Below, piece by piece: positions 1 to 64,000 of a stretch of DNA of 64,000 nucleotides (its first letter is position 1; the number at the start of each line of letters is the position of its first letter). Origin of the DNA: a bacterium. Lineage in GTDB: Bacteria > CAIWAD01. The notes under the pieces were generated by a model. It was not told the origin of the DNA and made no database searches. It worked only from the letters and a program-made list of their open reading frames with translations. The translations under genes were made by a program, and so were the position numbers. The DNA lies in the NCBI GenBank assembly GCA_030429345.1, contig JAUIFJ010000012.1, positions 19,898 through 83,897 on the forward strand, in the 5' to 3' direction.

Positions 1-291
1 TTGCGCCTGATCGTTTATCTGAGTCTGTTCATTTCAGTCGCCCCGCGAAGGCGGGGGCCTATCTGCTTGGGCATCCCGCTTCGTTTCATAGAGCCAGCAG
101 GCCAGCTGCGTGAACCTGCATTCTCTCCGGCAAGGAATGGTGTCGCGGGAATCTGCCGGCAGGCCCTGCCACCGTGGGCCCCCGCCTTCGCGCGGGCGAC
201 TGAATCGTTCCCGGGCGATGGCGACTGAATCGATGTCGGGCCAACCATTGTATGATCTGCTTTTCTGCGTCTCCGCGTGAGAACACAAAGG

Positions 292-879
292 CTATCGCGC
301 AGCAAGCCACTCGGCCAGGGCCTGCAGGGCGCGGCCGCGGTGGCTGATTTGGTTCTTGGCCGGAAGATCCATCTGGGCGAAGGTCCGTCCCGTGTGCTCC
401 GCCTCGAAGACCGGATCGTAGCCGAAGGTGCCGTTGCCGCGCGGCGCTTCCGTGATCCAGCCTTCGCAGGCTCCGCAGAGGCAGGTTTCGTGCCCCGGCC
501 CCACCACGGCGATCACGGTCTCGAAGCGTGCTCCGCGCTCCTCGCGGGGCCTTTTCCCCAGTTCCCGCAGCAGCTTGTTCACGTTGTCCGAGTAGCTGGC
601 GCCGGGACCGGCATAGCGCGCGCTGTAGACTCCGGGAGCGCCGTCCAGCGCTTCGACCAGCAGGCCGGTATCATCGGAGACGGCTTCGCGTCCCGTATGG
701 CGGAAGAGTGCCCGGGCCTTGAGCAGGGCATTCTCCTGCAGGGTGCTGCCTGTCTCCTCGGCCGGAACGAAGTCGGGCCAGGCGCTCTGGGCCTGCAGGC
801 GGTAGCCCAGCGGCTCCAGGGCGGCGCGGAACTCGAGCAGCTTGTCCGCGTTGCCGCTTGCCAGGCAGATGTCCTTCAT
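292..879 (-). CDS. rdgB: RdgB/HAM1 family non-canonical purine NTP pyrophosphatase (dITP/XTP pyrophosphatase)
   Basis: The ORF 292..1080 was trimmed to Met68 (MKDICLASGNADKLLEF...), which has a GGAGG RBS. The signature motifs of the Ham1 family are present (SGNADK, FGYDP, TFAQMD). The alignment was done by eye. Confidence 0.8.
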   Translation of the reverse strand: MKDICLASGNADKLLEFRAALEPLGYRLQAQSAWPDFVPAEETGSTLQENALLKARALFRHTGREAVSDDTGLLVEALDGAPGVYSARYAGPGASYSDNVNKLLRELGKRPREERGARFETVIAVVGPGHETCLCGACEGWITEAPRGNGTFGYDPVFEAEHTGRTFAQMDLPAKNQISHRGRALQALAEWLAAR

Positions 880-1000
880 CGAAGACCTCCTTCTGTGATC
901 CGGATTCCGCACCAAGTGTAGTACACGAAAAGAAGGGGCGGAATGTTCTTCCCGCCCCTTGCATGCGTTCGTGGATGCCTGCTGAAACCTGGCGGCGGAT

Positions 1001-1351
1001 TCAGTTCCTGCCGCCGGGCAGGCCGTCCAGCAGCGCGCTGTCCTTGTCCACCTGCCGGCGCAGGCAGTCGCAGACCGCATCGCAGATCTGGAAGACGATC
1101 GGATCCTTGATCGAGTAGTAGCTGTTCAACCCTTCGCGGCGCGCCTTGACCAGCCCCGCCTGGCGCAGGACGGCCAGGTGCTTGCTGACATTGGCCTGGC
1201 TGCAGCCGCCGGCCTGTCCGACAAGATCCGTCACACAGCACTCCTCGTTCTTCAGGCAGTGCAGCAGTTTCAGCCTCAAGGGGTCCGACATGGCCTTGAG
1301 CACAATGGTGATCTTGTCGTAGAAGTCGTCGTCGGGCTTGAAATCGTCCAT
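1001..1351 (-). CDS. ArsR/SmtB family metalloregulatory transcriptional regulator
   Basis: It contains a wHTH region LRLKLLHCLKNEECCVTDLVGQAGGCSQANVSKHLAVLRQAGLV with the metal-binding ...CC... motif. The start was trimmed to MDDFK. Confidence 0.7.
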   Translation of the reverse strand: MDDFKPDDDFYDKITIVLKAMSDPLRLKLLHCLKNEECCVTDLVGQAGGCSQANVSKHLAVLRQAGLVKARREGLNSYYSIKDPIVFQICDAVCDCLRRQVDKDSALLDGLPGGRN

Positions 1352-1471
1352 GGATCCTCCCGCGCCGGTACCGTCGGCGCTCCGGGTCGGCACCTTGCTC
1401 GAACCCGGACTGGTTCTTACATTACTAAATAGTTATACATAAAGCAAGCAGAAGACTGCCAAGGAGTGATC

Positions 1472-1882
1472 ATGAGCGAAACCGCCCTTCCCCCTTTCGC
1501 CAAGCGCACAAGCCTCTCCCTGCCCTGGGACGAAGCCCTCGGGCGGGCCGTTGCCTCCCTGAAAGACGAAGGCTTCGGCGTGCTGACGGAGATCGATGTG
1601 CAGGCGACCCTCAAGGAAAAGCTGGACCTGGACCGCCCCCGCTACCGCATTCTGGGGGCCTGCAATCCTCCGCTGGCGCACAAGGTGCTGGAAGCCGAAC
1701 CCCTGGTGGGCGTGCTGCTTCCCTGCAACCTGGTTCTGTGGGAAGAGGGTGACCGGATCGTCGTCGCGGCCATGGAGCCGCGCATCATCGGACAGATGGT
1801 CGACAATCCCGTACTCGCCGAGGCGGCAGGCAAGGTCAGCGAAATGATGGACCGGGTGCTGAAGCGGCTGGAAGAAGCCTAG
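1472..1882 (+). CDS. DUF302 domain protein
   Basis: A 137-aa ORF preceded by AAGGAG 5 nt upstream of the ATG. The sequence pattern is typical of DUF302 (GFGVLTEIDVQATLKEKL...). Confidence 0.5.
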   Translation: MSETALPPFAKRTSLSLPWDEALGRAVASLKDEGFGVLTEIDVQATLKEKLDLDRPRYRILGACNPPLAHKVLEAEPLVGVLLPCNLVLWEEGDRIVVAAMEPRIIGQMVDNPVLAEAAGKVSEMMDRVLKRLEEA

Positions 1883-2517
1883 TCGAACTGCCTGCGGAAG
1901 GCGGCGAAGCTCTCGCGCATTTCCCGCAGTTCCTCCCGAAGCGCCTGCACTTCATGCTTGAGATCCTGCAGAGGATCCTCCTGCTTGGCAATCGCTTGAG
2001 TAGTTGATTCCTCGCTCTCGTCTTCTGCTGTGAGAAGCTGTCGCCAGCGGCGTTCGCTTTGTCCCGGCCTCCGTTCCAGCTGGCGGATCAAGGGGCTTTC
2101 GCCGCCAGCCAGGGCATCCAGCACCTGCTGCAGCTCGTCGATGGATCCCGGTTCCACCATGCGCGCGCAGCGGCTGCGCAGTTCGCCGGGAGTCTGCTCG
2201 CCCCGCAGGAGCAGTTCGCCCAGCAGGGCCAGGGGCAGATCCTTGAGCTCGTGCCGCTGGCCGAGGCGCTCGTGGAACTTGAGGCTGCGCTGGCCCTCGC
2301 CACTCTGCGCCGCCACCAGCTGTCGCGCGCGCAGGCTTTGCAGCGCGGCTTCGACCTGCACCTCCTCCAGTTCGAGCACAGGGTGCCGATTCGTCTTCTG
2401 GTTGCAGGCCGCCAGCAGGGCGTTGAGGGTCAGGGGGTAGGCGGCGGGAGTCGCCAGCTTCTTCTCGATCAGGCAGCCCAGCACGCGGCTTTCGATCCGG
2501 TTGAGGGAATGAGGCAT
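1879..2517 (-). CDS. yceH: YceH/DUF480 (UPF0502) family protein
   Basis: Residue-level similarity to E. coli YceH is visible by eye (LEARVIGCLIEK...TNALLAACNQKTNR...LLLRGEQTPGELRSRCARM). Its stop codon overlaps the stop of the convergent DUF302 gene (CTAG). Confidence 0.75.
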   Translation of the reverse strand: MPHSLNRIESRVLGCLIEKKLATPAAYPLTLNALLAACNQKTNRHPVLELEEVQVEAALQSLRARQLVAAQSGEGQRSLKFHERLGQRHELKDLPLALLGELLLRGEQTPGELRSRCARMVEPGSIDELQQVLDALAGGESPLIRQLERRPGQSERRWRQLLTAEDESEESTTQAIAKQEDPLQDLKHEVQALREELREMRESFAAFRRQFD

Positions 2518-2699
2518 AAGGATGATCTTCCAGATTTCGGAACTGTCTCAAGCTGGATTTGACCTTTGTCAATCTCTGTGCTCAGGCAATGAGTATATAG
2601 GGAAGTGTATGGCCTCTTGCCTGTGGCACTGGGCGCAATCGACCACAACAGCGAGTTCAAAAGCGGCAGCGACCCGCACCGGCGAGGCGTGACGGCAGC

Positions 2700-3110
2700 A
2701 TGAAGAAGAAGACCTGGCGGAACATTCACAAGTACGCCTTCGGCTATTACAAGCTGGTCAGCCTCTTCATCAGCGTGCTGATGCTGATCATCTGTTTGAC
2801 AGGGATCTTGTACAACCATCACCACGACCTGGACTTCCTGCGCAGCTGGCGGGTGCCGACGGTCGTCCTGCCGGATGGCTACCAGGAACGGCTGGATCGC
2901 ACGCGCGCGGCACAAGGCATGACGGAGCTCTTTCCGGAGGAAGCCAGCAGCGTGCCGATCATGTGGCTGGTGATCGACCTGCACAATGGGGTCTTCTTCG
3001 GTGAGACCTTTGGACGATTTTTCTACGATGCCATCGCCTTGAGCCTGGCGGTGCTTTCACTGAGCGGCATCGTGCTCTATTTCCAGATTCGAAGCAAACA
3101 CAGATTCTGA
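2700..3110 (+). CDS. hypothetical membrane protein, PepSY-associated TM helix-like
   Basis: Two predicted TM helices flank a soluble segment. The product assignment is weak. Confidence 0.4.
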   Translation: MKKKTWRNIHKYAFGYYKLVSLFISVLMLIICLTGILYNHHHDLDFLRSWRVPTVVLPDGYQERLDRTRAAQGMTELFPEEASSVPIMWLVIDLHNGVFFGETFGRFFYDAIALSLAVLSLSGIVLYFQIRSKHRF

Positions 3111-3123
3111 AAAGGACAAGATC

Positions 3124-3591
3124 ATGCGCAAGACACGTGTACTGCTGATTCTTCTGCTGGCGGGCCTCTTCTCCACCCTGCAAGCCGCGGACTATACGCT
3201 CAGCCAGCTCAGTTCGAAGATCGACAGGGTGCAGAACCAGGAAATCGTGCTGACCGGCAATGTGCTCGGCTGCTGCAAGAGCGGCTGCAAAATGTGGGTC
3301 GGCGAAGGCGAGTATCACGAAGGCGATCCCTTCATCCTGGTGCGCGCCAAGGACGACGCCTTCAAGTTCGACACCAAGGCCTCCGGCAAGACCGTCCGCG
3401 TCACCGGCTACGCCGTCGGCCAGCTGATCGACGCCTGCGCCAACGAAGGCGAGAAACACGCCGAGAACGGCGAGAAGGACGAATGCGCCACTCCCGCCCA
3501 GCAGGCCGGCGCCAAGACGGAGACCGCCAAGGCCGAGCCGGCAAAGGAAAAGGAAATGACCTTCTTCGCTACCAAGGTCGAATACAACTAG
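3124..3591 (+). CDS. hypothetical secreted protein (signal peptide; GCCKSGCKMW Cys cluster; Lys/Glu/Ala-rich tail)
   Basis: N-terminal signal peptide MRKTRVLLILLLAGLFSTLQA. No family was recognised. Confidence 0.45.
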   Translation: MRKTRVLLILLLAGLFSTLQAADYTLSQLSSKIDRVQNQEIVLTGNVLGCCKSGCKMWVGEGEYHEGDPFILVRAKDDAFKFDTKASGKTVRVTGYAVGQLIDACANEGEKHAENGEKDECATPAQQAGAKTETAKAEPAKEKEMTFFATKVEYN

Positions 3592-3687
3592 CGTATTCCG
3601 ACAGACGACAAACAAGAACGCCCCCGCATCGCGGGGGCGTTCTTGTTTGGAGGTCGTTCCGGGTGCAGCCAGTCCGGGTGCGCAACC

Positions 3688-4275
3688 CTATTTCAATTTC
3701 CGCGCCCCTTCCAGCGCGCTGGGCGTCGTGGCCAGTTTGCGTCCCGGCAGGAAGAGGCCGCCGGAGGCGAAGCGCACGTCCTCGACCGTGTAGAAGGCCT
3801 TCGGATTGTACTCGGCGATCTTGCCGGTCATCCAGGGCAGCTGGCTGCGGTTGATCACGCTGAAAAGGATGTGCACGGGCCCCTGCGCCCCCTCGGCGTC
3901 CACGACCGTGACGCTGAAGCCTTCCCCGCGCAGCACGCCGACCAGGCCCTCCGCCGTGCGCGCCGTGACGATACGCACGACCACCTTCCCCATGGCCAGG
4001 CGGTTCTCGATGACGATGCCCAGGTAGTTGCCCAGGGCGAAACCGAGGGCGTAGGCCGCCATGTGCACCGGATTGTCCAGGTGCTGGAAGACCTGGCGGA
4101 TGGCAAGCAGCCAGACCAGGATCTCGAAAAAGCCCAGCGCCGGGGCCAGCAGCTTCATCCCCCGTGAGACAAGAATGATGCGGATCGTTCCCAGGCTCAC
4201 GTCGATCACGCGGGCCACGATGATCAGCAGGGGCAGGATCCCCCAGGCGTAGAGCGGGCCGTCGAAGAGTTCCAT
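3688..4275 (-). CDS. DUF2179/UPF0316-like membrane protein
   Basis: The ORF was trimmed to MELFDG, which has a GGAGG RBS. Two N-terminal TM helices are followed by a soluble C-terminal domain, the usual DUF2179 architecture. Confidence 0.5.
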   Translation of the reverse strand: MELFDGPLYAWGILPLLIIVARVIDVSLGTIRIILVSRGMKLLAPALGFFEILVWLLAIRQVFQHLDNPVHMAAYALGFALGNYLGIVIENRLAMGKVVVRIVTARTAEGLVGVLRGEGFSVTVVDAEGAQGPVHILFSVINRSQLPWMTGKIAEYNPKAFYTVEDVRFASGGLFLPGRKLATTPSALEGARKLK

Positions 4276-4389
4276 TGCGCCTCCGGTTTGCTGCAGGGCA
4301 AGATAGGCAGGTTTTACGCAGCGGGGCAAAAAGCGAAGGCGGCGATCCCTTGACCGGAGACCGCCGCCTGCTTGGATTTTCCTGAAGGG

Positions 4390-5760
4390 CTAGACCTCCG
4401 CGAAGGTCGCCGTGAAGTGGGGCAGCACGGCGGGCCGATCGACGAACTTGAGGCCGCGGATCTCGTGGCGCATCTCGTAGAGCTCCGTGATCGCCTCGAT
4501 CACGTAGTCCATGTGGCTCTGCGTGTATACGCGCCTGGGAATCGCCAGGCGGACCAGGTCCATCACCGGCCAGCGATCCTCTTCCTTCTCTGCCTCCGGA
4601 TGCCCGAACATCACATTGCCGATCTCGCAGGCGCGCACGCCGGCGTGGCAGTAGAGGGCCACGGAGAGCGACCAGCCCGGGAACTGCTCGTTGGACAAGT
4701 GATCACAGAAGGCCCGGCCGTCCAGGTAGACGGCGTGGCCGCCGAAGGGCGTCAGCAGGGGAACGCCCGCCGCCTCCAGGTGCCAGCCCACGTAGGCCGT
4801 CGAGCGGATGCGGTACTGCAGGTAGTCGGGGTCGAGAATCTCTCGCAGGCCGACGGCCAGGGCGTCCAGGTCGCGGCCGGAGAGGCCGCCGTAGGTCGGG
4901 AATCCTTCGGTCAGGATCAGCAGGTTGCGCACCTGCGAAGCCAACTCGCCGTCATTCAGGGTCAGCACGCCGCCCATGTTGCCGAAGGCGTCCTTCTTCA
5001 TGCTCATCATCGCGCCGTCGGACAGGCTGAAGAGCTCGCGGGCGATTTCTTCCGGCGGATGGCCCTCGTAGCCCGCTTCCCGCTCGCGGATGAACCAGGC
5101 GTTCTCGGCGAAGCGCGCCGCGTCGAGCAGCAGGGGCACATGGTATTTGTCACACAGCGCGCGGGCGCCCTTGAGATTGGCCATGCTGACCGGCTGGCCG
5201 CCGCCGCTGTTGTTGGTCACCGTGACCAGCACGAAAGGCACGCGCCCCGGATGGTGCTTCAGGCACTCTTCCAGGGCTTCCAGGTCGATGTTTCCCTTGA
5301 AGGGGTGCTCGCTCCGGACCTTGCGCGCCTCGGGGATCGGCAGGTCCAGGGCCCGGGCGCCGGTGTGCTCGATGTTGGCCCGCGTGGTGTCGAAATGCGT
5401 GTTTCCCGGCACGATGGAATCCGCCTGCAGGCAGGTGCTGCAGAGCAGCTTCTCCGCCGCGCGCCCCTGGTGCGTCGGGATCACGTGCTTGTGTCCGAAG
5501 ATCGAACGCACCGCTTCCTCGAAGCGGAAGAAGCTGCGCGCCCCGGCATAGCTCTCGTCGCCGCGCATCACGGCAGCCCATTGCTCGCTGCTCATCGCCC
5601 CGGTGCCGGAGTCGGTGAGCAGGTCGATCTGCACATCCTCGGCGTGCAGCCGGAAGGGATTGAATCCCGCCTCGCGAATCAGCTGGCGGCGTTCAGCGGC
5701 GGTCGTCAGCCGGATCGGCTCGACGCTCTTGATGCGAAAGGGTTCGAAGACCGTCTTCAT
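4390..5760 (-). CDS. PLP-dependent beta-eliminating lyase, tryptophanase / tyrosine phenol-lyase family
   Basis: A 456-aa ORF colinear with TnaA/TPL. Recognisable blocks include FEPFRIK, DLLTDSGTGAMS, THQGRAAE, GGQPVSMANL, the SMKKD PLP-lysine block, FPTYGGL and TQSHMD. The two subfamilies cannot be told apart by eye. Confidence 0.85.
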   Translation of the reverse strand: MKTVFEPFRIKSVEPIRLTTAAERRQLIREAGFNPFRLHAEDVQIDLLTDSGTGAMSSEQWAAVMRGDESYAGARSFFRFEEAVRSIFGHKHVIPTHQGRAAEKLLCSTCLQADSIVPGNTHFDTTRANIEHTGARALDLPIPEARKVRSEHPFKGNIDLEALEECLKHHPGRVPFVLVTVTNNSGGGQPVSMANLKGARALCDKYHVPLLLDAARFAENAWFIREREAGYEGHPPEEIARELFSLSDGAMMSMKKDAFGNMGGVLTLNDGELASQVRNLLILTEGFPTYGGLSGRDLDALAVGLREILDPDYLQYRIRSTAYVGWHLEAAGVPLLTPFGGHAVYLDGRAFCDHLSNEQFPGWSLSVALYCHAGVRACEIGNVMFGHPEAEKEEDRWPVMDLVRLAIPRRVYTQSHMDYVIEAITELYEMRHEIRGLKFVDRPAVLPHFTATFAEV

Positions 5761-5815
5761 CCGTGTCCTGCAGCTTCGTGTCCGGAGCCCGTCCCGGGGA
5801 CGGCCTGCGGAAGGT

Positions 5816-6535
5816 TCATGGTTGTCTCTTCAGCCAGCCGCGCCGCTGGAGCAGATGCAGAATCTGCTCCTGGACCTCCGCGGGCGCCAGCCGGGCACAG
5901 TTCAGAATCAGATCGCTGTCCTGGGCCAGGTCGCCGGGGCGATCGAAGTACTGTTCCAGGTACTGCCGACGCTCCCGGTCGCGACGCCGCACGAGAGCGT
6001 GCGCCAATTCACTCTCCAGGCCGTGCAGCTCGCGCACCTGCTCCACACGCCATTCGAAAGGGGCCACGATCCTCAGGTGCAGGCCCATCGGCAACTCGCG
6101 TGTGACAAGATGCGCCCCGCGGCCGACGAGCACGCAGTATCCTCTTTTTGCCAGCCGTCGAATGGCCGAGGTCCAGCGCCGGAAAACGAAGAGCTCTTCC
6201 GGCCTCACACCGAAGGTCGTATAGAGGTAGCCCTTCAGATCGTCCCCGTGATGCCCGACCGTCGCCTCGAAAAGGGAGGCGTCCAGCCCCGGGCTTTCCT
6301 CCATGGCCTCGAAGACGCGCCGGTCGTAGACGCTCCAGTGCTCCTCTTCGGGTCTTCCCGCATTCAACTCTTCTACCAGCTGTAGCCCCAGGCGGATTCC
6401 GGGACAACCGAAATCCCGTGAGACAGTCAGGAAGGGGGCTTGCGGCTCCGGCTCTTCCTGCAGGCGTTCCTGCAGTTGCCGCAGGCGGGCCTGGCGCGCC
6501 AGCAGCTTTTCCAGGTTCAGTTCCCAGTGACTCAT
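5816..6535 (-). CDS. cytidylate kinase-like family protein
   Basis: The ORF was trimmed to MSHWELN. The N-terminal block FLTVSRDFGCPGIRLGLQLVEEL resembles ITISRxYGSGG of the cytidylate-kinase-like family. Confidence 0.5.
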   Translation of the reverse strand: MSHWELNLEKLLARQARLRQLQERLQEEPEPQAPFLTVSRDFGCPGIRLGLQLVEELNAGRPEEEHWSVYDRRVFEAMEESPGLDASLFEATVGHHGDDLKGYLYTTFGVRPEELFVFRRWTSAIRRLAKRGYCVLVGRGAHLVTRELPMGLHLRIVAPFEWRVEQVRELHGLESELAHALVRRRDRERRQYLEQYFDRPGDLAQDSDLILNCARLAPAEVQEQILHLLQRRGWLKRQP

Positions 6536-6652
6536 GCCTCTCTCCTCCGGCCGGCTCGCGGCCAGGCTTTCGGCCCCGTAACGGGCCTCTGGGGATTCGG
6601 CGACAGCCACCAAATGGATCGCAAATTGCGCCTGTTGCCCGCTTGACGCGGA

Positions 6653-7894
6653 TCAAACGAGCGCCTGCGGAACTTGGTCCTCGAGCAGGGTCCCGCTTTC
6701 GGGAAAGGGCGCCAGGACCCGCTCCAGCAGCCCATGAAGGGCCGCGATTACCGTTCCGAAATTGCCCAGCGGAACCCGGGCCTCTTCGCAGATCGCCTGG
6801 CGCCTGCGCAGCTCCGCCGGATTCAGCGTGCAGGCTCCGCAATGGACGGCCAGGGCCAGGCCGGCTGGATCCGCGGGAAAATCGTGTCCGCGGCAATGCT
6901 CGAAGCGCAGGCGGACACCGTTGCACTCCTCGAGCCAGCGGGGGAGTTTGACCCGCGCGATGTCCTCTTCGGTCGGATGGTGGGCGCAGGCTTCGGCGAT
7001 CAGCACCCGGTCGCCTTCCCGCAGTCTGCGGGCAGCCCGTGCTCCGCGGGCAAAGCCGGCCAGGTCCCCCTGCAGCCGGGCAAAGAGCACCGAGAAGGTG
7101 CTCAGGGGAACACCTGCCGGTGTATCACGGGCGACGGAGGCCAGGGCCTGCGAGTCGCAAAGCACCAGCTGTGGGGGCTCCCGCATGCAGTCAAGGGCCG
7201 CCGGCAGGTCGGCCGTGTCCGTCGACAGGGCCAGGGCGCGGCGATCCAGCAGTTCCCGCAGGACCCGCGCCTGGGGCATGATCAGCCGGCCCGCCGGGGC
7301 CGCCGAATCCTGGGGCATGACCAGCACCACACGATCCCCGGCCTGGACCAGGCCCTCCAGCGGACTGAGTTGACGTGGTGCGCGTGCCAGCAGGAAATCG
7401 GCCACTTCCTGCCGCAGCTTCTCCAGTCCTTCCGGACGGCGTGAACTGACAGCCAGCGGCTGCAGACACTGCGCGGCCAGTTCGCCGACCGCCGATGGGT
7501 CCGGGCCTCCCCGGTCCGCCTGGCTGAAGAGCGGCAGGACGGGCAGGCCGCGTCGGCGGCAGGTGGCCAACAGGTCCTGCTCTGCCCGGCCCCAGACGCC
7601 CGGCGGAATCAGCAGCAGCACGAGGTCCGCACTCTCCAGCGCTTTCCAGGTCCTGCCGGCGCGCTTCCCCCCCAGGGGACTGTTGTCTTCCAGGCCGGCC
7701 GTGTCGATCATCAATACCGGACCGAAGGGGCGCCACTCCATTCCGCGGCGCACGGGATCCGTCGTCGTGCCGGGCGTGTCCGCGACCAGGCTTGTCTCAC
7801 GCCTCGTCAGGGCGTTCATCAGGGCGGACTTGCCGGCGTTGCAGCGGCCCGTCAACACGATGTGGGGCCGCATGCTGTTGGGAGTGTGTTGCAT
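6653..7894 (-). CDS. hydF: [FeFe]-hydrogenase H-cluster maturation GTPase HydF
   Basis: An N-terminal P-loop GTPase block (HIVLTGRCNAGKSALMNAL, DTPGTT, DTAGL) is combined with the C-terminal FeS motif CAHH-x45-HCGAC (CxHx44-53HCxxC). The start was chosen at MQHTPNS. Confidence 0.8.
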   Translation of the reverse strand: MQHTPNSMRPHIVLTGRCNAGKSALMNALTRRETSLVADTPGTTTDPVRRGMEWRPFGPVLMIDTAGLEDNSPLGGKRAGRTWKALESADLVLLLIPPGVWGRAEQDLLATCRRRGLPVLPLFSQADRGGPDPSAVGELAAQCLQPLAVSSRRPEGLEKLRQEVADFLLARAPRQLSPLEGLVQAGDRVVLVMPQDSAAPAGRLIMPQARVLRELLDRRALALSTDTADLPAALDCMREPPQLVLCDSQALASVARDTPAGVPLSTFSVLFARLQGDLAGFARGARAARRLREGDRVLIAEACAHHPTEEDIARVKLPRWLEECNGVRLRFEHCRGHDFPADPAGLALAVHCGACTLNPAELRRRQAICEEARVPLGNFGTVIAALHGLLERVLAPFPESGTLLEDQVPQALV

Positions 7895-7964
7895 GGCTCT
7901 TCCGGCGCGTGAAGCATGGCGGCACTCGCGATGCCGACCACCGTGGTCCACCTGCCCGTTCCCT

Positions 7965-9383
7965 CTAGAAGTACAGATCCCGGACTTCCGTCTCACGCAG
8001 TTCCTCCAGCCGCAGGACCAGCTTGCGCTTGAGCGGGCCTTCTTTCATCTCCTTCAGGGAGCGGGCGATGCAGCTCTCGCCGGCCTTGCGCGTCTGGGGG
8101 CCGGCATAGTCCTGCAGGTACTCGCAGAGCGTCAGCAGCCCGTTCGGGGTGCAGTACTGCTCGATGAAGCCGGGAATCGCGTACTCCATGAACTCCTCGC
8201 CGGTGCGGCCCACGCGGTAGCAGGCCGTGCAGAAGCTGGGAATGTGGTCATGGGCCAGCAGGTCGTGGATCACCTCGTCCAGGCTGCGCATGTCGCCCAG
8301 TTCGAACTGCTCGCGGTCCAGGTGCTGCACCGCCCGTTCGCGCGTGTAGCCGCCCAGCTCGATGCAGCTGCCGGCGTCGATCTGTGAGACACCCAGCTCG
8401 AGCGCCTCGCGGCGCACGCGGGCCGATTCGCGCGCGGTGACGATCAACCCGGTGTAGGGGACGGCGCAGCGCAGGATCGCCGTCAGGCGCAGGAAGTCCT
8501 CGTCGCCGACCCGCCAGGGAAAGGCCTCCTTCAGGCCCGAGGCCGGCTGAAGGCGCGGCACGCTGATCGTGTGCGCTCCCACTCCGTAGCGTTCCAGCAG
8601 GTAGCGGCTGTGGGCAACCAGTCCGAGCACCTCGCCCCTCCAGTCGGAAAGGCCGAAGAGTACGCCGATGCCCACGTCCTCGCAGCCCGCCTCGAAGGCG
8701 CGGCTCAGGCTGTCCAGCCTGTACTGGTAGTCCCCCTTGCGGGTCTGCGCCGGATGCACGCGGGCATAGCTTTGCGGGTCGTAGGTCTCCTGAAAGATCT
8801 GCCAGGTTCCGATGCCCGCCTGAACGACTTCGCGGAAACCGTCGTGATCCATGGGAGCCGCGTTGATGTTCACGCGCCGGATCTCGCCCCGGCCTTCACG
8901 GATCCTGTAGACGGATTCCACGGTTTCGGCGATGTAGCGGGCGTCGTAGTCGGGGTGCTCGCCGAAGACCAGGATCAGCCGCTTGTGCCCCTGTCGCTGC
9001 AGCGCGCGCACCTGGGCTTCCAGTTCCTCCGGTTCCAGGCTTTGGCGCTGAGCCTCGCGATTGCTTCGGCGGAAGCCGCAATAGCTGCAGTCGTTGACGC
9101 ACTCGTTGCCGACATAGAGCGGAGCGAAAAGCACGATCCGGTTTCCGTATACGTCGCGCTTCAGTTGCCGCGCCGTGGCGAGAATCCTGTCGATCTGGCG
9201 CGGCTCGGATGCGCGCAGCAGGCAGGCGGTCTGTTCGAGATCCAGGGGGGTCCTGGCAAGACTTTGCTGCAGGATCTCTTCCAGTCGCGCGTCCTCGACC
9301 GCGCCCTGTTCGGCCAGCAGATCCGGGATCCGCGCCTCGGCAATGAAGTCCCGCGAGTTCCGGGACAAACGACCCTTCTGCAT
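7965..9383 (-). CDS. hydG: [FeFe]-hydrogenase maturase HydG, radical SAM tyrosine lyase
   Basis: A radical-SAM CVNDCSYCGF (CX3CX2C) motif is combined with the C-terminal HydG-specific CTACYR...C (CX2CX22C) auxiliary-cluster motif. The start at MQKGRLS has a GGAGG RBS. Confidence 0.85.
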   Translation of the reverse strand: MQKGRLSRNSRDFIAEARIPDLLAEQGAVEDARLEEILQQSLARTPLDLEQTACLLRASEPRQIDRILATARQLKRDVYGNRIVLFAPLYVGNECVNDCSYCGFRRSNREAQRQSLEPEELEAQVRALQRQGHKRLILVFGEHPDYDARYIAETVESVYRIREGRGEIRRVNINAAPMDHDGFREVVQAGIGTWQIFQETYDPQSYARVHPAQTRKGDYQYRLDSLSRAFEAGCEDVGIGVLFGLSDWRGEVLGLVAHSRYLLERYGVGAHTISVPRLQPASGLKEAFPWRVGDEDFLRLTAILRCAVPYTGLIVTARESARVRREALELGVSQIDAGSCIELGGYTRERAVQHLDREQFELGDMRSLDEVIHDLLAHDHIPSFCTACYRVGRTGEEFMEYAIPGFIEQYCTPNGLLTLCEYLQDYAGPQTRKAGESCIARSLKEMKEGPLKRKLVLRLEELRETEVRDLYF

Positions 9384-9622
9384 AGCGCCTCCTGATTTGT
9401 TAATAATTTCACATGAAGCAAGTCCTTCGCCTTGCGTCAGATCAAGCGGGGACGCTTTTTCAGGAGGCATTTTCGGGCACCGCCAAAGGGTCGCCAGAAA
9501 CCGCGGGACGCGAAAGGAAAAAGGGTTCTCCTTCTTTCATCGCCCCGTCACTTGACGAAAGGCAAGAACACGATCCGCGGGCGCTCTAACTTGGGTGCAC
9601 CTTAGCAAGCATGGGAGGAAGC

Positions 9623-10147
9623 ATGGCCGTCAAGGAACTCCACTTCAATTCGGTGGAAGAGATTTTCAAGTACGCCATCACGGTGGAAAACCGCGGATTC
9701 GAGTTCTATCGCAATGCCGCCGAGCGCACGAGCAATGATACCGCGCGCCAGTTCTTCGAGGAGTTTGCCGAGGAAGAGCGCGAGCACAAGCGCGTGCTGG
9801 CCGAACTCTACAAGACCTGGAAGGCCGAAGGGAAGTGGAAGGATGACGTCCTGCGCGAGGAACACAAGCACGGCATGGACATCCACGACCCGATCATCGG
9901 CCAGGCCATCCGCAAGGGACTGGCCAGCGACAGCTACGACACGACCGCCGTGGACATTGCCATCGTGCTGGAGAAAGAGGCCAGCGCCTTCTACAGCACG
10001 GCTGCCGACCGCGTCGAGGACCCGGAACTGCAGCGCATCCTGCGCTGGCTCGCCGAGTGGGAAGACGACCACCTGCGCTACATGGTGGAACTGAACGAGA
10101 GCCTGCGCGAGACCTATTGGAACGACAACAACTTCTGGCCCTTCTAA
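9623..10147 (+). CDS. rubrerythrin/ferritin-like diiron domain protein
   Basis: Paired EExxH-type motifs (EFAEEEREH, WEDDH) sit in a four-helix-like sequence. A GGAGG RBS precedes the ATG. It is divergent from hydG. Confidence 0.55.
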   Translation: MAVKELHFNSVEEIFKYAITVENRGFEFYRNAAERTSNDTARQFFEEFAEEEREHKRVLAELYKTWKAEGKWKDDVLREEHKHGMDIHDPIIGQAIRKGLASDSYDTTAVDIAIVLEKEASAFYSTAADRVEDPELQRILRWLAEWEDDHLRYMVELNESLRETYWNDNNFWPF

Positions 10148-10290
10148 GGGGCGAATCCGCATCTGTGTTTTCCGCGGCCGGCCTTGCCGGCCGCGTCTGC
10201 TCCATCCACTTCTGATCCCTCAACGGTTGATTGCCATTTCAGACAAGCTTTGATTCCTTTGCCCAGTCGCCCAACAAGCCGGAGACCCAG

Positions 10291-11985
10291 ATGAAACCTT
10301 TGCTGCTCGCGCTGCTACTCGCGCAGGCCGGACACCTCCATGCCGAACACGCCATCGGTTCGACCCCGGCGGATTTCAGTGGAACACCGACCCGTCCCCA
10401 GGAATTCGGAAACAACTGGTCGCTGTCGGACCACCAGGGAAAGGTGGTGCTGGTCAATTTCGGCGCCATCTGGTGACCGGGCTGCAATTCGGAGTTTCCG
10501 CATTTACAGAACGACTTTGAAAGCGCCTACCCGGAAGAATTCTTCGAGCTGGTCCACGTGGATGTGGACAATCGCCCGGCCTCCGGCCTGAACAACCACT
10601 GGGCCCATGACAATCCCACCTTTCCCGTGCTGACCGGCGCCGCGGGCATTTTCGGCGCCTGGGGCACGGGCTACATTCCCCATACGACCATCCTGGACCC
10701 CCAGGGCGTGGTTCGCGGCAACTGGGTCGGCTGGAGCAGTTCCGCCGGCAACGCCATGCACTCGGTGATCCAGGCCTGGCTGCCCGCACCCGCGGAGCCG
10801 GAAGTCGCGGCGCTGCATTTTTCCGGCGACGCCAACAATGATGCCCACCCGGATCCCGGCGAGCTCTTGCAGCTGGAACTCGTGCTGGCCAATCCGGCCG
10901 GCCTGCAAGGCGCCCAGAACCTGAGCTGCAACCTTGAAACCGCCGGCCCCTGGCTGACGGTGACCCAGGCCCAGACCTTCGCGGACCAGCTGCCCGGCGG
11001 CGGCCAGACAGCCTGCGCACCGCTGCTGGTACTGCAGGTCGATCCGGCGTCTCCGCGTCACACGGCCCAGCTGCAGTTCAGCTGGAGCGCGACCGGAGCG
11101 CAGGGCGAAGCCCTTTCCGGAAGCTTCAGCGCGCCGCTGGACGTCGCGCGGCACCCGCTGCTCGTCGTCGATCGTGATCCAGCCTACGACGAGGCCGGTC
11201 CCGTGATCGCCGCCCTGGACCAGCTCGGCCTTGCCTACGACCTGTGGACCGGCGGCTGCGCGGACCAGCCGAGTGATTCGCTCAAGTCCTGGAACACGGT
11301 GCTCTGGCTGGGCGGCCGACAGTTCCCCGCCCTGGACGAGGCCGACCTCTTCCAGGCTCGACTTCATGTCTCACAAGGTCGTCGGTTCTTCCTGTCCGCA
11401 CAGCATCTGCCGTCCGCGGCAGCCGACCTGGCGGAGATCTTCGCCATCCAGGAGGGCGCATTCGCCCCGGGACCGATCCTGAGCGGCGTGCCCGGATCGC
11501 CCTTCGAGAACGGCTTCTGCCAGCTCAACACACCCGGCGGCGCGCAGAACAGCATTCATCCCAACGAGCTGCTCCTGCTGGAAGGGGCCGAATCGCTCTT
11601 CGACTGGGCCCCCGGACCGGGAGCCGCGCTTGCCGGAAGACGAGACGCGACGGGACGGGCGCTCTGCGCGGCTTTTCCCCTGGAGGCTGTCGGCACGCAG
11701 ATCGAAGGCTGGGTCACCATTCCGGAGCTGCTTTCGGAATGCCTTGCCTGGCTGGACCAGCCTCAGGAACTGCCTGCGCCGCATCTTGAGATCCAGCGCC
11801 TTGCGGACGGGAGCCTGCGCCTGCAATGGAACAGCATCCCTGGCGCAGCGGGCTATCATGTCTGGACCGGGACGCATCCTTTCCAGGTCGGCTCCTTGCT
11901 CGACACGACGCCGGATACCACGTATACACTCCCCGCGCCTTCTGCCGGCATGGCGGGCTACCGCGTGGAGGCCAGCATCGACTAG
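10291..11985 (+). CDS. TlpA/ResA-like thiol:disulfide oxidoreductase, predicted selenoprotein (W-U-P-G-C; in-frame TGA at 10474-10476), fused to a large unknown domain and a C-terminal FN3-like module
   Basis: The ORFs 10231..10476 and 10558..11985 are in the same frame with no other stop between them. The TGA falls exactly at the first Cys of the thioredoxin motif (VVLVNFGAIW-[TGA]-PGCNSEFPHL). A signal peptide MKPLLLALLLAQAGHLHA and a GGAGA RBS are present. Confidence 0.7.
10486..10504 (+). promoter_or_regulatory. SECIS-like hairpin downstream of the UGA (AAUUCGG-AGUUU-CCGCAUU, loop at +17..+21)
   Basis: The stem-loop was folded by eye. It has the same geometry and loop sequence as the hairpins after the other two in-frame TGAs. 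Confidence 0.4.
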
Positions 11986-12015
11986 CCTGGGTCGCAATTC
12001 ACTTCTGCACCCTTC

Positions 12016-12050
12016 GAAAACCCTTTGCAGCCGCGAAGGGTTTTCTTTCC
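12016..12050 (+). terminator. rho-independent terminator after the first TlpA-like selenoprotein gene
   Basis: The hairpin GAAAACCCTT-tgcagccgcg-AAGGGTTTT is followed by a CTTTCCTTTCC run. Confidence 0.5.
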
Positions 12051-12191
12051 TTTCCCTTCGCCAACCCCTGGCCGGATTCAGCGGCGCCGCCCTCCCCTGT
12101 GCCTGCTGAACCTATCGTGGGCATCGTCCTGCGTGTCCCGACATTCCATGCACACGACGCAAACCCTTGTACACAGCTCAGAGGTTACTTG

Positions 12192-12905
12192 ATGAAAAGC
12201 CTGATTCCGGCCCTGCTGCTGGTTCCCCTGCTGGCAGCCCGGGCCGAGTACCCCGCGGGATCGACCCCGCCCGATTTCACTGGAACGACAACCCAACCAG
12301 GCCTCTACGGCCCGGAGTGGACCCTCTCCGATCAGGCCGGCAAGATCGTGCTGCTGCATTGGGGCGCCTGGTGGTGACCGCCCTGCAATGCGGAGTTTCC
12401 GCAGCTGCAGAACCAGATCCGCGAGTTCTATCCGGAGGACGTGCTGGCCATCGCTCATGTGGAGATCACGACCCAGAGCGCCTCTTTCCTCAATAACCAC
12501 TGGGGGCAGTACGATCCGACCTTTCCGCTGTTGACCGGCCTGGACAATCTCTGGCCGGCCTGGACCGTCAACGGGCTGCGTCCGCTGGTGACGATCCTGG
12601 ATCCGCAGGGCGTGGTCGTCGGCAACTGGACCTCCTACACGGAGAGCCACATTGACGACTTCCGCACTGCCATCGACTCGCTGCTTCCCCTGGAGGCACC
12701 GGTACTGTCCATCGAGCGCATGGCCAATGGCATGCTGCGGCTGCACTGGACGGAAGTGGAAGGAGCCGGCAGCTATCGTCTGCTGCAGGCAGCCACTCCC
12801 TGGCAGGAAGGCATCGAGCTGATCCAGACTCCCCTGTTCGAACATGTGCTTGCCGCGCCCGCGCCCGGCCGCGGCTGGTTCCAGGTGGAAGCCCTGGCCC
12901 CCTGA
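12192..12905 (+). CDS. TlpA/ResA-like thiol:disulfide oxidoreductase paralog, predicted selenoprotein (W-U-P-P-C; in-frame TGA at 12375-12377) with a C-terminal FN3-like module
   Basis: The ORFs 11826..12377 and 12441..12905 are in the same frame and are joined across HWGAWW-[TGA]-PPCNAEFPQL. The start at MKSLIPALLL has a signal peptide and a GAGG RBS. Sec is at residue 62, as in the upstream paralog. Confidence 0.7.
12383..12410 (+). promoter_or_regulatory. SECIS-like hairpin (CUGCA-A-UGCGG-AGUUU-CCGCA-GC-UGCAG, loop at +17..+21 after UGA)
   Basis: The stem-loop was folded by eye and has about 10 bp of stem. Confidence 0.45.
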
Positions 12906-12928
12906 GTCAACACGCATCCAGGCATTCT

Positions 12929-12961
12929 GCCCTGCCCTCCACCTGGAGGGCAGGGCTTTTT
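12929..12961 (+). terminator. rho-independent terminator
   Basis: The hairpin GCCCTGCCCTCC-acct-GGAGGGCAGGGC is followed by TTTTT. Confidence 0.6.
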
Positions 12962-13000
12962 CAATCCGTGAACAAATTCGACTGAATTCTGTAATCACTC

Positions 13001-13029
13001 TTGACGACAACACTTTCAGCTGTTATCAT
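13001..13029 (+). promoter_or_regulatory. sigma70-like promoter for the TrmB-family gene (TTGACG-17 nt-TATCAT)
   Basis: The -35 and -10 hexamers match consensus and the spacer is 17 nt. The site lies about 25 nt upstream of the GAGGAG RBS. Confidence 0.45.
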
Positions 13030-13055
13030 ATCGCCTGACGACAACCGAGGAGAAG

Positions 13056-13955
13056 ATGTCAGACAAAGACATTACAGATGCCCTGATCGCCCTGGGCGCT
13101 CGCGAACAGGAAGCCCGCTTCTACCTGGAACTGGTGCGCCGTCCGGAATTGACCGCCGGCGACCTGCACCGCATCACCGGCGTCAATCGTCAGCGTACCT
13201 ACGCCCTGCTCAATGAAATGGTCGCCCGCGGTTTCTGTCGCGAGCGGACGGGCGAAAAGCATCGCTACTACCGCGCCCATCCTCCGCAGCAGCTGCTGGA
13301 GCGTCTGGAGCGCGAACTCGCTCAGCAGAAGGACCGAGCGCGCCGCACCTATGGCCTGCTCGAGGAGATCTACGCCGACAACCGGGACCCGGAAAGCGGC
13401 GGCGAGCTGGTGCAGGAAATCCGCGATCCGGAGCAGATCAATGCCGCCTTCCTGCGGCTGAATCGCGAAGCCCGGGAAGAGATCCTCAGCTTCAATCGCA
13501 GCCCCTACTCCAGCAATGATCCCGGCTTTCACGAAGAGCAGCTGCGCGTCGGCGAGGAATGCCTGGCCCGCGGCGTGCGCTTCCGCACCCTGAACATGAT
13601 GGAACCCGACCAGCTTCCCTGGCTCTATCCGGCGATCAAGCAGATCGACGAACGGGGGGATCGCGACATCCGCGTTTGCGAATACCTGCCGCTGAAGCTC
13701 TTTCTCTTCGACCGCCAGACCGTGATGCTGGCCCTGCCCGTCGCCTCCAGCGATTCGGGCATGCAATGCCTGATCCTTTCGGAACCGGGAGTGGCCAAGG
13801 CCTTCCTGATGCTCTTCGAAATGGAATGGGCCCGGGCAATGAGCCTGGAGGAATGGGACCGACAGTTCGCCTACCAGCCCCCCGGCGAAAACGGCAAGGA
13901 AAAGAAAGCCACCGCCATCAACCTGGCAAGGCAGGAAGAGGGCGGCGGCTCCTAG
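13056..13955 (+). CDS. TrmB family transcriptional regulator
   Basis: The N-terminal wHTH matches TrmB (ALGAREQEARFYLELVRRPELTAGDLHRITGVNRQRTYALLNEMVARGF). The long C-terminal effector domain is consistent with the family. Confidence 0.7.
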   Translation: MSDKDITDALIALGAREQEARFYLELVRRPELTAGDLHRITGVNRQRTYALLNEMVARGFCRERTGEKHRYYRAHPPQQLLERLERELAQQKDRARRTYGLLEEIYADNRDPESGGELVQEIRDPEQINAAFLRLNREAREEILSFNRSPYSSNDPGFHEEQLRVGEECLARGVRFRTLNMMEPDQLPWLYPAIKQIDERGDRDIRVCEYLPLKLFLFDRQTVMLALPVASSDSGMQCLILSEPGVAKAFLMLFEMEWARAMSLEEWDRQFAYQPPGENGKEKKATAINLARQEEGGGS

Positions 13956-14055
13956 AAATTCGGAAGGGACGGTTCCGATGTTGCGGGACAGGGATCCGGC
14001 CCGAAAAGCAGAAGCTCCCTGCTGAAGGGAGAGCACAGGGAGCTTCCTCGCATTC

Positions 14056-14098
14056 CCCCCCGATGGCAATCGCGATCGGGGGGTTCCGCTTTTTTCGT
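14056..14098 (+). terminator. putative rho-independent terminator (CCCCCGAT-loop-ATCGGGGGG + TTCCGCTTTTTT)
   Basis: The stem-loop followed by a T-run was seen by eye. Confidence 0.35.
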
Positions 14099-14419
14099 GC
14101 CTGATTATAGCAAGGTTCCGCGTGTGAAGCAGGGCGAAAAGACCCAGGCAGGAAACGCCGGCGAGGCAGCAGGTCTTGGCATGTCTTCCGGCGCCGTTGC
14201 CCTGGTGTCGTATACATCCGGCCTGGCAATTTCGAGGGCGATGTGCCCGGCCATCCGCCCGATCGTAGAACGGGCGTATCACCGGCTGTGAAGGGGTCGA
14301 ATACCGTGTGACACCGAAGGTGGAATGGTGGGAGGCGCAGGGGTCGATCGCGATCGACCCTTGCGAGGTGGCGATAAAGGCCGGAAGAGCCGCGTCGCCT
14401 TCGCGACGATGCTTGAAAC

Positions 14420-14450
14420 GGAAAACCCGTCGCGTTCGCGACGGGTTTTC
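14420..14450 (-). terminator. bidirectional rho-independent terminator at the end of the tRNA operon
   Basis: The hairpin AAAACCCGTCGCG-TT-CGCGACGGGTTTT has T-runs on both strands. Confidence 0.55.
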
Positions 14451-14453
14451 CAG

Positions 14454-14525
14454 TGACCCCTAGGGGAATCGAACCCCTGTTGCAAGAATGAAAATCTTGA
14501 GTCCTAACCACTAGACGAAGGGGCC
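14454..14525 (-). tRNA. tRNA-Glu (anticodon TTC)
   Basis: A manual cloverleaf fold on the reverse-complement strand. The acceptor stem is GGCCCCT/AGGGGTC, the anticodon stem is CAAGA/TCTTG with loop TTTTCAT, and the T-arm is GGGGTTCGATTCCCC. Confidence 0.8.
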
Positions 14526-14540
14526 GGGAATACGATCAAG

Positions 14541-14615
14541 GGTGGAAGAAGGGACTTGAACCCTCGACCTCCTGGGCCACAACCAGGCGCTCTAACCAGC
14601 TGAGCTACATCCACC
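14541..14615 (-). tRNA. tRNA-His (anticodon GTG, with an encoded G-1)
   Basis: A manual fold. The anticodon stem is CCTGG/CCAGG with loop TTGTGGC. The D-arm is GCTCAGCTGGTTAGAGC and the T-loop is TTCAAGT. Confidence 0.75.
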
Positions 14616-14629
14616 ATCTGTGAGAACAA

Positions 14630-14703
14630 CGCGCCCGGAAGGACTCGAACCTTCAACCTACGGCTTAGAAGGCCGTTGCTCTATCCGGTTGAGCTACGGG
14701 CGC
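14630..14703 (-). tRNA. tRNA-Arg (anticodon TCT)
   Basis: A manual fold. The acceptor stem GCGCCCG/CGGGCGC pairs perfectly. The anticodon stem is ACGGC/GCCGT with loop CTTCTAA. Confidence 0.8.
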
Positions 14704-14737
14704 CGCACAGGGACTCGGGTAGCTTTCGTGCCCGGAA

Positions 14738-14811
14738 TCGGGGCGATAGGATTTGAACCTACGACCTCCTGCTCCCAAAGCAGGCGCGCTACCGGGCTGC
14801 GCAACGCCCCG
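14738..14811 (-). tRNA. tRNA-Pro (anticodon TGG)
   Basis: A manual fold. The acceptor stem is CGGGGCG/CGCCCCG. The anticodon stem is CCTGC/GCAGG with loop TTTGGGA. The T-arm is GGTTCAAATCC. Confidence 0.8.
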
Positions 14812-14964
14812 TTGCTTGCAAAAGAATCCCGAATGTAGGCAGTTTTCCCCTTCCTGCCAATAAGGGAAGGCATTTTTCTTTCGTGGTCACCGACGCAAAA
14901 AATGCAGGCACACTGCAGGCCGCAATCCCCAGGAAAGCTCGTGTGATGCGTGAAGAAGAGTGGA

Positions 14965-14998
14965 GAAAAAATGGCGCACATTGGTGTGCGCCATTTTC
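14965..14998 (-). terminator. rho-independent terminator downstream of hup
   Basis: The hairpin ATGGCGCACA-ttgg-TGTGCGCCAT has a TTTTTT run on the coding strand of hup. Confidence 0.6.
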
Positions 14999-15019
14999 AG
15001 TTCTGGATAAAGCCGGAGG

Positions 15020-15304
15020 CTACACGCCGTCCTTGTAGGCCTTGCCGGGACGGAACTTCACGGTCTTGCTGGCCTTGATCTTGATCTTCTCGCCCGTGCG
15101 GGGATTGAAGCCATTGCGGGACTTCCGCTTCTGAATGTCGAAGCTGCCGAAGCCCACCAGGCGGACACCGTTCTTGGTGTTCTTCTTGATGCCTTCCAGC
15201 ACGGCTTCCACCGCGTTCTTGGCATCGGTCTTCGTCAGGTCCGTCTTCTTCGCGACGAACTCGATCAGATCACCCTTGTTGAACGGTCCTTTAGCGGCTG
15301 CCAT
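15020..15304 (-). CDS. hup: HU family DNA-binding protein
   Basis: A 94-aa protein with the HU signature GFGSF...RNGFNPRTGEKIKI. Confidence 0.85.
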   Translation of the reverse strand: MAAAKGPFNKGDLIEFVAKKTDLTKTDAKNAVEAVLEGIKKNTKNGVRLVGFGSFDIQKRKSRNGFNPRTGEKIKIKASKTVKFRPGKAYKDGV

Positions 15305-15481
15305 CTTGATCCTCCGGAAGTGGGGTGTTGGTTGACGACCCGCGCCCTTGCGTGTCGTACACCAAATATAGACGCTGCGAAGCCCCTATTGCAAGGGAAA
15401 AACCAACTTTTTTGCAGCGTCTCACGACGGGAAGCGGCTAGGGAAGCGATCCCCCAGCGTGTGTCAGCCCGGAATCCGCTG

Positions 15482-15736
15482 CTAGAGCGAAGCTTCACCT
15501 TCAGAGAGCATCTGGCGTCGGTCGATTCCGCTGCGGCGATCCCGGATTCCCTGCCGACGATCCGCGCCGGAGCGGACACGCTCCAGGCTTTCGCGGTCGA
15601 CCAGGTCCCACTTCCCTTCCTTGAGCACGCCCACCTTGCCGACGAAATTTCCGTTGCCGGAAACGATTTCGCCGCTGACAAGGCGGAAGCGCTTGTCCAG
15701 GGATTCGCAGTCCTTGACCACTTTGTAGGAATACAT
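15482..15736 (-). CDS. hypothetical small protein (84 aa, Arg/Asp-rich C-terminus)
   Basis: A strong GGAGG RBS sits 5 nt before the ATG. No family was recognised. Confidence 0.4.
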   Translation of the reverse strand: MYSYKVVKDCESLDKRFRLVSGEIVSGNGNFVGKVGVLKEGKWDLVDRESLERVRSGADRRQGIRDRRSGIDRRQMLSEGEASL

Positions 15737-15865
15737 AGATCCTCCATGATTCGAACCGGCGCCAGGCCGGGGGGGGGTGTTCAGGTACCGAATGGATGCC
15801 GGCTGAAAGGCATTCCACTAATAAGCGTCGACTTTCCGAGCAATTCAAGCACAAACAGTCGCTTG

Positions 15866-16540
15866 CTAATTCTGTATGAGATACAGGATGTACCCTGTTT
15901 CCCGGCGAAAGCCCAGCTCGTCCTGAAAGCGGGACTTGTCTGCCTGCCGCAGCAGCCGCACGGACTCTGCCCCCTGGCAGGCGTGCCGGAAAAGGATCTT
16001 CCCCAGTCCACGGCCGCGAGCATCCGGGCACATTGTCCAGGCTTCCAGCTGCAGGGTCTGCTCCTTTTCAAAGGCCTGCAGAATGACCCCAAGCAGCTCA
16101 CCACCGGATTCCAGTCCGAGCCAGCTGCCGCATGCCTCCAGAAGCCGGGATTCCGCCTCGCTGAAAAAGCCGCCCGCAGCAATCCGGGAGGAGTTCTCCA
16201 AGGGGCGGACGACAAGACTATCGTCCTGCGACAAATTCGACTTAAGGATAGAACGGGAAAAATCCGCACGAAAGCAATGCCAGGTTTCAAAGCTGTTGCA
16301 AAGCGGAAGGGGAAGGAAGCCGGGATCCAGCTCCTCCGCCAGCAGCAGCTGTCGGATCTCCGAAAGATTCCAGCCCTGCACCACGGGCGCGAGACATGCC
16401 GTATTCCGCCACCAGGCGTGCAGTTGGGCTCCCCAGCGGAACCAGCCCCAGTCGGGCCGTCCGTCGGCGCAACTCCACGACTTTCCCGGGCGCCGTCCGC
16501 GGGCCCAGTCGAGCTTGTGCGCCAGGAGCCGGTCCTTCAA
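15866..16540 (-). CDS. GNAT family N-acetyltransferase with an N-terminal extension
   Basis: The C-terminal GNAT core reads LGVILQAFEKEQTLQLEAWTMCPDARGRGLGKILF. The start ATG overlaps the mazG stop (ATGA). Confidence 0.55.
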   Translation of the reverse strand: MKDRLLAHKLDWARGRRPGKSWSCADGRPDWGWFRWGAQLHAWWRNTACLAPVVQGWNLSEIRQLLLAEELDPGFLPLPLCNSFETWHCFRADFSRSILKSNLSQDDSLVVRPLENSSRIAAGGFFSEAESRLLEACGSWLGLESGGELLGVILQAFEKEQTLQLEAWTMCPDARGRGLGKILFRHACQGAESVRLLRQADKSRFQDELGFRRETGYILYLIQN

Positions 16541-17406
16541 GTCCTTTCCTGGCGCTTGGCCTCGTCCCAGTAGCGATCCATCTCCTGCAGGCTGGCATCG
16601 GAGAGTTCGCGCCCTTCTTCGGCCAGGCGGCGCTCCACATGCTGAAAGCGGCGCTGGAACTTGTCGTTGACCTGGCGCAGTGCGTCTTCCGGGTGGATCT
16701 TCAGGTACCGCGCCACATTCACCAGGCTGAAGAGCACGTCCCCGTATTCCATTGCCGAGGCTTCGCGGTCCCGGCGGTTCAATGCATCACGCAGTTCGCC
16801 GACTTCTTCCTCCAGCTTCTGGATGGCGCCGTCGATTTCTTCCCACTCGAAGCCGACGCCGGCCACTTTCTCCTGCATGCGCTGGGCACGCAGCAGGGAG
16901 GGCAGCTGGGCCGGCACCCCGTCGAGCACGCTTTTCCGCTCGCCGTCATGGTTCTTTTCGCGGGCCTTGATCTGCTCCCAGTTTCGCAGCACCTCTTCTT
17001 CGCCCTCCACCTCCAGGCCGGCGAAGACATGCGGGTGGCGGCGGATCAGCTTGTTCGAGATCTGCTCCATGGGCTCGGCGGCTTCCCAGTCGCCGTCCTC
17101 TTCGCTGATCTCTGCCTGGAAGAGCACATGCAGCAACAGGTCGCCCAGCTCTTCGCGCAGCTCTTCGGGGCGACCGCTGTCTATGGCGGCCAGCACCTCG
17201 TAGCATTCTTCCAGCATGTAGGGCTTCAGGCTCTCGTGGGTCTGTTTGCGGTCCCAGGGACAGCCGCCCGGCTTGCGCAGGATCTTCAGAATGCTGAGCA
17301 GACGGGCGAAAGCGCGTCCGGCGTTTTCCACCTGGCGCTTCTCGCTGTCGTTCAGCCGCTCTTCTAGTTCCTGCAGGCTCGGCAGGCGGCCTCCTTCCCC
17401 ACTCAT
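16537..17406 (-). CDS. mazG: nucleoside triphosphate pyrophosphohydrolase MazG
   Basis: Tandem MazG domains are visible (KLIRRHPHVF, EELGDLLLHVLF, EYGDVLFSLVNVARYL). Confidence 0.85.
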   Translation of the reverse strand: MSGEGGRLPSLQELEERLNDSEKRQVENAGRAFARLLSILKILRKPGGCPWDRKQTHESLKPYMLEECYEVLAAIDSGRPEELREELGDLLLHVLFQAEISEEDGDWEAAEPMEQISNKLIRRHPHVFAGLEVEGEEEVLRNWEQIKAREKNHDGERKSVLDGVPAQLPSLLRAQRMQEKVAGVGFEWEEIDGAIQKLEEEVGELRDALNRRDREASAMEYGDVLFSLVNVARYLKIHPEDALRQVNDKFQRRFQHVERRLAEEGRELSDASLQEMDRYWDEAKRQERT

Positions 17407-18200
17407 GCCTTCGTCCCTTTCTCCGGCCTTGCCAGCCAGTGGTAGATGATGATTCCCGCCGCGACGCTGACATTGAGGCTGTCCACGCGCCCTCGCAGCG
17501 GAATCGCCAGGAATCCGTCCAGCCGTTCCTGGACCCTTTTCGCCAGCCCGCGCCCCTCGCTGCCCAGCACCAGGCAGACCGGCCGCCGCGCTTCCTGTTC
17601 ACTGAACACCTGCCCCAGCTGCGCGTCCAGGCCCAGGCGCTGAATGCCTTTCTTCCCCAGCTGATCCAGGATCCAGGGGCTGTCCGGCACTCGGACCACG
17701 GTCTGCCAGGCCATCGCTCCGGCGCTGCTGCGGTAGACGGCCGCTCCCAGCGGAGCCGACCCTTTCTCCGGCAGGAGCACCGCGTCGACCCCGGCGCCGT
17801 GGGCGCTGCGCAGGATCGCTCCCAGGTTGTGGGGATCCTGCACTCCGTCCAGCAACACGAGGCACAGGTCATCCAGGGCTTTGCCGCTGAGCAGGTGCTG
17901 TTCCAGGAAGCTCTCCCAGTCGGGCATTTCCGGAAGCTCCATGCGCAGGGCGACTCCGCGGTGATCTCCGCTGCCGACCCGGCGATGCATGCGGGATTCG
18001 TCCAGCACTTCGCAGGGCAGGCCGCGGGCTGCGGCCAGGGAACGGATCCGCTCCAGGCCCTTGCCGGAGCTGCCGCGACGCAACAGCAGTTCCCGTGCCG
18101 GGAGATTGGCCTTCAGCGCCTCGAGCACCGGCTGGCGGCCGCTGAGCCAGAAGCTGTCATCCTGTGGTTTCGAGGATTGCTGCGGGGGGTTGTGTTTCAT
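17403..18200 (-). CDS. rlmB: 23S rRNA (guanosine-2'-O)-methyltransferase RlmB, TrmH family
   Basis: SpoU/TrmH motifs are present (LDGVQDPHNLGAILRSA, LVLGSEGRGL, SLNVSVAAGIIIY). Confidence 0.8.
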   Translation of the reverse strand: MKHNPPQQSSKPQDDSFWLSGRQPVLEALKANLPARELLLRRGSSGKGLERIRSLAAARGLPCEVLDESRMHRRVGSGDHRGVALRMELPEMPDWESFLEQHLLSGKALDDLCLVLLDGVQDPHNLGAILRSAHGAGVDAVLLPEKGSAPLGAAVYRSSAGAMAWQTVVRVPDSPWILDQLGKKGIQRLGLDAQLGQVFSEQEARRPVCLVLGSEGRGLAKRVQERLDGFLAIPLRGRVDSLNVSVAAGIIIYHWLARPEKGTKA

Positions 18201-18337
18201 GATCGAAGGTAGTCACTGTGCGGGGGATTGCCATTGCCCGGCTGCCGAATGTCGCGAAATTGCTAGACTCCGAATGCGGTCGTGCGCGGACTGCCGACCG
18301 CTCCTCACTGTTCCCGCCTGCTGGAAGGAGAGCCTGA

Positions 18338-21043
<2,706 letters not shown>

Positions 21044-21121
21044 TTCCAGAACGACACCGCCCAGGGCGCTCTTCCCCGCGGAGAGCGCCTTTTCTTTTTC
21101 CAAGGCATTCCCGGGAGATCC

Positions 21122-22291
21122 ATGGCCGTCTTCGCCCTGATCGTGTCCGTATTCCAGCTGGCGCTGGGCAGCTATTTCTGTGCCCGCCTGCTGCCGCCGC
21201 TGCTGCCGGGCAAGCTTCCGCTGATCGCGGTCTGGCTGGTCTTCCAGCTGCTGCTCTTCCTGCCGCCGGCGGATCTGCTGCTGCGCGGCCAGGGCATTCA
21301 CCTGCCGCTGCTGTTCGAACGGGCCGGCTGGGCCGCCCTGGGCCTGGCCACCATGAGCCTGGGCTTCCTGCTGCCCCGGGACGGCCTGCTGCTGGCGGGC
21401 AAACTGGGCGCATGGATCACTCCCGCGGGCAGCAGCCTGCGCCAGCTGCTGGAGCGCGGGATCCAGCTGCTGGGAAGCGCGGGCGGCACGGCGGCCCTGC
21501 TGGGGTTGATCCTGCTCGCCTTTTTCACCGGAGTCCACACGGCCAGCCGCTTCGACCGCGTCAAGGAGGTCCGCGTTCCGGTGAGCGACCTGCACGAGGA
21601 CCTGCGCGGGCTGCGCATCGTGCAGTTCAGCGACCTGCACATCAATCCCTTCATACGACGCAGGCAGGTGCAGCAGGTGGTCGATCGAATCAACCAGCTG
21701 GAGCCGGACATCATACTCTTCACCGGCGACCTGGCCGACGGCACCGTGGCCGAAATGCGCCCGCACGCGGCTCCCCTGGCCGATCTGGATGCCCCGCTGG
21801 GCGTCTGGGCGGTGACGGGCAACCACGAATACTACCATGACCTGCGCGCCTGGGTCGATGAGTTTCCGCGCCTGGGCATGCCCCTGCTCTTCAACGAGCA
21901 TCGCCGCATCGCGGTCGGCGAGGCGGAACTGGTCATCGCCGGGGTGCCGGATGTGCGCAGCCACCGCGGAGCGCACGATCCCGCCGCGGCACTGGCCGGA
22001 AGCGAGGACGCCGACTATCGCATCCTGCTGGCGCACCAGCCGGCCAGTATTCTGCAGCTTCCCCGCGGCGCTTGCGACCTGGTCCTTTCCGGCCATACCC
22101 ACGGCGGCCAGTACTATCCCTTCCGCGGACTGACCGGCCGCTTCAATCCCTACCTGAAGGGCCTGCATCGCCATCAGGACAGCTGGATCCATGTCAGCAC
22201 GGGAACCGGATTCTGGGGACCGCCGCTGCGCCTGGGCGTCCCCCCGGAAATCACCCTGCTGCAGTTCGAGGAAAAGCCCGCCAGCCCCTGA
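21122..22291 (+). CDS. membrane-anchored metallophosphoesterase (calcineurin-like, YkuE-type)
   Basis: N-terminal TM helices are followed by the GDLHIN, GDLAD, GNHEY and GHTHGGQ motifs. Confidence 0.75.
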   Translation: MAVFALIVSVFQLALGSYFCARLLPPLLPGKLPLIAVWLVFQLLLFLPPADLLLRGQGIHLPLLFERAGWAALGLATMSLGFLLPRDGLLLAGKLGAWITPAGSSLRQLLERGIQLLGSAGGTAALLGLILLAFFTGVHTASRFDRVKEVRVPVSDLHEDLRGLRIVQFSDLHINPFIRRRQVQQVVDRINQLEPDIILFTGDLADGTVAEMRPHAAPLADLDAPLGVWAVTGNHEYYHDLRAWVDEFPRLGMPLLFNEHRRIAVGEAELVIAGVPDVRSHRGAHDPAAALAGSEDADYRILLAHQPASILQLPRGACDLVLSGHTHGGQYYPFRGLTGRFNPYLKGLHRHQDSWIHVSTGTGFWGPPLRLGVPPEITLLQFEEKPASP

Positions 22292-22359
22292 TTGCCCGTT
22301 GGGGCCGCCGTGTGAATTGTTATTCTTTCCTGGTTTACCAGAATTTCCAGGGAGGATTC

Positions 22360-25300
22360 ATGCACCCAGCGCGCTTGCTTTTATGGACGGCGGTTCTGGC
22401 CGGGGCGGCCCGGGCCGAACTGCAGATCGACATTGATCCGGACTCCTTCGTCAACTCGGCGCCGGTCACCATCCGGGCCGATATCGGCCTGACGCCCGGC
22501 ACCTGGTACGAGGCCAACGTGACCGGCCCCAGCGGCTTCCCGCCCATGTATCACGCCGTCTGGGCCAACGACGACGACATTGGCAGTCCCACGCCCGTGA
22601 ATGCCTTCGAGATCGACTACGGCTGCGACACGACCACCTTGACTCTCCAGCCCTTCTCGGTCTTCTATCTTCCCGGCCCCGCAGTGCCTCCCGGCGGTCC
22701 CACCGACTTCGGCACCATGGAATGCGTCGAGCAGAACGAGGCTCCCGGAGCCTTCGCCCTGCTGGCGCCCGCCGACGGATCCACCGGGGTCAACGAACCG
22801 GTGAGTCTCAGCTGGGAAGCCAGCGTCGACCCCGACGAGGACCCGGTGAGCTACAACCTCTACCTGGGAACCACCCCGGATGGTCTGTATGACGAGGCTC
22901 TCGAGACGGGCATCACGGCGACCAGCTACGACTGGAGCGGCGGCAGCCCCGGCGTGACCTACTACTGGGGCATCGGCGCGACGGACGGCGAGCTGGAAAC
23001 CCAGGTCGAGGGCTGGTGGGACTTCACCCTCTTCGATCCCGGCAGTCCTCCCGAACTCGCGCCCCTCGAAGACGATTCCGTCAACGAGGACACCGTATAC
23101 GAACTCTACCTCTGGGCCACCGACCCGGACCAGGACGAACTCAGTTTTTCGGTGGTGAGTGACAATCCCCAGGTGGCGGTCAGCTGGGAAGGTCCGGTGG
23201 AAGGGAACGACATCGACCTGAGCCTGACGCCCGCCGAGGACTATTACGGATCGGCCCTGATCACCGTGACCGTGGAAGATCCCCAGGGCAACTCGGACAG
23301 CGGCAGTTTCACCCTGGCCGTGAACAATGTGAATGATCCGCCGGATCCCTTCGACCTGCTGAGTCCGGACGACATGGCCGTGATTGCCGACGAGGATCTG
23401 GAGGTCACCTTCAGCTGGGAGGAAGGCAGCGATCCGGACCCCGACGAAGGTCCGGCACGCACGACCCAGTTCTGGTACTCGCTCTATGTCAGCGATTCCC
23501 AGGAAACCCTGTGGCAGAGTTCCGTCGCCAGCTGGATCGAGGAAACCAGCTACACCTGGACTCCGCAGGAAGCCGACAGCGGCCCCTGGTACTGGGGCGT
23601 GAAGACCTGGGACCCCTCCGAGGCCGGCACGCAGTCCGACGTGCGCAGCTTCACTCTGGATCCCCCGCCCTCTTTCGGTGAACTGCCCAGCCCCCAGAGC
23701 AGCGAGGACCAGTCATCCACCGAGTACATCTGGGCCAGCGATCCCCTGTTTGATGTGTTGACGCTGGACGCGACGACGACGAATCCCAATGTGAGCCTCC
23801 AGGTCGACACTCCTCTCGAGTGGAATGACATGGAGATCACGCTGACTCCGGACGAGGATTTCTACGGCGATGTGGAGATCCAGGTCACGGCGACCGATCC
23901 CGGGGGCAACGAGGCGGTCGACACCTTCACCTGGACGGTGCTCAATGTCAATGATCCGCCGGACCCCTTCGATCTGCTGGCCCCGGCCGACGAGGCCGTG
24001 CTGAGTGACGAGACGGTGATGCTCAGCTGGGAAGAAGGCAATGACCCGGACCCCACCGAGGAGGAACCCAGCGTCTTCTTTACCTATACCGTATACCTCT
24101 CGAACGATCCGGATGATCTGACAGGAAACGACGGCTATCCCTACGAGTCCGCGATCGTTGCCGAAGACATCGGCACGGCCTTCCATGAAGTCACTGTCGA
24201 GGGCGCGGGCCCGTGGTACTGGCGCATTCGGACCACCGACGACCACCAGACCTATACGATGGGCGCGCAGGTCTGGAGCTTCGGCATCGACTTCCCGCCC
24301 GTCATCGAGCCCATCGAGGATGTCGGCTCGCTGGAGGAAGAGGATGTATACGTCTATGTCCAGGCCTCCGACCCGCTTGACGACCTGCTGAGCTACACGG
24401 TGGAAAGCGACACTCCCCAGGTGCTGGTCGAATACCAGGGGCCCGTCGAGGGAGCCGAGCTTGAGATCCACCTGACGCCGGCCGTGGACTGGAGCGGCCA
24501 GGCCGGGATCACGGTCACCGCCGAGGATCCCGCCGGCGGCACGGACGTGGAGACCTTCACGTATACAGTGACCGATGTCAATGATCCGCCCTACGCCTTC
24601 GACCTGATCAGCCCCGCGGACGAAGCGGTCTTCAACCAGGTGCAGGTGCCGCTGAGCTGGGAAGCCGGCGACGATCCCGACGAGGGCAGCAGCTTCACCT
24701 ACACGGTGCACATCAGCCTGGACCCGGAAACGGTGATGGACAGCGTCTACGTGGAAGGCATCGCCTCTCCGGAACAGGTTTTCACGGCGACGGATTTCGG
24801 GCCCTGGTACTGGACCATCGAAACCTTCGACGACCAGGGAGAGAGCACCTTCGCCAACGAGGTGCGCAGCTTCCTGATCGAGCTGCCGCCTTCGCTGAAC
24901 GCGATCAACGACCTGCAGACCGACGAGGACACACCGCTCAACCACTTCGTCACCGCCAACGATCCCGAGGGCGGCGCCCTTCTCTTCGAGGTGGAGAGTG
25001 ACAATCCCAATGTGACGGCCGCTTTCGCCGATTCCCGTGACACGGAGTTGCTGGTGCTGACTCCAGCCGCGGACTGGTCCGGCATCGCGGAGATCACGGT
25101 TACCGTCACCGACGACCAGGAACTTACGGCGAGCGACAGCTTCCAGCTGACCGTCAACCCGGTCAACGACGCCCCGACCCTGGCCGACCAGGACCTGCTG
25201 ACCGACGAGGACACTCCCCTGGCCCTGTCCTACAACGGCGAGGATCCCGAAGACGATCCGCTGAGCTACAACATTGTCACACCGCCGGTCAACGGCACGG

Positions 25301-27363
25301 TCGACAACGACACCTACACGCCTTTCGCCGAGTTCTTCGGCTTCGACTCGCTGCAGGTGGTCGCCAACGACGGAAGCCTGGATTCCAATCCGGCCTGGTT
25401 CCGCATCACGGTCACCAGCATCAACGACGCCCCGCTGCTCAGTCTTCCGGAGAGCTTCGACTTCAACGAGGACGAAAGCCTGCTCGTCGACCTGGAAAGC
25501 TATGTCAGCGACGTGGACGACAACCAGTGGTCCTATGATGTCAGCTGGAGCAACTTCCAGTTCGACGCCGTCCTGGACGGCTCCGAGGTCACCTTCAGCG
25601 CCAACGCGGACTGGAACGGCAGCGTGGAGGTCGTGGTCAGCGTGGACGACGAACTGAACCGCCTGGTGGCGACGGACACGACCATGGTCAATGTGCTGGC
25701 GGTCAACGACCCGCCGGAAAGCGCGGATTCGGAATGGACAACTTCCGAGGACACCACCGCGGAAGTGCCCTTCCAGGCCGCCGACATCGACAGCGGGGAG
25801 CTGAGCATCGTCCTGGGCCAGGGGCCCTTCAACGGCAGCTACGACGAAGGAATGTATACGCCGGCCGCCGAGTTCAGCGGCATGGACTCCCTGTCCTTCA
25901 CCGCTTTCGACGGCGAGTTCTCCTCCGCCGAGTCCTGGGTCCGGATCACGGTGACGGCCGTCAACGACGCCCCGGGCATCGATCTGCCCGAAAGCATGAG
26001 CTTTGCCGAGGACAGCACGGTGGTGATGGACCTCTCTGCCTTCATCAGCGACGTGGACAACAGCGAGCTGGCCCTGAGTGTCACGGGACAAGGCAGCCTG
26101 GATGTGAGCTTCTCCGGCCTGGAAATGACCATCGTCCCCGAAGCCGACTGGTTCGGCGAGGAGGAGCTGACGATCACCGTCGACGACCAGGTGAACCGCC
26201 TGACGGCCAGTGACGTGATGACCGTGATCTACACCGCGGTCAACGACGCGCCGCAGGCCTTCGACGTGATGCAGGACATTCCCGAAGACACGCCGACGGC
26301 ATTGGCCTTCAACGGCCTGGACATCGAGGAGGATCCCCTGCAGTACGAGATCGGCCTGCAGCCCAGCCACGGCACGGTCGTCGACGGCGTCTACACTCCT
26401 GCCGCCGACTATTTCGGTCCGGACACGCTGAGCTACACGGCCAACGACGGCGCCCTCTCCTCCGCCGAGGCATTCGTCTACATCACGGTGCTGGCCGGAA
26501 ACGACTGCCCCTTCCTCGAGCTGCCGCCCGACGACCTGGAGGGCGTCGAGCAGCCCGAGGACTGGACCTATGTGCTGCCCGGCGAAACAATTGCCGGCTG
26601 GTACACGGATCCCGACGGCGATCCCCTGACGGCCGACTCGGTCTTTGTCGAGGTGTCGGCCTTCTTCAGCGGCGTGCTCACGGTGGACTTCATGGTTACG
26701 GATGGAAGCTGCGAGGTCAACGGGTCCGTCGACCTGGTGATCGATGCCCGCAACGACGCTCCGATCGTCGAACTCTGCGGCCCGCTGGATTGCGGCCCGA
26801 TCGAGGACCTGGAGGCCTTCGCCAACGCCTGGAGCGAGGTCGGCCTGAGCCTGCTCGACCATGACGGCGACGAGATGAATGTCAGCTGGTTCGTCGACGG
26901 CGAGCTTGTCTGCAGCCAGCAGCGCGACAGCCTGGAGACCTGCCTGCCGACCTGCCTGGACCTGGCTCCCTGGTGGACGGAGGATCCGCAGAACATCACC
27001 GTGCACTACGAGGTCAGCGACGACAGCGTGACGATCAACGAAGGCGGCGCGGACTGTTCCTGGTACCTGGACTTCCTCGACGTGGTCGAGGTCCTGCCCA
27101 CGGAATTCTACCTGGCGCAGAACTACCCCAATCCCTTCAACCCGAGCACGATGATCCGCTTCGGCCTGCCCCACCTGCAGCACGTGCGGGCCGCTGTCTA
27201 CAACCTGCAGGGCCGCCGCGTGGATGTCCTGTTGGACGAGACCCTGCCCGCCGGACACCACGAGTTCAGCTGGCAGGCCGGCGACCTGGCCTCCGGCGTC
27301 TACATCCTGGTAATGGACACCGGCCGCGAGGTCAAGCGCCAGAAGATGATGCTGCTGCGCTAG
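22360..27363 (+). CDS. giant secreted cadherin-like/Ig-like repeat adhesin with a T9SS C-terminal sorting domain (1667 aa)
   Basis: A GGAGG RBS and the signal peptide MHPARLLLWTAVLAGAARA are present. There are more than 12 repeats ending VNDPPD / VNDAP. The C-terminus reads NYPNPFNPSTMIRFGLP...GVYILVM...KMMLLR (Por_Secre_tail). Confidence 0.8.
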   Translation: MHPARLLLWTAVLAGAARAELQIDIDPDSFVNSAPVTIRADIGLTPGTWYEANVTGPSGFPPMYHAVWANDDDIGSPTPVNAFEIDYGCDTTTLTLQPFSVFYLPGPAVPPGGPTDFGTMECVEQNEAPGAFALLAPADGSTGVNEPVSLSWEASVDPDEDPVSYNLYLGTTPDGLYDEALETGITATSYDWSGGSPGVTYYWGIGATDGELETQVEGWWDFTLFDPGSPPELAPLEDDSVNEDTVYELYLWATDPDQDELSFSVVSDNPQVAVSWEGPVEGNDIDLSLTPAEDYYGSALITVTVEDPQGNSDSGSFTLAVNNVNDPPDPFDLLSPDDMAVIADEDLEVTFSWEEGSDPDPDEGPARTTQFWYSLYVSDSQETLWQSSVASWIEETSYTWTPQEADSGPWYWGVKTWDPSEAGTQSDVRSFTLDPPPSFGELPSPQSSEDQSSTEYIWASDPLFDVLTLDATTTNPNVSLQVDTPLEWNDMEITLTPDEDFYGDVEIQVTATDPGGNEAVDTFTWTVLNVNDPPDPFDLLAPADEAVLSDETVMLSWEEGNDPDPTEEEPSVFFTYTVYLSNDPDDLTGNDGYPYESAIVAEDIGTAFHEVTVEGAGPWYWRIRTTDDHQTYTMGAQVWSFGIDFPPVIEPIEDVGSLEEEDVYVYVQASDPLDDLLSYTVESDTPQVLVEYQGPVEGAELEIHLTPAVDWSGQAGITVTAEDPAGGTDVETFTYTVTDVNDPPYAFDLISPADEAVFNQVQVPLSWEAGDDPDEGSSFTYTVHISLDPETVMDSVYVEGIASPEQVFTATDFGPWYWTIETFDDQGESTFANEVRSFLIELPPSLNAINDLQTDEDTPLNHFVTANDPEGGALLFEVESDNPNVTAAFADSRDTELLVLTPAADWSGIAEITVTVTDDQELTASDSFQLTVNPVNDAPTLADQDLLTDEDTPLALSYNGEDPEDDPLSYNIVTPPVNGTVDNDTYTPFAEFFGFDSLQVVANDGSLDSNPAWFRITVTSINDAPLLSLPESFDFNEDESLLVDLESYVSDVDDNQWSYDVSWSNFQFDAVLDGSEVTFSANADWNGSVEVVVSVDDELNRLVATDTTMVNVLAVNDPPESADSEWTTSEDTTAEVPFQAADIDSGELSIVLGQGPFNGSYDEGMYTPAAEFSGMDSLSFTAFDGEFSSAESWVRITVTAVNDAPGIDLPESMSFAEDSTVVMDLSAFISDVDNSELALSVTGQGSLDVSFSGLEMTIVPEADWFGEEELTITVDDQVNRLTASDVMTVIYTAVNDAPQAFDVMQDIPEDTPTALAFNGLDIEEDPLQYEIGLQPSHGTVVDGVYTPAADYFGPDTLSYTANDGALSSAEAFVYITVLAGNDCPFLELPPDDLEGVEQPEDWTYVLPGETIAGWYTDPDGDPLTADSVFVEVSAFFSGVLTVDFMVTDGSCEVNGSVDLVIDARNDAPIVELCGPLDCGPIEDLEAFANAWSEVGLSLLDHDGDEMNVSWFVDGELVCSQQRDSLETCLPTCLDLAPWWTEDPQNITVHYEVSDDSVTINEGGADCSWYLDFLDVVEVLPTEFYLAQNYPNPFNPSTMIRFGLPHLQHVRAAVYNLQGRRVDVLLDETLPAGHHEFSWQAGDLASGVYILVMDTGREVKRQKMMLLR

Positions 27364-27391
27364 CCGCGACACGCATCCTGCGAAAACGAAA

Positions 27392-27424
27392 GCCCCCGGT
27401 CCTGTGGACCGGGGGCTTTTTATT
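27392..27424 (+). terminator. rho-independent terminator after the adhesin gene
   Basis: The hairpin GCCCCCGGTCC-tgtg-GGACCGGGGGC is followed by TTTTTATT. Confidence 0.7.
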
Positions 27425-27444
27425 CAAGAGTCCGCCGCATCCTG

Positions 27445-27535
27445 CGGCGGCTCTATGCAGCGACCCCTACGGGGTCGTTGCACCGACCGCGTAGCGGTCG
27501 CTGCATAAAACCGTCGCTGAATGCGACGGATCACA
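27445..27535 (+). repeat. intergenic structured repeat unit 1 (three hairpins)
   Basis: Each unit folds into three hairpins: GCAGCGACCCC-tac-GGGGTCGTTGC, GACCGC-gta-GCGGTC and CCGTCGC-tgaat-GCGACGG. Confidence 0.6.
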
Positions 27536-27544
27536 CAAACACAA

Positions 27545-27635
27545 CAGCGGCTCCATGCTGCGACCCCTACGGGGTCGTTGCACCGACCGCGTAGCGGTCG
27601 CTGCCTAGAACCGTCGCTGAATGCGACGGATCACA
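27545..27635 (+). repeat. intergenic structured repeat unit 2 (about 94% identical to unit 1, period 100 nt)
   Basis: This is a direct tandem copy of unit 1 and folds into the same three hairpins. Confidence 0.6.
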
Positions 27636-27649
27636 CCACTCCACTCCCC

Positions 27650-28780
27650 CTACAGCGCGAAGCTGATGCCCGTGCTGAAGGCGTTGTACTTGGCGAAGCT
27701 GTAGTCGAAGTTCCAGTTGACCAGCGCCAGGCGAATGTTGGCGCCAATGGAGAAGCGCGTCGTGTTCTCGCTTTCCAGTTCCAAAGAGATCGACTCGGTG
27801 TAGATGCCGTCCGGTGCGGCGGCGCTGACCGGCACGGGAACCTGCAGGGTGTAGCCTACATCCATGCTGGCATCCTCGATCAGGAAGCCGGCGTAGGGAG
27901 TCAGGTTCAGGAAGCGCCAGCCGAACTGCTTGCTTGCCGTCAGACCATAGGCCGTGGCCTTGCTCTTGAAGAGCGTGCCGACTTCCATGGTCTGGGTGAA
28001 GAAGCTCAGGGCCAGGTCGACCGGCAGCTCCTTCTTCATCCACACCGCCGGATTGTGCTGAATGCCGAAGCCCGTATACGAGTATTCTCCCAGATCCTCG
28101 TTCAGCTCGACGGCGGGCAGCATGCGCAGCGTGAACTGCGTGCCGAACACGGTGCCCAGGGAGATCTGCGGCACGGTCAGCGGCAGCACGTTGACTTCCG
28201 CCAGGTCGCCGAAGCCGCCGAAAGGAAGCTTCACATCCATTTCGTCTACATAGAAAGTGGTGTCCAAGCCAGCCACATTCACGTCAAATCCTTGACCACC
28301 AAAATTGACTGTTATGGAATCTTCCATCGCGCCGACTACCGTAGCACCACTAATTCCGACTGAGTGTTCCTGTGCTGTAATAGCATCGATGAGTTGATCT
28401 TCGATGAGGGGCCATAGAGCGGGATATGGGCTTTCACTTTCCAACGGCTCAACCAAGAATGCTGCCTCAGATTCACTGAATCGGAAGTCACCGGTCACGG
28501 AAAAGTGATCCGCGTCCGTCGGAAAGAAGGACCCCATGATGACCAAGCCGGCCTCGAAATTGAAGCCGACTTTCTTCGCCTGGGGCGCGCGACGGAACCA
28601 GCCCGAGTTGAGGTTGGCGCCGAAGGCGCTCGAGATCGGCGCCACATAGGCTGCCGCGGCGTCGCCGGTCAGGGTTTCCAGGGTTTCTTCCAGGGTCCGC
28701 TCCTCGGCGGAAAGCCCCACCGCCATGCCCAGCAGCAGGCCCAGGCACGCAATGCCGCGCCCTGCCATCTTCTGTACCAT
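27650..28780 (-). CDS. putative outer-membrane beta-barrel protein
   Basis: A signal peptide MVQKMAGRGIACLGLLLGMAVGLSA is present. Alternating hydrophobic/aromatic beta-strand patterns run to the C-terminus (...FDYSFAKYNAFSTGISFAL). Confidence 0.45.
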   Translation of the reverse strand: MVQKMAGRGIACLGLLLGMAVGLSAEERTLEETLETLTGDAAAAYVAPISSAFGANLNSGWFRRAPQAKKVGFNFEAGLVIMGSFFPTDADHFSVTGDFRFSESEAAFLVEPLESESPYPALWPLIEDQLIDAITAQEHSVGISGATVVGAMEDSITVNFGGQGFDVNVAGLDTTFYVDEMDVKLPFGGFGDLAEVNVLPLTVPQISLGTVFGTQFTLRMLPAVELNEDLGEYSYTGFGIQHNPAVWMKKELPVDLALSFFTQTMEVGTLFKSKATAYGLTASKQFGWRFLNLTPYAGFLIEDASMDVGYTLQVPVPVSAAAPDGIYTESISLELESENTTRFSIGANIRLALVNWNFDYSFAKYNAFSTGISFAL

Positions 28781-28986
28781 TTCTTGCCTCTTCCGTTGGT
28801 GAGTGCCGCTTCCCGCGGCAGAACCTGACACTTATCGACCGCCTGGCCGTCCATGTCCAGAAGGTAGGGCATCGGGATCATGCTCAAATACGAGGATCTT
28901 CGTATGGCAGGCCCGTCGTGCAAGCTCCTACTTGGGGCGCATCATGGAAACCAGCACGGTTTCCTCGCAACAGAATGGAATGCCCC

Positions 28987-30219
28987 ATGAAAACTGCACT
29001 CGGACTGCTTTGGCTGGGCTTCTGCCTGCCTGCCGCCCATGCCGACTGGGAGGCCGTGCACGATGGTCTGGAGAATCTGGAACTGCGCGCCCTGGTTGCG
29101 TATGCGGACACGGTGATGGCGGGAACGGCCGACGGCATCTTCCGCAGCCAGGACGGCAGCAGCTGGACGGACATCAGCGGCAACCTGGCCATGCGCGATG
29201 TCCAGGGCTTGTGGGGCGGCGGCGCACCCCGCGTGCTTTGGGTCGCCACTTTCGATGGCGTTTACCAGACCGTCAACCACGACCACTACGACAACAACAC
29301 CGGCAGCGGCCTGGGTACGGCGGATGCCCACTACTACTGGTTCGGCGACACATCGGAGGAAGCCACCGAATGCGCCGTCGGAACCAATGGCGCAGGTCTC
29401 TATGTTGGCGCGGACTGGGGCGGCCCCTGGACGGCGCGCAACAACGGCCTGACCGGCGATGCCCTGGTGGTCAACAACATGAGCGGCTACTCGGACGACG
29501 ACTTCGACGGAGCTTACCTCTGCACCGAAGGCGGCCTCTTTCTCTCGACGGACAACCTGGCCAGCTGGAGCTCCCTGAACCGCAACCTGAGCGGCGACCA
29601 GCTGCATGTCAATGCCGTGCTCGGTTTCGGCACGGTCGAGATGATCGCCACGGACGCAGGCTTTCTCTACAGCCTGGAAGGTGCGGACTGGGCGCCCCTC
29701 GTCGAGGATGACGGGGTCTTCAATGTCTTCGCCCTGTACCCCATGCAGGGAATCGGCCTGGCCTTCGGCACGAACGGCTATGTGACCTTCGACAACTTCA
29801 GCTACATCCCCGTCGACATGGGCGGCGTCAGCGGCGGCCTGGTGACCTGCGCCACGGTTACTTCCACGCATATCTATGTCGGTACGGAAACCGGCGGCGT
29901 CTTCCGCACGCCGATCGACGCGGTCTCGGTCGGCGAACAGGCTCCCCGCCCCGAAGGCTTCCGCCTGGCGCAGAACACGCCCAATCCCTTCAACCCTGTG
30001 ACACGGATTCCCTACGAGCTGGCCCATCCCGCCCGTATACGGCTCCAGGTCCACGACCTGCTCGGCCGCCGGGTGGCCCTCCTCGACCAGGGCCTGCGCG
30101 AAGGCGGCCGGCACCAGCTGAATTTCGACGGCAGCGGCCTGGCCAGCGGGATCTACTTCTATTCCCTGGAAGTGGATCACGAGATCCGCGCCACGCGGCG
30201 CATGCTGCTCAGCAAATAG
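28987..30219 (+). CDS. secreted beta-propeller (BNR/sialidase-like repeat) protein with a T9SS C-terminal domain
   Basis: A signal peptide MKTALGLLWLGFCLPAAHA is present. Repeated S-x-D-x-G-x-x-W motifs are visible. The C-terminus reads NTPNPFNPVTRIPYEL...GIYFYSL...RMLLSK. Confidence 0.6.
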   Translation: MKTALGLLWLGFCLPAAHADWEAVHDGLENLELRALVAYADTVMAGTADGIFRSQDGSSWTDISGNLAMRDVQGLWGGGAPRVLWVATFDGVYQTVNHDHYDNNTGSGLGTADAHYYWFGDTSEEATECAVGTNGAGLYVGADWGGPWTARNNGLTGDALVVNNMSGYSDDDFDGAYLCTEGGLFLSTDNLASWSSLNRNLSGDQLHVNAVLGFGTVEMIATDAGFLYSLEGADWAPLVEDDGVFNVFALYPMQGIGLAFGTNGYVTFDNFSYIPVDMGGVSGGLVTCATVTSTHIYVGTETGGVFRTPIDAVSVGEQAPRPEGFRLAQNTPNPFNPVTRIPYELAHPARIRLQVHDLLGRRVALLDQGLREGGRHQLNFDGSGLASGIYFYSLEVDHEIRATRRMLLSK

Positions 30220-30394
30220 TCCCGCCCTCTCATGGGCGGCAACCGGCGGCGGGAATGGTCTACATTCCTTGCGGGGAAACAGTCGGTTGCCGCCCTCTTC
30301 CAGGCCACTACAGTCTGTTTTTCGAAAACGAGAACGGGGCCCCGCAAGGGGCCCCGTTCGTGTTGGAAGAGGTGGTCCAGCACCTGTGGCAGGG

Positions 30395-31981
30395 TTACTT
30401 GACCAGTGTCAGGGACTGAATGCTGCGCTGGCGATTGCTCTCCAGCAGGGCGATGTAGCGGCCGCTGGCCAGTCCGGAAGCGTTCCAGACCAGGCTGTGG
30501 CTGCCGGCCTGCAGGCCGCCTTCATACAACACGCTGACCAGCTGGCCCTGCAGGTTGTATACGGCCAGGCGTGCATCGCCGGACTGCGCCAGCTCGAACC
30601 TGAGGCTGGTGGTCGGGTTGAAGGGGTTGGGATAGGCCGGGTTGATGTGGACGCCGTCCGGACGGCTCAGCTCCTGGCCGACCGACGTCAGCTGGCCCAG
30701 CTCGATCGCGACATCGCCGGCTCCCGGCGCGTCCACGGTGGCCCAGGCGCCCAGGGTGCTGTTGGCCAGCGTTCCCGTGGCCCAGACCGTGTAGGTGGTA
30801 CCGGCCATCAGCTCGACCGGCTCGAAGGCAAGCACCACGTCCTGGGTGCCCGCCAGGCGGACTTCCAGGTCGTAGGCCATCGGCATCACCGGCGTATACA
30901 TGGCGGATTCGTTGAATTCGATGTCGCCGAAGAGCACGGTGCCGTCGGCCAGAGTGATGTCGACTGCCGGGGCATCGGCACCGGTGTGCACGAAACGGAC
31001 CCAGGCTTCGTCAGGGTCGGTGAGGCGCGTGTCGCTCAGGACCACGGGGCCGAAGCTCTCGTCGGCCAGCAGGCCGGTGGCGGCCACGGTGGTGGCGCTG
31101 CCCGCGGCGAAGTCGAGGGTGGCGTCGATCACGGGATCGGTGGTCGTGCCGGCGACGAAGACCTGCACGTTGCGGCTGCCGGCCATGATGTCCAGGTAGG
31201 GACTGAAAGCGGGATAGCTCACGTCGCTGAGCACTTCCGCGCCGTCCAGCCAGACATCGACGGCGGGAGCGTCCTCGCTCAGGTGCGCCACGCGCAGGCT
31301 GGTGCCCAGCACGCTCAACTCCTGCGCCTCATCCCCCGGGCCCGGGGCGTCTACGGTCGCCCAGGCGCCCAGTGTGCCGTCGGCAAGCGTCCCTTTGGCC
31401 AGAACGGAATAAGTCGTGCCCTGGTCCAGGGAAACCGGCTCGAAGGAAAGTACGACGTCCTCTGTCCCCGCAATGCGGACCTGCAGGCTGTAGCTGCCGG
31501 GGTGCACGGGGGTATAGTCGATAAACTCGTTGAACTCGACATCCTCGAAAAGCACCGTGCCATCCGCAAGGGTGATGTCTACGGCGGGGGCGTCCGCCGC
31601 CGTGTGGACAAAGCGGACCCAGGCCATTGAAGGATCGGTGTCGCGCGTATCACTCAGGACCAGAGGACCGAAGCTGTCGTCGGACAGCAGCCCGGTAGCG
31701 GCCACAGTCGTTGCGCTGCCTTCAGCGAAATCGAGGGTGGCGTCGATCACAGGATCCATCGAAGTACCCGTGGCGAAAACCTGCACCTGGTGCATGCCGG
31801 CATCGATATCCTGATAGCCGCTGAAAGCGCCGTAGGGCACATTGTTCAGGACAACGGAACCATCCAGCCACACATCCACGTTCGGGGCGTCCGGGCTTAC
31901 ATGAGCAACGCGCAGATCCGCACCCTGGGCCGCCAGAGGCAATGCCAGACCTGCTACAAGAAATGCTTTCCAGTTCATCAT
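30395..31981 (-). CDS. tandem DUF4397-domain secreted protein with a T9SS C-terminal domain
   Basis: Two nearly identical halves are present (LRVAHxSxDAPxVDVWLDG...ATLDFAxGSATTVAATGLL). The C-terminus reads AYPNPFNPTTSLRFEL...GRYIALL. Confidence 0.7.
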   Translation of the reverse strand: MMNWKAFLVAGLALPLAAQGADLRVAHVSPDAPNVDVWLDGSVVLNNVPYGAFSGYQDIDAGMHQVQVFATGTSMDPVIDATLDFAEGSATTVAATGLLSDDSFGPLVLSDTRDTDPSMAWVRFVHTAADAPAVDITLADGTVLFEDVEFNEFIDYTPVHPGSYSLQVRIAGTEDVVLSFEPVSLDQGTTYSVLAKGTLADGTLGAWATVDAPGPGDEAQELSVLGTSLRVAHLSEDAPAVDVWLDGAEVLSDVSYPAFSPYLDIMAGSRNVQVFVAGTTTDPVIDATLDFAAGSATTVAATGLLADESFGPVVLSDTRLTDPDEAWVRFVHTGADAPAVDITLADGTVLFGDIEFNESAMYTPVMPMAYDLEVRLAGTQDVVLAFEPVELMAGTTYTVWATGTLANSTLGAWATVDAPGAGDVAIELGQLTSVGQELSRPDGVHINPAYPNPFNPTTSLRFELAQSGDARLAVYNLQGQLVSVLYEGGLQAGSHSLVWNASGLASGRYIALLESNRQRSIQSLTLVK

Positions 31982-32336
31982 CTACTCCTGCGAATTGGGT
32001 TTGACCTTCGATCTGCGAACAGAATATGAACATGAAATCTATCTGTCAAGGTTTCGTCTAAATTAATTCTGGACAGACTGTCATCATTTCCGATAATTCT
32101 TCCCATGAAGGAAGATTTTAATAACTAGTTCGCGCGCTTCTAAACTTATAGTATGGGATCCGCGCTGTGCATCAGGGCAATCAATCGATTTGTTCATCTT
32201 TTGTCGCATTTATGGAGGAGTAGGCCGGAGGGCTGCATTGGCCTGTTTGCCATGGTGGGCAGCTATGTCGCAATGCTGCAGACAGCGACAGTCTTGACCG
32301 ATACAAGGGGCATCAACTCAATTCGGAGGATGGATC

Positions 32337-34268
32337 ATGTCTGCTGCATTCCGGGGAATCGCCGGACGAGTGCGCTTCTTTGCCCTTGCCATGTCCGCGC
32401 TGATCCTGCTGCTGATCGTCGGTGGCGGCGCGACCTGGAAGAACCAGAACAGCACCACGTCCATGCTGCAGGAGCACCTGAACCGCTTACTGGGGGCGGA
32501 CCTGGAAACCCTCGAGCTGGTTTCCGACCTGCAGCTTCATGTATCACGCCTGGCGCAGGACTTCCTGGTCCTGGGCGCGACAGCGGATGCCGAGGTGGAA
32601 AGGTCCCTGCAGGGGCAGCAGGCGGCCTTCGAAGACAAGCTGGGCCAGCTGGGTGTGTACGCGAAGGCCCACGGACAGAAGGATCTGCTGACGCTCCTGG
32701 ATCAGGTGGAGCACAAGTTCGCCTCCTTCCTGGCGCTTGGAGCACAAGGCGGCTCACAGGTTGAGGACCAGGCTTCCGTCATCGATGCCGCACATATCCG
32801 CGCGATCCAGCAGAACACGCAGGGGATCCAGTCGACACTCCAGCAGATGGAGCAGGTGGCGCACACGGAACTCCAGCGGGGCGGCGCGGAGCTGGGAGAT
32901 GTCTTCCAGTCCATGTTGCAGGGCAGGCTGATCCTGGTCGGGATCATCCTGCTGAGCGGCGTGGGCGCCTTCGGGGCGATCTGGCTCTGCACGATCCTGC
33001 TCTCGCGCTTCCTGGTCACACCGGTTACAGCCCTGACCGAAACGGTGCTGGCCTTCAGCCGCCAGGAGTACGACCACGAAATCCCCTGTCTCACGCGCAA
33101 GGACGAGATCGGCGAGATCGCCCGCGAACTGGGCGTACTCGGCAAGCGCTCGGAAGAAGCGCAGCGCCTGCAGCAGCAGACCCTGGAGGAGCAGGAACGG
33201 CGCCTGGAGCAGGAACGGCTGCAGCGCAAGGCCCTGGAGGAAGTGGAGAACCAGAAGAACCTGGTGCAGGAGGAACAGCGCAAGCGCGAGGAAGAGGAAG
33301 CCGCCGCCCTTCGCTTCAAGCAGGAAGTGCATCACATTCTGGAATGCCTGGAAAGCATCCGCTCGGGGAACCTGCAGACCGTGCTCGACCTGAGTGTGGA
33401 AGGCGACCTCGGGAAGATTGCCGAGGGCATCGATCAGTTGCAGCAGACGCTGAAGGACAGCATGGGCCTGATCTCCGGCAACTCTCTGAGCCTGTCCGGA
33501 GCCAGCAGCCAGATGAAAGTCGTCTGCGAAAGCCTCGACACCCAGGCCGGGCAGAATACCCATCGCGCGGAAGAGGTCAACCAGCGCTATGGCGAAGTCA
33601 GCAGCCGCATTCGCAGCGTCTCCGGATCCACGGCCGAGCTGGCGAACAGCATTCGGGAAATCGCGCGCAATGCCGCGAACGGACAGTCTGTCGCACAGGA
33701 CGCCGTCCGCTCGACACAGACAGCCAACCAGACCATCAGCAGCCTGCACAACTCCAGCGCCGAAATCGAGTCGGTGATCAAGACGATCACGGCGATCGCC
33801 GAGCAGACGAACCTGCTGGCATTGAACGCGACCATCGAGGCGGCGCGGGCCGGAGAGGCGGGCAAGGGATTTGCCGTCGTGGCCAACGAGGTGAAGGAAC
33901 TGGCCAAGGAGACGGCGATTGCCACCGAGGACATCGGACGGAAGATCATCGCCATCCAGACCGACACGGCGCAGGCGGTCAAGGCCATCGGCTCGACGAC
34001 GGAGACCATCGAGGGCATCCACGCCATCCAGACCAGCATCGCCGCCGCGGTCGAGGAGCAGAGCGCGACCACCGCCGAGATCAACAACCAGATCGAGGAC
34101 GTCAACCGGCTCGGAGATGAGATCCTGGATCACACGAAGAACGTGGTCGAGGCCGCGCGCCAGACCCAGGGCCAGGTGCACACCATCGTCGATGCCACCG
34201 ATTCCCTGGAAGGGATCAGCATCGAGTTCGGCACGCTTGTCTCACGGTTCCGCTTCGAGAACCGCTAG
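32337..34268 (+). CDS. methyl-accepting chemotaxis protein
   Basis: A GGAGGA RBS and an N-terminal TM helix with a sensor region are present. A HAMP/coiled-coil segment is followed by the MCP signalling domain ([31 protein letters not shown]). Confidence 0.85.
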
Positions 34269-34274
34269 CCTGGG

Positions 34275-36056
34275 CTACTTGAGAAGCAGAAGGCTGCGCG
34301 TCCGGCGTTCTCCGCCCGCGCGCAGCTCGATCCAGTAGCGTCCGCTGGATAGCCCGTCCAGCTCAATCGGCTGCTCATGGAATCCGGCGGGCAGCTGCCC
34401 CAGGTCGAGCTGCAGGCGCATCGCCCCGCGCAGGTCGAAGAGTCGGAGCTGCACCGGCAGCGCGCGCACCAGCGTGAAAGGCAGCTGCACGCGCCCGTTG
34501 AAGGGATTGGGATAGGGCGCGGCAAGACTCAGCAGCGCCGGCCGGGTCGGCCTGTCGTCCCCGCCTTCGACCCCCGTCTCGACGGGGGTGAAAACGACCT
34601 CGAACACGCCGCCGCTTCCCGCGGGCAGGTCCACCAAAAGGGTCTCGGCGTCAAAGGCGCTCCAGGGCTCGCCCTCGTGCATCACGGACAGGATCTCCAG
34701 GCTGCCCGCCTCGTGCGCGATCGGCGAGAGGCGCACGACCCGCGGCTCGTCGGAGTGCTCGAAGCGATAGAAAAGGCGCGCCTCTTCCCCGTGCAGCAGC
34801 AGGCTGCTGTAGAGATAGGTGTAGTAGCCCAGCTCCATGGAATGGTAGCCCGCCTTGTAGCCGTTGCCCTTCGTGGTTCCCCAGGTCTCCTCGCCACGCC
34901 GTGTGCGGTCCGCGTAGACCTCGCCGTAGACGTGATCCACGAAGTGCTCCATGAAGAAGGCGCTGCTGCCCTGGGCCATCTCCAGGTAGTCCGGCGAAGG
35001 ATCCAGCCCCTGCAGCATCAGCCCGGCCATGACTCCCTGCTCCATCTGCCACCAGGCCTTGGTGGTGTCCGGATTTCCCCACATCAGCATCTCGCCGCTC
35101 AGGCGGTTGTAGTCCTTGTAGGGACCGCCGTAGTCATGGTCATAGCCGTTGTCCCACACCTCATCGAAGAGGGTCCGCGCCGCGTCCAGGTACTCCGGAT
35201 TGCCGGTCAGCCGGTAGACGCGGCCCAGGCACCAGGAGGTCTTGAGCACGTGTCCCATGATGGTCATGGTCTCGCCGTTGTCCACGTTCCAGTCCGCGTC
35301 GAAGACCTCGGCGAAACCGATCGCCTGTCCGGGCATGGAGCCGACCAGGTGGTCGATCATCTGCCCGCAGAGCTCCTCCAGGCGCTCGAGGCTCCCGGGA
35401 TCCAGCCCCATCAGCTGGCTGAGCAGGACATGGGTCGTGACCGCGTCCACTGTGGCGTTGAAGCTCTTGCCGACGGGGTTCAGGCCCGTGCGTGAGACAT
35501 TGTCGTAGTAGCCTTCAAGGCCGGGACGATCATCCCAGAAATGCTCTTCGAGCCAGGCGGATCCTTCTTCCACGGCCTCCAGCCAGAGTTCGCCCGCCGT
35601 GGCCTCGATGGCGGCGGCATAGCCCAGCAGGGCATAGTGCTGGTCGAAGGCGTTCTTCCCGGCCCAGGGATTGACGGGTTCTCCCTGGCTGTCGAGCTGG
35701 GAAAACCAGCCACCGTATTCCTCGTCCCAGCCGTGTTCGGCGAGCCAGGCCAGGCCCTGCTCCGCGCGGTCCAGCCAGGCCTCGTTCCCCGTGAGCATGA
35801 AGGCCCGCACATAGCCGTAGGCGTTGCGGGCCTGGGTCAGCATGTTCTTGGCGCTGCCCGTCGGCTGCCCCTGGCGGTTGACGTCCGTATACCAGCCGCC
35901 TCCCTGGGCGTCCCAGGAATCCTCCCAGAACACGGCGCAGCTGTCTACATAGCCGATGTTGAGTTCCGGATTCGTGATGTAGGGACTGCTGAACTGGGCC
36001 CGCGCAGGCAGGACGCCGCTTGCGGCCAGCAACAGGAAAAGAAGGATGCGATGCAT
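34275..36056 (-). CDS. N-acylglucosamine 2-epimerase (AGE) superfamily (alpha/alpha)6-barrel protein with a T9SS C-terminal domain
   Basis: A signal peptide is present and the aromatic-rich six-hairpin repeats are typical of the AGE/cellobiose-epimerase fold. The C-terminus reads PYPNPFNGRVQLPFTL...GRYWIEL...LLLLK. Confidence 0.65.
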   Translation of the reverse strand: MHRILLFLLLAASGVLPARAQFSSPYITNPELNIGYVDSCAVFWEDSWDAQGGGWYTDVNRQGQPTGSAKNMLTQARNAYGYVRAFMLTGNEAWLDRAEQGLAWLAEHGWDEEYGGWFSQLDSQGEPVNPWAGKNAFDQHYALLGYAAAIEATAGELWLEAVEEGSAWLEEHFWDDRPGLEGYYDNVSRTGLNPVGKSFNATVDAVTTHVLLSQLMGLDPGSLERLEELCGQMIDHLVGSMPGQAIGFAEVFDADWNVDNGETMTIMGHVLKTSWCLGRVYRLTGNPEYLDAARTLFDEVWDNGYDHDYGGPYKDYNRLSGEMLMWGNPDTTKAWWQMEQGVMAGLMLQGLDPSPDYLEMAQGSSAFFMEHFVDHVYGEVYADRTRRGEETWGTTKGNGYKAGYHSMELGYYTYLYSSLLLHGEEARLFYRFEHSDEPRVVRLSPIAHEAGSLEILSVMHEGEPWSAFDAETLLVDLPAGSGGVFEVVFTPVETGVEGGDDRPTRPALLSLAAPYPNPFNGRVQLPFTLVRALPVQLRLFDLRGAMRLQLDLGQLPAGFHEQPIELDGLSSGRYWIELRAGGERRTRSLLLLK

Positions 36057-36112
36057 GTGAACCTCGAAGTGGGAAGCGCTTGCCTCAGTCTGCGCCTTGT
36101 CCAGGCGGCCCG

Positions 36113-36787
36113 TTATTCCTCGGCCCCGGCGGCGATCATGCTGCGGGCAGCCTGCAGCAGCAGTTCCGGCTGCAGGCGGACCCGGTAGTCCGGATTGGCG
36201 TAGACGAAATGAAGGACCCCCTCGCGATCCACCAGGAACACGGCCGGTACTGGCAACTGGTGATGATCACGCCCCGAATCGGCCTCCAGGTCGATGTCGA
36301 AGGACTCCTTGTACTTTCGAACCAGGCTCTCCTCCACCTGGAAGGCAATGCCCATGGCGCGCGCCGCACGCATGTCGCTGTCGGAACACAGCAGGTAGCC
36401 CACACCCTCCTCGACTGCTGTATCACGCTGTTTCCCGGGGCGATCCGGGCTGACGGCGATCACCTGGCAACCCAGGGCAAGCAGTTCGTCCTCGATCTCC
36501 TGCAGCTCTCCCAACTGGAGAGTGCAGTAGGGTCACCAGCCGCCGCGGAAGAAGACGAGCACGGTCGGCTTCTTCGCCCACAGGCTGTCCAGGAGTACCT
36601 CCGAGCCATCGGCGAGCCGCAGCTGCAGAGCAGGGATCTGCGTACCGACCAGGCGCGGGCAGATCTGCTCCGCCGAATCGGCGACGGGGTGCTGCCCAGT
36701 ACTCAGTGCCCTTGCCGCGAAGGGCATGAGCAGGAATCCCAGGGCGACAAGAAGTCGAATGGAACCCAGCGACACCTTCATCTTCAT
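36113..36787 (-). CDS. periplasmic peroxiredoxin-like (AhpC/TSA, PRX-like) protein, predicted selenoprotein (W-U-P-Y-C; in-frame TGA at 36533-36535)
   Basis: The ORFs 36533..36823 and 36113..36514 are in the same frame with no other stop. The TGA falls at the peroxidatic Cys position of FFRGGW-[TGA]-PYCTLQLGEL. The signal peptide MKMKVSLGSIRLLVALGFLLMPFAARA has an AAGGAA RBS. Confidence 0.7.
36502..36525 (-). promoter_or_regulatory. SECIS-like hairpin (GCA-CUCUCC-AGUUG-GGAGAG-C-UGC, loop at +17..+21 after UGA)
   Basis: The stem-loop was folded by eye on the mRNA strand. Confidence 0.45.
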
Positions 36788-36899
36788 TTCATTCCTTTCG
36801 TCCGAAGGCAGGTACTGCGGCATCCGCGCCTATCTGGGCCATCGATGCCCGGCCAGTCGGAATACTGTATCACCGTGGCCCGGGCTGCCCCTCGGCAGG

Positions 36900-39599
36900 C
36901 TAGTTCACGATGAGCAGCTTGCTGCGGGCCACGGCGCCTTTCTGGCGCGCCTCCAGAAAGTAGGGTCCGCTGGGCAGGGAGTCCAATCGCAGACGCAGGT
37001 GCGTTTCTCCCGCTCCCGCGGCCACTCCTTGTTCCAGCACGCGGCGGCCGGCAAGGTCATAGAGGCGAATGCCGATCGGCGCGTCGCTTGCGTGATACAG
37101 AGTCACCTCCAGCTGGCCATTCGCGGGATTGGGCCGCGGTTGTCCCAGGCGGAAGTCCCCGGGAGCCTTTGCAAGCCTCCCTACGGGGACCTCCAGGGCC
37201 GTGGCTCGCAGCTCCAGGGCTTGCCCGGCAGGAGCCGGAAACTGCACCCACAGCTCCTCCTCCGCCGGGAGATAGCACCAGCCGGATGGCAGCTGGAACA
37301 GGGTCTCCAGGTCCTCGACGGCCTCGAGCGGCGCACCCTCCAGGCTGGGCAGCGAAGGAGCGCTGCGAATGCCCCGCGTCCGCAGCCGGATCATCCGCGT
37401 CTCCGGCTGGCCGGCGAAACTTCCCTGGCGCGCCTCGGCACGAAAGACCAGGTTCCCTTCGGCGTCGGTCTCCTGCCGGAAGAGCCGTTCGCTGAAGGCG
37501 CCGTCCAGGTAGGCCCGGCTCAGGCCGTCGTCCTCGTAGAGCCGGAATTCGCCGCTGCTGCCGCGCGCGGGGAAGCACTCGACCACCAGGGTGTCGGGCA
37601 GGCGGTCCGGACGCAGCTGGGATGCCGTCTGCGACACAAGCAGGGCGCCCGCCCGCAGCAGGTGGGGCAGCCGATCGAGCGGCGCCTCCAGCTGGGCCAG
37701 CTGGCGCCCCTGGTGGAACTGGCCCGTTTCGCGATCGAACCACTGCCCCTCCGGCAGCCAGCAGCTTCGTGTGACAGCTCCCGGATCAACCACCGGCGCC
37801 GCCAGCAGGTCTTCGCCGAGCAGCCAGGCGTTCTCTTCCCCGTGCAGGGGGTCGAAGTCCGGGTCGCTCCACCACAGCGGCCGGACCGGCGGCGCTCCGC
37901 TGTGCTGCGCCTCGCGGGCCAGCGTATACAAGGTCGGCAGCAGCTCCTGGCGCAGGCGGATCGCCTTCGAGACCGCCGCCTCCGCCATGGCCCCGAAGCC
38001 CCAGGGCTCGGTGGGCAGGTCGTCGACGCCGTGGGCGCGCATCACGGGCGAGAGCGCGCCGGCCTGCAGCCAACGCGTATACAGCTCCGCGTCCGCGCCT
38101 CCGCAGCAGAAGCCGCCCAGGTCGCTGCCGTGCCAGGAAAAGCCGGAGAGCCCCATGGCCAGCAGCAGCGGCCCCTGGGCCTGCAGGCCGCCCCAGCTGC
38201 GCGCCACGTCTCCCGACCAGGTGAAGGTGCCGTAGCGCTGGCTGCCGGCCCAGCCGGAGCGGCTCAGGCTTAGGAAGCGACTGTCGGCCTGCTCCTCGTG
38301 ATGCTCGGCCAGGGCCCGTGTCCAGAGCAGGTTGTAGACATTGTGCACCTGCGCCGCGCTGCCGCCGGCGTGCACCATTCCGGCAGGATGCCGTTCCGGC
38401 TCGCCCAGGTCGGTCCAGAAGCCGGCGATGCCCTGGTCGCGCAGACTCGTGTGACGCTGGGCCCACCAGGTGGCGGCGTCTGGCAGGCTGAAGTCCATCA
38501 GCACCGCGTCACAGCCGCAGGACCACCAGTTCTCCAGCCGCCAGGGATCGCCTTCCGGCGTCTGCGCCAGGTAGTGCGGGGCGCTGCCGGCGAGCACCGG
38601 GAAGAGCTGGCTGTTCTGTGTGACATAGGGCTCCGTGATCAGCATGGTGCGCACGCCCAGCTCGAGGAAGTCGGCGATCATCGTCTGCGGGTCGGGAAAG
38701 GCGGCGGGATTCCAGGCCAGGTCGCCCATCTGCTGGAACCAGTAGAGGTCCAGGATGATCGCGCCCAGCGGCAGCTCGCGCTCGAGAAAGCCGTCCACCA
38801 GCTCGCGGGCCTGGTCCTCGTTACGGTAGCCGTACTTGGACTGCAGGAAGCCCAGCGCCCAGCGAGGCGGCAAGGGCGGCCTGCCCGTTGCCCAGGTCCA
38901 GGCTTCCAGCTGTTCGGGCACCTGCGGATCGCAGAGCAGCAGCAGACGCATGGGGCCTTCGGGAAGGGCAAGCCGGAAGAGGTCCTCGCTGGAGGCGGCG
39001 CAATCCACCTGGCTGCGGGCCGGATTGTCCAGGGCCAGGGCGCCGAGCCCCGGCAGCAGGAAGAGCGGGACATTGATGTTCATGGGGTCGGGCGCCTGGG
39101 ACCAGCCGCCGGCCTGGGTGTTCCACAGCTCGAAAGCTCGGCCGCGCAGGTCGCCCCCCCTTTCGCCGCTTCCGTAGACACGCTGCCCCGGCGGCAGGCG
39201 GAAGCCGATGCTGCCGGCCCCGCCCTCCTCGAATGCGAAGCGTTCCTCCACTGGCTGCTCGAGGCTGCCCGTGTTTCCCAACCATTCCAGGCGCAGCGGC
39301 TCCTTGTGCACGATCACTTCGCCCTCGGCCCCGACCAGGCGCAGGCGCTCCTCCTCGACGATCAGGCTCCAGCCGCCGGGCTGGGGATCCTGCAGCAGCA
39401 CATGGCTGCTTTCGGCCGGCTGGGACTCGCCGGGAAAACACTCCACCAGCAGCAGGTCCTCGCGCAGGCTCTGCAGGCGCAGGGCGCCGGGATCCGCCTG
39501 GATCTCGACTCCGGCCGGCAGTTCCTGGTGCAAGATGTAGGAGCCCCACTGTTCCGCCTGCAGGGAGGCGGTCAGCAGGAGCAGCAGGATCAGGGGCAT
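36900..39599 (-). CDS. glycoside hydrolase family 31 (alpha-glucosidase/alpha-xylosidase-like) with a T9SS C-terminal domain
   Basis: The ORF was trimmed to the signal peptide MPLILLLLLTASLQA. The GH31 catalytic blocks are present (GAIILDLYWF, WTDLGEPE, the HNVYNLLW region). The C-terminus reads PRPNPANGQLEVTLYH...GPYFLEA...KLLIVN. Confidence 0.8.
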   Translation of the reverse strand: MPLILLLLLTASLQAEQWGSYILHQELPAGVEIQADPGALRLQSLREDLLLVECFPGESQPAESSHVLLQDPQPGGWSLIVEEERLRLVGAEGEVIVHKEPLRLEWLGNTGSLEQPVEERFAFEEGGAGSIGFRLPPGQRVYGSGERGGDLRGRAFELWNTQAGGWSQAPDPMNINVPLFLLPGLGALALDNPARSQVDCAASSEDLFRLALPEGPMRLLLLCDPQVPEQLEAWTWATGRPPLPPRWALGFLQSKYGYRNEDQARELVDGFLERELPLGAIILDLYWFQQMGDLAWNPAAFPDPQTMIADFLELGVRTMLITEPYVTQNSQLFPVLAGSAPHYLAQTPEGDPWRLENWWSCGCDAVLMDFSLPDAATWWAQRHTSLRDQGIAGFWTDLGEPERHPAGMVHAGGSAAQVHNVYNLLWTRALAEHHEEQADSRFLSLSRSGWAGSQRYGTFTWSGDVARSWGGLQAQGPLLLAMGLSGFSWHGSDLGGFCCGGADAELYTRWLQAGALSPVMRAHGVDDLPTEPWGFGAMAEAAVSKAIRLRQELLPTLYTLAREAQHSGAPPVRPLWWSDPDFDPLHGEENAWLLGEDLLAAPVVDPGAVTRSCWLPEGQWFDRETGQFHQGRQLAQLEAPLDRLPHLLRAGALLVSQTASQLRPDRLPDTLVVECFPARGSSGEFRLYEDDGLSRAYLDGAFSERLFRQETDAEGNLVFRAEARQGSFAGQPETRMIRLRTRGIRSAPSLPSLEGAPLEAVEDLETLFQLPSGWCYLPAEEELWVQFPAPAGQALELRATALEVPVGRLAKAPGDFRLGQPRPNPANGQLEVTLYHASDAPIGIRLYDLAGRRVLEQGVAAGAGETHLRLRLDSLPSGPYFLEARQKGAVARSKLLIVN

Positions 39600-39728
39600 G
39601 AGCGACTCCGGATTTGCTGCCCAAGAAGGCATTTCCGCATCAGGCTCTGCGTGCTTGACATGATTGACGGAAACCACCTTATATACAACCCCGGCAACCC
39701 CACGAAAACCGACTGGAAGACTCAGACC

Positions 39729-41813
39729 ATGAAGACATGGATTCCGCTGCTCTGCGCCCTGGCTGGCCTGCTGCAGGCCCAGGACAGCCATCTGACCCTG
39801 GCCGGCGCCTGGGAGAAGGGCGCCTGCCAGGCGGCCAGCGCCCGCAACGACAGCCTGCTCTATGCGGGCAACGGGCACTTCATCGAGCTGGTGGATGTGC
39901 GCGACTGGTCGGTGCTGCAGCGTTTCTCAACGCCCTCTTTCATCCAGAGCCTGCTCTTCGAGGATGGCCGGCTGCTGTTGTGGCAGGAGGACAGCCTGAT
40001 CACCTACGACGCCGCCTTGCCCGGAAGCCTGGATCGCCTTGCGGCATGGCCCGAGCCCTGTTCCAACAGTGGACTCGCCGACCTGGAGGGCAGCCTGTTC
40101 AGTGCGATCCACGAAGACACGCTGCGAGTGTGGGACATGTCGGATCCAGGCGCTCCCGACCTGCTCAGCACGACCCTGCTGCAGCAAGCCAGTACGCGGA
40201 TCCTTGGCCAGGACAGCCTGCTCTGCGTACTCCACGACAACAGCCTGGATCTGTGGAGCCTGGCGGATCCGGCTTCGCCCGCCCTGCTGGGGGAAGTGCC
40301 GGGGCTGGCCACCTATCCCGCCATTGCCCGGGACGGCGATCGTCTGCTGGTCGAGAGCGAGGACAGCCTGAAGATCTATGACCTGGCCGACCCGGAGAAT
40401 CCGCAGCTCGAAGGCGCTTTCGAGCTTCCTGGATTTGTGATACACAGCTGCCTGTCGGGAAACCGGGCCGCCGTGTCGACTCCCTACACGCAATACCTGT
40501 ACAGCCTGATCGATCCGACCGCTCCCGGCCTTGTGGACAGCCTGGACCAGCCGAGTGGCGGACTGCTGCATTTCGTCGGGAACCGCCTGTGTCTGGTCTA
40601 CCAGACGAAACAGCAGAGTTGGCGCACCAGCCTGCAGGACGGGCTGGTCGAGCCGGCGACACGCTGGATGGGAGGCAATGCCGCCGGGCTGCATCTGGCC
40701 GGTGACCGGGCATTCGCCGGCTTCAACCAGGCCGGCTTCGCGATTCTCAGCCTGATCGCGCCCGGCGAGCTGAGCGAGCTCTTCGAGCGCCAGGACCCGG
40801 AAACCGGCGTCCGCGCGCTCGACGGATGGAGCACGCGCCTCGTCACCATTGACGGCAATGCCCGGTTCCGACTCCTGGACGCAAGCGGGCCCGGAGTGCC
40901 CGTGGAGCTCGGCGCCATGGATCTGCCGGCAGTCCCCGAGCTCTTCGTGGACGGGATCAACGCCTGGTGCATGGATGACGACAGCCTGCGCATGATCCGG
41001 CTGCTCGGGCCCTTCGCGCCGAGCCAGGCCGTCGTACTGCCTCACGGCTTGAGTGGCAGTTTTCAATATCCGACCAGCCTCTTCGGCGATTCGGGCAGGC
41101 TGATCCTGACCAGCTCGGGCTTTCCGGACGAATTGCTGAGCCTCTACGATACGAGCGATCCCGCCAACCCGCAATTCCTCGGGGACTGGATCGTGCCCAA
41201 TGAGGTGGGCCACCTCTTCAGGGGCGACCTGGAAGGATCGATGGGCGTGCTGCTGGGCACTTCCGGCATCCTGCTCTTCGAGTGGGACGAAGGCGCGCCC
41301 CAGACCCGCGCGCTGATCGATGTGAGCGTCGGCGACCTGCCCGACTGCGCCCGCCTCGACGGGGAGCGGTTGTGGCTGGGCAGCTACAGCGGCCTGCGCC
41401 TCTACTCCATCGCCGATCCGGAAGAGCCGATCCTGGCCGGCTACTGGCCCACCCCCGGGTCCCTGGTCAACCTAGAGGTGCAGGCGGACCGCGTCGTCGG
41501 GCTCGGCCCGACGGGATTGTATCACTGGGGCCGCATCGACACGGATCTCGACCTGGCTATTGCGCCCGTGCTCTCTCCGCAGGCGACGATCGAACTGAGC
41601 TGGAATCCGCTCTCCTTCGCCAGCGGCTACGCCATCTACAGCCGGTCGCCGCTGGAGGGCGCCTGGATCGCCCGGGCGCTTGTGATACAGGACCACTGGA
41701 TGGAGACTCCCTTCGGCAGCGCGCCGGCGAAGCGCGAATACCGGGTGGTTCCTCTCGCTCAGGCCCCGAACGAAATGCAACACACGAACTCCCGAACCAG
41801 GAGTGCCCGATGA
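39729..41813 (+). CDS. secreted LVIVD-repeat beta-propeller protein with a C-terminal FN3-like module
   Basis: A signal peptide MKTWIPLLCALAGLLQA is present. Repeated L-x-[IV]-x-D-[LIV]-[SA]-DP-x-x-P motifs are visible (LRVWDMSDPGAP, LKIYDLADPENP...). Confidence 0.6.
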   Translation: MKTWIPLLCALAGLLQAQDSHLTLAGAWEKGACQAASARNDSLLYAGNGHFIELVDVRDWSVLQRFSTPSFIQSLLFEDGRLLLWQEDSLITYDAALPGSLDRLAAWPEPCSNSGLADLEGSLFSAIHEDTLRVWDMSDPGAPDLLSTTLLQQASTRILGQDSLLCVLHDNSLDLWSLADPASPALLGEVPGLATYPAIARDGDRLLVESEDSLKIYDLADPENPQLEGAFELPGFVIHSCLSGNRAAVSTPYTQYLYSLIDPTAPGLVDSLDQPSGGLLHFVGNRLCLVYQTKQQSWRTSLQDGLVEPATRWMGGNAAGLHLAGDRAFAGFNQAGFAILSLIAPGELSELFERQDPETGVRALDGWSTRLVTIDGNARFRLLDASGPGVPVELGAMDLPAVPELFVDGINAWCMDDDSLRMIRLLGPFAPSQAVVLPHGLSGSFQYPTSLFGDSGRLILTSSGFPDELLSLYDTSDPANPQFLGDWIVPNEVGHLFRGDLEGSMGVLLGTSGILLFEWDEGAPQTRALIDVSVGDLPDCARLDGERLWLGSYSGLRLYSIADPEEPILAGYWPTPGSLVNLEVQADRVVGLGPTGLYHWGRIDTDLDLAIAPVLSPQATIELSWNPLSFASGYAIYSRSPLEGAWIARALVIQDHWMETPFGSAPAKREYRVVPLAQAPNEMQHTNSRTRSAR

Positions 41814-43837
41814 TCACGAAATGGATGCTTCTGCTGCTGGCCTCGGCGGCCCTGGCACAGGACACGCAACTGACCGGCGCGGGCGCCTGGGAGCACGGGG
41901 ACTGCCACAGCTTCGAATTCCGCGACGACAGCCTGGCCTACATGGGCAACGGCCACATGATCGACCTGGTCAACACGGCCAGCGGCCTGGTCCTGGAACG
42001 CTTCCGCACTCCCGAAGAGGTGGGCGCCCTGCGCTACGAGGACGGCCTGCTGCTGAGCTGGGGCCACGACAGCCTGCGCTTCTGGGACGCCACCCTGCCG
42101 GGCACGCTGGACTGGCTCGCCTCCTGGGAGGATCCAACCTCGACCAGCGCGCACACGGCGCAGGAGGGACGTCTCTTCTGCATGAGTCGCGAGGATTCGC
42201 TCTATGTGCTCGACATTGCCGACCCGGCCCTGCCGGTTCCATTCTGGCGGGGCGAGCTGCAGGAAGGCAGCTACTGGATCGACCTGGAGGACAGCCTGCT
42301 CAGCGTGCAGCGCACGGACGCGGCCCTGGACCTGATCGACCTCTCCGACCCTTTCAATCCCGCGTTTCAGAGCACGATCACGGGACTGCACGAATACCTG
42401 CCGCAGCCGGCCCGTCGCGGCCAGTACCTGCTGGCGCTGATGGACAGCCTGCGGCTCTACTCGCTGGCCGACCCGGCCTCTCCCCTGCCCCTGAGCGCCC
42501 TGCCGCTTCCCGACTCGCTGGCCATCGATGGCCTGGACATGGGGGGCGGCAAGGCGGCCTGCACCGATTTCGACGGCTTCCTGGTCTTTGACCTGTCGAA
42601 TCCGCTGGATCCGCAGCTCAGCCATTTCCAGGAAGTCTACGCCGGTTTCGAGCTGCCGCGCCTGCGGGCGGACCGCCTGGTCGTCGCCGGGCGCAACAAG
42701 TGCCGGATGCTCGACCTGGATTCGGCCGGCCTGCCGCTGGACGAGCGGCTAGTATACACCGGCTCCAGCGCTCCGCAGGGTCTGCACACGGTCGGTTCGC
42801 ATGCCCTGCTGGGCCTCAACATCGCCGGCATGGTCACGGTCGACCTGAATGCCCCGGGCGGGCCCCAGGAAGTGGGCGACCGCGGCAGCTGGCCCGTCGT
42901 GCGCGCCCTGGACGGGCAGGGAAACTGGCTCGCCATCGCCAGCGACGGGGACGGCCTGCAGATCCTCGACGCCAGCGATCCGCTGAATCTGCAGACCGTC
43001 TGGACCGCTCCCTCCTCCCCCTTCGACGACTTCCGGGTCGACAATGGACTGCTCTTCGGCTGGAACACGGATTCGCTCTTCGTGCTCGATCCCTCGCCGC
43101 CGAACTCCCCCGTGCTGCGGGATGCCCTGCCCCACTCAGGCTACTACATCTCGGACATCGCTTTGGGCGACGGCGTACTCATTGCCAGCTACGTCTTCGA
43201 CGACGAGGTCGAGTTCTTCGACATCAGCGATCCGGAGGCGGTCACCTCGCTGGGCCCCTGGACGCCGGCAGGCCTGGATGGACCGCGCGGGGGCGACATA
43301 GATGGCGGGCACGGGGTTCTGGCAAGCTATGACAGCCTCCTGCTGTTCAGCCTGGCGAGCGGCCAGCCCGAGCTGCGCAGCGCCCTTCCTGCAGAGGAGT
43401 TCGTCTTCCTGGAGGCCGTCTGGGACGGCGAGCGCCTCTTCGCAGCCTCCAGCGCCGGCCTGCACGTATACGCCGTGCCACGGTTGACGACTCCCATCGA
43501 GCTCGCCTTCTTCCCGACGCCGGAAGGCCTGCGGCAGCTGCACGTGGAAGAGGACCGCGTCCTGGCCCTGGGCACCACGGGGCTCTTCAGCTGGAGCCGC
43601 GCGGACACGGACCTGGACCTGCGCATCACGCCGGTCCTCGACGGGGCGGACACCATCGAGCTGAGCTGGAACCTGCAGTCCTTCGCCGCCGGCTATGCCG
43701 TCTACAGCCGCCTGCCCTACACGGGCCCCTGGGTCGAAGTGGCCCAGGTGACACAGGACCGCTGGACGGAAGCGCCCTTCGGCCCGACGCCGACGCTGCG
43801 CGAATACCGCGTCCTGCCGCTCGGCGAGCTGGACTGA
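41810..43837 (+). CDS. secreted LVIVD-repeat beta-propeller protein, paralog
   Basis: An AGGAG RBS is present and the ATG overlaps the upstream stop (ATGA). The protein is colinear with the upstream paralog and has the same C-terminal module. Confidence 0.6.
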   Translation: MITKWMLLLLASAALAQDTQLTGAGAWEHGDCHSFEFRDDSLAYMGNGHMIDLVNTASGLVLERFRTPEEVGALRYEDGLLLSWGHDSLRFWDATLPGTLDWLASWEDPTSTSAHTAQEGRLFCMSREDSLYVLDIADPALPVPFWRGELQEGSYWIDLEDSLLSVQRTDAALDLIDLSDPFNPAFQSTITGLHEYLPQPARRGQYLLALMDSLRLYSLADPASPLPLSALPLPDSLAIDGLDMGGGKAACTDFDGFLVFDLSNPLDPQLSHFQEVYAGFELPRLRADRLVVAGRNKCRMLDLDSAGLPLDERLVYTGSSAPQGLHTVGSHALLGLNIAGMVTVDLNAPGGPQEVGDRGSWPVVRALDGQGNWLAIASDGDGLQILDASDPLNLQTVWTAPSSPFDDFRVDNGLLFGWNTDSLFVLDPSPPNSPVLRDALPHSGYYISDIALGDGVLIASYVFDDEVEFFDISDPEAVTSLGPWTPAGLDGPRGGDIDGGHGVLASYDSLLLFSLASGQPELRSALPAEEFVFLEAVWDGERLFAASSAGLHVYAVPRLTTPIELAFFPTPEGLRQLHVEEDRVLALGTTGLFSWSRADTDLDLRITPVLDGADTIELSWNLQSFAAGYAVYSRLPYTGPWVEVAQVTQDRWTEAPFGPTPTLREYRVLPLGELD

Positions 43838-43932
43838 ACACGAGGACTCCTGTGAGACACCTTCTTCCCCCGCTGGCGCTCGCGCCCGGAATGGGCTAGT
43901 TCCAGGCCGGGGCGGAATAGCCTCCGGGAACC

Positions 43933-46290
43933 TCAGGGCGCCGTGCGGCAGGGACGGAAGCCGATCCCGGAAAATGCGCCGCTCGATCCCGGCAGGTTGT
44001 GATTGCGCTTGGCGCAGTTCACGTACAAAGCGCTGCTGTTAAAGCCACCACCACGATGCACACGGTGTGAGCCGGCCATCGCCCCGTGTGGATTGATTTC
44101 CGGCCCTGCAGGATAATCGTCATAGCGATCCCCGGTCCACTCGGAAACATTCCCCGCCATGTCGAACATGCCCAGGGAGTTCGCCCCGGCGGCATAGCTT
44201 CCACCCGGAGTCTTCCAGCCGACGAAATTGCCGGCATTGACCAGCGTCGCACTCGGGTAGGTGCTGCCCCAGGGGTAGGGCCTGCCGTCGGCCAGGCGCG
44301 CGGCGTACTCCCATTCGGCCTCCGTCGGCAGTCGATAGCCTTCGGCCGTGTAGGGATCGTGTCCGGCTTCCTGGTCCCAGTTGCCGTTGTAGTACGGAGC
44401 AAGCCCCTCCATGAGGCTTCGCAGGTCGCAGTAGACGGCGGCGCCGTACCAGGTGACCCTGGATGTCGGCAGGAACCAGGGATCGTAGCCCTCCGGATAG
44501 GCCGCCGAAGCTCCCGGGTGCGTCGAAGGGGTCACGCTGAAAAGGCCGTCCGCGAAAAGGATTTCCGAATCGTCGTAGTTCAGCCGGCAGAGACACTCTT
44601 CCCAGGCCCAGGCGCAACTGCCATACACCTCCACCATTCCATTGTCGACGCCCCACTGAAGTACCTCGAGGAACTCGGCATGTGTCACTTCCCGCGTGCC
44701 AAGCAGGAAGTCCTGCTGCAACGTCACTTCATGTTCGGGGGTTTCGATGCCGTCCAGTCCCATGGTGAAGGTGCCGGCCGGCACCAGGGTCATCTCGCCA
44801 GGCCAGGTCGGCGCTGTCGTGGTCGAGAAGCGCCAGACGGGGCCTGCCGTCTCGTAGCCTTCCGGATCGCGGGACACGATCTGCCAGTAGTAGATCGTGC
44901 TGTCGGCCAACGCGCCGGGATCGATGCTGAAGGCCGCCAGATCCACGGCGAGCGGGGCCCCGTCCATCGGCGAAGGATCCGTGCCGAAGTAGACATCGAA
45001 GACCAGCGGATCCTCATCCGTATCCGTGCCGCTCCAGGAAAGCAGGGAAACCTCTGCCACGCCGTACTCGTGCATGGCGGGAGAAGGGGCAGCAGGTGCG
45101 TCCGGCGCGTGATTGGCCGATATCCCATTGGTACGGCAGACGCGGAAGCCGATATAGCGGTTCGTCGTCACATGGCCCTGGCCAGACTTGCGCACCAGGC
45201 GCAGGGACCAGGCGCTGGCGGAAAAGCTGCCGCCTCGTGTCACGCCAACGCCGATCGACTGCGGTCCCAGGGGATCCACCAGGTCCCCGCTTTGAAGACC
45301 ATTGATATCTCCCGTCCACTCGGCCATGCTGCCGGCCATGTCCAGCAGACCGAGCGAACTCGCGCCTTCGGGGAGGCTGCCCACGGGAAGGGTCCAGCCA
45401 ACGCAGCCCGCGCTGTTGTTGTAGTTGACACGATCGCAGCTGACGGCTTCATCCCCCCAGGGATACTGCCGCATGTCGTCGAAGCGGGCGGCTCGTTCCC
45501 ATTCGGCGTCCGTGGGCAGACGGTAGCCGGGATGCTCATAGGGCGAATGCTCAGGAGTCTGGTTCCACTCCCCTTCATAGTAGGGGGGAATGCCGCTGCG
45601 AATGCTAAGCCAGTCGCAATAGCAGGCAGCGCCGAAGAAGCTGACTTCGCGCACCGGGTGATTGCCCGGATCGTAGCCAAGCGGATAGGCCTGGAAGGAG
45701 CTGGAATAGGAAGTCGGTGCCAACCGGAACTGCCCATCCTCGAAGAAGATCTCGCCCGTGTCCTCCAGGTCCAGGAGCAACATGCCGTAGGCATGAACTC
45801 CTCCGTCTTCTACTGTCACACGCCCCGTGTCATAGGCCCACTGCAGCTGTTCCATGTACTGGCGATTGGTGACCTCGAAGGTGCCCAGGAAATAGTCCTT
45901 CGACAAGGTGACCTGCTGCTCCGGGTAGCCCGCCAGATCATCGCCCTTGGTGAAAGTGCCCGCCGGCACCAGGGTCATGTCCGGCTCGTGAGGCAGGCCA
46001 ACGCTGTCGGCGACCACGCGGAAGAAACGGCGCTGAATGATTTCCCCGTAGCCGTCGCGCTCCGGGATCCAATGGCTGGTCTTTGCCGTCGTGAACAGCA
46101 GGCTCTCCTGCTGGAACAGTGTATCTCGAAGGACGACGGAATAGCGGTTGGCGCCGGCAACGGCGTCCCATTCCAGGGTGAAGCCATCTACACCATGCAG
46201 GGGCAAGGTCTGAATCGTCAATTGGGGTGTTTCAATTGCCTGGGCAATCGACACACAAAAGGATACAGCGATCAGGATCGAGGGGCGCAT
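43933..46290 (-). CDS. secreted double FGE-sulfatase (SUMF1)-fold domain protein
   Basis: The ORF was trimmed to the signal peptide MRPSILIAVSFCVSIAQA, which has a GGAGA RBS. Two FGE-like domains are present (MTLVPAGTFTxG ... YRLPTxAEWExAAR ... GNVSEWT). Confidence 0.75.
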   Translation of the reverse strand: MRPSILIAVSFCVSIAQAIETPQLTIQTLPLHGVDGFTLEWDAVAGANRYSVVLRDTLFQQESLLFTTAKTSHWIPERDGYGEIIQRRFFRVVADSVGLPHEPDMTLVPAGTFTKGDDLAGYPEQQVTLSKDYFLGTFEVTNRQYMEQLQWAYDTGRVTVEDGGVHAYGMLLLDLEDTGEIFFEDGQFRLAPTSYSSSFQAYPLGYDPGNHPVREVSFFGAACYCDWLSIRSGIPPYYEGEWNQTPEHSPYEHPGYRLPTDAEWERAARFDDMRQYPWGDEAVSCDRVNYNNSAGCVGWTLPVGSLPEGASSLGLLDMAGSMAEWTGDINGLQSGDLVDPLGPQSIGVGVTRGGSFSASAWSLRLVRKSGQGHVTTNRYIGFRVCRTNGISANHAPDAPAAPSPAMHEYGVAEVSLLSWSGTDTDEDPLVFDVYFGTDPSPMDGAPLAVDLAAFSIDPGALADSTIYYWQIVSRDPEGYETAGPVWRFSTTTAPTWPGEMTLVPAGTFTMGLDGIETPEHEVTLQQDFLLGTREVTHAEFLEVLQWGVDNGMVEVYGSCAWAWEECLCRLNYDDSEILFADGLFSVTPSTHPGASAAYPEGYDPWFLPTSRVTWYGAAVYCDLRSLMEGLAPYYNGNWDQEAGHDPYTAEGYRLPTEAEWEYAARLADGRPYPWGSTYPSATLVNAGNFVGWKTPGGSYAAGANSLGMFDMAGNVSEWTGDRYDDYPAGPEINPHGAMAGSHRVHRGGGFNSSALYVNCAKRNHNLPGSSGAFSGIGFRPCRTAP

Positions 46291-46348
46291 ATGGGTCTCC
46301 GGTGAATTCTTTCGTCCGAGATTTCTCTGTTTGCGTATGCATGCAGCC

Positions 46349-48700
46349 TCAAGGCGCGGTCCGGCAGAGACGGAAGCCTGTAATGGAAGTTGCATGATTC
46401 CATGTAGGCAATGCGCGCAGCCGCTTCGCCGTATGCAAGAGGTCTGCGGATCCCGCGAAGCCGCCTCCGCGCAGGACCCGCCGCGTGCCGCTGCCAGGAC
46501 CATAGGGATTGGAAACCGCAGCGGCTGAGTAGTCTCCGTGGCGATCGCCGGTCCATTCGGACACGTTTCCCGCCAGGTCCTGGATCCCCAATCCGCTGCT
46601 GCCTGCAGGATAGGATCCGGGCAAGACCGTCCAGCCGACGAAGTTCCCGGCATTGACGAGGGTCGCGTTGGGATAGGTCGCTCCCCAGGGATAGTCGCGC
46701 CCGTCACTGTAGCGAGCGGCATACTCCCATTCGGCCTCCGTGGGCAGGCGATAGCCCGCGGCCGTGTAGGGGTCGTGGGCAGCATTCTGATCCCAGTTCC
46801 CGTTGTAGTACGGAGGCAGTCCCTCCATCATGCTGCGAAAGTCGCAATAGGCGGCGGCTCCATACCAGGTGATGTGTGCGGCAGGAAGAAACCAGGGATC
46901 ATAGCCCAGCGGGTATGCGGCGTTGGCGGCTTCGTCGGGGGCGACACTGAAGTGTCCGTCCGCGAAGGTGATCTGGCTCCACTCCGTACCGAGCCGGCAC
47001 AGGTCCTGTCCCCAGGCCATGGCCGCGTCGTCCACCAGCTCCACATGGCCGTTGTCAAGCCCCCACTGCAAAGCGGTGAGAAACTCGGCGTGTGTTACTT
47101 CCTGCCTGCCGAGCAGGTAGTCCTGCTGCAAGGTCACAGTGTGCTCCGGCGTGGCAACCCCATTCTTTCCCATCATAAAGGTTCCCGCCGGCACCAGGGT
47201 CATTTCGCCCAGCCAGGATGGTGGCGTCGAGGTCGAAAAGCGCCACACCGGCCCAGGGGTCTCCAGCCCCTCCGGATCACGGGCGAGCACACGCCAGTAG
47301 TAGGCCGTACTGTCCGCCAGCATGCCCGGCGAATAGCTGGTTGCAGCCAGATCCGTGATGATCGGCGCCGCATCCAGTTGCGCCGGATCCGTATTCAGGT
47401 AGACATCGAAGACCAGCGGATCCTCGTCCAGGTCCGCGCAACTCCATGCCAGAGCGGCACCGTTGGCAACGCCATACTCCTGCCGCATGGGAGAGGGATC
47501 TGCCGGTTTCTCCGGGGCGTGATTCGTCGACACTCCATCCGTACGACAAATGCGGAAGCCGTGGTGCCTGGCGGCGACGCTTGGCCCGATCGTTCCCTTG
47601 CGCATCATGCGCAGATTCCAGACGGACTCCTCGAAACTGCCGCCCCGGCTGGTCATCGGACCAGAAACCTGTGACCCAAGGGGATCCACGGCGTTCGCGC
47701 TCTCGATGCTGTAGCGATCGCCCGTGAATTCTCGGATGTTCCCGGCCATATCGAGTACACCCAGTTCGCTTGCTCCAGCAGGCAAGCTGCCGACGGGCAA
47801 GGTCCAGCCCTCGCAGTTGCTGCCATCATGGTTGGCCAGGCTGCAGGTGGGGGCAGCCTCGCCCCATGGATAGTTCCGCAAGTCATTGGACCGGGCGCTG
47901 TATTCCCATTCCGCGTCCGTAGGCAATCGGTAGCCGGCACTCTCGTAGGGATTGTGATCCGGGCGCTGGCTCCAGTCGCCATTGTAGTACGGCGGCAAGC
48001 CGTTGCGCATGCTGAGCCAATCGCAGTAACAGGCAGCGCCGAAGAAGGTCACATCCTTCACTGGATGCTCGCCCGGGTCATAGCCATCCGGATAAGCGCT
48101 TGCCCCCAGGGCACTGGTTGTCGGCTCCAGGTAGAAGAGCCCGTCGTTGAAGCGGATCTCGCCGTCTTCTTCCAGATCCAGCAGGTTCAGGTCGTAGGCC
48201 TTGACCTGAGTGTTCTCGACGCTGACCAGCCCGTTGTCATAGGCCCACTGCAGCTGTTCCATGTACTGCCGGTTGCTGACTTCCAGGGTGCCCAGGTGGA
48301 AGGCCTTGCTCAGGGTGACCGTGTGTTCCGGATAGCCGGCCACATCGTCCCCCATGGTGAAGGTCCCCGCAGGCACCAGGGTCATGGCCGGTTCGTGTGG
48401 CAAGGCCACGCTGTCGGCGACCACGCGGAAGAAGCGGCGTGAGACAAGTACTCCTGTGCCGTCGCGCTCCGGAAGCCAGTGGGCAGTCTTTGCCGTCGTG
48501 AACAGCAGGCTCTCCTGCTGGAACAGTGTATCACGTAGCAGTACGGAATAGCGGTTGGCGCCGGCGACGGCGTCCCATTCCAGGGAAAATCCGGACTGGC
48601 CCTGAAAGGTGGATCTGTGGATCGACACCTGGGGTTCATCCAGGGCCTGCACGGTGGACAGGCCGACGAAAAGGAAACTGATCAGTAGGTGCGATTTCAT
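46349..48700 (-). CDS. secreted double FGE-sulfatase (SUMF1)-fold domain protein, paralog
   Basis: A signal peptide MKSHLLISFLFVGLSTVQA and an AGGAGA RBS are present. The protein is roughly 60-70% identical to the upstream paralog over its full length. Confidence 0.75.
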   Translation of the reverse strand: MKSHLLISFLFVGLSTVQALDEPQVSIHRSTFQGQSGFSLEWDAVAGANRYSVLLRDTLFQQESLLFTTAKTAHWLPERDGTGVLVSRRFFRVVADSVALPHEPAMTLVPAGTFTMGDDVAGYPEHTVTLSKAFHLGTLEVSNRQYMEQLQWAYDNGLVSVENTQVKAYDLNLLDLEEDGEIRFNDGLFYLEPTTSALGASAYPDGYDPGEHPVKDVTFFGAACYCDWLSMRNGLPPYYNGDWSQRPDHNPYESAGYRLPTDAEWEYSARSNDLRNYPWGEAAPTCSLANHDGSNCEGWTLPVGSLPAGASELGVLDMAGNIREFTGDRYSIESANAVDPLGSQVSGPMTSRGGSFEESVWNLRMMRKGTIGPSVAARHHGFRICRTDGVSTNHAPEKPADPSPMRQEYGVANGAALAWSCADLDEDPLVFDVYLNTDPAQLDAAPIITDLAATSYSPGMLADSTAYYWRVLARDPEGLETPGPVWRFSTSTPPSWLGEMTLVPAGTFMMGKNGVATPEHTVTLQQDYLLGRQEVTHAEFLTALQWGLDNGHVELVDDAAMAWGQDLCRLGTEWSQITFADGHFSVAPDEAANAAYPLGYDPWFLPAAHITWYGAAAYCDFRSMMEGLPPYYNGNWDQNAAHDPYTAAGYRLPTEAEWEYAARYSDGRDYPWGATYPNATLVNAGNFVGWTVLPGSYPAGSSGLGIQDLAGNVSEWTGDRHGDYSAAAVSNPYGPGSGTRRVLRGGGFAGSADLLHTAKRLRALPTWNHATSITGFRLCRTAP

Positions 48701-48947
48701 GAGGTTCTCCTGCGCTGTGTCCCTTTTTGCAAAGGTTGCTGTGTTCTTGAGGATGAGGAAGAGCAGACAGAACCGCAAGGACTGATCCGGACAACCGAAA
48801 ACAGCGTCGCGATCGATCGCCGGCTCACCCGGCTACGCCTTCACTGGATTTCCGGTATTGGTCGAAGGCGATGCGTGGTCGATTTTCCCTGTAGGCGAAT
48901 TGACATGCCTCATGGCGAATCCGGATCCCTTTCGTCTGCTTGACCGG

Positions 48948-49910
48948 ATGAAACTCTTTCCCTTGATGCTCTTGAGCCTCTGCTTCCTCCACCTGGCGGG
49001 CTGCGAGGACGATTCTCCTGCACCTCCAGACCTCGGCGAATGGGTCTTCGTTCCCGCCGGAAGCTTCCGCATGGGGGAAACGGGAACTGCCCGCGCCGAG
49101 CCGGAGCATGAGGTCACCCTGACCCGGCACTACTATCTGAGTCGCTACGAGACCACCAACCTGCAATTCGCCTCCATGCTTCAGTGGGCCTGGGAGAACG
49201 GACGCGTGCTCGCCGACAGCTCGGAAGTGCGCTATCCCTACGGGCAGCATCTGATCCAGCTGATGGACCTCTCGAATCCGGCCTGCGAGATCGCTTTCGA
49301 CAGTACGGGTTTCCGGGTACGGGCGTCACGGGATCCAAGGGCACTGGCTGCCTATCCCCAGGGCTACGAGGCGGAGCTGCATCCGGTCAAGCTGCTCTCC
49401 TGGCGGGCCGCGGCGCTCTACTGCGACTGGCGCAGCATCCGCAACGGCCTGGCCCCGTACTACAATGATGAATGGGAACAGGGCGCTGGCCATGATCCCT
49501 ACCTGGCGGAGGGCTTCCGCCTGCCGACGGAAGCCGAATGGGAACACGCCGCGCGCTACCCGGACTCCCGGGTCTTTCCCTGGGGCAACCAGCCCCTGAC
49601 GCCGCAGCGCGCGGCGTTCCGGCAGTCCTGGTCCAGTCCCGTCGGTTCGAGGCCTTCCGGGGAAAGCGCGCTGGGCCTGGCCGACATGGCGGGCAATGTC
49701 TGGGAATGGACCGACGACGGCTACGGCGAGTATCCCTCTGCCGCAGAGCGCCAGAACCCCCTGGGCCGCTCCGGCGGCTGGCCGCACACCATACGGGGCG
49801 GCTACTGGGACAACGGCGAATCCCTGTTGCGCACGACGGCGCGCACGAGCTTCGGAGTCGACTACCCGCATGCGGGCATCGGCTTCCGCGTCTGCCGGCT
49901 GCTTCCCTGA
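48948..49910 (+). CDS. FGE-sulfatase-fold lipoprotein (single domain)
   Basis: A lipoprotein signal MKLFPLMLLSLCFLHLAGC is present, together with the FGE blocks FRLPTEAEWEHAAR and GNVWEWT. The start is uncertain. An alternative TTG/ATG lies upstream. Confidence 0.65.
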   Translation: MKLFPLMLLSLCFLHLAGCEDDSPAPPDLGEWVFVPAGSFRMGETGTARAEPEHEVTLTRHYYLSRYETTNLQFASMLQWAWENGRVLADSSEVRYPYGQHLIQLMDLSNPACEIAFDSTGFRVRASRDPRALAAYPQGYEAELHPVKLLSWRAAALYCDWRSIRNGLAPYYNDEWEQGAGHDPYLAEGFRLPTEAEWEHAARYPDSRVFPWGNQPLTPQRAAFRQSWSSPVGSRPSGESALGLADMAGNVWEWTDDGYGEYPSAAERQNPLGRSGGWPHTIRGGYWDNGESLLRTTARTSFGVDYPHAGIGFRVCRLLP

Positions 49911-49947
49911 AGGCAAGAGCGCGTTTCGAAGAAGAGGAGTTCCCGGC

Positions 49948-50919
49948 ATGAAACACAAGGCACGCAGGGTTCTACAGTGGTTCCCTTTCCTGAGTGTCGC
50001 ACTGCTTCTCGCGTGTGATGGAATCCACGACGCGCCCGCCCCCCTGGCCGGGGACCTGGAGATGATCCCGGTGCCGGAGGGCAGCTTCGTGATGGGCAGG
50101 GAGGCATGGCCCGAGGCGGAACCGGAGCATGGGGTCACCCTGAGCCGTTCCTTCGAGCTGAGCCGATTCGAGATCACCAATGCCCAGTACATCGACATGC
50201 TGAACTGGGCCTGGGAGCAGGGCCGGCTGGCGGTCCATGCGGGCAGTGTCTACCTTCTGCCGGGCTACGCGCATCCGCTGTACCTGCTGAATGCCGACGG
50301 CAGCGAGATCTTCTTCATTGGATCACGCTTCCTGCCGCGTCGTCACGACCTGGTTGTCCTGCCGGAGGACTATGACCCGGACCCGCACCCCGTCAAGTGC
50401 GTGACCTGGTACGGCGCGGCCTTCTACTGCGACTATTTGAGCCTGCTGGAAGGGCTGCAGCCCGTCTACAGTCCCAGGCGGTTCCTGCTGGATGACCTCT
50501 CCCCCTACGAGCAAGAAGGCTACCGCCTGCCGACGGAAGCCGAATGGGAACGGGCCGCCCGCTTCGACGACGGCCGGCTCTACCCCTGGGGAAACCAGGG
50601 GGCTTCCCAAGAACGGGTCGTATACGGCAACGCCTGGTCCGAAGCCGTCGGCTCCAGGCCGCTGGGCCGCAGCCGGCTGGGGCTCGAGGATCTATCCGGC
50701 AATGTCTGGGAATGGGTGCACGATCGCTACGGCATGTATACGGCGGAGTCCCGCACGGACCCCTTCGACAACGGCGGGGAGGACCGTCGGGCCATGCGCG
50801 GCGGCTATTGGGCAACGCCGCCTCTTCTGCTGAGCACGGTCACGCGGAGCTTCGGGGACCCGGACAAGGGACACAAGGCGAACGGCTTCCGGGTCTGTCG
50901 TACAGCGCCGGAGCAGTAG
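49948..50919 (+). CDS. FGE-sulfatase-fold lipoprotein (single domain), paralog
   Basis: A lipoprotein signal MKHKARRVLQWFPFLSVALLLAC is present, together with the blocks YRLPTEAEWERAAR and GNVWEWV. Confidence 0.7.
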   Translation: MKHKARRVLQWFPFLSVALLLACDGIHDAPAPLAGDLEMIPVPEGSFVMGREAWPEAEPEHGVTLSRSFELSRFEITNAQYIDMLNWAWEQGRLAVHAGSVYLLPGYAHPLYLLNADGSEIFFIGSRFLPRRHDLVVLPEDYDPDPHPVKCVTWYGAAFYCDYLSLLEGLQPVYSPRRFLLDDLSPYEQEGYRLPTEAEWERAARFDDGRLYPWGNQGASQERVVYGNAWSEAVGSRPLGRSRLGLEDLSGNVWEWVHDRYGMYTAESRTDPFDNGGEDRRAMRGGYWATPPLLLSTVTRSFGDPDKGHKANGFRVCRTAPEQ

Positions 50920-50971
50920 TCGCACCTGCCTGGCGACGGGCCTGCAGGCGTTTCTCCCGCGCGCTCCCGCG

Positions 50972-51433
50972 CTACTCCCCCTGCACGAGCTTCCGCAGGG
51001 CTTCCACGCGCTTGCGGTTCGCGCCCAGGTCGCTCTTCCCCACGCGGGAGGCCGAGCGCAGGTGGATCACTTTCCGTGTAGTGTCCAGGCGCGCTTCCAG
51101 GTCGTCGACGAAGCCGAACCAGGAACTGCGGAAAGTCGCCGCCAGGTAGGACTCCTCTGCCGTCTGGATCACGCCGCCCTCCCGTGACACAGCCTCGCCC
51201 AGGCGACGCCACGTCTTCCGCGGATCCTGTCCCTTCAGGGCCAGCGGCATGACGTAGGACGCCGCCCCTTTTGCCCCCTCGCTGCAGACGCAGTTGCCGG
51301 CAGATTCGCAGGGCGCCAGCGTACCCCCGTTGCGCGCCGGGGAATCCATCCTGCGTGATACGAAACCCAGCCACATGCCGCCCAGCTGCGCGATCAGCGC
51401 CAGCACCAGCAGCGCCGGCAGAATGCCTTTCAT
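50972..51433 (-). CDS. DUF1499 domain protein with an N-terminal TM anchor
   Basis: The ORF was trimmed to MKGILPALLVLALIAQ, which has an AAGGAGG RBS. The start overlaps the upstream stop (ATGA). Confidence 0.5.
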   Translation of the reverse strand: MKGILPALLVLALIAQLGGMWLGFVSRRMDSPARNGGTLAPCESAGNCVCSEGAKGAASYVMPLALKGQDPRKTWRRLGEAVSREGGVIQTAEESYLAATFRSSWFGFVDDLEARLDTTRKVIHLRSASRVGKSDLGANRKRVEALRKLVQGE

Positions 51434-52413
51434 CCCTGCCTCCTTCGAAGGATCTCCGCCAGCCGTTGGCCGGCATCCCAGCCGGCGAGGACGGCGTCTT
51501 CCACCCGCCCCCCGCGAAAGCCGTCGCCGGAAACCAGCAGCGGCGGATCCGACTGCAGCAACCGGCTCTCCACCTGCGGCACGCGGATCGGCCTGCTGTA
51601 GCGCCAACGGTGCACCTGGACCTCCACGGGATTCGACGGCAGCCAGGGGCGGGCCGCGGCCAGCATCGGCTCGGCCGCTTCGGCCGGATCGCGATCCAGC
51701 CACTTGTCGGCGAACTCCGCCGTGGAATGCAGGGTCAGGGCCGGCAGCGGGGAGATTCCCTTCTGCTGGTTGTCGGCGATCCAGCCCAGCGGCCCCTCCG
51801 CGAGCTCCAGGAAGCCGGGAGCGGGCACCCTGCTCGGGGCATCCAGCACGGCCAGCAGGGCCAGGCAGGTCTCGTAGCCCGTGGCCGGCAGCCCTTTCGG
51901 GGAGTGCAGGCCGCTTTCGGCCAGCAGGCTTTCGACCTGCGGCAAGGGAAAGGTCAGCAGGACGGCATTGGCCTGCAGCATTTCGCCCCCTTCGAGCTCG
52001 GCCCGCCAGCCGCGCCCGCTCGCTTCCAGGCGCAGCAGGCGCTTTGGGCAGCGCAGATCCAGCCCTTCCGCCAGGGCCTTTGGCAGGGCGCTGAAAGACG
52101 GATCTCCGCGCCAGCGGATTTCGCCCGCCTGGCTATCCTGGCGTGCGGGCCAGGGGCGCAGAGTACCCTGCTCCGCCAGGCGCGCCACCAATCCCTGGAA
52201 GCGTCCCTCGCGGGCGGTCAGGAACTGGGCGCCATGGTCGAAGACCGCCTTCCCGATGCGGCGGCTGCAGGCCCGTCCTCCCGGCCCGCGCCCCTTGTCG
52301 ATCACCACGACCCGCTGCCCTGCCCGCTGCAGCTCGCCGGCGGCAGCCAGACCGCAGAGGCCAGCACCCGCCACCAGGATTCCTCCGGGCGACTCCTTCG
52401 CGGTCCGCTCCAT
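51430..52413 (-). CDS. NAD(P)/FAD-dependent oxidoreductase (renalase/amine-oxidase-like)
   Basis: The ORF was trimmed to MERTAKES, which has an AAGGAGGGG RBS. A Rossmann GxGxxG motif is present (ILVAGAGLCGLAAAGEL...VVVIDKGRGPGGR). Confidence 0.65.
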   Translation of the reverse strand: MERTAKESPGGILVAGAGLCGLAAAGELQRAGQRVVVIDKGRGPGGRACSRRIGKAVFDHGAQFLTAREGRFQGLVARLAEQGTLRPWPARQDSQAGEIRWRGDPSFSALPKALAEGLDLRCPKRLLRLEASGRGWRAELEGGEMLQANAVLLTFPLPQVESLLAESGLHSPKGLPATGYETCLALLAVLDAPSRVPAPGFLELAEGPLGWIADNQQKGISPLPALTLHSTAEFADKWLDRDPAEAAEPMLAAARPWLPSNPVEVQVHRWRYSRPIRVPQVESRLLQSDPPLLVSGDGFRGGRVEDAVLAGWDAGQRLAEILRRRQG

Positions 52414-52555
52414 GCGCCCCTCCTTTCGAAACAGTGTTTTCTGGAAACCCTCCCGGGACCCGCCAGGTTCCTTCCGCGCGAAGGTGCTCGCGCGCACTCC
52501 GGATCCTCTGCGAATCCGTATACTGGCGACAGAATCACACAGCAAGGATCACCGC

Positions 52556-54796
52556 ATGAACACAAGACGAATGGGCCTGCTGCAGGCAGGAGCCCTGGCG
52601 ACCCTGGTCGCCCTGCTGGGCTGTACGGACGAAGAGAACGATCCCGCCGGCGAAAGCGGCTGGAGCGGCACATTCAGCGCCATGATCAACGGCGTCGCCG
52701 TCTCTTTCAACGAAGGCATCTGGATGGAAGAGATCAACGGAGGCGACGCCTGGGTGATCGCCAACTCAGGAGACCGGCAGCTGCAGTTCTACGTGCCGAA
52801 CAAGGCTGTCGGCATTTTCCTGACCGACGGCGGCGCCATGGGCCGCTATGTCCCAGACACTTCCGACCCGGACTACGACTACGCCAATCCGACGGACGCC
52901 TACGAGAGCCGCCCCGGCATCATCGGCGGCAGCATCACCCTGACCGAGGCGGGAGCGAACAGCCTGGGCGGCAGTTTCGCCTTCGACCTGCTCAACGCGG
53001 CCGGAACGGATACGGTCCGTGTGACAAACGGCAGCTTCGCCATGGAATACGGCGTCTCGGCGAATCCGACGACACCGGTCGGTGCGAGCTGGCAGGCCAA
53101 CGAAACCGGCGTGCTGGAGCACAGCTTTCACCTGGCCGACGACGGCAGCATGGAAAGCGTGCTCGCGCTCTTCGAGCTGGAAAGCTGCATTTCCTTCGAC
53201 GGCAGCTATTCCATCACCGGAGACAGCCTGCACCTGGTCGAGGACGGTGTCACAAGCTCCTTCGCCTGGAGCCTGAGCGGGGAGGTGCTGCTGCTGCGGG
53301 ACGCCACCAATCCGGCCGGCTTCAGCTACCAGCGGATCACGGCCCTGCCGGAGTGCTCGGACTACGGCTTCGGCGCGGCCAGCGATTGGCAGGGAACCCT
53401 GATGGCCCGCATCGACGGGCAGGAGGTCTCCTTCACGGACCGGATCCGCGTCGAGACGATCTTCGGCGACGACCTGTGGGTGATCGCCGACGCGGGAGAT
53501 ACGCAGCTGCAGTTCTACCTGGAAAGCGCCGAGGTCCGCACGCACAACACCGGTGACGACGCCATGGGACGCTATGTGCCCGACACCAGCCTGCCCGGCT
53601 ACGACTATGCCAACCCGGCCGGGGCCTTCGAGAGCATTCCCGGCGTGATCGGGGGCGGCATCGTGATCAGCGAGCTCAGCGAGTCCCGCATCGTCGGCAG
53701 TTTCGCCTTCGACCTGGCCAACGCCGGGCAGACCGAGTTCACCAGCGTGACACATGGCCAGATCGACATCCACCTGGGCGAACCTGCCCTGGATCCCGCG
53801 GGAGTCTGGCAGCGCACGGAAGGCGGCCTGATCGAGGAAAGCTGGGAGTTCCTTTCCGAAGGCAGCTATACGCGTGTTACAGCCTACCTGGACCAGGAAT
53901 ACTGCGAGAGCGAGAACGGCAGCTGGAGCCTGGACGGCGACCTGCTGAGCCTGATGCCCCTGAGCGGCGGCACGCGGGTCTACACCCTGGCCCGCTCCTC
54001 ATCCCTGTTGAGCCTGTCGGCCGGCGGGGAAACGATGCTCTTCAATGAGATCCTCAGCCTGCCCGACTGCGAGCACTACGGCTTTGATCCCTTCGCCGCC
54101 TTCTACGGTTCCTGGCAACATGGCGTCGCCGGCGACTTCGAGGAGACCTACACCTTCCGCGAGGACGGCCGGGTCGACATCCTCGTGGCCCTCTTCCAGG
54201 ACGACTATTGCTTCGTCGTCGAGGGCCTGTGGACGGCGACCCTGGCCGAGATCACCATCGAGTACCTCTTCAACAACGGGCCGCCGCTCTTCGCCTGGAG
54301 CCGCAGCGGGAACACCCTGACCCTCGACAGCCCGCTCTATTCGCCCTTCGTGCTCGAGCGTGTCGAGACCGCCCCCACCTGCGACGACTACGACTTCGTC
54401 TCCGGCACCCCCCAGGGCACCTGGCAGCAGGGAGTGCCCGGGACCTGGGAGTTCTCCGTGGAGTACGCGGCCGACTTCGGCTACAGCCAGACCTATGCCA
54501 TTTTCACCGACGCCAACTGCTTCGAGGAAGCCGGCAGCTGGAATGCCGACAGCGACTCCGTCTACACCAACGTGGACGGCAATCTCAACGCCCTGGCCTA
54601 CGAACGCCAGGGCACCCTGCTGACGCTGACCTATTCCGACGGCAACCGCACCAACCAGTTCACCATCGATCCCGCGGACATGCCCGCCTGTTCCGACTAC
54701 GGCCTGGGCGGCGCGGCGGCGGGAGGCAGTTCGCCGCACGCGCTTCGCGGCGGATCGGGCCTCTTCCGGGTGGAAGGCCCGCGGCCCCTGGACTAG
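52556..54796 (+). CDS. repeat-containing lipoprotein (hypothetical)
   Basis: A lipobox MNTRRMGLLQAGALATLVALLGC is present. There are four to five internal repeats of about 150 aa, each carrying a [LP]-P-x-C-x-[DH]-Y-[GD]-[FL] motif. Confidence 0.5.
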   Translation: MNTRRMGLLQAGALATLVALLGCTDEENDPAGESGWSGTFSAMINGVAVSFNEGIWMEEINGGDAWVIANSGDRQLQFYVPNKAVGIFLTDGGAMGRYVPDTSDPDYDYANPTDAYESRPGIIGGSITLTEAGANSLGGSFAFDLLNAAGTDTVRVTNGSFAMEYGVSANPTTPVGASWQANETGVLEHSFHLADDGSMESVLALFELESCISFDGSYSITGDSLHLVEDGVTSSFAWSLSGEVLLLRDATNPAGFSYQRITALPECSDYGFGAASDWQGTLMARIDGQEVSFTDRIRVETIFGDDLWVIADAGDTQLQFYLESAEVRTHNTGDDAMGRYVPDTSLPGYDYANPAGAFESIPGVIGGGIVISELSESRIVGSFAFDLANAGQTEFTSVTHGQIDIHLGEPALDPAGVWQRTEGGLIEESWEFLSEGSYTRVTAYLDQEYCESENGSWSLDGDLLSLMPLSGGTRVYTLARSSSLLSLSAGGETMLFNEILSLPDCEHYGFDPFAAFYGSWQHGVAGDFEETYTFREDGRVDILVALFQDDYCFVVEGLWTATLAEITIEYLFNNGPPLFAWSRSGNTLTLDSPLYSPFVLERVETAPTCDDYDFVSGTPQGTWQQGVPGTWEFSVEYAADFGYSQTYAIFTDANCFEEAGSWNADSDSVYTNVDGNLNALAYERQGTLLTLTYSDGNRTNQFTIDPADMPACSDYGLGGAAAGGSSPHALRGGSGLFRVEGPRPLD

Positions 54797-54959
54797 TCTT
54801 CTGGCCTTGGCACACGAAAAGCCCCGCCGGGACACGCCCGGCGGGCTTTTCTTTTTCCGGCTCGCGGGAACTGGCCGGCCGCCAGGAACGGACTGAGCCC
54901 CCGCCGGCATCGCCGAACGGGGGCTCCATGGTGTTGCAGGATTCGTGGCTGCTCGCGCC

Positions 54960-55778
54960 CTAGCGCACCAGCAGCATCTTTCGTGTCGCCTTCAGCTCGC
55001 CCGCCTCCAGGCGCAGCAGGTAGGCGCCGCTGGGCAGGGAACCGGCCTCGAAGTGCAGACTGTGCTTGCCCCGGCTCAAGACCTCCTCGACCAGCGTGCG
55101 CACAAGCGCACCGGTCAGGTCATGCACCGCCAGGCGCGCGAAGGAGGTTTCGGGCAAGGTGAACTCCAGGCGCGTCGCCGGATTGAAGGGGTTGGGGTAA
55201 TTCTGCTGAAGCGCGAAACCGCCCGGCTGCTCCGCCGCCGAAGCCGTGTCTCCCCCTTCCGGTCCGAGCACGAAACAGAGCTCGAAAGGCGCGTCCTCGC
55301 AGCGCTGGACGCAGCTCTGCGGATCGAAGGAGCTGTAGACCTTCACCTGGAGGATGTAGTCCCCGGCCTCCAGGCACTCGTCTCCCCAGGCCGTGCCGAT
55401 GGCCGCGGGCGTATAGCTGATGCAGGCCAGCTCGTCGACGCAGTTGTAGTCGTCGTTGCGGGCGACCCGGTCATCGTCGTGATACAGCCAGAAGGCCGTG
55501 TCCGCCGACAGGTCGCCGCAGGAGGAGATCGACCAGTCGCAGAGGGTCTCGTCCAGGCTGAAGGTCAGGTAGGTGCAGGTGCTGCCGCTGCAGCCGCCCC
55601 ACTGGGTCGCCTCCACGGTGAAGGTATCACAGAAGACCCCGGCGCCGATGTCCAGCTCGATCGCGTCCCAGGTGCGGGAGTCGGGGTTGAAGGGATCCGG
55701 CCGGTCCGACTTGTCCGCGCGCACACTGCCCGCCGCAAGCAGCAGCGCCAGGGGGGCAATCCAGAATTCTTTTTGCAT
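54960..55778 (-). CDS. Cys-rich secreted protein with a T9SS C-terminal domain
   Basis: A signal peptide MQKEFWIAPLALLLAAGSVRA is present. The C-terminus reads NYPNPFNPATRLEFTL...GAYLLRL...KMLLVR. Confidence 0.6.
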   Translation of the reverse strand: MQKEFWIAPLALLLAAGSVRADKSDRPDPFNPDSRTWDAIELDIGAGVFCDTFTVEATQWGGCSGSTCTYLTFSLDETLCDWSISSCGDLSADTAFWLYHDDDRVARNDDYNCVDELACISYTPAAIGTAWGDECLEAGDYILQVKVYSSFDPQSCVQRCEDAPFELCFVLGPEGGDTASAAEQPGGFALQQNYPNPFNPATRLEFTLPETSFARLAVHDLTGALVRTLVEEVLSRGKHSLHFEAGSLPSGAYLLRLEAGELKATRKMLLVR

Positions 55779-56008
55779 GGGGGGCCTTTCCTCTGGTCCT
55801 GTTGTGCTCCGCCGTGGCGGAACCCTTTCGACGCCTTCCTTGGCAATCGCGGGGCCAGTCTGTGCCCATCGTCCGCGTTACCGGACCTTCGGGGCGAATT
55901 CAAAGCGAAGGTAAAGGCCAACTGCCCGGCTGGTCCCGGCGCGGCGGCCGAGGGGCAGCGGATGCAGGCTGGTGGAAATGGGCCACTCTGGGGCAGGCGA
56001 AGGGGGGA

Positions 56009-57079
56009 TCAGCCACCCTGCTCGACCTGCTGCAGTAGCAGCAAGGTCTGCTTCCAGACCGCCTCGACGGAAATCCCGGCCAGGCTCTCGGCTTCTTCGC
56101 AGGGACCGTCCGTGGGCAGGCTGCGCATATGGGAGGCGGTTGCGATCCATTGCTGGAAAGGGTCCCGCGGGTCGGTCCAGGCCTGGGGATGCACACGTCC
56201 GAAGAGGGCCAGGCAGGGAACCCCGACGGAAGCCGCCAGGTGTTTGGGCCCGCCGTCGTTGCCCACGAAGAGCGCGCAGGAGCCCAGGACTTCCTTGAGC
56301 TGGGCGAAATTCAGCATGGGCAGGTCGCGCCAGGCGGCGGGACCGATGGCTGACGCCAGCTCCCCGGCGGCCTGCTCTTCCCCGGGACCATGCACCAGGA
56401 AGAGGCGGTAGCCGCGTTCGGCCAGCCGGCGGCCGATCTCGGCCAGCTTCTCCGGCGGCCAGACCTTGTAGGCCTGGCGGCTGACCCCGAAAAGGGCGGC
56501 GACTTTCCAGCGCCGGCGGCCCTTGCGGTCGGGAAGCGACTCGGCCTCGGCGAAGTGCCGCGCGCAGAAGGCACTTGCCGTCCTGCGGTCGGCCTCGCCG
56601 ACTGGAAAGTCGATGTCCAGGTCCAGGGGATCCGCCTCGAAGCCGGGCAGGCAGGCCGCCAGGCGAAGCTTGTCCAGGGCGCTGTAGTCCGCGTTGCGGC
56701 GCGTGTAGCGCCTGCCGTAGCACAAGCGCCGCCAGCTCTTACCGCCGAAGCCGCAGGTCCTGGCCCCCGACAGACGCGCCAGCAGGCCGGTCTTGGGCAG
56801 GCCCTGGGCATCGATCACAAGATCGTAGCGTCGTGCGCGGACAGCGCGCAGGCAGGCCAGCAGCGCGCCGGCGCCTTCGCCGCGCTTCAGGTGCAGCAGC
56901 TGTGATACATGGCGATTGTGCTCCAGCAGCTGCCGGCCGATCGGCTCGCAGAGCACGTCGATCTCCGCCTGCGGCCAGGTCTTCCGCAGCTGGCGCAGCA
57001 GGGGGGTGATCATCAGGATATCGCCCAGCTGGCGCAGCTGGATCACGAGAACGCGGCTGGTTGGGGTTCCGGTGGACAT
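56009..57079 (-). CDS. glycosyltransferase family 9 (LPS heptosyltransferase-like)
   Basis: The ORF was trimmed to MSTGTPTSRVLVIQLRQLGDILMITPLL. A GT9 C-terminal block is present (LFVGNDGGPKHLAASVGVPCLALFG). Confidence 0.75.
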   Translation of the reverse strand: MSTGTPTSRVLVIQLRQLGDILMITPLLRQLRKTWPQAEIDVLCEPIGRQLLEHNRHVSQLLHLKRGEGAGALLACLRAVRARRYDLVIDAQGLPKTGLLARLSGARTCGFGGKSWRRLCYGRRYTRRNADYSALDKLRLAACLPGFEADPLDLDIDFPVGEADRRTASAFCARHFAEAESLPDRKGRRRWKVAALFGVSRQAYKVWPPEKLAEIGRRLAERGYRLFLVHGPGEEQAAGELASAIGPAAWRDLPMLNFAQLKEVLGSCALFVGNDGGPKHLAASVGVPCLALFGRVHPQAWTDPRDPFQQWIATASHMRSLPTDGPCEEAESLAGISVEAVWKQTLLLLQQVEQGG

Positions 57080-57350
57080 GGGCCCAAGATAGGAATCCGG
57101 CGCACAGACGCTCCTCCTTCGGCTTCCACGCGATCGGCTTCGCCGGGCGCGGGGAAGTCGGGGGCTGTACCCTCTCGCGACGGATGGCAGAATTCTTCCG
57201 AGCACGCCTGTCTCCTGCTGACAACCGCCCTCCTGCGGGATCTTCCGGAAACCCGGCCAGTGCAGCTTGCAGACGCGCACTGGCGCAGGAGCCTCTGCGC
57301 AATGAACCCGGGGACCGGCAGGATTTCAGGAGATGCCGGCTGGCGCTTGT

Positions 57351-58601
57351 TCAGGTCGTATACTCGGAATTGATCTCCACGTAGCGGCGGCTCAGGTCGG
57401 TGGTCGCCATCCAGGCATTGCCCGGACCCTTCCCCAGGCGCAGGCGGATCTCCACCTGTTCTGCCGCGAAAGTCTGCGACAGGGACTTCGTGTCGACTGC
57501 CTGCGGGGCACCTCGGGTGTATACCGTGTGATCCCCCAGCTCCAGATGCAGCGAGTCCTCTTGCAGCGCGACGCCGGCATTGGCCGCCGCGGCCAGAATG
57601 CGCCCCCAGTTGGGATCGCCTCCGGCCAAAGCCGTCTTCACGAGGCTGGAGGTGGCAATCGCCAGCGCCACCTGCCGCGCTTCCGCATGGCTTTCCGCCC
57701 CTTCGACGGCGATCCGCGCCATGCGCGCGGCCCCTTCCCCGTCCCGGACGATCTGCAGGGCCAGCTCGCGGGCCACCCGCCGCAGCCCCCGGGCGAAGAG
57801 CGCCTCGCGCGCCCCTTCGGGCCGCAGGGCGGGCATGGCGGCTCCTCCGGCGAGGAGCAGCACGCTATCATTGGTGCTGGTGTCCCCGTCCACGGTGATA
57901 CAATGAAAGGAGCGGTCCACCGCCGCTCCCAGCAGCGCGTCCGCCCTCCCCTCCGCCAGCACGGCCTCGCTGCCGATGACGGCCAGCATGGTTCCCATGC
58001 GGGGGTGGATCATACCCGAGCCTTTGGCCGCGCCGCCGATGGTCACACGCCTGGCGGGATCGCCGTCTTCCTCCGGCAGCTCCAGTTCCAGGGCGCACTG
58101 CTTGGTGCAGGTATCCGTGGTCAGCATGGCCGCGGGCACCTCCCGCAGGGCCTCGGAACCCAGGCGGCCCTTCAACCGGTCGAGCCCCGCCTCGACCTTG
58201 CCGATCGGCAGGGGCACGCCGATCACGCCCGTGCTCAAGACGAGCGCCGGCCCGCCGAAATGTGCTTCGCTGCGTGTCCGCATGCGCTCGGCGTGTTCCA
58301 GCCCCTTCCTGCCGGTCAGCGCGTTGGCGTTTCCGCTGTTGATCACGACACAGGAGGCCCTGGCCGAGTCGGCGAGCATGCGGCGGCAGAGCTGCACCGG
58401 CGCGGCCGGCAAGCGGTTGAGCGTGAAGCGGCCGGCTGCCTGCAGCGGTTCTTCCGCCGCGATCACGGCCAGGTCCGGATTTCCGCTGTCCTTGAGTCCG
58501 ACCCCAAGCGCGCCTCCGCGCATCCCGGGCACCGAATGCAAGCCGCCCCCATCGAGAAAGCGGCCCTCGCCGGGCTCAGGCGCTGCAGGTGAGAGAGCCA
58601 C
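57351..58601 (-). CDS. argJ: bifunctional glutamate N-acetyltransferase / amino-acid acetyltransferase ArgJ
   Basis: ArgJ blocks are present, including the autoproteolytic ATML-like site (GTMLAV) and VINSGNANA. Confidence 0.85.
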   Translation of the reverse strand: MALSPAAPEPGEGRFLDGGGLHSVPGMRGGALGVGLKDSGNPDLAVIAAEEPLQAAGRFTLNRLPAAPVQLCRRMLADSARASCVVINSGNANALTGRKGLEHAERMRTRSEAHFGGPALVLSTGVIGVPLPIGKVEAGLDRLKGRLGSEALREVPAAMLTTDTCTKQCALELELPEEDGDPARRVTIGGAAKGSGMIHPRMGTMLAVIGSEAVLAEGRADALLGAAVDRSFHCITVDGDTSTNDSVLLLAGGAAMPALRPEGAREALFARGLRRVARELALQIVRDGEGAARMARIAVEGAESHAEARQVALAIATSSLVKTALAGGDPNWGRILAAAANAGVALQEDSLHLELGDHTVYTRGAPQAVDTKSLSQTFAAEQVEIRLRLGKGPGNAWMATTDLSRRYVEINSEYTT

Positions 58602-59064
58602 GCCTCTGCTCCTTTCCGCTGAAATGGACCCGTCGCCGCATCACATGGCGCCGGGCGCTGAGCGGCAGCTCCTTCCTGGCATCCTTTTCCGGAAGCCGGG
58701 AATCCTCCGCCCTTTCGAATCCCTGCAGCTGGAAGAAGGCCGGAGTCGTTGTCACACATAGCAATTCGCGTCCGCGCCTCTGCGCCTCGATACAGGCTGC
58801 GCGCACGACCCTTGCCCCCAGGCCATCCCCCTGCCACTCCGGATCAACGGCCACGCTGCGCAGCTCCAGATCCCCTTCCGGCAGGGATTCCAGGCTGGCG
58901 GCGGCTCGCGGACTGCCCGGCGGGCCAATGACGAACCAGTTTCCGATGCCGTCGGCAACCTCCTTCGCCGTGACCGGCAGGCAGCGTGGCACACAGCGTC
59001 CGACCAGGCGCGCAATGGCACCCGCCTCGGCCGGAAGCGCCTGACGGGGAATTCGCGGATTCAT
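58576..59064 (-). CDS. GNAT family N-acetyltransferase embedded in the arg operon
   Basis: The ORF was trimmed to MNPRIPRQ. A GNAT core is present (LRSVAVDPEWQGDGLGARVV). It overlaps both argJ and argD. Confidence 0.55.
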   Translation of the reverse strand: MNPRIPRQALPAEAGAIARLVGRCVPRCLPVTAKEVADGIGNWFVIGPPGSPRAAASLESLPEGDLELRSVAVDPEWQGDGLGARVVRAACIEAQRRGRELLCVTTTPAFFQLQGFERAEDSRLPEKDARKELPLSARRHVMRRRVHFSGKEQRRGSLTCSA

Positions 59065-60263
59065 GCGAGCTTCTCCAGGGTCTTGGCGAGGCGCCGTGCT
59101 CCTTCGTCCAGCTCCTCGTCGGTGATACATAGCGGCGGGTAGAGACGGACCACCGGATCCTCGCTGGGGATCACCAGCAGTCCTTCCTCCAGGGCGGCCT
59201 TCATCACGGCGGCAGCGGATGCGCCCCGCACCTCCAGGCCCAGCATCAGGCCGCGGCCGCGCAGGCCGACGGCAGGCCCCTCCGCCGACAACAGGGGCTC
59301 CAGTGCCTTGCGCAGGCGCTTCCCGGCTCGCTCCACATGCGCCAGGGCCTCCGGCGAGGACAGTTCGTCGAAGACCGCTGCTGCCACATGGGTTACGAAG
59401 GGGCCGCCTCCGAAGGTGCTGCCGTGCATGCCGGGACGCAGCCGGGCGGCAAGGGCCCCGCTCATCAGCACGGCTCCGATCGGGAGGCCGCCGGCCAGGG
59501 GCTTGGCGAGCGTCATCATGTCCGGCCGCAGGCCCGCGTGCTCGTGCGCCCAGAGCGTGCCGCTGCGCGACAGGCCGCTCTGGATCTCGTCGACGCAGAA
59601 CAGGGTTCCTGTCTCACGACAGCGCTCCTCGAGACGTCGGAGCCAGGCCGCATCCGCCTCGCGCACTCCGCGTTCCCCCTGGATCGGTTCGACGATCGCC
59701 AGGGCCGTGTCCCTGCCGATCTCCTCCAGGGCGGCGGCATCGTTGAAAGGCAGGCGCTTGTAGCCGGCGGGCAGGGGTTCGAAGGGACGACGATAGTCCG
59801 GCCGGTCCGTGGCCGCCAGCGCGCCCATGCTGCGCCCGTGAAAGGAACCGCTGAAGTAGACGATCTCGCGTGCGTCCCCGCCGGCGACCCGGGCGAACTT
59901 GATCGCCGCCTCGACAGCCTCCGTGCCCGAGTTGCAGAAGAAGGCCCGGTCGGCGAACGAGCGCTCGCAAAGGCTTTCCGCCAGGCGAACCTGGGGCTCG
60001 CTGTGCAACAGGTTGGAGACATGCAGCGGCAGCTCCGCCGCTTCGCGAAGCGCGCGCAGCACCGCAGGGTGTCCGTGCCCCAGCGAACTCACGGCGATGC
60101 CGCAGGAGAAATCAAGGACATCCCTTCCCCCGCTGTCGAAGAGGCGCGCGCCCTCGCCCTTCGCGAAGAGTGCATCCGCCCGCGCGTAGGTCGGGGCCAG
60201 CACGTGCTCCGCGCGTGCCACAAGCTCATTGTCGAGATGTGTCGCATCGCCATTCATATGCAC
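59061..60263 (-). CDS. argD: acetylornithine aminotransferase ArgD
   Basis: A class-III aminotransferase. The PLP-lysine block reads DMMTLAKPLAGGLPIGA. The start may instead be Met3 at 60257. Confidence 0.85.
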   Translation of the reverse strand: MHMNGDATHLDNELVARAEHVLAPTYARADALFAKGEGARLFDSGGRDVLDFSCGIAVSSLGHGHPAVLRALREAAELPLHVSNLLHSEPQVRLAESLCERSFADRAFFCNSGTEAVEAAIKFARVAGGDAREIVYFSGSFHGRSMGALAATDRPDYRRPFEPLPAGYKRLPFNDAAALEEIGRDTALAIVEPIQGERGVREADAAWLRRLEERCRETGTLFCVDEIQSGLSRSGTLWAHEHAGLRPDMMTLAKPLAGGLPIGAVLMSGALAARLRPGMHGSTFGGGPFVTHVAAAVFDELSSPEALAHVERAGKRLRKALEPLLSAEGPAVGLRGRGLMLGLEVRGASAAAVMKAALEEGLLVIPSEDPVVRLYPPLCITDEELDEGARRLAKTLEKLA

Positions 60264-61024
60264 ACCGCCGTTCCGCCGAAGGCGCGCATGGCCGCCAGGT
60301 CACCGATGCGCACGCGGCTCACGCCGGCGCGGATCGCTTCCGCGGCCGCGCGGATCTTGGGCCGCATGCCCCCGTGAATCACGCGCTTCTCGATCAGTCG
60401 CCGCGCCTCCGAAAGGCGCAGGAGCGGCAGCACCTCGCCCTGCTCGTCCTTGACTCCGGGGATGTCGGACACGAAGGCCAGTTCCTCGGCGGCCAGCGAG
60501 ACGGCCAGGGCGTGGGCGGCGTCGTCGGCATTGACATTGACCATGCCGCCGTCCTCCGCCAGCGCCACGGGCGCGATCACCGGCATGCGCCCGGCCTGCA
60601 GCTGCTCGCGGACCAGGTCCGGCCGCACGCATGGCGGCAGGCCCACGCGGCCCAGGCGATCCTCGTCCCGCAGCGCGGAGCGCAGCACTCCGCCATCCAC
60701 TCCCGAGAAGCCGACGGCAGGCAGGCCCTGCGCCAGGCAGGCCGCCGTGAGACGCTTGTTGACCAGGCCGCAGAGGGCCATCAGCACCACTTCCAGGTCC
60801 TTCTCCTCCGTCACACGCAGGCCCTCGACGCGCCGGGGCTCCATTCCCAGGACGCCCTGCAGCCGGTCGATGTCCGGCCCGCCGCCGTGTACGACAACGG
60901 CCCGGCGTCCCTTGCGGCGCAGCGCCTTGAGGTAGCCGCAGAAGGCCTTCAGGTCCTTGTCGGCGACCAGGTTCGCTCCGCCGACCTTGACCAGGGTCAC
61001 CGTGTCGGATGTGTGGTTCTTCAT
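60254..61024 (-). CDS. argB: acetylglutamate kinase ArgB
   Basis: The amino-acid-kinase fold is recognisable (LVKVGGA, VVVHGGGP, VNVNADDAA). Confidence 0.85.
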   Translation of the reverse strand: MKNHTSDTVTLVKVGGANLVADKDLKAFCGYLKALRRKGRRAVVVHGGGPDIDRLQGVLGMEPRRVEGLRVTEEKDLEVVLMALCGLVNKRLTAACLAQGLPAVGFSGVDGGVLRSALRDEDRLGRVGLPPCVRPDLVREQLQAGRMPVIAPVALAEDGGMVNVNADDAAHALAVSLAAEELAFVSDIPGVKDEQGEVLPLLRLSEARRLIEKRVIHGGMRPKIRAAAEAIRAGVSRVRIGDLAAMRAFGGTAVCI

Positions 61025-61054
61025 CGAATCGTCCTTGCCTTGTGTTCGGGGTTC

Positions 61055-62101
61055 TCAAAGGCGCAGCCCGAGAGTCTCGGGCCAGCCCTGCATCACGTTC
61101 ATGTTCTGCACTGCCGCTCCGGCAGCGCCCTTTCCCAGGTTGTCGATGGCGCAGCTCACCAGCAGCCAGCCGGTCGCCTCGTCGTGCGTCAGGCTGATCA
61201 CCGCCTTGTCGCGTCGCGCCACACAGCGTATGCGGCTCTCCTTTCCGGGGGGCAGCACTTCGACCAGCTTCTCCTGCGCGAAGTGCCGTCGGTAGAGCCG
61301 CTGAGCGCCTTCCCCGTCGAGTCCGCTGTCCTGCACCAGGCAGTTGGCCAGGATCCCCCGTTCGAGCGGCACCAGCTGCGGCACGAAGAAGAGAGGCGGG
61401 CATTCGCCGCCCTCCCCGTGATCCAGGGCCGCCTGCGCCAGGACCTGCTCCATCTCCGGCACATGGCGGTGTGCCCGCCCGGGCTTGTAGGGCCGCACAT
61501 CGTCGTGCGCCGAGCAGAAATGGGTCAGCGGAGTGGCGGCCCGCCCCGCTCCGCTCAGGCCGGATTTCGCATCCACGTAGACGGGGTTGCGCAGCAGGCC
61601 GCTCCGGGCCAGGGGCAGGAGGGCCAGTTCCACGGAGGTGGCGTAGCATCCCGGATTGGCCACGAAGCGGGAAGCGCGCAGTTTCCGGCGATTGCTCTCC
61701 GGCAGTCCGTAAACGGCCTTTTCGGCGAGGGCCTGGTTGCGCTGGGATCCGTATACACGCTGGTGAAGGGATTCCGCGCGCAGGCGATGGTCCCCTGAAA
61801 GGTCGATCAGCGCGCAGCCGCGGGCATGCAGCTTTTCAGCCGTCTCCGCCGAGCGCCCGTGGGGCAGGCACAGAAAGGCCAGGTCGATCTCTTCTTCCAG
61901 GGCCTGCTCCGGAAGAAGCAGGGACAGGTCGGGAGCGGCGGGGTCCACATCCGGCAATCGGATGTCCTTCGCTTCTCGAGTGCTGCCGAAGAGCAGCTCG
62001 ACGCCCGGATGCGCCTGCAGGCGCTCCGCCAGTTCGATGCCAGTGGTTCCGGTTACGCCGAAGATCCCGGCCCGCAGGGAGGGGGTGGTTGCAGCCTGCA
62101 C
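61055..62101 (-). CDS. argC: N-acetyl-gamma-glutamyl-phosphate reductase ArgC
   Basis: A GTG start with an AGGAAG RBS gives (M)QAATTPSLRAGIFGVTGTTG. The catalytic Cys block ANPGCYAT is present. The listed ORF begins at an upstream ATG (62218), which lacks an RBS. Confidence 0.8.
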   Translation of the reverse strand: MQAATTPSLRAGIFGVTGTTGIELAERLQAHPGVELLFGSTREAKDIRLPDVDPAAPDLSLLLPEQALEEEIDLAFLCLPHGRSAETAEKLHARGCALIDLSGDHRLRAESLHQRVYGSQRNQALAEKAVYGLPESNRRKLRASRFVANPGCYATSVELALLPLARSGLLRNPVYVDAKSGLSGAGRAATPLTHFCSAHDDVRPYKPGRAHRHVPEMEQVLAQAALDHGEGGECPPLFFVPQLVPLERGILANCLVQDSGLDGEGAQRLYRRHFAQEKLVEVLPPGKESRIRCVARRDKAVISLTHDEATGWLLVSCAIDNLGKGAAGAAVQNMNVMQGWPETLGLRL

Positions 62102-62272
62102 GCGGCTTCCTTGTTTTTCCTGGACGATGCTTTCGCAGTCCAACTGGCAGGAAGCGTGCCAGATTGTATCTCTTTTCAAATCATGAGCTTGTATTTTGAC
62201 CTTGACATTATCGGACAACTATGGCCTATTTGATGGGACAATGAAGACACATTGCATGGAAACAGGTCAAGG

Positions 62273-63697
62273 ATGTCCGAAACCCGCAAACAATTGTTGC
62301 TCCTGGGGGCTCGACCACTGCAGGAGCGCCTCGAATCCTGGGGCTATTCGACCCTGCACTATGCCGGCACGAAAGAGCTGCTGGCCGAAGCGCCCGAGGT
62401 CGGCGCCCGCGCCTGCATCGCTTCGCTGGAGCTGGTACCGGCAGAGGAACTGCCGCAGTTCATCCGCCGACTGCGCTCCGTGATTCCCTTCATGGACGTG
62501 GTCGGCTGGGCGCCCGGGGCGACACCGGAAAAGGTCCGCAGCGCCTTGCAGGCGGGCTTGAAGGACATTGTGCTACACGTGGATTCGCAGGATCTGCGCG
62601 AGCGGCTGCAGCGCGTGATCGCCCGGCAGCAGTTCCTGCCCCGCCTGCTGGAGCACCGCGGCCGCGCGGAAACCTGGCGCTTCGAGGGACTGCTCAGCCG
62701 GGACAGCGCCATGCACAGCATCTTCGATACAGTCGTGCGCACGGCTCCCACGGACGCCACGGTGCTCGTGATGGGCGAGACGGGAACGGGCAAGGAGCTC
62801 CTGGCGCGCGCGTTTCACAATCGTTCGGAAAGGGAGGGGCCGATGGTGGCGCTCAACTGCGCCGCCGTGCCGGAGAACCTGATCGATTCGGAACTCTTCG
62901 GCAACGAGAAGGGTGCCTTCACCGGCGCCACCAGTCCGCGGGACGGGCTCTTTCGCCACGCCGAAGGCGGCACGCTGCTGCTGGATGAGATCGGCAGCAT
63001 TCCCGAACCTGTGCAGAACCGCCTGCTCCGCGTGCTGCAGGAGGGCGCGGTGCGTCCGGTAGGCGGACAACGGGAGGTGCCGGTGGATGTGCGCATCATT
63101 GCCGCCACCAGCCAGCACCTGGACACCCTCGTCGGCGAAGGCCGCTTCCGCGAGGACCTGCTCTACCGGCTGGATGTGATACGCATCCAGATTCCGCCAT
63201 TGCGCGAACGGCCCATGGACGTGATCTACCTTTTCAGCGTCTTCATGAGCAACCTCTCGTCGAGCTACAAGCTGCAGAGGCACGAGGTCTCCGACAGCTT
63301 TCTCGACGCCCTGCAGACCTACGACTGGCCGGGAAACGTGCGCCAGCTGGAGAACTTCGCCGAGCGCGTGCTGTTGACCGTGCCCTCCTCCGAGCGCCTG
63401 AAGGCCGAGCACTTCCGCAAATACGTCATGCCGATGAGCGAACACGAAAACGCGACGGATTCCGCGCCGCGCACTCCCGCCAGCAATTTCCCGCAGCCGG
63501 ATCCGAAGCTTCCGCTTCCCCGGGCCCTGCAGATGGCCCAGGCGTCGCTGGAGAAGTCCTTTCTGCACCAGGCGCTCAAGGCCAACCGCGGCGCTATCGG
63601 CGAAAGCGCGCTCCAGCTCGGCATCAGCCGTCGCACGCTGCAACGCAAGATGCAGCGCTACGGCCTGCAGCGGCAGGCCTATCGCCCGGACCGTTGA
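62273..63697 (+). CDS. sigma-54-dependent Fis-family transcriptional activator (NtrC-like, degenerate receiver domain)
   Basis: An AAA+ sigma54-interaction domain is present (VLVMGETGTGKELLARAFH, GAFTGA, ESELFGNEKGAFTGA). A C-terminal Fis HTH follows. The start was trimmed to MSETRKQ. Confidence 0.8.
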   Translation: MSETRKQLLLLGARPLQERLESWGYSTLHYAGTKELLAEAPEVGARACIASLELVPAEELPQFIRRLRSVIPFMDVVGWAPGATPEKVRSALQAGLKDIVLHVDSQDLRERLQRVIARQQFLPRLLEHRGRAETWRFEGLLSRDSAMHSIFDTVVRTAPTDATVLVMGETGTGKELLARAFHNRSEREGPMVALNCAAVPENLIDSELFGNEKGAFTGATSPRDGLFRHAEGGTLLLDEIGSIPEPVQNRLLRVLQEGAVRPVGGQREVPVDVRIIAATSQHLDTLVGEGRFREDLLYRLDVIRIQIPPLRERPMDVIYLFSVFMSNLSSSYKLQRHEVSDSFLDALQTYDWPGNVRQLENFAERVLLTVPSSERLKAEHFRKYVMPMSEHENATDSAPRTPASNFPQPDPKLPLPRALQMAQASLEKSFLHQALKANRGAIGESALQLGISRRTLQRKMQRYGLQRQAYRPDR

Positions 63698-63971
63698 GCC
63701 AGGCCCTTATCGCCGAGCGGCCTTCCCGGGGTCCGGGACCGGCCCTTCGTGATACACGATCCCCTTCAGGATAACACCGCTCTTGCCTTTGTGACCCCAT
63801 GAGTGCTAGTATGCCTCGCGCACGCAGGGTCTCCGGGAACACGCTTTCCTTGTGTATCACATCATGAATATCCGGATCCTGCGGAACACGGCACGCACGC
63901 CCGCGGTACAAGCGCGGGCCGGCCCGATGCACGGCCGAACACTGCATCACGGAACCTGAAAGGAGCACGGA

Positions 63972-64000
63972 ATGCCTTCCCCACGACGCCGCAAGATCGC
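63972..64000 (+). CDS. 5' end of an unidentified CDS running off the window
   Basis: AAAGGAGC is followed by an ATG (MPSPRRRKI...). Only 9 codons are visible. Confidence 0.2.

Follow-up and report, generated by a model that had tools for sequence, protein, structure and literature searches.

We asked whether two adjacent genes, each with an in-frame TGA inside a putative redox active-site motif, are broken genes or intact genes for selenoproteins. The stretch of bacterial DNA that we analysed, 64,000 nucleotides long, is called the window in the following. A first-pass annotation had proposed that the two genes are paralogues of the TlpA/ResA type, in which selenocysteine (Sec) replaces the first Cys of the CxxC motif.

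Architecture of the gene pair

In the read-through translation, gene 1 (10291..11985, + strand) has 564 codons and starts at ATG 10291, and gene 2 (12192..12905, + strand) has 237 codons and starts at ATG 12192. The in-frame UGA codons lie at 10474..10476 and at 12375..12377, both on the + strand. Each is codon 62 and, read as Sec62, gives the motif U-P-G-C in gene 1 and U-P-P-C in gene 2. The positions of the two TGAs, the residue number counted from the two ATGs and the local peptides VLVNFGAIW-U-PGCNSEFP (gene 1) and LLHWGAWW-U-PPCNAEFP (gene 2) are all as the first-pass annotation had given them. So are the open frames: gene 1 contains no further stop after the TGA until TAG 11983-11985, and the next stop in gene 2 is TGA 12903-12905. 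It had also been remarked that each gene is split in the list of open reading frames, and we find the parts at 10231-10476 and 10558-11985 (gene 1) and at 11826-12377 and 12441-12905 (gene 2). Public gene calls split the genes as well (P0001 with 475 aa, P0004 with 154 aa), and at locus L003 they include 61-aa N-terminal fragments.

A GGAGA motif is found upstream of the ATG of gene 1. Both genes are followed by a hairpin that resembles an intrinsic terminator: a 13-pair stem and a T run 3' of gene 1 (12016..12045, + strand), and a 12-pair stem with 10 G-C pairs and then TTTTT 3' of gene 2 (12929..12956, + strand). With a Shine-Dalgarno-like motif and a terminator of its own, as read from the sequence, each gene forms its own transcription unit. 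Sequence identity between the two proteins is 48% in the redox domain and 39% in the C-terminal module, in line with the claim of an adjacent paralogue pair. Tandem pairing of such genes is conserved in the clade, with Sec, Cys and Ser paralogues.

For the Pfam search, Sec was written as Cys. Both genes score above the Pfam gathering cut-offs for AhpC-TSA (26 bits) and Redoxin (26.6 bits), with 42.5 and 37.9 bits for gene 1 (residues 28-142) and 38.1 and 36.5 bits for gene 2, and in both genes the two matches cross the TGA. The closest solved structure is ResA of B. subtilis (PDB 1st9, E 5e-19), and TlpA (PDB 1jfu) is matched with E 3e-9. The ResA active site, WCEPCKKEFP, aligns to W-U-P-x-C-N-x-E-F-P across the TGA, which supports the proposed TlpA/ResA-like fold. 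P130 is invariant and aligned to the Pro of "LPTT" in ResA, which we take to be the conserved cis-Pro. NCBIfam matches to ResA, TlpA and DsbE run across the TGA as well. On the other hand, the NCBIfam scores of gene 1 are far below the equivalog cut-offs (ResA NF002854, 49.4 against 170 bits; TlpA NF047696, 36.9 against 230 bits; DsbE/CcmG TIGR00385, 29.4 against 123 bits), and the genes are thus not ResA or TlpA orthologues. Judged by these profile scores, gene 1 is a member of the superfamily only and not a ResA, TlpA or DsbE equivalog.

Gene 1 consists of a signal peptide (about residues 1-18), the TlpA/ResA-like redox domain (about 20-165), a beta-rich module (168-290), an alpha/beta accessory module (291-486) and an FN3-like module (487-564). 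Gene 2 has a signal peptide (ARA|E), the redox domain and an FN3-like C-terminal module (about 160-237), and is without the two middle modules. The roughly 330 additional residues that had been noticed in gene 1 only are indeed there, and they resolve into the beta-rich and the alpha/beta module. As to the FN3-like nature of the C-terminal module, the four best PDB hits of a profile built from seven such modules are all FN3 domains (E 0.008-0.045), which weakly suggests the proposed assignment; in Pfam the module matched nothing up to an E value of 10. In a word-index protein search, the middle and C-terminal portion of gene 1 matched itself only. An AlphaFold2 model of the downstream part of gene 1, made from a three-sequence alignment, had a pLDDT of 41.5 and was left out of the fold search.

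The window copy of the alpha/beta module has no Pfam hit; nine of the 11 homologous copies match DUF4159 weakly (best E 1.9e-4). The only PDB hit of the module is the N-terminal domain of IFT52 (E 0.06), that is, a GldG-IFT52-type, GIFT-like domain. The same module is also present in cargo peptidases of the type IX secretion system (T9SS), and in all of the clade it occurs together with the beta-rich module. The sorting domain Por_Secre_tail was not hit in either window gene, both of which end in the FN3-like module instead; it is matched weakly in five homologues (L001, L004b, L005, L091 and L002b), with E values between 3e-5 and 1e-3 and, wherever a score was obtained, fewer bits than the cut-off of 27. 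Other proteins of the window carry Por_Secre_tail, and the organism therefore probably has a T9SS. Given the T9SS-cargo accessory module and the sorting domains of the homologues, a periplasmic or cell-surface role of the family is probable.

We also looked for conserved neighbours. With ten window genes as tblastn queries (nine neighbours of the pair and the downstream ORF of a third candidate gene, 36113-36514), no hits were obtained in 19 related loci. Pfam searches of the ORFs that flank the genes at L004, L005, L089, L090 and L091 did not reveal a partner that recurs, for instance CcdA or DsbD, and no CcdA/DsbD-type shuttle or other reductant partner was found within the window.

The UGA column and the downstream hairpin

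Next, we wanted to know what homologous genes have at the position of the UGA. Within the clade, 20 genes, spread over 15 contigs of different assemblies, have TGA in this column (the two window genes and 18 further homologues), four have Cys and four have Ser. With this recurrence and the Pfam matches across the TGA, the pattern goes beyond chance. The TGA-bearing homologues are 31-53% identical to gene 1 at the amino-acid level. P0002 (locus L002), a full-length orthologue with 35% identity over 90% of gene 1, reads WCGPC at this place, as do its neighbouring paralogue at the same locus, L096 and L091b. In the other loci that were fetched, a motif scan turned up 83 more distant TlpA-like matches, and every one of them reads CxxC. 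Judged from the codons, Sec rather than Cys appears to be the majority state of this clade, which is unusual.

Conservation does not end at the TGA, as it would if orthologues had a true stop followed by separate genes. The columns on both sides of the TGA are invariant across six clade members, and in the complete homologues the frame stays open for 175-534 codons past it. Residues 22-560 of gene 1 align with the Sec-containing homologues L004a, L087a and L090a, residues 1-532 with a further one (L089a), and residues 1-506 with the Cys orthologue L002a.

Downstream of the UGA, both window genes contain a hairpin that resembles a bacterial SECIS element; it starts 16 nt 3' of the UGA and has the apical loop A-G-U-U. 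In gene 1 the stem-loop spans 10478..10513 (+ strand), with the core CGGA-GUU-UCCG at 10490-10500 and the apical G21, U22 and U23 at 10494-10496. In gene 2 it spans 12383..12410 (+ strand) and reads CUGCA.UGCGGA-GUU-UCCGCA..UGCAG, with the apical GUU at 12395-12397. The published bSECIS model requires an apical loop of 3-9 nt, an upper stem of 4-16 bp, a G in the first two loop positions, a spacing of 16-37 nt between UGA and loop, and a minimum free energy of -7.5 kcal/mol or lower (PMC13188914, Fig. 2). The Sec sequences agree with the model in loop, stem, position of the G and spacing; 17 of the 19 that we folded reach -7.5 kcal/mol or lower, and G21 and U22 are unpaired in the apical loop in all 19. 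Gene 2 fits in every respect (loop GUU/AGUUU, spacing 16-17 nt), with -16.5 kcal/mol when the first 54 nt are folded and -13.0 kcal/mol when the 27-nt core is folded alone, and only 1.3% of its synonymous recodings fold equally well with the same loop. Gene 1, which has the same loop and spacing, passes marginally, because its core has 4 bp and -10.0 kcal/mol is reached only with extended pairing, when the conserved hairpin is imposed as a constraint. Left unconstrained, the sequence favours a different pairing (-11.6 kcal/mol), and the local 27-nt hairpin alone is weak (-3.1 kcal/mol).

Can the conservation of the hairpin be quantified? We see compensatory changes in the stem (GCGGA/UCCGC to GAGGA/UCCUC) and a change from C-G to A-U at columns 20/30. 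The stem also exists in a second register (CACCG/CGGUG), which is paired in 10 of the 10 sequences of that class. RNAalifold, applied to a joint alignment of 18 Sec sequences, returned an irrelevant weak structure and no consensus SECIS, which we attribute to the existence of the hairpin in two registers. Covariation counts do not clearly exceed those of the controls, and pair counts per register exceed them only marginally. Synonymous-recoding tests of the total folding energy gave p values from 0.001 to 0.67, significant for some sequences (0.15 to 0.37 for gene 1). In Rfam no SECIS family was found, neither in the whole window at the gathering score nor in 10400-12500 at E up to 10.

The window contains a third candidate selenoprotein gene (36113..36787, - strand), which encodes a predicted exported Prx-like/AhpC-TSA protein. 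Its in-frame UGA (36535-36533, - strand) is codon 85, within the motif GGW-U-PYC, and a SECIS-like hairpin follows downstream (36527-36500, - strand). The best NCBIfam match is SelL_rel_redox with 50 bits, below the cut-off of 120. A third UxxC gene with such a hairpin is independent evidence that the genome decodes UGA as Sec. The remaining in-frame TGAs that we inspected (6644, 7442, 21041, 28059, 28944, 32756, 33436, 34132, 43138, 61057 and 61796) have flanking peptides without sign of a redox active site.

Competing readings of the UGA codons

Taken from the sequence evidence, both genes are very probably intact and encode exported selenoproteins, namely thiol:disulfide oxidoreductases of the TlpA/ResA type that have U-x-x-C as their active site. 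The simplest alternative, that the TGAs are true stops and the genes are pseudogenes or split, or that TGC or TGT was turned into TGA by an error of sequencing or assembly, would account for the separate ORFs reported by public gene callers, and it agrees with the search for selA, selB, selD and tRNA-Sec, none of which was seen within the 64-kb window (tRNA-Sec was not seen in 20 related loci either). However, it has to explain why the TGA is kept in independent assemblies with conservation on both sides and long open frames behind it, why roughly two thirds of the fold, along with the active-site Cys and the cis-Pro, are encoded after the TGA, and why the downstream ORFs have no signal peptide of their own. 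Two identical errors in the window and a third one in an unrelated gene (36535) are implausible. We consider this explanation extremely unlikely and already largely refuted. Hardly more probable is that UGA is read as Trp, Cys or Gly, through near-cognate suppression or a lineage-specific change of the code. UGA-C is a leaky stop context, and it occurs at 16 of the 19 folded Sec sites; the tRNA-Sec search of the window also speaks for such a reading. A change of the code is excluded by the use of TGA as the terminal stop of at least 13 Pfam-supported genes of the window, at their expected ends. The first-pass annotation had already argued against a reassigned codon with acnA (18338-21043), which does end in TGA, and at least 12 others can be added, among them ArgJ, where the Pfam match (profile positions 6-377 of 377) extends to the last residue directly before the TGA. 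Suppression, in turn, would have to hit precisely the catalytic Cys column, where orthologues alternate between Cys and Sec in the classic signature of selenoproteins, and next to a hairpin with a SelB-type G-U loop at the canonical distance, which is kept only in the TGA forms.

Potentially, the hairpin could be a by-product of the conserved N-x-E-F-P peptide and not a functional SECIS, with Sec being inserted through another element or not at all. E-F-P is also conserved in the Cys forms and in ResA, the covariation across the alignment is weak, and for class B recodings the fraction with a fold equal to or better than that of the real sequence ranges from 0.02 to 0.67. Against this, the Cys forms encode the same E-F-P as GAG UUC CCC, and the hairpin is absent there. 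All 18 Sec forms have GAG UUU CC[G/U], with TTT for the Phe of the loop, despite a strong bias away from this codon (4-42% of the Phe codons there), and CCU is found only alongside the compensating GAGGA stem. Moreover, the unrelated third gene encodes another peptide in this place (T-L-Q-L-G-E) and has the same A-G-U-U loop in the same position, +20 to +23. We find this explanation very unlikely, if somewhat less so than the other two. The proposal that Sec replaces the first Cys of CxxC has held up, given the WCGPC of P0002 and a hairpin that is restricted to the Sec forms.

If both genes are selenoprotein genes, the hairpin with its A20-G21-U22-U23 loop would recruit SelB.GTP.Sec-tRNA(Sec) at UGA codon 62, such that Sec is inserted and translation does not terminate; recruitment of SelB is proposed because the hairpin fits the bacterial SECIS model. 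The N-terminal type I signal peptide would then direct the protein across the inner membrane. By analogy with ResA and TlpA, Sec62 would be the attacking nucleophile that forms a selenenylsulfide with a substrate disulfide, Cys65 would resolve it, and a membrane shuttle of the CcdA/DsbD type may re-reduce the enzyme. The beta-rich and DUF4159-like alpha/beta modules of gene 1, together with the sorting domains of several close homologues, make it probable that the family acts periplasmically or at the surface of the cell.

Significance and relation to known systems

The pair and the third gene (36787-36113) are called publicly as truncated proteins without a family assignment. Annotating them with read-through would restore three predicted exported redox enzymes and mark an uncultured bacterium, probably anaerobic and T9SS-bearing, as a user of selenium. 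The combination of a redox domain with an alpha/beta module of secreted peptidases suggests a periplasmic or cell-surface thiol chemistry that depends on selenium, a subject that has received little study. Tentatively, and with considerable doubt, we suggest that the genes belong to an undescribed Sec-dominated TlpA-like clade whose members pass the inner membrane and, in many instances, are brought to the cell surface by the T9SS. If this were true, these selenoenzymes would be active extracellularly, where no electron donor is obvious. They might hold secreted cysteine peptidases or surface proteins in the reduced state in anaerobes, and the tandem Sec, Cys and Ser paralogues would represent a division of labour.

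The enzyme type as such is already known. A Sec-containing "thiol-disulfide isomerase-like protein" (TlpA-like, cd02966, UxxC) was first reported in the selenoproteome of the Sargasso Sea (PMC1088965), such selenoproteins have been catalogued since 2005, and the family is listed in Table 1 of a 2026 review (PMC13188914), which cites MGB1650493.1 and WP_011366075.1 as examples. Our genes leave the current knowledge of Sec decoding and of TlpA-like enzymes as it is; the notable features are the fusion to T9SS-cargo accessory modules and the conserved tandem pairing.

Several known systems can be compared with the window genes. The third gene shares the AhpC-TSA fold, the GGW-U-PYC motif and the SECIS hairpin after the UGA with the Prx-like thiol:disulfide oxidoreductase selenoproteins (PF00578, UxxC), and differs from them in its sub-cut-off SelL_rel_redox score. 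The WAxxUGC ResA-like selenoprotein (NF041054) is likewise ResA/TlpA-like, but the pair does not belong to it (18.5 against a cut-off of 300 bits, and W-U-P-x-C instead of WAxxUGC). B. subtilis ResA and Bradyrhizobium TlpA are extracytoplasmic CxxC oxidoreductases that align in the W-C-x-P-C-x-x-E-F-P region, and the window proteins are predicted to be extracytoplasmic too; they differ in their predicted Sec nucleophile, in being multi-domain and in a window without the context of cytochrome c maturation. The catalogued TlpA-like UxxC family, with which we compare our clade by description only, has the TlpA-like thioredoxin fold, Sec for the N-terminal Cys of CxxC, widespread Cys homologues and a bSECIS in the coding region just after the UGA, all as in the window genes. 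In our clade there are, in addition, a signal peptide, accessory modules and an FN3-like or T9SS C-terminal domain, and it is set apart by conserved tandem pairs and a majority of Sec forms (20 Sec, four Cys, four Ser).

Reading frames and fold of the two redox genes

Re-reading the sequence recovered the two in-frame TGA codons reported by the first-pass annotation, at 10474-10476 in gene 1 (10291-11985, + strand; 564 codons by read-through, stop TAG) and at 12375-12377 in gene 2 (12192-12905, + strand; 237 codons by read-through, stop TGA). In both read-through translations the TGA is codon 62, and the surrounding peptides, ...VLVNFGAIW-*-PGCNSEFP... and ...LLHWGAWW-*-PPCNAEFP..., are those that had been described. 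The mechanical ORF list does cut each gene in two, as had been noted, and the public gene calls are likewise split: the downstream pieces are the protein calls P0001 (475 aa) and P0004 (154 aa), and two 61-aa N-terminal fragments appear on a Logan contig from this organism. A purine-rich Shine-Dalgarno-like motif lies ahead of each gene and a terminator-like hairpin behind it (12016-12045 and 12929-12956, respectively); by inspection, the N-termini (MKPLLLALLLAQAGHLHA|E and MKSLIPALLLVPLLAARA|E) look like typical type I signal peptides.

In Pfam searches with Cys in place of Sec, both proteins score above the gathering threshold for AhpC-TSA and Redoxin, and the matches cross residue 62. The best NCBIfam models are ResA, TlpA and DsbE, every score being far under the equivalog cut-off. 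For a profile of six clade members the closest solved structure is B. subtilis ResA (1st9, E 5e-19); the clade motif W-[U/C]-P-x-C-N-x-E-F-P aligns with WCEPCKKEFP of ResA, and the invariant P130 with the Pro of its 'LPTT'. The Pfam matches across residue 62 and the ResA alignment thus bear out a TlpA/ResA-like fold with the TGA on the first Cys of CxxC. Judged by these profile results, both proteins belong to the TlpA-like/redoxin superfamily, and we therefore reject orthology to ResA, TlpA or CcmG. The WAxxUGC family was also rejected for the window genes (18.5 bits against a cut-off of 300).

Evidence for selenocysteine at the TGA codons

We scanned genome and metagenome contigs for relatives and read the codon locus by locus at the column of the first Cys of WCxxC, as the first-pass annotation had suggested. 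Sec (TGA) is found in 20 genes on 15 contigs, that is, in the window (2) and in loci L001, L004 (2), L005, L006, L084, L085, L086, L087 (2), L088, L089 (2), L090 (2), L091, L093 and L097. Four genes have Cys (two in L002, L096 and L091b) and four have Ser. One Cys orthologue in L002, P0002, reads WCGPC and is 35% identical to gene 1 over 90% of gene 1; its downstream neighbour is the second Cys paralogue. Protein identity of clade genes to gene 1 is only 31-53%, yet frame and fold go on beyond the TGA. All 83 more distant TlpA-like matches that a motif scan picked up in the other loci retrieved have CxxC.

The Ser forms (NFGQT[GA]SQPC) are close paralogues in L001 (6-1576), L092, L094 and L095; in L001 the Ser form lies directly upstream of the Sec form. 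With SxxC at the active site, the normal first nucleophilic attack is not possible. The L001 upstream paralogue seems frameshifted near its 3' end (about 1200-1870), likely by an assembly indel: a T9SS-tail-like peptide (...LYLLRLETATQVRSQKLLLVR*) sits in the other frame at 1214-1576, and the called ORF extends to 1868, overlapping the start of the next gene.

TGA is also an ordinary stop in the window, as had been claimed from acnA: it terminates at least 13 Pfam-supported genes, among them acnA (stop at 21041-21043) and ArgJ, whose Pfam match extends to the very end of the profile (377/377) and of the protein.

The bacterial SECIS model (PMC13188914, Fig. 2 legend) calls for an apical loop of 3-9 nt above a stem of 4-16 bp, a G at loop position 1 or 2, most often with G or U next to it, a UGA-loop distance of 16-37 nt and an MFE of -7.5 kcal/mol or lower. 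Counting the U of UGA as position 1, a hairpin with G21-U22 in the loop and a spacing of 16-17 nt is present in all 19 folded Sec sequences, with an MFE of -7.5 kcal/mol or lower in 17 of them. The hairpin of gene 2 is strong (CUGCA.UGCGGA-GUU-UCCGCA..UGCAG, -16.5 kcal/mol). That of gene 1 passes the model marginally: it has a 4-bp core (CGGA-GUU-UCCG), reaches -10.0 kcal/mol only when outer helices are included, and gives way to a different structure in the unconstrained fold.

The Sec genes use two hairpin registers: class A (xCGGA-GUU-UCCGx), with a His or Gln codon after the Pro, and class B (UGUAACACCG-AGUUUC-CGGUGUUGCA), with a Val codon there. All inner positions are paired in 10 of 10 class B sequences, and in class A a double compensatory change (GCGGA/UCCGC to GAGGA/UCCUC) is seen in L005, L006 and L088. 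In 18 of 18 Sec genes the Phe in the loop is encoded by TTT, a codon used for only 4-42% of the Phe residues in these genes. In the Cys forms the same E-F-P is encoded by GAG-TTC-CCC, and the hairpin is absent. Owing to the two registers, RNAalifold gave no consensus structure for the alignment of both classes together, and pair counts were only marginally above controls. Synonymous-recoding tests gave p values from 0.001 to 0.67 (0.15-0.37 for gene 1), and no Rfam family matched the SECIS region. The window holds no selA, selB, selD or tRNA-Sec; its cluster of four tRNA genes (14453-14811, - strand) consists of Glu-TTC, His-GTG, Arg-TCT and Pro-TGG.

A third candidate, an exported AhpC-TSA/Prx-like gene (36113-36787, - strand), has a UGA at 36535-36533 (codon 85) in the motif FFRGGW-U-PYC, behind the signal peptide MKMKVSLGSIRLLVALGFLLMPFAARALS; the ORF list holds only its 133-aa downstream part. 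Its strong SECIS-like hairpin (36527-36500, CUGCACUCUCC-AGUUG-GGAGAG.CUGCAG, -18.5 kcal/mol) places A20-G21-U22-U23 at exactly the same positions over an unrelated encoded peptide, and would give independent support for reading the TGAs of genes 1 and 2 as Sec. With the Cys/Sec pairing, the conservation of the TGA, its ordinary role as a stop elsewhere, the SECIS-like hairpin and this third gene, replacement of the first Cys by Sec, as originally proposed, is much the best reading, and we consider it very probable that both are true selenoprotein genes.

Accessory modules and gene neighbourhood

The architecture of gene 1 is conserved, since it aligns nearly end to end with the Sec-containing L004a, L087a and L090a (residues 22-560) and L089a (1-532); with the Cys form L002a it aligns over residues 1-506. 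The 330 uncharacterised residues of the first-pass annotation are present but form two modules instead of one block. The first (168-290) is beta-rich, with the motif D-x-N-x-D-G-R-P-D-P-G-E, and database searches gave no significant match. The second (291-486, window 11161-11748) is an alpha/beta module; 9 of 11 homologous copies match DUF4159 weakly, and the only PDB match is the IFT52 N-terminal domain (E 0.06). At an E-value limit of 1e-3, an exhaustive profile search returned 1513 representative clusters; the module is widespread and, given its weak DUF4159 matches, poorly covered by existing models. Sampled proteins with it (P0024-P0172) are secreted and multi-domain, including C1, M1, S8, M6 and M28 peptidases and a BNR protein, and most have T9SS sorting domains, which makes it a common T9SS-cargo accessory that is not redox-specific. 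Some proteins hold several copies, and carrier peptidases reach 5960 aa.

Gene 2 is a short form, with redox domain and C-terminal module. The shared C-terminal module that had been called FN3-like is indeed there (39% identity over the last 78 residues of gene 1); its likeness to FN3 is weakly suggested by a profile of seven such modules, whose four best PDB matches are FN3 domains (E 0.008-0.045).

Clade genes form adjacent pairs in other organisms too. Typically one gene ends FN3-like and its partner in a T9SS sorting domain, as in L004 and L002, and probably also in L087, L089 and L090, where the contig ends within the second gene. Besides this pairing, tblastn of ten window genes against 19 related loci and Pfam on the flanking ORFs of L004, L005, L089, L090 and L091 showed no conserved neighbours. 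Immediately upstream of gene 1 lies a rubrerythrin-like gene (9611-10147, +), divergent from HydF (6653-7996, -) and a HydE/G-like radical SAM/BATS protein (7965-9470, -); such a gene order suggests an anaerobic organism and possibly an oxidative-stress context. Por_Secre_tail (T9SS) proteins are encoded at 22072-27363 (+), 30395-31981 (-) and 54960-55778 (-), so a type IX secretion system is probable in this organism; genes 1 and 2 themselves have no such tail. Together, these genes suggest an anaerobe with T9SS. One of the three tailed proteins is a 1763-aa Big_9/cadherin-like repeat protein, and two adjoining divergent genes (46349-48778, -; 48858-49910, +) encode FGE-sulfatase (SUMF1-like) domain proteins.

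Proposed role and relation to known selenoproteins

The mechanism that we propose starts from observed features: intact frames, fold, motif, hairpin, terminators and domain order. Sec would be inserted at codon 62 in a SelB-dependent manner, and both proteins would leave by Sec-dependent export for the periplasm or the surface. There Sec62 could attack a substrate disulfide, giving a selenenylsulfide that Cys65 would resolve, with recycling perhaps through a CcdA/DsbD-type shuttle; none was found in the window or in the flanking ORFs of those five related loci. A role in keeping secreted cysteine peptidases reduced is speculative, and is drawn from the shared accessory modules and a C10 peptidase adjoining the L005 homologue.

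In practical terms, the annotation is corrected and a possible class of extracytoplasmic selenoenzymes is flagged. A full-text literature search of incomplete coverage found no relevant link of selenoproteins with type IX secretion, the two being mentioned together only in an unrelated animal-nutrition study. The kind of protein is known, since TlpA-like UxxC selenoproteins were first described in the Sargasso Sea selenoproteome (PMC1088965) and appear in a 2026 review along with 'UGC-containing TlpA' and Prx-like UxxC families (PMC13188914). What may be new is this particular clade, the predominance of Sec in it, the occurrence of Sec, Cys and Ser paralogues in tandem, and the fusion to T9SS-cargo modules.

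Follow-up and report, generated by a model that had tools for sequence, protein, structure and literature searches.

Three genes for thioredoxin-fold oxidoreductases in a 64-kb stretch of bacterial DNA (the whole stretch analysed, hereafter the window) each carry an in-frame UGA followed by a hairpin, and these three hairpins are very probably bacterial SECIS (bSECIS) elements, each situated within the coding sequence of a selenoprotein gene. A preliminary description had proposed this reading. The coordinates and sequences that it gave for the three UGA-hairpin pairs were reproduced, including an AGUU(U/G) loop 17 nt after each TGA, and the reading is borne out by the fit to the bSECIS consensus, the retention of the hairpin in orthologues, its absence from Cys-type homologues and the ranking of the three sites ahead of all other matches of a covariance model.

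Results

Three exported oxidoreductase genes with a TGA at the first CxxC position

Gene A, its paralogue gene B and a peroxiredoxin-like (Prx-like) gene (Table 1) each contain a single in-frame TGA in an otherwise open frame. In all three this codon occupies the position of the first Cys of the CxxC motif, giving the context W-U-x-x-C. The gene A product has a signal peptide and reads W-U-P-G-C at its active site; its long C-terminal extension finishes in an FN3-like module, and the product matches the Pfam models AhpC-TSA (7e-11) and Redoxin (2e-9). Gene B is 48% identical to gene A across the thioredoxin domain, and both genes exceed the cut-offs of these two Pfam models. Since the NCBIfam ResA and TlpA models match genes A and B only below their cut-offs, the placement of the pair in the TlpA-like subfamily is loose; the two share with the TlpA-like (cd02966) UxxC selenoproteins the thioredoxin domain and a U-x-x-C in place of CxxC. 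Assignment to the ResA-like WAxxUGC selenoproteins (NF041054) was rejected, the score being 18.5 bits against a cut-off of 300 bits and the motif being W-U-P-G/P-C, not U-G-C. The Prx-like gene matches AhpC-TSA at 2e-23 and has 974 homologues at E <= 1e-10; its AhpC/TSA domain, its U-x-x-C and its Sec-type relatives place it with the Prx-like thiol:disulfide oxidoreductase selenoproteins. Genes A and B adjoin genes for rubrerythrin and [FeFe]-hydrogenase maturases. The host lineage is an uncultivated singleton with 65% GC, and the presence of T9SS sorting domains suggests an FCB-group bacterium.

Table 1. Coordinates in the window of the three genes, their predicted selenocysteine codons and the associated hairpins.
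Feature	Position	Strand	Description
Gene A	10291..11985	+	exported TlpA/ResA-like thiol-disulfide oxidoreductase, 564 codons
Predicted Sec codon, gene A	10474..10476	+	in-frame TGA
Candidate SECIS, gene A	10478..10513	+	core AAUUCGG[AGUUU]CCGCAUU at 10486-10504 within interrupted longer stem
Loop, gene A	10493-10497	+	AGUUU
Gene B	12192..12905	+	exported TlpA/ResA-like paralogue of gene A, 237 codons, W-U-P-P-C
Predicted Sec codon, gene B	12375..12377	+	in-frame TGA
Predicted SECIS, gene B	12383..12410	+	CUGCA-A-UGCGG[AGUUU]CCGCA-GC-UGCAG; upper stem from 11 nt past TGA
Loop, gene B	12394-12398	+	AGUUU
Prx-like gene	36113..36787	-	exported peroxiredoxin-like (AhpC/TSA, CxxC-type), 224 codons, W-U-P-Y-C
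Predicted Sec codon, Prx-like gene	36533..36535	-	in-frame TGA
Predicted SECIS, Prx-like gene	36500..36527	-	CUGCA-CUCUCC[AGUUG]GGAGAG-C-UGCAG
Loop, Prx-like gene	36516-36512	-	AGUUG

The UGAs of all three genes align with the first CxxC Cys of Cys-type homologues. In the alignment column of the gene A TGA, gene B and the loci L002 and L125 likewise have TGA, and two L124 paralogues have Cys; the Cys-type orthologue P0143 and its neighbour read WCGPC there. The motif WCP(Y/F)C was found in all nine full-length Prx homologues read (P0024-P0055). If the TGAs were real stops, the three loci would be pseudogenes or split pairs of independent ORFs, and the public gene calls do place a break at this codon in each of the three (P0001, P0021, P0022; 61-aa calls at L001). 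TGA is moreover a normal stop in this genome: it ends 11 of the 31 predicted genes, so that there is no global reassignment of the codon. Such a reading would nevertheless require three independent genes to be broken exactly at the first CxxC Cys codon. The downstream pieces have no catalytic motif of their own, codon bias runs on past the TGA, and orthologues in other samples have kept the codon, as have 120 relatives from metagenomes. We regard termination at these codons as almost certainly the wrong reading. Other in-frame TGAs with coding-like flanks proved to be antisense to real genes or true gene ends.

Geometry and folding of the hairpins

In all three genes the AGUU(U/G) loop begins exactly 17 nt past the TGA, counted from its last base, so that the spacer measures 16 nt, and the hairpins start within 6-12 nt of the TGA. 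The uninterrupted stems measure 6 bp in gene B, 6 bp in the Prx-like gene and 4 bp in gene A, with loops of 3-5 nt. RNAfold closes the A-U pair of the loop in genes A and B, and the computed loop in these two is therefore GUU instead of AGUUU.

Computed folding upheld the proposed hairpins of gene B and the Prx-like gene and did not uphold the short one of gene A. The 28-mer of gene B folds at -14.8 kcal/mol (z = -3.7; none of 200 shuffles does as well), and the minimum free energy (MFE) fold of its 63-nt context contains it. The 24-mer of the Prx-like gene, at -11.9 kcal/mol (z = -2.4), is also within the MFE fold, and its extended stem-loop reaches -17.0. For the 19-mer core of gene A the energy is no lower than -2.7 kcal/mol (z = -1.35), and the 63-nt MFE fold does not contain it; the 45-nt MFE fold (-10.0 overall) includes this core hairpin in an interrupted longer stem, a stem-loop of -8.5. 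The gene A hairpin is thus the weakest of the three and is thermodynamically marginal.

To estimate the level expected by chance, all other TGA triplets of the window, 1,331 over the two strands, were scored for an MFE hairpin with GU at +17..+19: about 2.3% of them have one at <= -8 kcal/mol and about 0.9% at <= -14. In the raw 45-nt MFE profile the UGA coincides with no more than a slight dip, of about 3 kcal/mol, because GC-rich coding RNA folds everywhere; counts of uninterrupted stems were used in its place. A search of Rfam gave no match at gathering thresholds, nor at E <= 5 around the sites, and is uninformative on function.

Fit to the bacterial SECIS consensus

The bSECIS consensus, in the summary of the bSECISearch model (Zhang and Gladyshev 2005) given in PMC13188914, comprises a loop of 3-9 nt, an upper stem of 4-16 bp, a spacing of 16-37 nt, an MFE <= -7.5 and a G at loop position 1 or 2, usually with G or U next. 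All three window elements are stem-loops that follow an in-frame UGA directly and lie within a coding region. Their loop sizes and upper-stem lengths lie within the consensus, gene A being at the 4-bp minimum, and in each loop a G is followed by U (AGUUU, AGUUU, AGUUG). The AGUUU loop of genes A and B also matches the form N1-G-[G/U]-N-N2, in which N1 and N2 pair. The spacing is 16 nt if the loop is counted as 5 nt and 17 nt if it is counted as GUU, which places all three within the allowed 16-37 nt, at its lower limit. The energies of gene B and the Prx-like gene are below -7.5, and gene A is marginal: its uninterrupted upper stem has 4 bp, and it passes the threshold only through its interrupted lower stem (-8.5 extended, against -2.7 for the core). 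As to conservation, Sec-type orthologues keep the hairpin, Cys-type homologues do not have it, and covariation is seen in the Prx-like family only.

Retention in orthologues and absence from Cys-type homologues

The preliminary description held that a structure at this position should be conserved in orthologues. This was observed: the TGA and a hairpin in the same +17 register are retained in L002, L003 and L125, all from other samples. L002 is a gene A orthologue (35-49% amino-acid identity) whose hairpin is near-identical to that of gene B and folds at -13.8 kcal/mol (z = -4.6); L125 is a second gene A orthologue, and its fold, at -6.5, falls short of the -7.5 threshold. L003, the orthologue of the Prx-like gene (79% identity), retains the TGA, and its SECIS differs from that of the window gene by two substitutions, one on the bulge and one turning a C-G pair into U-G. 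The hairpin was not found in any of the seven Cys-type homologues examined (two TlpA-like and five Prx-like). The two Cys-type TlpA-like genes have GAG UUC CCC UA in place of GAG UUU CCG CA, and the longest stems of the five Cys-type Prx-like genes are 3-4 bp.

In the collections searched, the clade of genes A and B is represented by only four Sec-type and two Cys-type members. All four Sec-type TlpA-like genes have the same GGAGUUUCCGCA core. No compensatory change was found among these four sequences, the differences in gene A and L125 being ones that break pairs; relative to gene B and L002, a G-to-U and a G-to-A change in gene A break one upper-stem and one lower-stem pair. These changes bear on the possibility that the functional SECIS of gene A is not the 19-nt hairpin 10486-10504 but the longer interrupted structure 10478-10513, or that it is a decaying element with inefficient Sec insertion. 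The low energy of the core, its exclusion from the 63-nt MFE fold, the two broken pairs and the similar weakening of L125 speak for this possibility. The invariance of the core in the Sec-type genes, an intact ORF with normal codon bias and the inclusion of the core hairpin in the 45-nt MFE fold speak against it, and we consider it unlikely for gene A, though a serious contender. Retention in Sec-type orthologues with absence from Cys-type homologues is what bSECIS elements would be expected to display.

Covariation and a covariance model in the Prx-like family

A metagenome scan constrained solely by the upstream peptide and the TGA yielded 120 Sec-type Prx-like genes with open frames on either side of the TGA. 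About 90% of them have an uninterrupted stem of at least 6 bp centred at +12..+27, compared with 17% at in-frame control sites, and many have an AGUUR loop at +17 carried on differing, compensating stems. Where AGUU stands at +17 (46 sequences), pairing in the helix that flanks the loop reaches 68.5%, and shuffles give 41.5 +/- 2.5; the covariation score is 0.543 against 0.171, with slid controls at <= 0.24, and both sides vary at all six pairs. The covariation looked for in orthologues is therefore present in the Prx-like family and lacking among the four TlpA-like sequences. The metagenomic sequences also have a peak of stems at -9, on the upstream side of the TGA, which derives from the search-pattern motif UAC-CGN...UGG-UGA; as this stem is missing from the Prx-like gene of the window, it was treated as a selection artefact.

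A covariance model was built from 18 metagenomic Prx-like SECIS sequences, none of them from the window. Run on both strands of the whole window, it returned the Prx, A and B sites as its top three: the Prx site is the best match in the window (38.3 bits, E = 1.7e-10), gene A is second (19.9 bits, E = 1.6e-4) and gene B follows with 17.3 bits (E = 1e-3). The scores of A and B are owed in part to the common coding prefix UGA-CCN-NNN-UGC. A fourth match, at 61331-61355, was rejected, having no TGA and lying antisense to argC.

Codon-level conservation and the protein-coding constraint

It had further been proposed that the nucleotide conservation between genes A and B exceeds what their amino acids require. 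In the hairpin stretch, eight of nine codons are indeed common to the two genes, against a baseline of 58%; across the four Sec-type family members the counts are 4/7 against 9/37 (Fisher p = 0.10). The excess, at p ~0.06-0.10, is not significant and only suggestive. The loop AGUU corresponds to the codon pair Glu/Gln-Phe/Leu, that is (G/C)AG + UU(N); since E-F-P is a conserved TlpA motif and AGUU is part of its codons, the sequence identity is partly protein-driven. The loop codons are rare ones, UUU making up 12% of Phe codons and UUG 5% of Leu codons. Both A and B also use UUU for a further Phe, F111.

These data bear on whether the hairpins are by-products of conserved amino acids and codon bias, with no function at the RNA level. 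Peptides such as C-N-x-E-F-P-x-L-Q (TlpA-like) and L-Q-L-G-E-L-Q (Prx-like) could give rise to them: CAG-CUG-type codon pairs are self-complementary, so that inverted repeats arise automatically. The generality of E-F-P as a TlpA/ResA motif, the synonymous conservation in the A/B family not significantly above background, and the general tendency of GC-rich coding sequence to fold well, with its dip of about 3 kcal/mol, all agree with such an origin. It is opposed by the Cys-type homologues that encode C-N-S-E-F-P with UUC CCC, with which the stem is impossible, and by the Prx-like family, where none of the five Cys-type homologues exceeds a 4-bp stem and 90% of Sec-type genes have at least 6 bp. 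Pairing is kept while the stem sequences and the encoded amino acids vary, and the rare codons fall exactly in the loop. A purely protein-level origin of the hairpins is therefore most improbable, and we retain the bSECIS reading.

Discussion

We infer SelB binding, Sec insertion and a Sec machinery in this genome by analogy, the mechanism following the model established for E. coli and Moorella. In this model a hairpin lying 11-12 nt downstream would have its apical G-U bound by the C-terminal winged-helix domain of SelB as the ribosome nears the UGA. SelB would bring GTP and Sec-tRNA(Sec), and the resulting ternary complex would be tethered at the A site, so that, as we propose, the UGA would be read as selenocysteine and not as a stop. 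The product would be a U-x-x-C redox centre.

The genes for tRNA-Sec, selA, selB and selD were not found in the 64-kb window and about 11 kb of contig extensions; the extensions (~6 kb and ~5 kb) hold arginine-biosynthesis and unrelated genes only, with no tRNA-Sec. The UGAs might be recoded other than as Sec, by a near-cognate tRNA-Cys or tRNA-Trp, in which case the hairpin would be a pause site or would stimulate read-through in a generic way. The Sec machinery not being observed in the ~75 kb searched would fit this, as would a gene A hairpin too weak to convince alone. The geometry and the loop G-U, however, fit the SelB-dependent consensus and the layout of E. coli fdhF, and selenoproteins with U-x-x-C are catalogued for both protein families. 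To our knowledge, bacteria have no established case of such UGA read-through stimulated by a hairpin independently of SelB. We consider recoding to an amino acid other than Sec very improbable.

The likeness to the E. coli fdhF SECIS noted in the preliminary description is a fair one as regards geometry. With a verified fdhF sequence, the distance from the UGA to the base of the upper stem-loop compares well (~11 nt in gene B and ~10 nt in the Prx-like gene), and the apical loop shows an adjacent G and U about 20 nt from the UGA (G23/U24 in fdhF). The window elements differ in having the loop AGUU(U/G) where fdhF has GGUC, in a G-U that lies 2 nt nearer the UGA (+18/+19, against +20/+21 in fdhF), in having no equivalent of the bulged U17 of the fdhF upper stem in any of the three hairpins, and in their hosts, which are thioredoxin-fold genes and not formate dehydrogenase. 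They share the 11-nt spacer and the loop G-U, and with the GGUC loop and the bulged U missing they are not SECIS elements of the fdhF type. By analogy, the three elements would work like the fdhF SECIS, yet they belong to another sequence family.

Among the selenoprotein families listed in PMC13188914 and PMC1794560 are the Prx-like thiol:disulfide oxidoreductases (PF00578, UxxC; Kryukov and Gladyshev 2004). The Prx-like gene resembles them in its AhpC/TSA domain, in the U-x-x-C that replaces CxxC and in its abundant Cys-type homologues. The 120 Sec-type relatives carry FYRGGW-U-PYC, and the closest Sec-type relative is 79% identical. The window gene has the +17 register with an AGUUG loop, whereas most relatives have a GGN loop at about +22. 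Genes A and B resemble the thiol:disulfide interchange and thiol-disulfide isomerase-like (TlpA-like, cd02966, UxxC) selenoproteins in their secreted TlpA/ResA-like thioredoxin fold, their U-x-x-C and the x-E-F-P past the second Cys, and differ from them in reaching no NCBIfam cut-off, in belonging to a very small clade and in their large C-terminal extensions. More speculatively, the AGUUN pentaloop at a strict +17 could define a discrete bSECIS subclass that spans the unrelated TlpA-like and Prx-like families, with a SelB that accepts a minimal 4-bp CGGA-GUU-UCCG hairpin (A, L125) weaker than consensus models expect, and the A/B clade could be an uncatalogued, very rare TlpA-like selenoprotein subfamily with a ~400-aa extension; we hold this wider proposal to be doubtful.

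The two protein families had been recorded before as containing selenoproteins, and the mechanism is well known; the three new elements leave the current understanding of selenocysteine decoding unchanged. According to the metagenome survey, a single protein family uses two different SECIS registers and shows compensatory changes, which is useful for tuning bSECIS predictors. Public gene calls mis-annotate all three genes as truncated fragments, including 61-aa stubs, and reading the UGA as Sec would restore three complete exported redox enzymes. The presence of genes A and B in an uncultivated anaerobe would imply that the organism uses selenium.

Three in-frame TGA codons with hairpins in register

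Genes A and B (paralogous, TlpA/ResA-like) and a peroxiredoxin (Prx)-like gene had been described, from inspection alone, as each carrying an in-frame UGA followed by a candidate bacterial selenocysteine insertion hairpin (bSECIS). All three TGA codons are present where they had been placed, each is the sole interruption of its frame, and the loop (AGUUU in A and B, AGUUG in the Prx-like gene) indeed starts exactly 17 nt past the last TGA base. Since TGA terminates 11 of the 31 predicted genes of the window (G+C 65%), the code is not reassigned. The three proteins have signal-peptide-like N-termini and match Pfam AhpC-TSA and Redoxin. Genes A and B fall below every NCBIfam cut-off, and this search ruled out membership in the WAxxUGC family.

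Features of the window (U, predicted selenocysteine)
Feature	Position	Strand	Detail
[FeFe]-hydrogenase maturase-like genes	6653-9470	-	HydG/HydE-like (radical SAM + BATS), HydF-like
A-B cluster	9611-13955
Rubrerythrin	9611-10147		upstream of gene A
Inverted repeat past rubrerythrin	10176-10197		gcggccggccttgccggccgc
Gene A	ORF 10291-11985; TGA 10474-10476	+	GAIW-U-PGC
Gene A C-terminal extension	10770-11985		~400 aa
Gene B	ORF 12192-12905; TGA 12375-12377	+	GAWW-U-PPC
FN3-like module of gene B	12690-12905
Inverted repeat past gene B	12930-12962		cctgccctccacctggagggcagggcttttt
TrmB-like regulator	13056-13955		downstream of gene B
tRNA cluster, tight	14453-14811	-	Glu-UUC, His-GUG, Arg-UCU, Pro-UGG
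T9SS sorting domain genes (examples)	28918-31981; 34275-39878; 54960-55778
Prx-like gene	ORF 36787-36113; TGA 36535-36533	-	RGGW-U-PYC
FGE-sulfatase domain proteins	43933-50919		three, large
Fourth covariance model match	61331-61355	+	CUGCACCAGGC[AGUUG]GCCAGG

Folding and comparison with known elements

Under computed folding (RNAfold), two of the hairpins drawn by eye were reproduced and the third came out weak. That of gene B (28 nt) has an energy of -14.8 kcal/mol (z = -3.7; equalled by 0 of 200 shuffles) and that of the Prx-like gene (24 nt) -11.9 kcal/mol (z = -2.4), or -17.0 kcal/mol when lengthened to CUGCA/UGCAG; the minimum free energy (MFE) fold of the 63-nt context includes the hairpin in both. 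The gene A 19-mer is weak (-2.7 kcal/mol, z = -1.35), and the MFE fold over 63 nt lacks it; when 45 nt are folded, it lies inside a longer interrupted stem (stem-loop -8.5, overall -10.0 kcal/mol). As a null set we folded the 45 nt that follow each of the remaining TGA triplets of the window, counting both strands (n = 1,331). About 2.3% had an MFE hairpin of -8 kcal/mol or better with G-U at +17 to +19 (nt after the last TGA base), and 0.9% one of -14 kcal/mol or better. Because so few other TGA triplets have such hairpins, three at three in-frame UGAs are far beyond chance, A and B being paralogous and so non-independent.

The bSECIS consensus has an apical loop of 3-9 nt with a G within its first two positions, mostly N1-G-[G/U]-N-N2 with N1-N2 paired, an upper stem of 4-16 bp, a UGA-to-loop distance of 16-37 nt and an MFE of -7.5 kcal/mol or better (PMC13188914, 2026 review). 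AGUUU is an exact fit to this loop, with A-U pairing; the window elements, with a spacing of 16-17 nt, stand at the bottom of the permitted range, and their energies pass, that of gene A marginally. The proposed likeness to the Escherichia coli fdhF layout was borne out. In the fdhF element (sequence confirmed in a set of 5,413 genomes) the spacer is 11 nt long, the upper stem-loop measures 17 nt and the loop G-U lies at +20/+21; gene B also has an 11-nt spacer, with G-U at +18/+19. Work in E. coli and Moorella has established that SelB contacts the loop G-U of their SECIS elements.

Covariation in the Prx-like family

At E 1e-10 or better the Prx-like gene has 974 homologues. Of the best 120, nearly all are full length; the nine that were read (45-58% identity) all have WCP(Y/F)C. 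A shortened match, P0039 on contig L003, is 79% identical to the Prx-like protein and keeps the TGA and the hairpin; two substitutions lie nearby, one at the base that bulges out and one that replaces a C-G pair by U-G. A scan of metagenome contigs with the upstream peptide, TGA and P-[YF]-C fixed and the hairpin region unconstrained yielded at least 120 Sec-type loci (TGA at the first Cys of CxxC); those listed all have FYRGGW-U-PYC and about 90-130 open codons on each side. Folding of the 45 nt after the TGA revealed two SECIS registers among those listed (L004-L123). Class 1 (about 32 of 116 listed) has an AGUU(A/G) loop at +17 to +21 on highly varied stems (GCGCCG/CGGCGC, GCGCAG/CUGCGC, GGGCCG/CGGCUC, UCGGC/GCCGA, UCAGC/GCUGA, CUCC/GGAG); in class 2 (about 62 of 116 listed) the loop is GGN, at about +21/+22, and the stems are of CGCAGCU(G/C)/(C/G)AGCUGCG type (CAGCUG-type palindromic). 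Compensatory stem changes occur in both classes, and the window's element falls in class 1.

An uninterrupted stem of at least 6 bp centred at +12 to +27 was found in 90% of the 116 distinct Sec-type sequences listed. Among 2,251 in-frame control positions taken from those genes the rate was 17%, and 0 of 5 Cys-type homologues (L126-L129 and the L079 Cys paralogue) had such a stem. In 46 sequences picked solely by AGUU at +17, the six-pair helix round the loop was 68.5% paired against 41.5 +/- 2.5% after shuffling (0 of 500 reached 68.5%), covariation was 0.543 against 0.171 (slid controls at most 0.24), and all six pairs had both-side changes.

A covariance model of 18 metagenomic class 1 elements, with zero window sequences, was run unfiltered against the whole window in both orientations. 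The Prx-like site ranked first (38.3 bits, E = 1.7e-10), gene A second (19.9 bits, E = 1.6e-4) and gene B third (17.3 bits, E = 1.1e-3), the last two scoring partly through a common UGA-CCN-NNN-UGC prefix. The fourth match (13.7 bits, E about 0.015) lacks an upstream TGA, is antisense to an argC-like gene and was rejected as a SECIS, being probably due to chance.

At the place of H-L in the Cys-type genes examined, Sec-type Prx-like genes read Q-L...Q/E-L. Metagenomic contig L079 (6360 and 6938-7087) carries both types in tandem: the Sec copy has a weak in-register MFE hairpin (45-nt MFE -8.5 kcal/mol) whose loop opens with GG and lies about 24 nt past the TGA, the Cys copy a 4-bp stem at most. 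In 39% of the listed metagenomic Sec-type genes, UUACCG can pair with UGGUGA in a stem whose centre lies 9 nt ahead of the TGA, a pairing that would sequester the UGA and may be a lower SECIS stem. We treated it as a selection artefact, the motif being set by the search pattern (Y-R…W-U) and absent from the window's Prx-like gene.

The gene A/B family

This family is rare: among 5.8 billion proteins, a word-indexed search found solely the window's own A/B fragments and distant TlpA-like proteins. A scan of species-representative genomes gave one gene A orthologue (L002), which keeps the TGA and has the hairpin CUGCAAUGCGG[AGUUU]CCGCAUCUGCAG (-13.8 kcal/mol, z = -4.6), its loop likewise at +17. 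Metagenomic fragment L125 encodes a Sec-type member (P0144, W-U-PAC-N-T-E-F-P) that keeps the GGAGUUUCCGCA core with a weak fold (-6.5 kcal/mol). Two tandem Cys-type paralogues, P0143 and the gene next to it, lie on L124 (269-2347 and 2906-3847). Both encode WCGPC-N-S-E-F-P and have GAG UUC CCC UA(U/C), with which the stem cannot form. The core is unchanged in 4/4 Sec-type genes and altered in 2/2 Cys-type genes. Hairpin conservation in orthologues stood as regards TGA and hairpin, kept in L002, L125 and, for Prx, L003. Covariation was seen in the Prx-like family but not in the A/B family: compensatory changes are absent among the four Sec-type genes, and where gene A and L125 differ, pairs are broken.

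The preliminary description also held that A and B agree in nucleotides beyond what the protein needs. This proved suggestive only: A and B share 8 of 9 codons of the stretch against a 58% baseline, and codon conservation over the four Sec-type genes is 4/7 vs 9/37 (Fisher p = 0.10). UUU is a rare Phe codon in the window (12%), yet F111 of both genes is also UUU.

The tandem order on L124 mirrors that of A and B, which suggests an old duplication, with a Cys/Sec switch then occurring in some lineages. Gene A and its orthologues (L002 3440-4728; L124) share a C-terminal extension of about 400 aa without a Pfam match. Its last part is an FN3-like module (…LRLQWNSIPGAAGYHVW…), with which gene B also terminates; in the second Cys-type paralogue of L124 a T9SS sorting domain (Por_Secre_tail) takes that place.

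Genomic context

Together with its rubrerythrin and regulator genes and the adjoining maturase-like genes, the A-B cluster resembles an anaerobe's oxidative-stress module. Judged by eye, the two GC-rich inverted repeats, one past rubrerythrin and one past gene B, look like intrinsic terminators, and would point to rubrerythrin and the A-B pair being separate transcription units. The three FGE-sulfatase (sulfatase-modifying-factor-like) proteins lie near one another, and many genes around them have T9SS C-terminal sorting domains, pointing to an FCB-group organism. Neither selA, selB or selD nor tRNA-Sec was found in the window or in the roughly 11 kb by which Logan contigs extended it, and Rfam gave nothing over the window beyond its four tRNAs. 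The window lies on an NCBI contig of 132,511 nt, from a lineage whose proteins are singletons at 90% identity.

Three predicted SECIS elements

The reading of the three hairpins as bacterial SECIS elements, each within a predicted selenoprotein gene of the thioredoxin fold, is supported. Gene B and the Prx-like gene make a strong case; that for gene A, resting mainly on homology, is acceptable but marginal. Prx-like thiol:disulfide oxidoreductases (PF00578, UxxC) and thiol:disulfide interchange/thiol-disulfide isomerase-like TlpA proteins (cd02966, UxxC) are both catalogued selenoprotein families (PMC13188914), and these genes would be further members using a known mechanism. The practical value lies in annotation correction, and in a tidy view, with two registers, of how the SECIS elements of Prx-like genes evolved.

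Follow-up and report, generated by a model that had tools for sequence, protein, structure and literature searches.

A tandem pair of nested palindromes between convergent genes of an apparently uncultured bacterium: a candidate REPIN/BIME-like miniature element

The DNA stretch analysed here (the window, 64 kb) carries two palindromic repeats in tandem between a pair of convergent genes. The gene on the plus strand is an open reading frame (ORF; 22072–27363) for a large surface protein of the adhesin type, in which Pfam recognizes Big_9 and cadherin-like repeats and a C-terminal Por_Secre_tail, a T9SS sorting domain. From this domain content, the product is predicted to be a T9SS-sorted surface protein. 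Its start codon is uncertain, as the 5′ end of the ORF overlaps a metallophosphatase ORF. The gene on the minus strand (27650–28780) is assigned by Pfam to the DUF6588 family and encodes a putative outer-membrane protein (OMP) with a signal-peptide-like N-terminus. Its start was set at 28780 on the evidence of an exact 376-amino acid protein on record in a public collection, and its stop codon, TAG, lies at 27652–27650 (CTA on the plus strand). The two stop codons are separated by 286 nt of non-coding DNA. The neighbourhood is of a housekeeping nature, the window proteins identified through Pfam including aconitase, arginine biosynthesis enzymes, MazG, SpoU, HU, an MCP and FGE-sulfatase-domain proteins. 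No transposase, Y1_Tnp or RAYT was recognized by Pfam among the ~44 window proteins, and the window holds no IS.

An intrinsic terminator shared by both genes is located 25 nt past the adhesin stop codon, ahead of the repeats. It occupies 27389–27419, with a tail to 27424, and consists of AAAGCCCCCGGTCC-TGT-GGACCGGGGGCTTT followed by TTATT. The stem is a perfect 14-bp inverted repeat, preceded by an A-tract and followed by a T-tract; in minus-strand orientation, CGTTTTCGC comes after the stem, making the structure bidirectional. From left to right, the spacer is thus composed of the terminator, a 100-nt unit, a 16-nt A/C-rich spacer, an 84-nt unit, TCACAC, 13 nt and the CTA of the DUF6588 stop codon. 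Since the repeats reside between this stop codon and the shared terminator, they are predicted to be transcribed in the 3′-UTR of the DUF6588 gene and not in that of the adhesin gene. The adhesin transcript should end at 27389–27419, before the repeats are reached. By the same layout, the DUF6588 transcript would have to pass through the two copies, read as their reverse complement, before arriving at the terminator, unless it is stopped within the first copy. No sigma-70-like promoter was detected in 27300–27750, and there is no tRNA or tmRNA near the repeat locus.

The direct repeats extend over 27447–27536 and 27547–27636. They are 90 nt in length, identical at 86 of 90 positions (96%) and have a period of 100, as determined with a repeat finder and TRF (TRF score 352). 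A sequence-only reading of the locus had described tandem repeats of ~90 nt with a ~100-nt period. This description is borne out; its coordinates were essentially right, displaced by about 2 nt, and its figure of 94% identity was slightly too low. Copy 1, in its complete form, is an imperfect palindrome of 100 nt (27431–27530) with 50-nt arms, 82% identical to its own reverse complement. Its ends are formed by two short palindromes of 19 nt each, H0 and H3. H0 (27432–27450) has the form CCGCCGCA-TCC-TGCGGCGG and is the left-end counterpart of H3 (27511–27529), which reads CCGTCGC-TGAAT-GCGACGG and is an inverted copy of H0. The sequence-only reading had taken H0 for a separate short hairpin standing before the repeats, when it is really the left end of copy 1.

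The space between the terminal palindromes is itself a palindrome of 54 nt (27454–27507), with a folding energy of −25.3/−25.7 kcal/mol as DNA and a z-score of ~−8. It is made up of H1 (27456–27482) and its inverted copy H2 (27479–27505), each of 27 nt with one G-T or C-C mismatch, which overlap in a central TGCA. For H2, a stem of 6 bp (GACCGC/GCGGTC) had been described; this pairing is present, but the arms are really 12 nt long with one mismatch. H1 and H2 can either fold locally as two hairpins or pair into a single long one. The tetranucleotides CTAC and GTAG occupy the two 3-nt-loop regions of the 54-nt palindrome. The CTAC is found at 27467–27470 and the GTAG at 27491–27494 (again at 27591–27594 in the second copy), in the loops of H1 and H2 and 16 nt from the foot of H0 or H3. 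Neither tetranucleotide stands directly 5′ of a hairpin foot, the canonical position. Terminal inverted repeats are present, with TCCGCCGCATCCTGCGGCGG matching the reverse complement of the right end, TCCGTCGCATTCAGCGACGG, at 16 of 20 positions. There is no target-site duplication, as the flanks of copy 1 (...CAAGAG and TCACAC...) have no direct repeat in common.

Copy 2 (27547–27636) comprises an 84-nt unit (27547–27630) followed by TCACAC, and contains H1′ (27556–27582), H2′ (27579–27605) and H3′ (27611–27629), the foot of H3′ being 20 nt from the DUF6588 stop codon. Its left arm is missing the outermost 16 nt: the copy starts inside H0 and keeps only GCGGC of the H0 3′ arm. Four substitutions separate it from copy 1, at 27554, 27559, 27605 and 27608. 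Of these, one disrupts a pair in the outer stem of H1, and another, at the outermost H2 stem position, abolishes an outer pair of the long H1:H2 hairpin. A core of 45 nt is identical in both copies (27460–27504 and 27560–27604). Over both copies, there are four near-identical palindromes of 27 bp, of the GCGACC-N5-GGTCGC type, which lie 23 nt apart inside a copy and recur with the 100-nt period. The inter-copy spacer (27531–27546) begins with the same TCACAC (27531–27536) that follows copy 2. The 10 nt beyond it are non-homologous between the copies, AAACACAACA (27537–27546) after copy 1 having no counterpart in the CACTCCACTC that follows copy 2. The 90-nt homology, the non-homologous 10 nt, the missing outer left arm of copy 2 and the four substitutions together indicate that the pair is not one clean 100-nt tandem duplication.

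The named hairpins and the adhesin-side terminator of the earlier description are all present, which makes that description accurate but incomplete. Its three hairpins per repeat are one possible fold and not the most stable one, as the minimum-energy fold of copy 1 pairs H1 with H2. As DNA of either strand, or as plus-strand RNA, copy 1 folds at minimum energy into H0, the 54-nt H1:H2 hairpin and H3. Minus-strand RNA of copy 1 instead forms a single hairpin over all 100 nt, at −81.4 kcal/mol versus −70.4 kcal/mol for the plus strand. In copy 2, there is stronger competition from local hairpins because of its substitutions. Every fold is far more stable than its shuffled controls, with z-scores between −9.6 and −13.6 for copy 1 and the whole region; copy 2 taken by itself gave −5.2 to −6.5.

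Alignment of the four half-elements allowed the arms to be compared. Of 52 positions, nine are different between the two arms of copy 1, and four of these nine differences form two compensatory pairs: a C-G to T-A change in H0/H3 and a C-G to G-C change next to the loop in H1/H2. Both pairs preserve the local hairpins at the expense of mismatches in the long-range pairing. When this was simulated in a simple way, chance gave two or more compensatory pairs in 1.4% of trials (P ~0.014). This lends modest support to the local hairpins as real structures, in DNA or in RNA, which would then be kept by selection or by hairpin-templated correction. Five of the arm mismatches are transitions, four of which turn into G-U pairs on the minus strand, a 4:1 bias that is not significant.

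The ancestral state of the spacer can be read from related loci. The nearest named relatives, judged by OMP homologues, are MAGs labelled Ca. Cloacimonetes or Ca. Delongbacteria; the closest homologue is 70% identical and lies on a 1.8-kb contig. The convergent OMP/adhesin pair is also found in the two nearest relatives with long contigs. One is GCA_020431785.1 (L002), labelled Ca. Cloacimonetes, with an OMP 66% identical and a spacer of 87 nt; the other is a JGI metagenome contig (L004), with an OMP 61% identical and a spacer of 78 nt. Both spacers hold a single A-tract/hairpin/T-tract terminator as their only feature. Across all the relatives’ loci inspected (L002–L006), there were ordinary terminators only, and no REP-like clusters. 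The short one-terminator spacers indicate that the ancestral layout was stop codon, bidirectional terminator, stop codon. By this comparison, the ~200 nt present here are a lineage-specific insertion or expansion on the DUF6588 side.

Further copies were sought within the same genome. In the window, the 42-nt core with up to three mismatches matched only these two places, where shuffled sequences lead one to expect 0. Searches with blastn-short and with regular expressions for each hairpin type returned no other copy in the 64 kb. The four half-elements also served to build a covariance model, which was applied with all filters switched off. The half-elements themselves score 65–81 bits (65.6 and 80.3 bits for the arms of copy 2), and the next best match reaches 11.8 bits (E ~0.2). 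This model gave no further copy in the window, in the relatives’ loci or in ~11 kb of additional sequence from the same organism, which was reached through the Logan contigs L028 and L029 and brings the total to ~75 kb. The sequence-only reading’s claim that no copy exists elsewhere in the window is upheld by all of these searches. The probability of meeting at most one locus in ~75 kb is ~0.02 at an E. coli-like density of one per 13 kb, and a high-copy REP family is unlikely. If a family exists, it is of low copy number and confined to a lineage that the public collections otherwise leave unsampled.

Public collections gave the same picture. A 23-base pattern across H1–H2 had 0 matches in 185,579 species genomes (GTDB) and in JGI metagenome contigs. 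A looser single-hairpin pattern with 20 specified bases returned seven isolated matches in the genomes and six in the JGI contigs, from unrelated taxa, and these were set aside as chance. Their free positions are non-complementary, their flanks are unrelated and several look coding-like; ~1–5 matches are expected for the genome scan. In IMG/VR, one scan gave eight matches (at least three being the same sequence) that are not hairpins and are likewise attributed to chance, and another scan gave 0. A blastn search with settings for distant similarity, against plasmids and phages, returned no match. A six-frame translation of the repeats was compared with 5.8 billion protein clusters, the aim being to catch spurious ORFs called over other copies, and nothing was found at E ≤ 10. 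One open frame searched with HMMER against 1.84 billion representatives retrieved only an unrelated tandem-repeat ORF (P0121). The sequence-only reading had counted a lack of further copies among the signs of a mere local duplication; over the sequence covered here, no further copy came to light.

It had also been proposed that the repeats might be a small structured RNA, a proposal that finds no support in the Rfam scan or in the promoter search described above. In Rfam, no family reached its gathering threshold over the repeats. The best match was MIR820, a model of a plant miRNA precursor, at 49.5 bits against a threshold of 196, and the remaining matches, recovered at permissive E-values, were far below threshold and belonged to generic long-hairpin miRNA models. 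Only four tRNAs pass the gathering thresholds in the window and the two flanking contigs.

Several known systems offer points of comparison. REPINs consist of two inverted REPs with a hairpin-forming spacer, measure ~89 bp and occur most often in structured tandem arrays (PMC3337134). The unit described here resembles the REPINs of Pseudomonas fluorescens SBW25 (Bertels & Rainey) in having two inverted short imperfect palindromes at the ends of a ~90–100-nt unit and a spacer that forms a hairpin. The whole unit can form a near-perfect long hairpin, of a size within the ~70–110 nt range of REPINs, and the units are in tandem and extragenic. It differs in copy number, since REPINs are present in tens to hundreds of copies per genome and are tied to a single-copy RAYT, whereas here there is one locus and no RAYT was seen among the ~44 window proteins. 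In addition, no described REP has sequence in common with the terminal palindromes or the spacer, and the host is apparently an uncultured bacterium and not a proteobacterium.

BIMEs are formed by a REP and an inverted REP with a linker and are located in extragenic transcribed regions (PMC3479197). REP/BIME elements are known to stabilize the mRNA upstream of them and, near a stop codon, to influence its translation (PMC3479197; PMC12306157). The locus shares with the E. coli REP/BIME elements their imperfect palindromes of ~20–40 nt with stem mismatches, the reiterated arrangement of REP, linker and inverted REP, and an extragenic position after stop codons and between convergent genes, with transcription into a 3′-UTR, which is predicted in the present case. 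In the canonical REP, GTAG is placed directly 5′ of the hairpin foot (PMC3479197); here, as noted, GTAG and CTAC are in the H2 and H1 loops, 16 nt from the H3 and H0 foot. Furthermore, REPs make up ~1% of the E. coli genome, in contrast to the single locus in ~75 kb here.

A second class, the MITEs (the Correia elements of Neisseria, ERIC and RUP), is also comparable in that these are non-coding units of ~100 nt with terminal inverted repeats, inserted intergenically next to genes. Unlike these elements, the unit has no target-site duplication (flanks AAGAG and TCACAC) and no known parent IS, and is a palindrome of palindromes where MITEs have unique sequence between their terminal inverted repeats. 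Transcripts of the Correia elements are said, following De Gregorio et al., to fold into long hairpins that are cut by RNase III. The locus can further be compared with tandem or bidirectional intrinsic terminators, which are also GC-rich hairpins 3′ of genes. On the minus strand, H3 of copy 1 (27529–27511) is followed by TTTTAT and conforms to a simple terminator rule. However, the other six hairpins of the repeat pair are without U-tracts, the genuine terminators of this genome have an A-tract, a long stem and a T-tract, and the relatives need only one terminator for this gene pair.

The reading that best accommodates these observations is that of a lineage-specific miniature palindromic repeat, REPIN/BIME-like (or MITE-like), present as one complete and one 5′-truncated copy in tandem. 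This reading is tentative, and a probability of roughly 0.45 is assigned to it. The unit is likened to REPINs and BIMEs as a candidate and not counted as a proven member of a multi-copy family; it is a new sequence of an already known kind. The suggestion of a REP/BIME-like repeat, already made by the sequence-only reading, is thus supported by the architecture, the tandem array and the extragenic convergent site, but not by dispersed copies, of which there are none in the ~75 kb or the public collections searched. The anatomy agrees with it, in that the terminal palindromes H0 and H3 are inverted relative to each other, the spacer between them is itself a palindrome, and the whole unit can be folded as one long hairpin or as several local ones. 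Insertion of an element, followed by its reiteration, agrees better than a single slippage with two facts: orthologous loci do not have the element, and the junction between its copies is non-homologous. Set against the reading are the lack of a second locus, of a target-site duplication and of a transposase in the window, and the displacement of GTAG/CTAC from the canonical position. The right flank TCACAC common to both copies also fits a segmental duplication.

For a miniature element of this kind, the following course of events may be envisaged. The unit would have arrived, or been copied, as single-stranded hairpin DNA by a transposase acting in trans, either of RAYT/Y1-type or belonging to an IS, and encoded elsewhere in the genome. 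It would then have been turned into a tandem pair, as is typical of REPINs and BIMEs. Within the cell, the repeats would be transcribed only as their reverse complement, in the 3′-UTR of the DUF6588 mRNA, where copy 1 is predicted to form a double-stranded hairpin with ~50-nt arms (−81 kcal/mol). H3 of copy 1 together with UUUUAU may add a weak upstream terminator. It is likely that so stable a hairpin blocks 3′-to-5′ exonucleases and/or attracts cleavage by RNase III, an effect that is compatible with a mobile or a local origin alike. The stabilizing 3′ element suggested earlier is plausible for the mRNA of DUF6588, and not for that of the adhesin, whose transcript should stop earlier.

The main rival is a one-off product of local events, which is a serious possibility, although it ranks below an element that is, or formerly was, mobile. 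According to this explanation, a hairpin beside the terminator was expanded by template-switching during replication (inverted duplication) into a palindrome of palindromes and then duplicated in tandem by slippage, with no family, transposase or selected function involved. The locus is unique in all searches, and the unit can be written as eight alternating GCGAC(C/G) and (G/C)GTCGC heptamers, as would result from reiterated inverted copying. Two further local resemblances point the same way: an exact 11-mer, CGCATCCTGCG, lies on both sides of the terminator (27372–27382 and 27436–27446), hinting at another local duplication, and the 7-bp H3 stem CCGTCGC/GCGACGG is also the core of a tRNA-operon terminator at 14420–14451. 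The right flank TCACAC carried by both copies also counts in its favour. Together, these features would fit repeated copying by template-switching in and around a terminator. Against this, the copies are 4% diverged, the 10 nt between them have no homologue after copy 2, and copy 2 begins inside H0. These features are unexplained by a single slippage, so that several further events are needed. The compensatory changes in the arms would also imply selection or repeated hairpin-templated correction.

A further idea is that an uncultured lineage with ties to Cloacimonetes/Delongbacteria possesses a REPIN-like system not described before, of which this is the founding, or the only visible, locus, or that the locus is a “proto-REPIN” at birth. 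The latter term denotes a nested palindrome that could have been made locally beside a terminator and is just starting to multiply. Such an outcome is judged unlikely. If true, it would bear on how REP-type repeats originate.

Less probable again is a selected cis-acting RNA element of the DUF6588 mRNA that is not mobile and serves as a 3′ stabilizer, an RNase III site or the source of a small RNA derived from the 3′-UTR. The position of the repeats, wholly inside the predicted DUF6588 3′-UTR from 20 nt past the stop codon, is in keeping with such a role, as are the greater stability of the copy 1 fold on the minus strand, the mismatches that turn into G-U pairs on that strand, and the terminator-like H3 with its UUUUAU. 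On the other hand, the element is missing from every orthologous locus examined and so is not a conserved part of DUF6588 regulation, and no Rfam family matches it. The G-U bias carries no statistical weight, and the perfect strand symmetry of most stems is expected from a DNA palindrome with no selection on RNA.

BIMEs bind IHF and gyrase, and an array of palindromic DNA sites for a dimeric regulator, or for a nucleoid or topology protein, was considered on account of the four regularly spaced, near-identical palindromes. This is very improbable, as there is no promoter or promoter-like site to regulate between the convergent gene ends, the motif occurs nowhere else in the 64 kb and no regulator gene is adjacent.

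Least credible of all is an assembly artefact, namely a false tandem or palindromic join introduced by the metagenome assembler, palindromic repeated sequence in a MAG contig being a known risk. An independent Logan assembly of run ERR3428548 (contig L001, 5,657 nt) contains the identical DUF6588 gene and the next 75 nt, its end falling at position 27575 of the window. Read from the right, copy 2 has its last unique 31-mer at 27575–27605. With a common core of 45 nt and a graph of k = 31, the presence of both variants in the reads would force the contig to end at precisely 27575. From these coordinates, we infer that both copy variants do exist in the reads, which argues against an artefact, as does the fact that the copies differ at four positions and in their flanks, which an artefactual duplication would not give. 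In practice, the element is of value as a marker, since short-read assemblies break at this locus. Other structures were discarded on simple grounds: an integron attC site (inspection by eye shows no GTTRRRY core, and there is neither a cassette nor an integrase), a CRISPR (with which repeats of 90 nt and a spacer of 10 nt are at odds), a retron (no RT gene nearby) and a small ORF (all ORFs spanning the region are long and spurious and overlap real genes).

Whichever explanation holds, no current view is changed, and the finding is a modest and probably ordinary one. Should the locus be a one-off, it provides a small example of the growth of palindromes next to terminators. Most of the available evidence on REP/RAYT systems is from Proteobacteria. 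If the repeats belong to a real family, they would constitute REPIN-like elements of a new sequence class, from an uncultured lineage that has received little study. They would also mark an OMP gene whose mRNA ends in a double-stranded hairpin with ~50-nt arms, and with it a testable case of control through the 3′-UTR.

The closest homologue of the DUF6588 outer membrane protein (OMP), encoded at 27650-28780 on the minus strand beside the tandem repeat element, is found in GCA_020063645.1 with 70% identity. The contig of this relative stops 48 nt past the DUF6588 stop codon (L006 1730-1777), so the assembly of the closest relative, too, breaks in this spacer. The contig ends in a small hairpin, CCCGC-TTTC-GCGGG. 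The spacer sequence that is visible in the relative (1730-1777) is unrelated to the repeat of the window.

Within the spacer between the adhesin and DUF6588 genes, an exact 11-mer, CGCATCCTGCG, is located on either side of the terminator hairpin, at 27372-27382 and 27436-27446. The occurrence at 27372-27382 comes after the stop codon of the adhesin, and that at 27436-27446 forms the loop region of H0, the short palindrome that opens the first repeat copy. The 11-mer is a small palindrome in its own right, and the pair may be the trace of a local duplication within the spacer.

The longest ORF of the adhesin (22072-27363) begins at a TTG and shares approximately 220 nt with a calcineurin-like phosphoesterase ORF (21122-22291) at the 3′ end of the latter; the real start of the adhesin probably resides downstream of this TTG. 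Weak Por_Secre_tail domains are present in three proteins besides the adhesin, encoded at 28918-30219 (plus strand), 30395-31981 (minus strand, with DUF4397) and 34275-36056 (minus strand, GlcNAc 2-epimerase-like). A cluster of T9SS cargo genes (28918-36056) surrounds the repeat locus, and four proteins with FGE-sulfatase domains are encoded in other parts of the window.

At the left edge, positions 1-281 belong to an intergenic stretch of 322 nt, of which approximately 40 nt lie past the edge. The full stretch is contained in a Logan contig of the same organism (L029 4934-5255), downstream of the Ham1/RdgB gene (window 292-879, minus strand). Its ends are 18-nt inverted repeats, CTCACGCGGAGACGCAGA and TCTGCGTCTCTGCGTGAG, and within it are a 19-nt inverted repeat whose arms lie 117 nt apart and two tandem copies of a 25-nt direct repeat, CGATTCAGTCGCC. 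The stretch has no match in Rfam and its sequence is unrelated to the element at 27431-27636; it may represent a MITE-like or structured-RNA region.

A terminator hairpin with a perfect 14-bp stem, GGAAAACCCGTCGC-GTTC-GCGACGGGTTTTCC (14420-14451), immediately follows the tRNA Pro-Arg-His-Glu operon (14811-14453, minus strand). The core of this stem, CCGTCGC/GCGACGG, exactly matches the stem of H3, the palindrome that closes the first repeat copy. This identity may be due to chance, or may hint that the terminal hairpins of the repeat originated from terminators.

Follow-up and report, generated by a model that had tools for sequence, protein, structure and literature searches.

A predicted exported Prx-like selenoprotein with a UxxC redox motif in a likely Delongbacteria-related genome

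Prx-like selenoproteins have been described in PMC1088965, PMC2398784, PMC1794560, PMC9312934 and PMC13188914, and UxxC is given as their defining motif in PMC9312934, PMC13188914 and PMC1088965. The family of Prx-like thiol:disulfide oxidoreductases (pfam00578, UxxC/UxxU), with WP_010940744.1 as exemplar, is attributed in the reviews to Kryukov & Gladyshev 2004. In the Sargasso Sea study it goes under the name 'Prx-like protein', and the GOS study refers to it as 'Prx-like 1'. The true Sec-peroxiredoxins carry TxxU, whereas the 'Prx-like' selenoproteins carry a thioredoxin-like UxxC (PMC1088965). Delta-proteobacteria are reported to be rich in selenoproteins (PMC1794560). In the model of the bacterial SECIS element (bSECIS) the apical loop has 3-9 nt and the upper stem 4-16 bp, a G stands in loop position 1 or 2 and is usually followed by G or U, the distance from the UGA to the loop is 16-37 nt and the minimum free energy (MFE) is <= -7.5 kcal/mol (PMC13188914).

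The gene described here lies on the minus strand of a 64-kb stretch of DNA, the whole of which was analysed and is referred to as the window. Our main reading, to which we give a probability of roughly 85%, is that it encodes an exported 224-residue AhpC/TSA thioredoxin-fold oxidoreductase in which the UGA of codon 85 is recoded as selenocysteine (Sec) and forms a U-P-Y-C redox couple. The host lineage is likely related to Candidatus Delongbacteria, an indirect assignment drawn from aconitase (77% identity) and from gene order shared with a MAG of that group. Genes of the window include HydF, HydG and rubrerythrin, and the organism appears to be anaerobic. A full-text literature search returned no paper naming both Candidatus Delongbacteria and selenocysteine.

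Reading frame and gene calls

36113..36787, minus strand: entire coding region of the candidate Prx-like selenoprotein, 224 residues including the predicted Sec85, stop TAA at 36113-36115
36533..36535, minus strand: in-frame TGA, predicted Sec85 codon, at the Cys column of the homologs; TGA is also present in L001 and at least 120 genome loci
36793..36796, minus strand: AGGA resembling a Shine-Dalgarno sequence, 5 nt ahead of the ATG, read from the sequence

The reading frame begins with the ATG at 36787-36785, ends with the TAA at 36115-36113 and contains exactly one internal stop, the TGA at 36535-36533, in the context ...PTVLVFFRGGW-TGA-PYCTLQLGELQEIEDELLALGCQVIAVSPD.... A preliminary description of this DNA had reported two minus-strand open reading frames in one frame, separated only by this TGA. 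This is correct, since the ORF at 36113..36514 starts at an internal TTG and the codons from the TGA to the TTG are in-frame sense codons (P-Y-C-T-L-Q). Public gene calls present the gene as two fragments, one of 84 residues (Logan contig L002) and one of 133 residues (P0001, obtained by protein search). L002, from ERR3428548, is an independent assembly in which the gene call uses the same ATG start and gives the 84-aa N-terminal fragment; its sequence is identical at the locus, and an assembly-specific error is therefore excluded. The tryptic peptide across position 85 would be GGW-U-PYCTLQLGELQEIEDELLALGCQVIAVSPDRPGK.

Fold, redox motif and predicted function

36707..36787, minus strand: predicted Sec-type signal peptide, residues 1-27, with n-region MKMK, core LLVALGFLLMPFAA and cleavage site A-R-A followed by L
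36524..36535, minus strand: redox motif U85-P-Y-C88, a thioredoxin-like UxxC, directly before helix 87-97
36242..36256, minus strand: conserved L-P-V-P-A, residues 178-182, with L178, P179, V180 and P181 unchanged throughout alignment A1

As the preliminary description had proposed, the joined translation belongs to the AhpC/TSA family; the HMM search matched Pfam AhpC-TSA (PF00578) at E = 2.2e-23 (83 bits against a cut-off of 26, residues 47-193) and Redoxin at E = 2.3e-18. The AF2 model has a mean pLDDT of 86.7 and places Sec85 immediately before helix 87-97, and the closest solved folds are BCP/PrxQ-type peroxiredoxins (3hjp, TM 0.89). The N-terminus, previously taken to be a signal peptide, does have a Sec-type appearance by inspection and hydropathy, with a Kyte-Doolittle peak of 2.52 over residues 12-22, and the pLDDT falls below 50 at residues 1-3 and 16-30 of this leader. 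A comparable N-terminal hydrophobic segment is present in 99 of 113 full-length Cys homologs. Predicted export is one mark of the subgroup, the others being U/C-P-[YF]-C and a near-invariant insert, D-x-E-A-D-S-G-x-x-H-H-x-L-P-V-P, adjoining the active site; H[HYQ]xLPxP[AS] is found in 111/117 homologs. At locus L063 the protein is prolonged at its C-terminus by what looks, by eye, like a methyltransferase domain.

Active-site homology was assigned through profile alignments to solved peroxiredoxins, those of A. pernix (BCP, 2cx3) and S. tokodaii (2ywn). In these alignments the counterpart of U85, the leading Cys/Sec of the motif, is the Ser/Thr of PxxxT/SxxC, and the counterpart of C88, its other Cys, is the peroxidatic Cys (C49 in 2cx3). 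In place of PxxxT/SxxC the protein has R-G-G-W-U-P-Y-C, with Pro exchanged for Arg and Thr/Ser for Sec, and the homolog of the peroxidatic Cys kept as Cys88. Where 3hjp and 2ywn have their catalytic Arg, the alignment places the invariant second Pro of L-P-V-P-A, a residue that we take to be the cis-Pro characteristic of the thioredoxin-like fold. The earlier placing of Sec at the peroxidatic position was thus not upheld, and the related statement that it replaces the peroxidatic Cys holds only in part, as Sec does replace a Cys found in the homologs, but by homology this Cys is not the peroxidatic one. Because of this, and because the Pro, Thr and Arg of peroxiredoxins are absent, the protein is best described, as judged from its sequence, as a selenol/thiol-disulfide oxidoreductase and not as a canonical peroxiredoxin. 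The position of Sec and the absence of the Pro and Arg also fit the Prx-like thiol:disulfide oxidoreductase family (PF00578, UxxC).

As an oxidoreductase of this kind, the protein would pass through the Sec translocon into the periplasm by means of its signal peptide, with cleavage after A-R-A. U85 would then be an exposed nucleophile at the N-terminus of the active-site helix, in a U-P-Y-C couple, and would attack an oxidised substrate, which may be a disulfide or a sulfenic acid, or perhaps a peroxide. C88 would resolve the adduct via an intramolecular selenenylsulfide, and re-reduction could be provided by a DsbD/CcdA-type membrane electron shuttle or by a small thiol; no partner gene is linked to the locus.

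Selenolates are intrinsically reactive with peroxides, and the protein could instead be a Se-dependent periplasmic peroxidase, a reading implied by the preliminary description, in which the Sec85 selenolate would reduce H2O2 or organic hydroperoxides, the resulting selenenic acid being resolved by C88 in the manner of a GPx or 2-Cys Prx. The nearest folds are indeed those of BCP/PrxQ peroxidases within the AhpC/TSA family, and an apparent anaerobe, with HydF, HydG and rubrerythrin in the window, would gain from extracytoplasmic peroxide defence. The positions of the catalytic Pro, Thr and Arg are however taken by Arg, Sec and Pro, and the motif is the thioredoxin-type UxxC, which is set apart from the peroxidase-type TxxU (PMC1088965), and so we consider this function unlikely.

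It is rather doubtful that the subgroup, instead of being a generic disulfide reductase, acts outside the cytoplasm on one specific substrate, such as a sulfenate, polysulfide or peroxide, or else a soft metal(loid) bound by the selenol and a cluster of His-His/Asp/Glu. If this were true, the repeated switching between Cys and Sec (at least 120 species) would mark a reaction that is limited by the reactivity of the nucleophile.

Recoding of the UGA at codon 85

Among the full-length homologs listed, every one has Cys at the TGA column (RGGWCP[YF]C), and GGWCxxC, which holds the Cys/Sec pair, is present in 117 full-length homologs. Sec forms were counted by a motif scan using one genome per species, and a TGA in the same column followed by 108-140 conserved in-frame codons was found in at least 120 species (all 120 matches listed are homologs). 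The carriers include Poribacteria, delta-proteobacterial sulfate and metal reducers, Acidobacteria and Chloroflexota, among others. The TGA is also retained in the syntenic ortholog L001, which has 82% amino-acid identity (as has the neighbouring gene) and a nucleotide divergence of 18% overall from the window gene; over the 139 codons downstream of the TGA dN/dS is 0.16, with dS = 0.66. Taken on this comparative evidence, the UGA of codon 85 is most likely recoded as Sec. TGA is the normal stop of 17 of the 37 well-supported genes of the window, and the genetic code is therefore not reassigned.

36497..36530, minus strand: SECIS-like hairpin, core stem 36527-36500, apical loop AGUUG 36516-36512

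A SECIS prediction downstream of the UGA yielded a hairpin that agrees with the published bSECIS model on all four counts, having a loop of 5 nt, a stem of 6 + 5 bp, a loop G at position 2 followed by U, and a distance of 16 nt with an MFE of -18.5 kcal/mol. The core stem is CUGCACUCUCC / GGAGAG-C-UGCAG and comprises 11 bp (6 bp, one bulged C, 5 bp), and the distance from the UGA to the apical loop is at the lower limit of the model. Synonymous resamples gave an MFE of -12.0 +/- 3.2 kcal/mol (z = -2.0, p = 0.02), an excess in stability which is modest because the encoded C-T-L-Q-L-G-E-L-Q already tends to a palindrome. Compared with an overall divergence of 18%, L001 has only 2 differences in the 45 nt that follow the UGA, and neither is at odds with the structure. 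When the same 45 nt were compared with synonymous resamples for 115 Sec forms, the mean z was -1.52, against -0.19 at a control position; at equal GC the mean z was -1.55 for Sec forms (n=114) and -0.22 for Cys forms (n=108; Mann-Whitney p = 2.6e-17). Covariation was seen in 6/6 pairs of the stem, in sequences pre-selected for folding into the hairpin, so that the percentage paired is inflated. The loop register varies slightly among subgroups of the family, the distances, measured from the U of the UGA, being 19, 23-24 or 26 nt. An Rfam search with the hairpin gave no family match, and a permissive threshold only chance matches (one miRNA and one snoRNA); this is expected, as there is no covariance model that covers bacterial SECIS elements in general. 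We infer that the hairpin, which begins a few nt past the UGA and has AGUUG as its apical loop, acts as a bacterial SECIS and is a candidate SelB site, in which case it would recruit SelB-GTP-Sec-tRNA(Sec).

10291..11985, plus strand: companion candidate selenoprotein 1, exported ResA/TlpA-like thioredoxin-fold domain, W-U-P-G-C, TGA at 10474-10476
12192..12905, plus strand: companion candidate selenoprotein 2, exported ResA/TlpA-like protein, W-U-P-P-C, TGA at 12375-12377

The pattern TGGTGACCNNNNTGY occurs four times in the window against 0.05 expected, and three of the four matches are in-frame in thioredoxin-fold genes, with TGA at 36535-36533 on the minus strand and at 10474-10476 and 12375-12377 on the plus strand. 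The fourth (TGGTGACC...TGY, 25403-25417, minus strand) was rejected as chance, as it is antisense within a large plus-strand gene. Two TlpA-like selenoproteins had been noted before at about 23 kb from the gene; both candidates are present, but the distances are 24.2 and 26.1 kb. The W-U-P-x-C arrangement said to be common to all three was confirmed, the tripartite set being W-U-P-Y-C, W-U-P-G-C and W-U-P-P-C. Companion 1 has a C-terminal extension of ~400 aa with no Pfam match, and its hairpin (10478-10513, loop GUU at 10494-10496) is weak at -10.0 kcal/mol (z = -0.9), whereas that of companion 2 (12383-12410, loop GUU at 12395-12397) folds at -16.3 kcal/mol and is more stable than synonymous resamples (z = -3.2, p = 0.002).

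Clustering of the ORFs within 4 kb at 41 orthologous Sec-form loci gave no conserved gene neighbourhood. Recurring neighbours, SHMT and enoyl-CoA hydratase, are confined to groups of close genomes, each at no more than 8 of the 41 loci, and the genes flanking 36113..36787 encode secreted glycoside-hydrolase-like proteins with T9SS tails, which are apparently unrelated.

Searches for the Sec machinery covered the window and its surroundings. A tRNA-Sec was not found in the 64-kb window with ARAGORN and Rfam, which detected four ordinary tRNAs, and SelA, SelB and SelD were not found in Pfam scans of ~40 ORFs of the window. Nor were selA, selB, selD or a tRNA-Sec found in the 6-8 kb on each side beyond it (Logan contigs L244 and L245).

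This result would also suit a UGA that is read through without Sec, whether by a genome-wide reassignment to Trp or Gly or by a near-cognate tRNA for Trp or Cys at a leaky stop, and read-through by itself would explain the downstream conservation. Reassignment is however excluded by the use of TGA as the stop of 17/37 supported genes, and read-through without Sec sits poorly with a UGA exactly on the column of the redox-active Cys, with a hairpin that carries the bSECIS loop signature (G then U) at the canonical distance, and with other carriers of the TGA among the delta-proteobacteria, which are reported to be selenoprotein-rich (PMC1794560); we regard such read-through as very improbable. 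That a Cys codon (TGC/TGT) was mutated to, or misread as, TGA, leaving an 84-residue fragment or nothing, would accord with the split public gene calls of 84 + 133 residues and the lack of Sec machinery in the window and 6-8 kb flanks, but this is effectively refuted by the TGA in at least 120 species, its retention in L001 despite 18% nucleotide divergence with a downstream dN/dS of 0.16, and the Sec-form-specific hairpin, to which can be added the identical independent assembly L002 and two further window genes with the same arrangement, and the earlier judgement that a sequencing artefact is very unlikely is borne out by the same observations.

Significance and comparison with known systems

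The main value of recoding at this locus is for annotation, as a full redox protein with predicted export is restored from fragments in public collections, and the same splitting probably affects the homologs of the Sec form, of which there are at least 120. A likely Delongbacteria-related lineage is added to the organisms that appear to decode Sec, and a span of 26 kb in it holds three candidate selenoproteins of the thioredoxin fold, all with predicted export. The comparison of Sec and Cys forms, in which the RNA structure is present only with the UGA, may offer a test set for predictors of bacterial SECIS elements. Knowledge of selenoproteins as such is unchanged, as both the family and its UxxC motif have been on record for two decades, since 2004, and the window gene is one more member.

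Membership in the NCBIfam families SelL-related, Bcp, ResA, DsbE, TlpA and WAxxUGC was rejected, as all scores are far under the curated cut-offs. The SelL-related redox protein family (NF040769) gives the best NCBIfam match (E = 2.2e-13) and shares a Prx-like thioredoxin fold with the redox motif in the same place, but its score of 50.2 bits compares with a cut-off of 120. The hairpin resembles the E. coli fdhF-type SECIS and the bSECIS model in being located within the coding sequence directly past the UGA, with a small loop of G then U, a distance of 16 nt and an MFE below -7.5 kcal/mol; similarity in primary sequence is lacking.

ResA/TlpA/CcmG(DsbE) proteins are exported, as the window protein is predicted to be, share with it a thioredoxin fold and a W-C-x-x-C site, with weak profile matches, and are most likely its working analogy. 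They differ in that the window gene has neither a linkage to cytochrome c maturation nor a Cu-chaperone context, and in that its product has a Prx/BCP-like topology. The Sec-peroxiredoxins (COG1225/Bcp, TxxU) have the same superfamily and overall fold, and BCP/PrxQ proteins are the best structural matches; however, in these Sec is at the site of the peroxidatic Cys, whereas in the window protein it is three residues earlier, on the Thr/Ser, a Cys is kept at the homologous peroxidatic position, and the catalytic Pro and Arg are missing.

The window gene fits the Prx-like thiol:disulfide oxidoreductase selenoproteins, where it is placed by the defining domain and motif rather than by direct alignment with the exemplar. 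It shares PF00578, a UxxC with Sec first, and widespread Cys homologs with this family, the members of which occur in anaerobic delta-proteobacteria and many uncultured lineages and are likewise known from prediction only. What sets its subgroup apart is the D-x-E-A-D-S-G-x-x-H-H-x-L-P-V-P insert together with the predicted signal peptide, which are absent from the descriptions of the family given in the reviews.

Reading frame, fold and homologs

The minus strand from 36787 to 36113 is one reading frame whose sole internal stop is the TGA at 36535-36533, as the preliminary description had it. Read through, it gives a product of 224 residues, MKMKVSLGSIRLLVALGFLLMPFAARALS...KPTVLVFFRGGW-U-PYCTLQLGELQEIEDELLALGCQVIAVSPDRP..., from the ATG at 36787, which has AGGA 5 nt before it and was also chosen by an independent gene call on an identical Logan contig. 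Judged from its sequence, this is with a probability of about 0.85 a real selenoprotein gene that has been mis-split, and in which the UGA at codon 85 is decoded as Sec. Public gene callers cut it to a C-terminal fragment (the protein-search match P0001), and P0017, a relative of 79% identity, is likewise a C-terminal fragment only (130-133 residues for these fragments). For the degenerate pattern TGGTGACCNNNNTGY, 0.05 matches were expected in the window and four were counted. Three lie in-frame within thioredoxin-fold genes; the remaining one runs antisense to a large gene and was set aside as chance.

On the joined translation, residues 47-193 were assigned to AhpC/TSA (PF00578, E = 2.2e-23) and also to Redoxin in Pfam, in agreement with the Prx-like membership first proposed. 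No NCBIfam model matched at its cut-off, the top one being 'SelL-related redox protein' with 50 bits versus 120. Among 5.8 billion proteins searched, 974 homologs were recovered, several annotated 'peroxiredoxin-like family protein' or 'AhpC/TSA family protein'; the full-length homologs listed are 45-58% identical to the window protein and all have Cys opposite its TGA (F[FY]RGGWC[PM][YF]C). The AlphaFold model from the family alignment is confident (mean pLDDT 86.7), and the nearest solved structures are BCP/PrxQ-type peroxiredoxins (3hjp, TM 0.89, 17% identity), with ResA-type oxidoreductases lower in the match list.

By inspection, the leader opens with the n-region MKMK, continues through 14 hydrophobic residues (h-region) and has A-R-A as its cleavage site. 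The model shows it as disordered, and a comparable N-terminal hydrophobic segment is found in 99 of 113 full-length Cys homologs. It is a predicted Sec-type signal peptide, and the Sec translocon would export the protein to the periplasm.

Two further features were seen in the family alignment. Residues 160-182 (window 36242-36310) form a near-invariant insert, D-x-E-A-D-S-G-x-x-H-H-x-L-P-V-P, before the Pro that takes the place of the Prx catalytic Arg, its acidic part occurring in 78/117 homologs and its H-x-L-P-x-P part in 111/117. A Cys in I-C-P-x-L-x-G lies about 40 residues ahead of the redox motif in 39/117.

Active site and proposed mechanism

The family profile was aligned to solved peroxiredoxins (A. 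pernix BCP 2cx3; 2ywn).

Table. Family positions and their peroxiredoxin counterparts in the profile alignment
Arg of F-Y-R-G-G-W-C-P-Y-C: Pro of PxxxS/TxxC (F-F-P-A-A-F-S-P-V-C, A. pernix BCP 2cx3)
First Cys / Sec85: Ser46 of 2cx3; Thr in 2ywn
Second Cys (C88): Cys49 of 2cx3
Second Pro of L-P-V-P-A (invariant): catalytic Arg of peroxiredoxins

Cys49 of 2cx3 is the peroxidatic Cys, and the second Pro of L-P-V-P-A presumably holds the thioredoxin-like cis-Pro position. Sec had been placed at the peroxidatic position in the preliminary description; this does not hold, as Sec85 aligns with the Ser or Thr and it is C88 that aligns with Cys49. In the AlphaFold model Sec85 is immediately ahead of helix 87-97, a modelled position that is that of the exposed N-terminal Cys in thioredoxin CxxC. 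Sequence and model thus describe a protein with a Prx-type fold kept and a predicted thioredoxin-type active site.

The U85 selenolate would react, in the periplasm, with an oxidised substrate; resolution of the adduct by C88 would give a selenenylsulfide, from which a reductant would regenerate the protein. No conserved gene neighbourhood that would indicate a partner was found at the 41 Sec-form loci compared. That the selenolate reacts directly as a peroxidase is a live alternative, which would suit the retained fold but is considered unlikely, as compared with catalytic peroxiredoxins the protein is without their defining features (motif Pro to Arg, catalytic Arg to Pro).

Probable decoding of the UGA codon

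TGA is the stop of 17 of the 37 well-supported window genes; the genetic code is standard in the window, and in-frame TGAs are therefore special cases. A syntenic ortholog from a different sample (contig L001, which carries P0017) keeps TGA at this codon; the gene next downstream has 82% identity. Over the 139 codons past the TGA, dS is 0.66, dN 0.11 and dN/dS 0.16, so this stretch evolves under purifying selection as protein. When [FY]-R-G-G-W-TGA-P-[YF]-C was scanned in one genome per species, at least 120 species matched; all matches listed are homologs with TGA in the same column, followed in each by 108-140 in-frame conserved codons. Carriers among the matches listed include Poribacteria, delta-proteobacterial sulfate/metal reducers, Acidobacteria/Thermoanaerobaculia, Chloroflexota, Zixibacteria, Ignavibacteria, Lentisphaeria and others.

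SECIS prediction, as had been suggested, located a hairpin directly after the UGA, CUGCACUCUCC-AGUUG-GGAGAG(C)UGCAG. Its stem has 11 bp, its 5-nt loop contains G-U, the spacing is 16 nt and the MFE is -18.5 kcal/mol. The hairpin conforms on all four points to the bacterial SECIS model published in PMC13188914 and is more stable than synonymous-codon resamples (z = -2.0, p = 0.02). The ortholog has 2 differences in the 45 nt past the UGA, at an overall divergence of 18%; one turns a C-G pair into U-G and the other is within the bulge. Across 115 Sec forms the same 45 nt have a mean z of -1.52 versus synonymous resamples, and a control site in these genes, 60 codons further on, has -0.19. Among 108 Cys forms, which are metagenome homologs having the motif with TGY and equal mean GC content, mean z was -0.22, against -1.55 for 114 Sec forms in the same run (Mann-Whitney p = 2.6e-17). 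The excess structure goes with Sec forms and not with Cys forms, so the hairpin does not simply follow from the peptide encoded. The loop AGUU[GA] is common to 16 Sec forms of different subfamilies, with compensatory changes in 6/6 upper-stem pairs (for example CUCUCC/GGAGAG, CUCGGC/GCCGAG and GCGCCG/CGGCGC); these sequences were picked for folding this way, so the covariation is evidence and the percentage paired is not.

Loop register in the 45 nt past each UGA varies by subfamily. Counted from the U of UGA, AGUU[GA] loops begin at 19 nt, GGU/GGC/GGA loops lie at 23-24 nt and GUCNU lies at 26 nt. It appears that each Sec-form subfamily has rebuilt its SECIS around a different set of codons.

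The ortholog, the wide spread of TGA, the SECIS-like hairpin, its specificity to Sec forms and the standard code together argue that the UGA is decoded, and the SECIS would direct Sec insertion at codon 85. Neither the 64-kb window nor the 6-8 kb added per side from Logan contigs contains tRNA-Sec, selA, selB or selD; UGA read-through without Sec is nonetheless very improbable, given the standard code, the Cys column in which the codon lies and the SECIS-type loop of the hairpin. A pseudogene or sequencing error is less probable still, given a TGA kept in the ortholog and so many species and the selection downstream of it, and the earlier view that this is a selenoprotein and not an artefact is upheld.

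Companion genes, host and the known Prx-like family

Two further selenoprotein candidates are encoded in the window:
10291-11985, plus strand, exported ResA/TlpA-like gene, W-U-P-G-C, in-frame TGA at 10474-10476
12192-12905, plus strand, exported ResA/TlpA-like gene, W-U-P-P-C, in-frame TGA at 12375-12377

They are adjacent paralogs, and the W-U-P-x-C arrangement previously described as common to all three genes was recovered (W-U-P-Y-C in the Prx-like gene). Both have a GUU-loop hairpin 17 nt past the UGA, strong in 12192-12905 (-16.3 kcal/mol, z = -3.2) and weak in 10291-11985 (z = -0.9). The product of the latter has a C-terminal extension of about 400 aa without a Pfam match; by eye, both proteins end fibronectin-III-like (…LRLQWNSIPGAAGYHVW… / …LRLHWTEVEGAGSYRLL…). 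In the window the pair sits between rubrerythrin and TrmB (9611-13955), and in a Candidatus Delongbacteria MAG (GCA_020634015.1, contig L123, 3765-5629) it is absent and the rubrerythrin-TrmB gap is 444 nt; related genomes therefore differ here by the insertion or deletion of the pair.

Aconitase in the window shares 77% identity with its counterpart in the Candidatus Delongbacteria MAG, with which the HydF-HydG-rubrerythrin-TrmB-HU-MazG-SpoU-aconitase region is syntenic, and the host is therefore probably a Delongbacteria relative; it is likely to be anaerobic and to possess type IX secretion. HydF and HydG ([FeFe]-hydrogenase maturation; 6653-9470, minus strand) adjoin rubrerythrin (9611-10147), an arrangement suggestive of an anaerobic host with hydrogen metabolism. 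HydF has as neighbours a beta-eliminating lyase (4390-5760) and a cytidylate-kinase-like gene; the Delongbacteria relative has a Lyase_1 gene between HydF and HydG. Several secreted proteins at 28918-39878 and 54960-55778, among them a GH31 glycosidase, a GlcNAc-2-epimerase-like protein and a DUF4397 protein, carry Por_Secre_tail (type IX C-terminal sorting domain), which points to an FCB-group host, and genes for two such proteins flank the Prx-like gene on the same strand. Four consecutive FGE-sulfatase (formylglycine-generating-enzyme-like) domain genes at 43933-50919, two with very large products (950 and 809 aa), are an unusual local expansion, and a very long ORF, about 1,800 codons, at 21862-27363 (plus strand) has a strong coding signal (GC3 0.83).

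Reviews credit the Prx-like UxxC selenoprotein family to Kryukov & Gladyshev 2004 (PMC9312934, PMC13188914) and report no experimental function for it. It was reported from Geobacter, Syntrophus and Desulfotalea genomes (PMC1794560), with 22 sequences in the Sargasso Sea study, where Sec-peroxiredoxins (TxxU) are set apart from it (PMC1088965), and 225 'Prx-like 1' selenoprotein sequences in the GOS study (PMC2398784). One Sec form, in a Deltaproteobacteria MAG (L063, 1928-3023), runs 358 codons past the UGA into what is by eye a SAM-dependent methyltransferase-like C-terminal domain, which would be a fusion found at no other locus listed. Comparison with known Prx-like selenoprotein families, as proposed at the outset, places the window gene in this already known family on the defining features compared: the AhpC/TSA domain, the UxxC motif, the pairing of Cys with Sec, homologs that carry UGA, and a SECIS-like hairpin.
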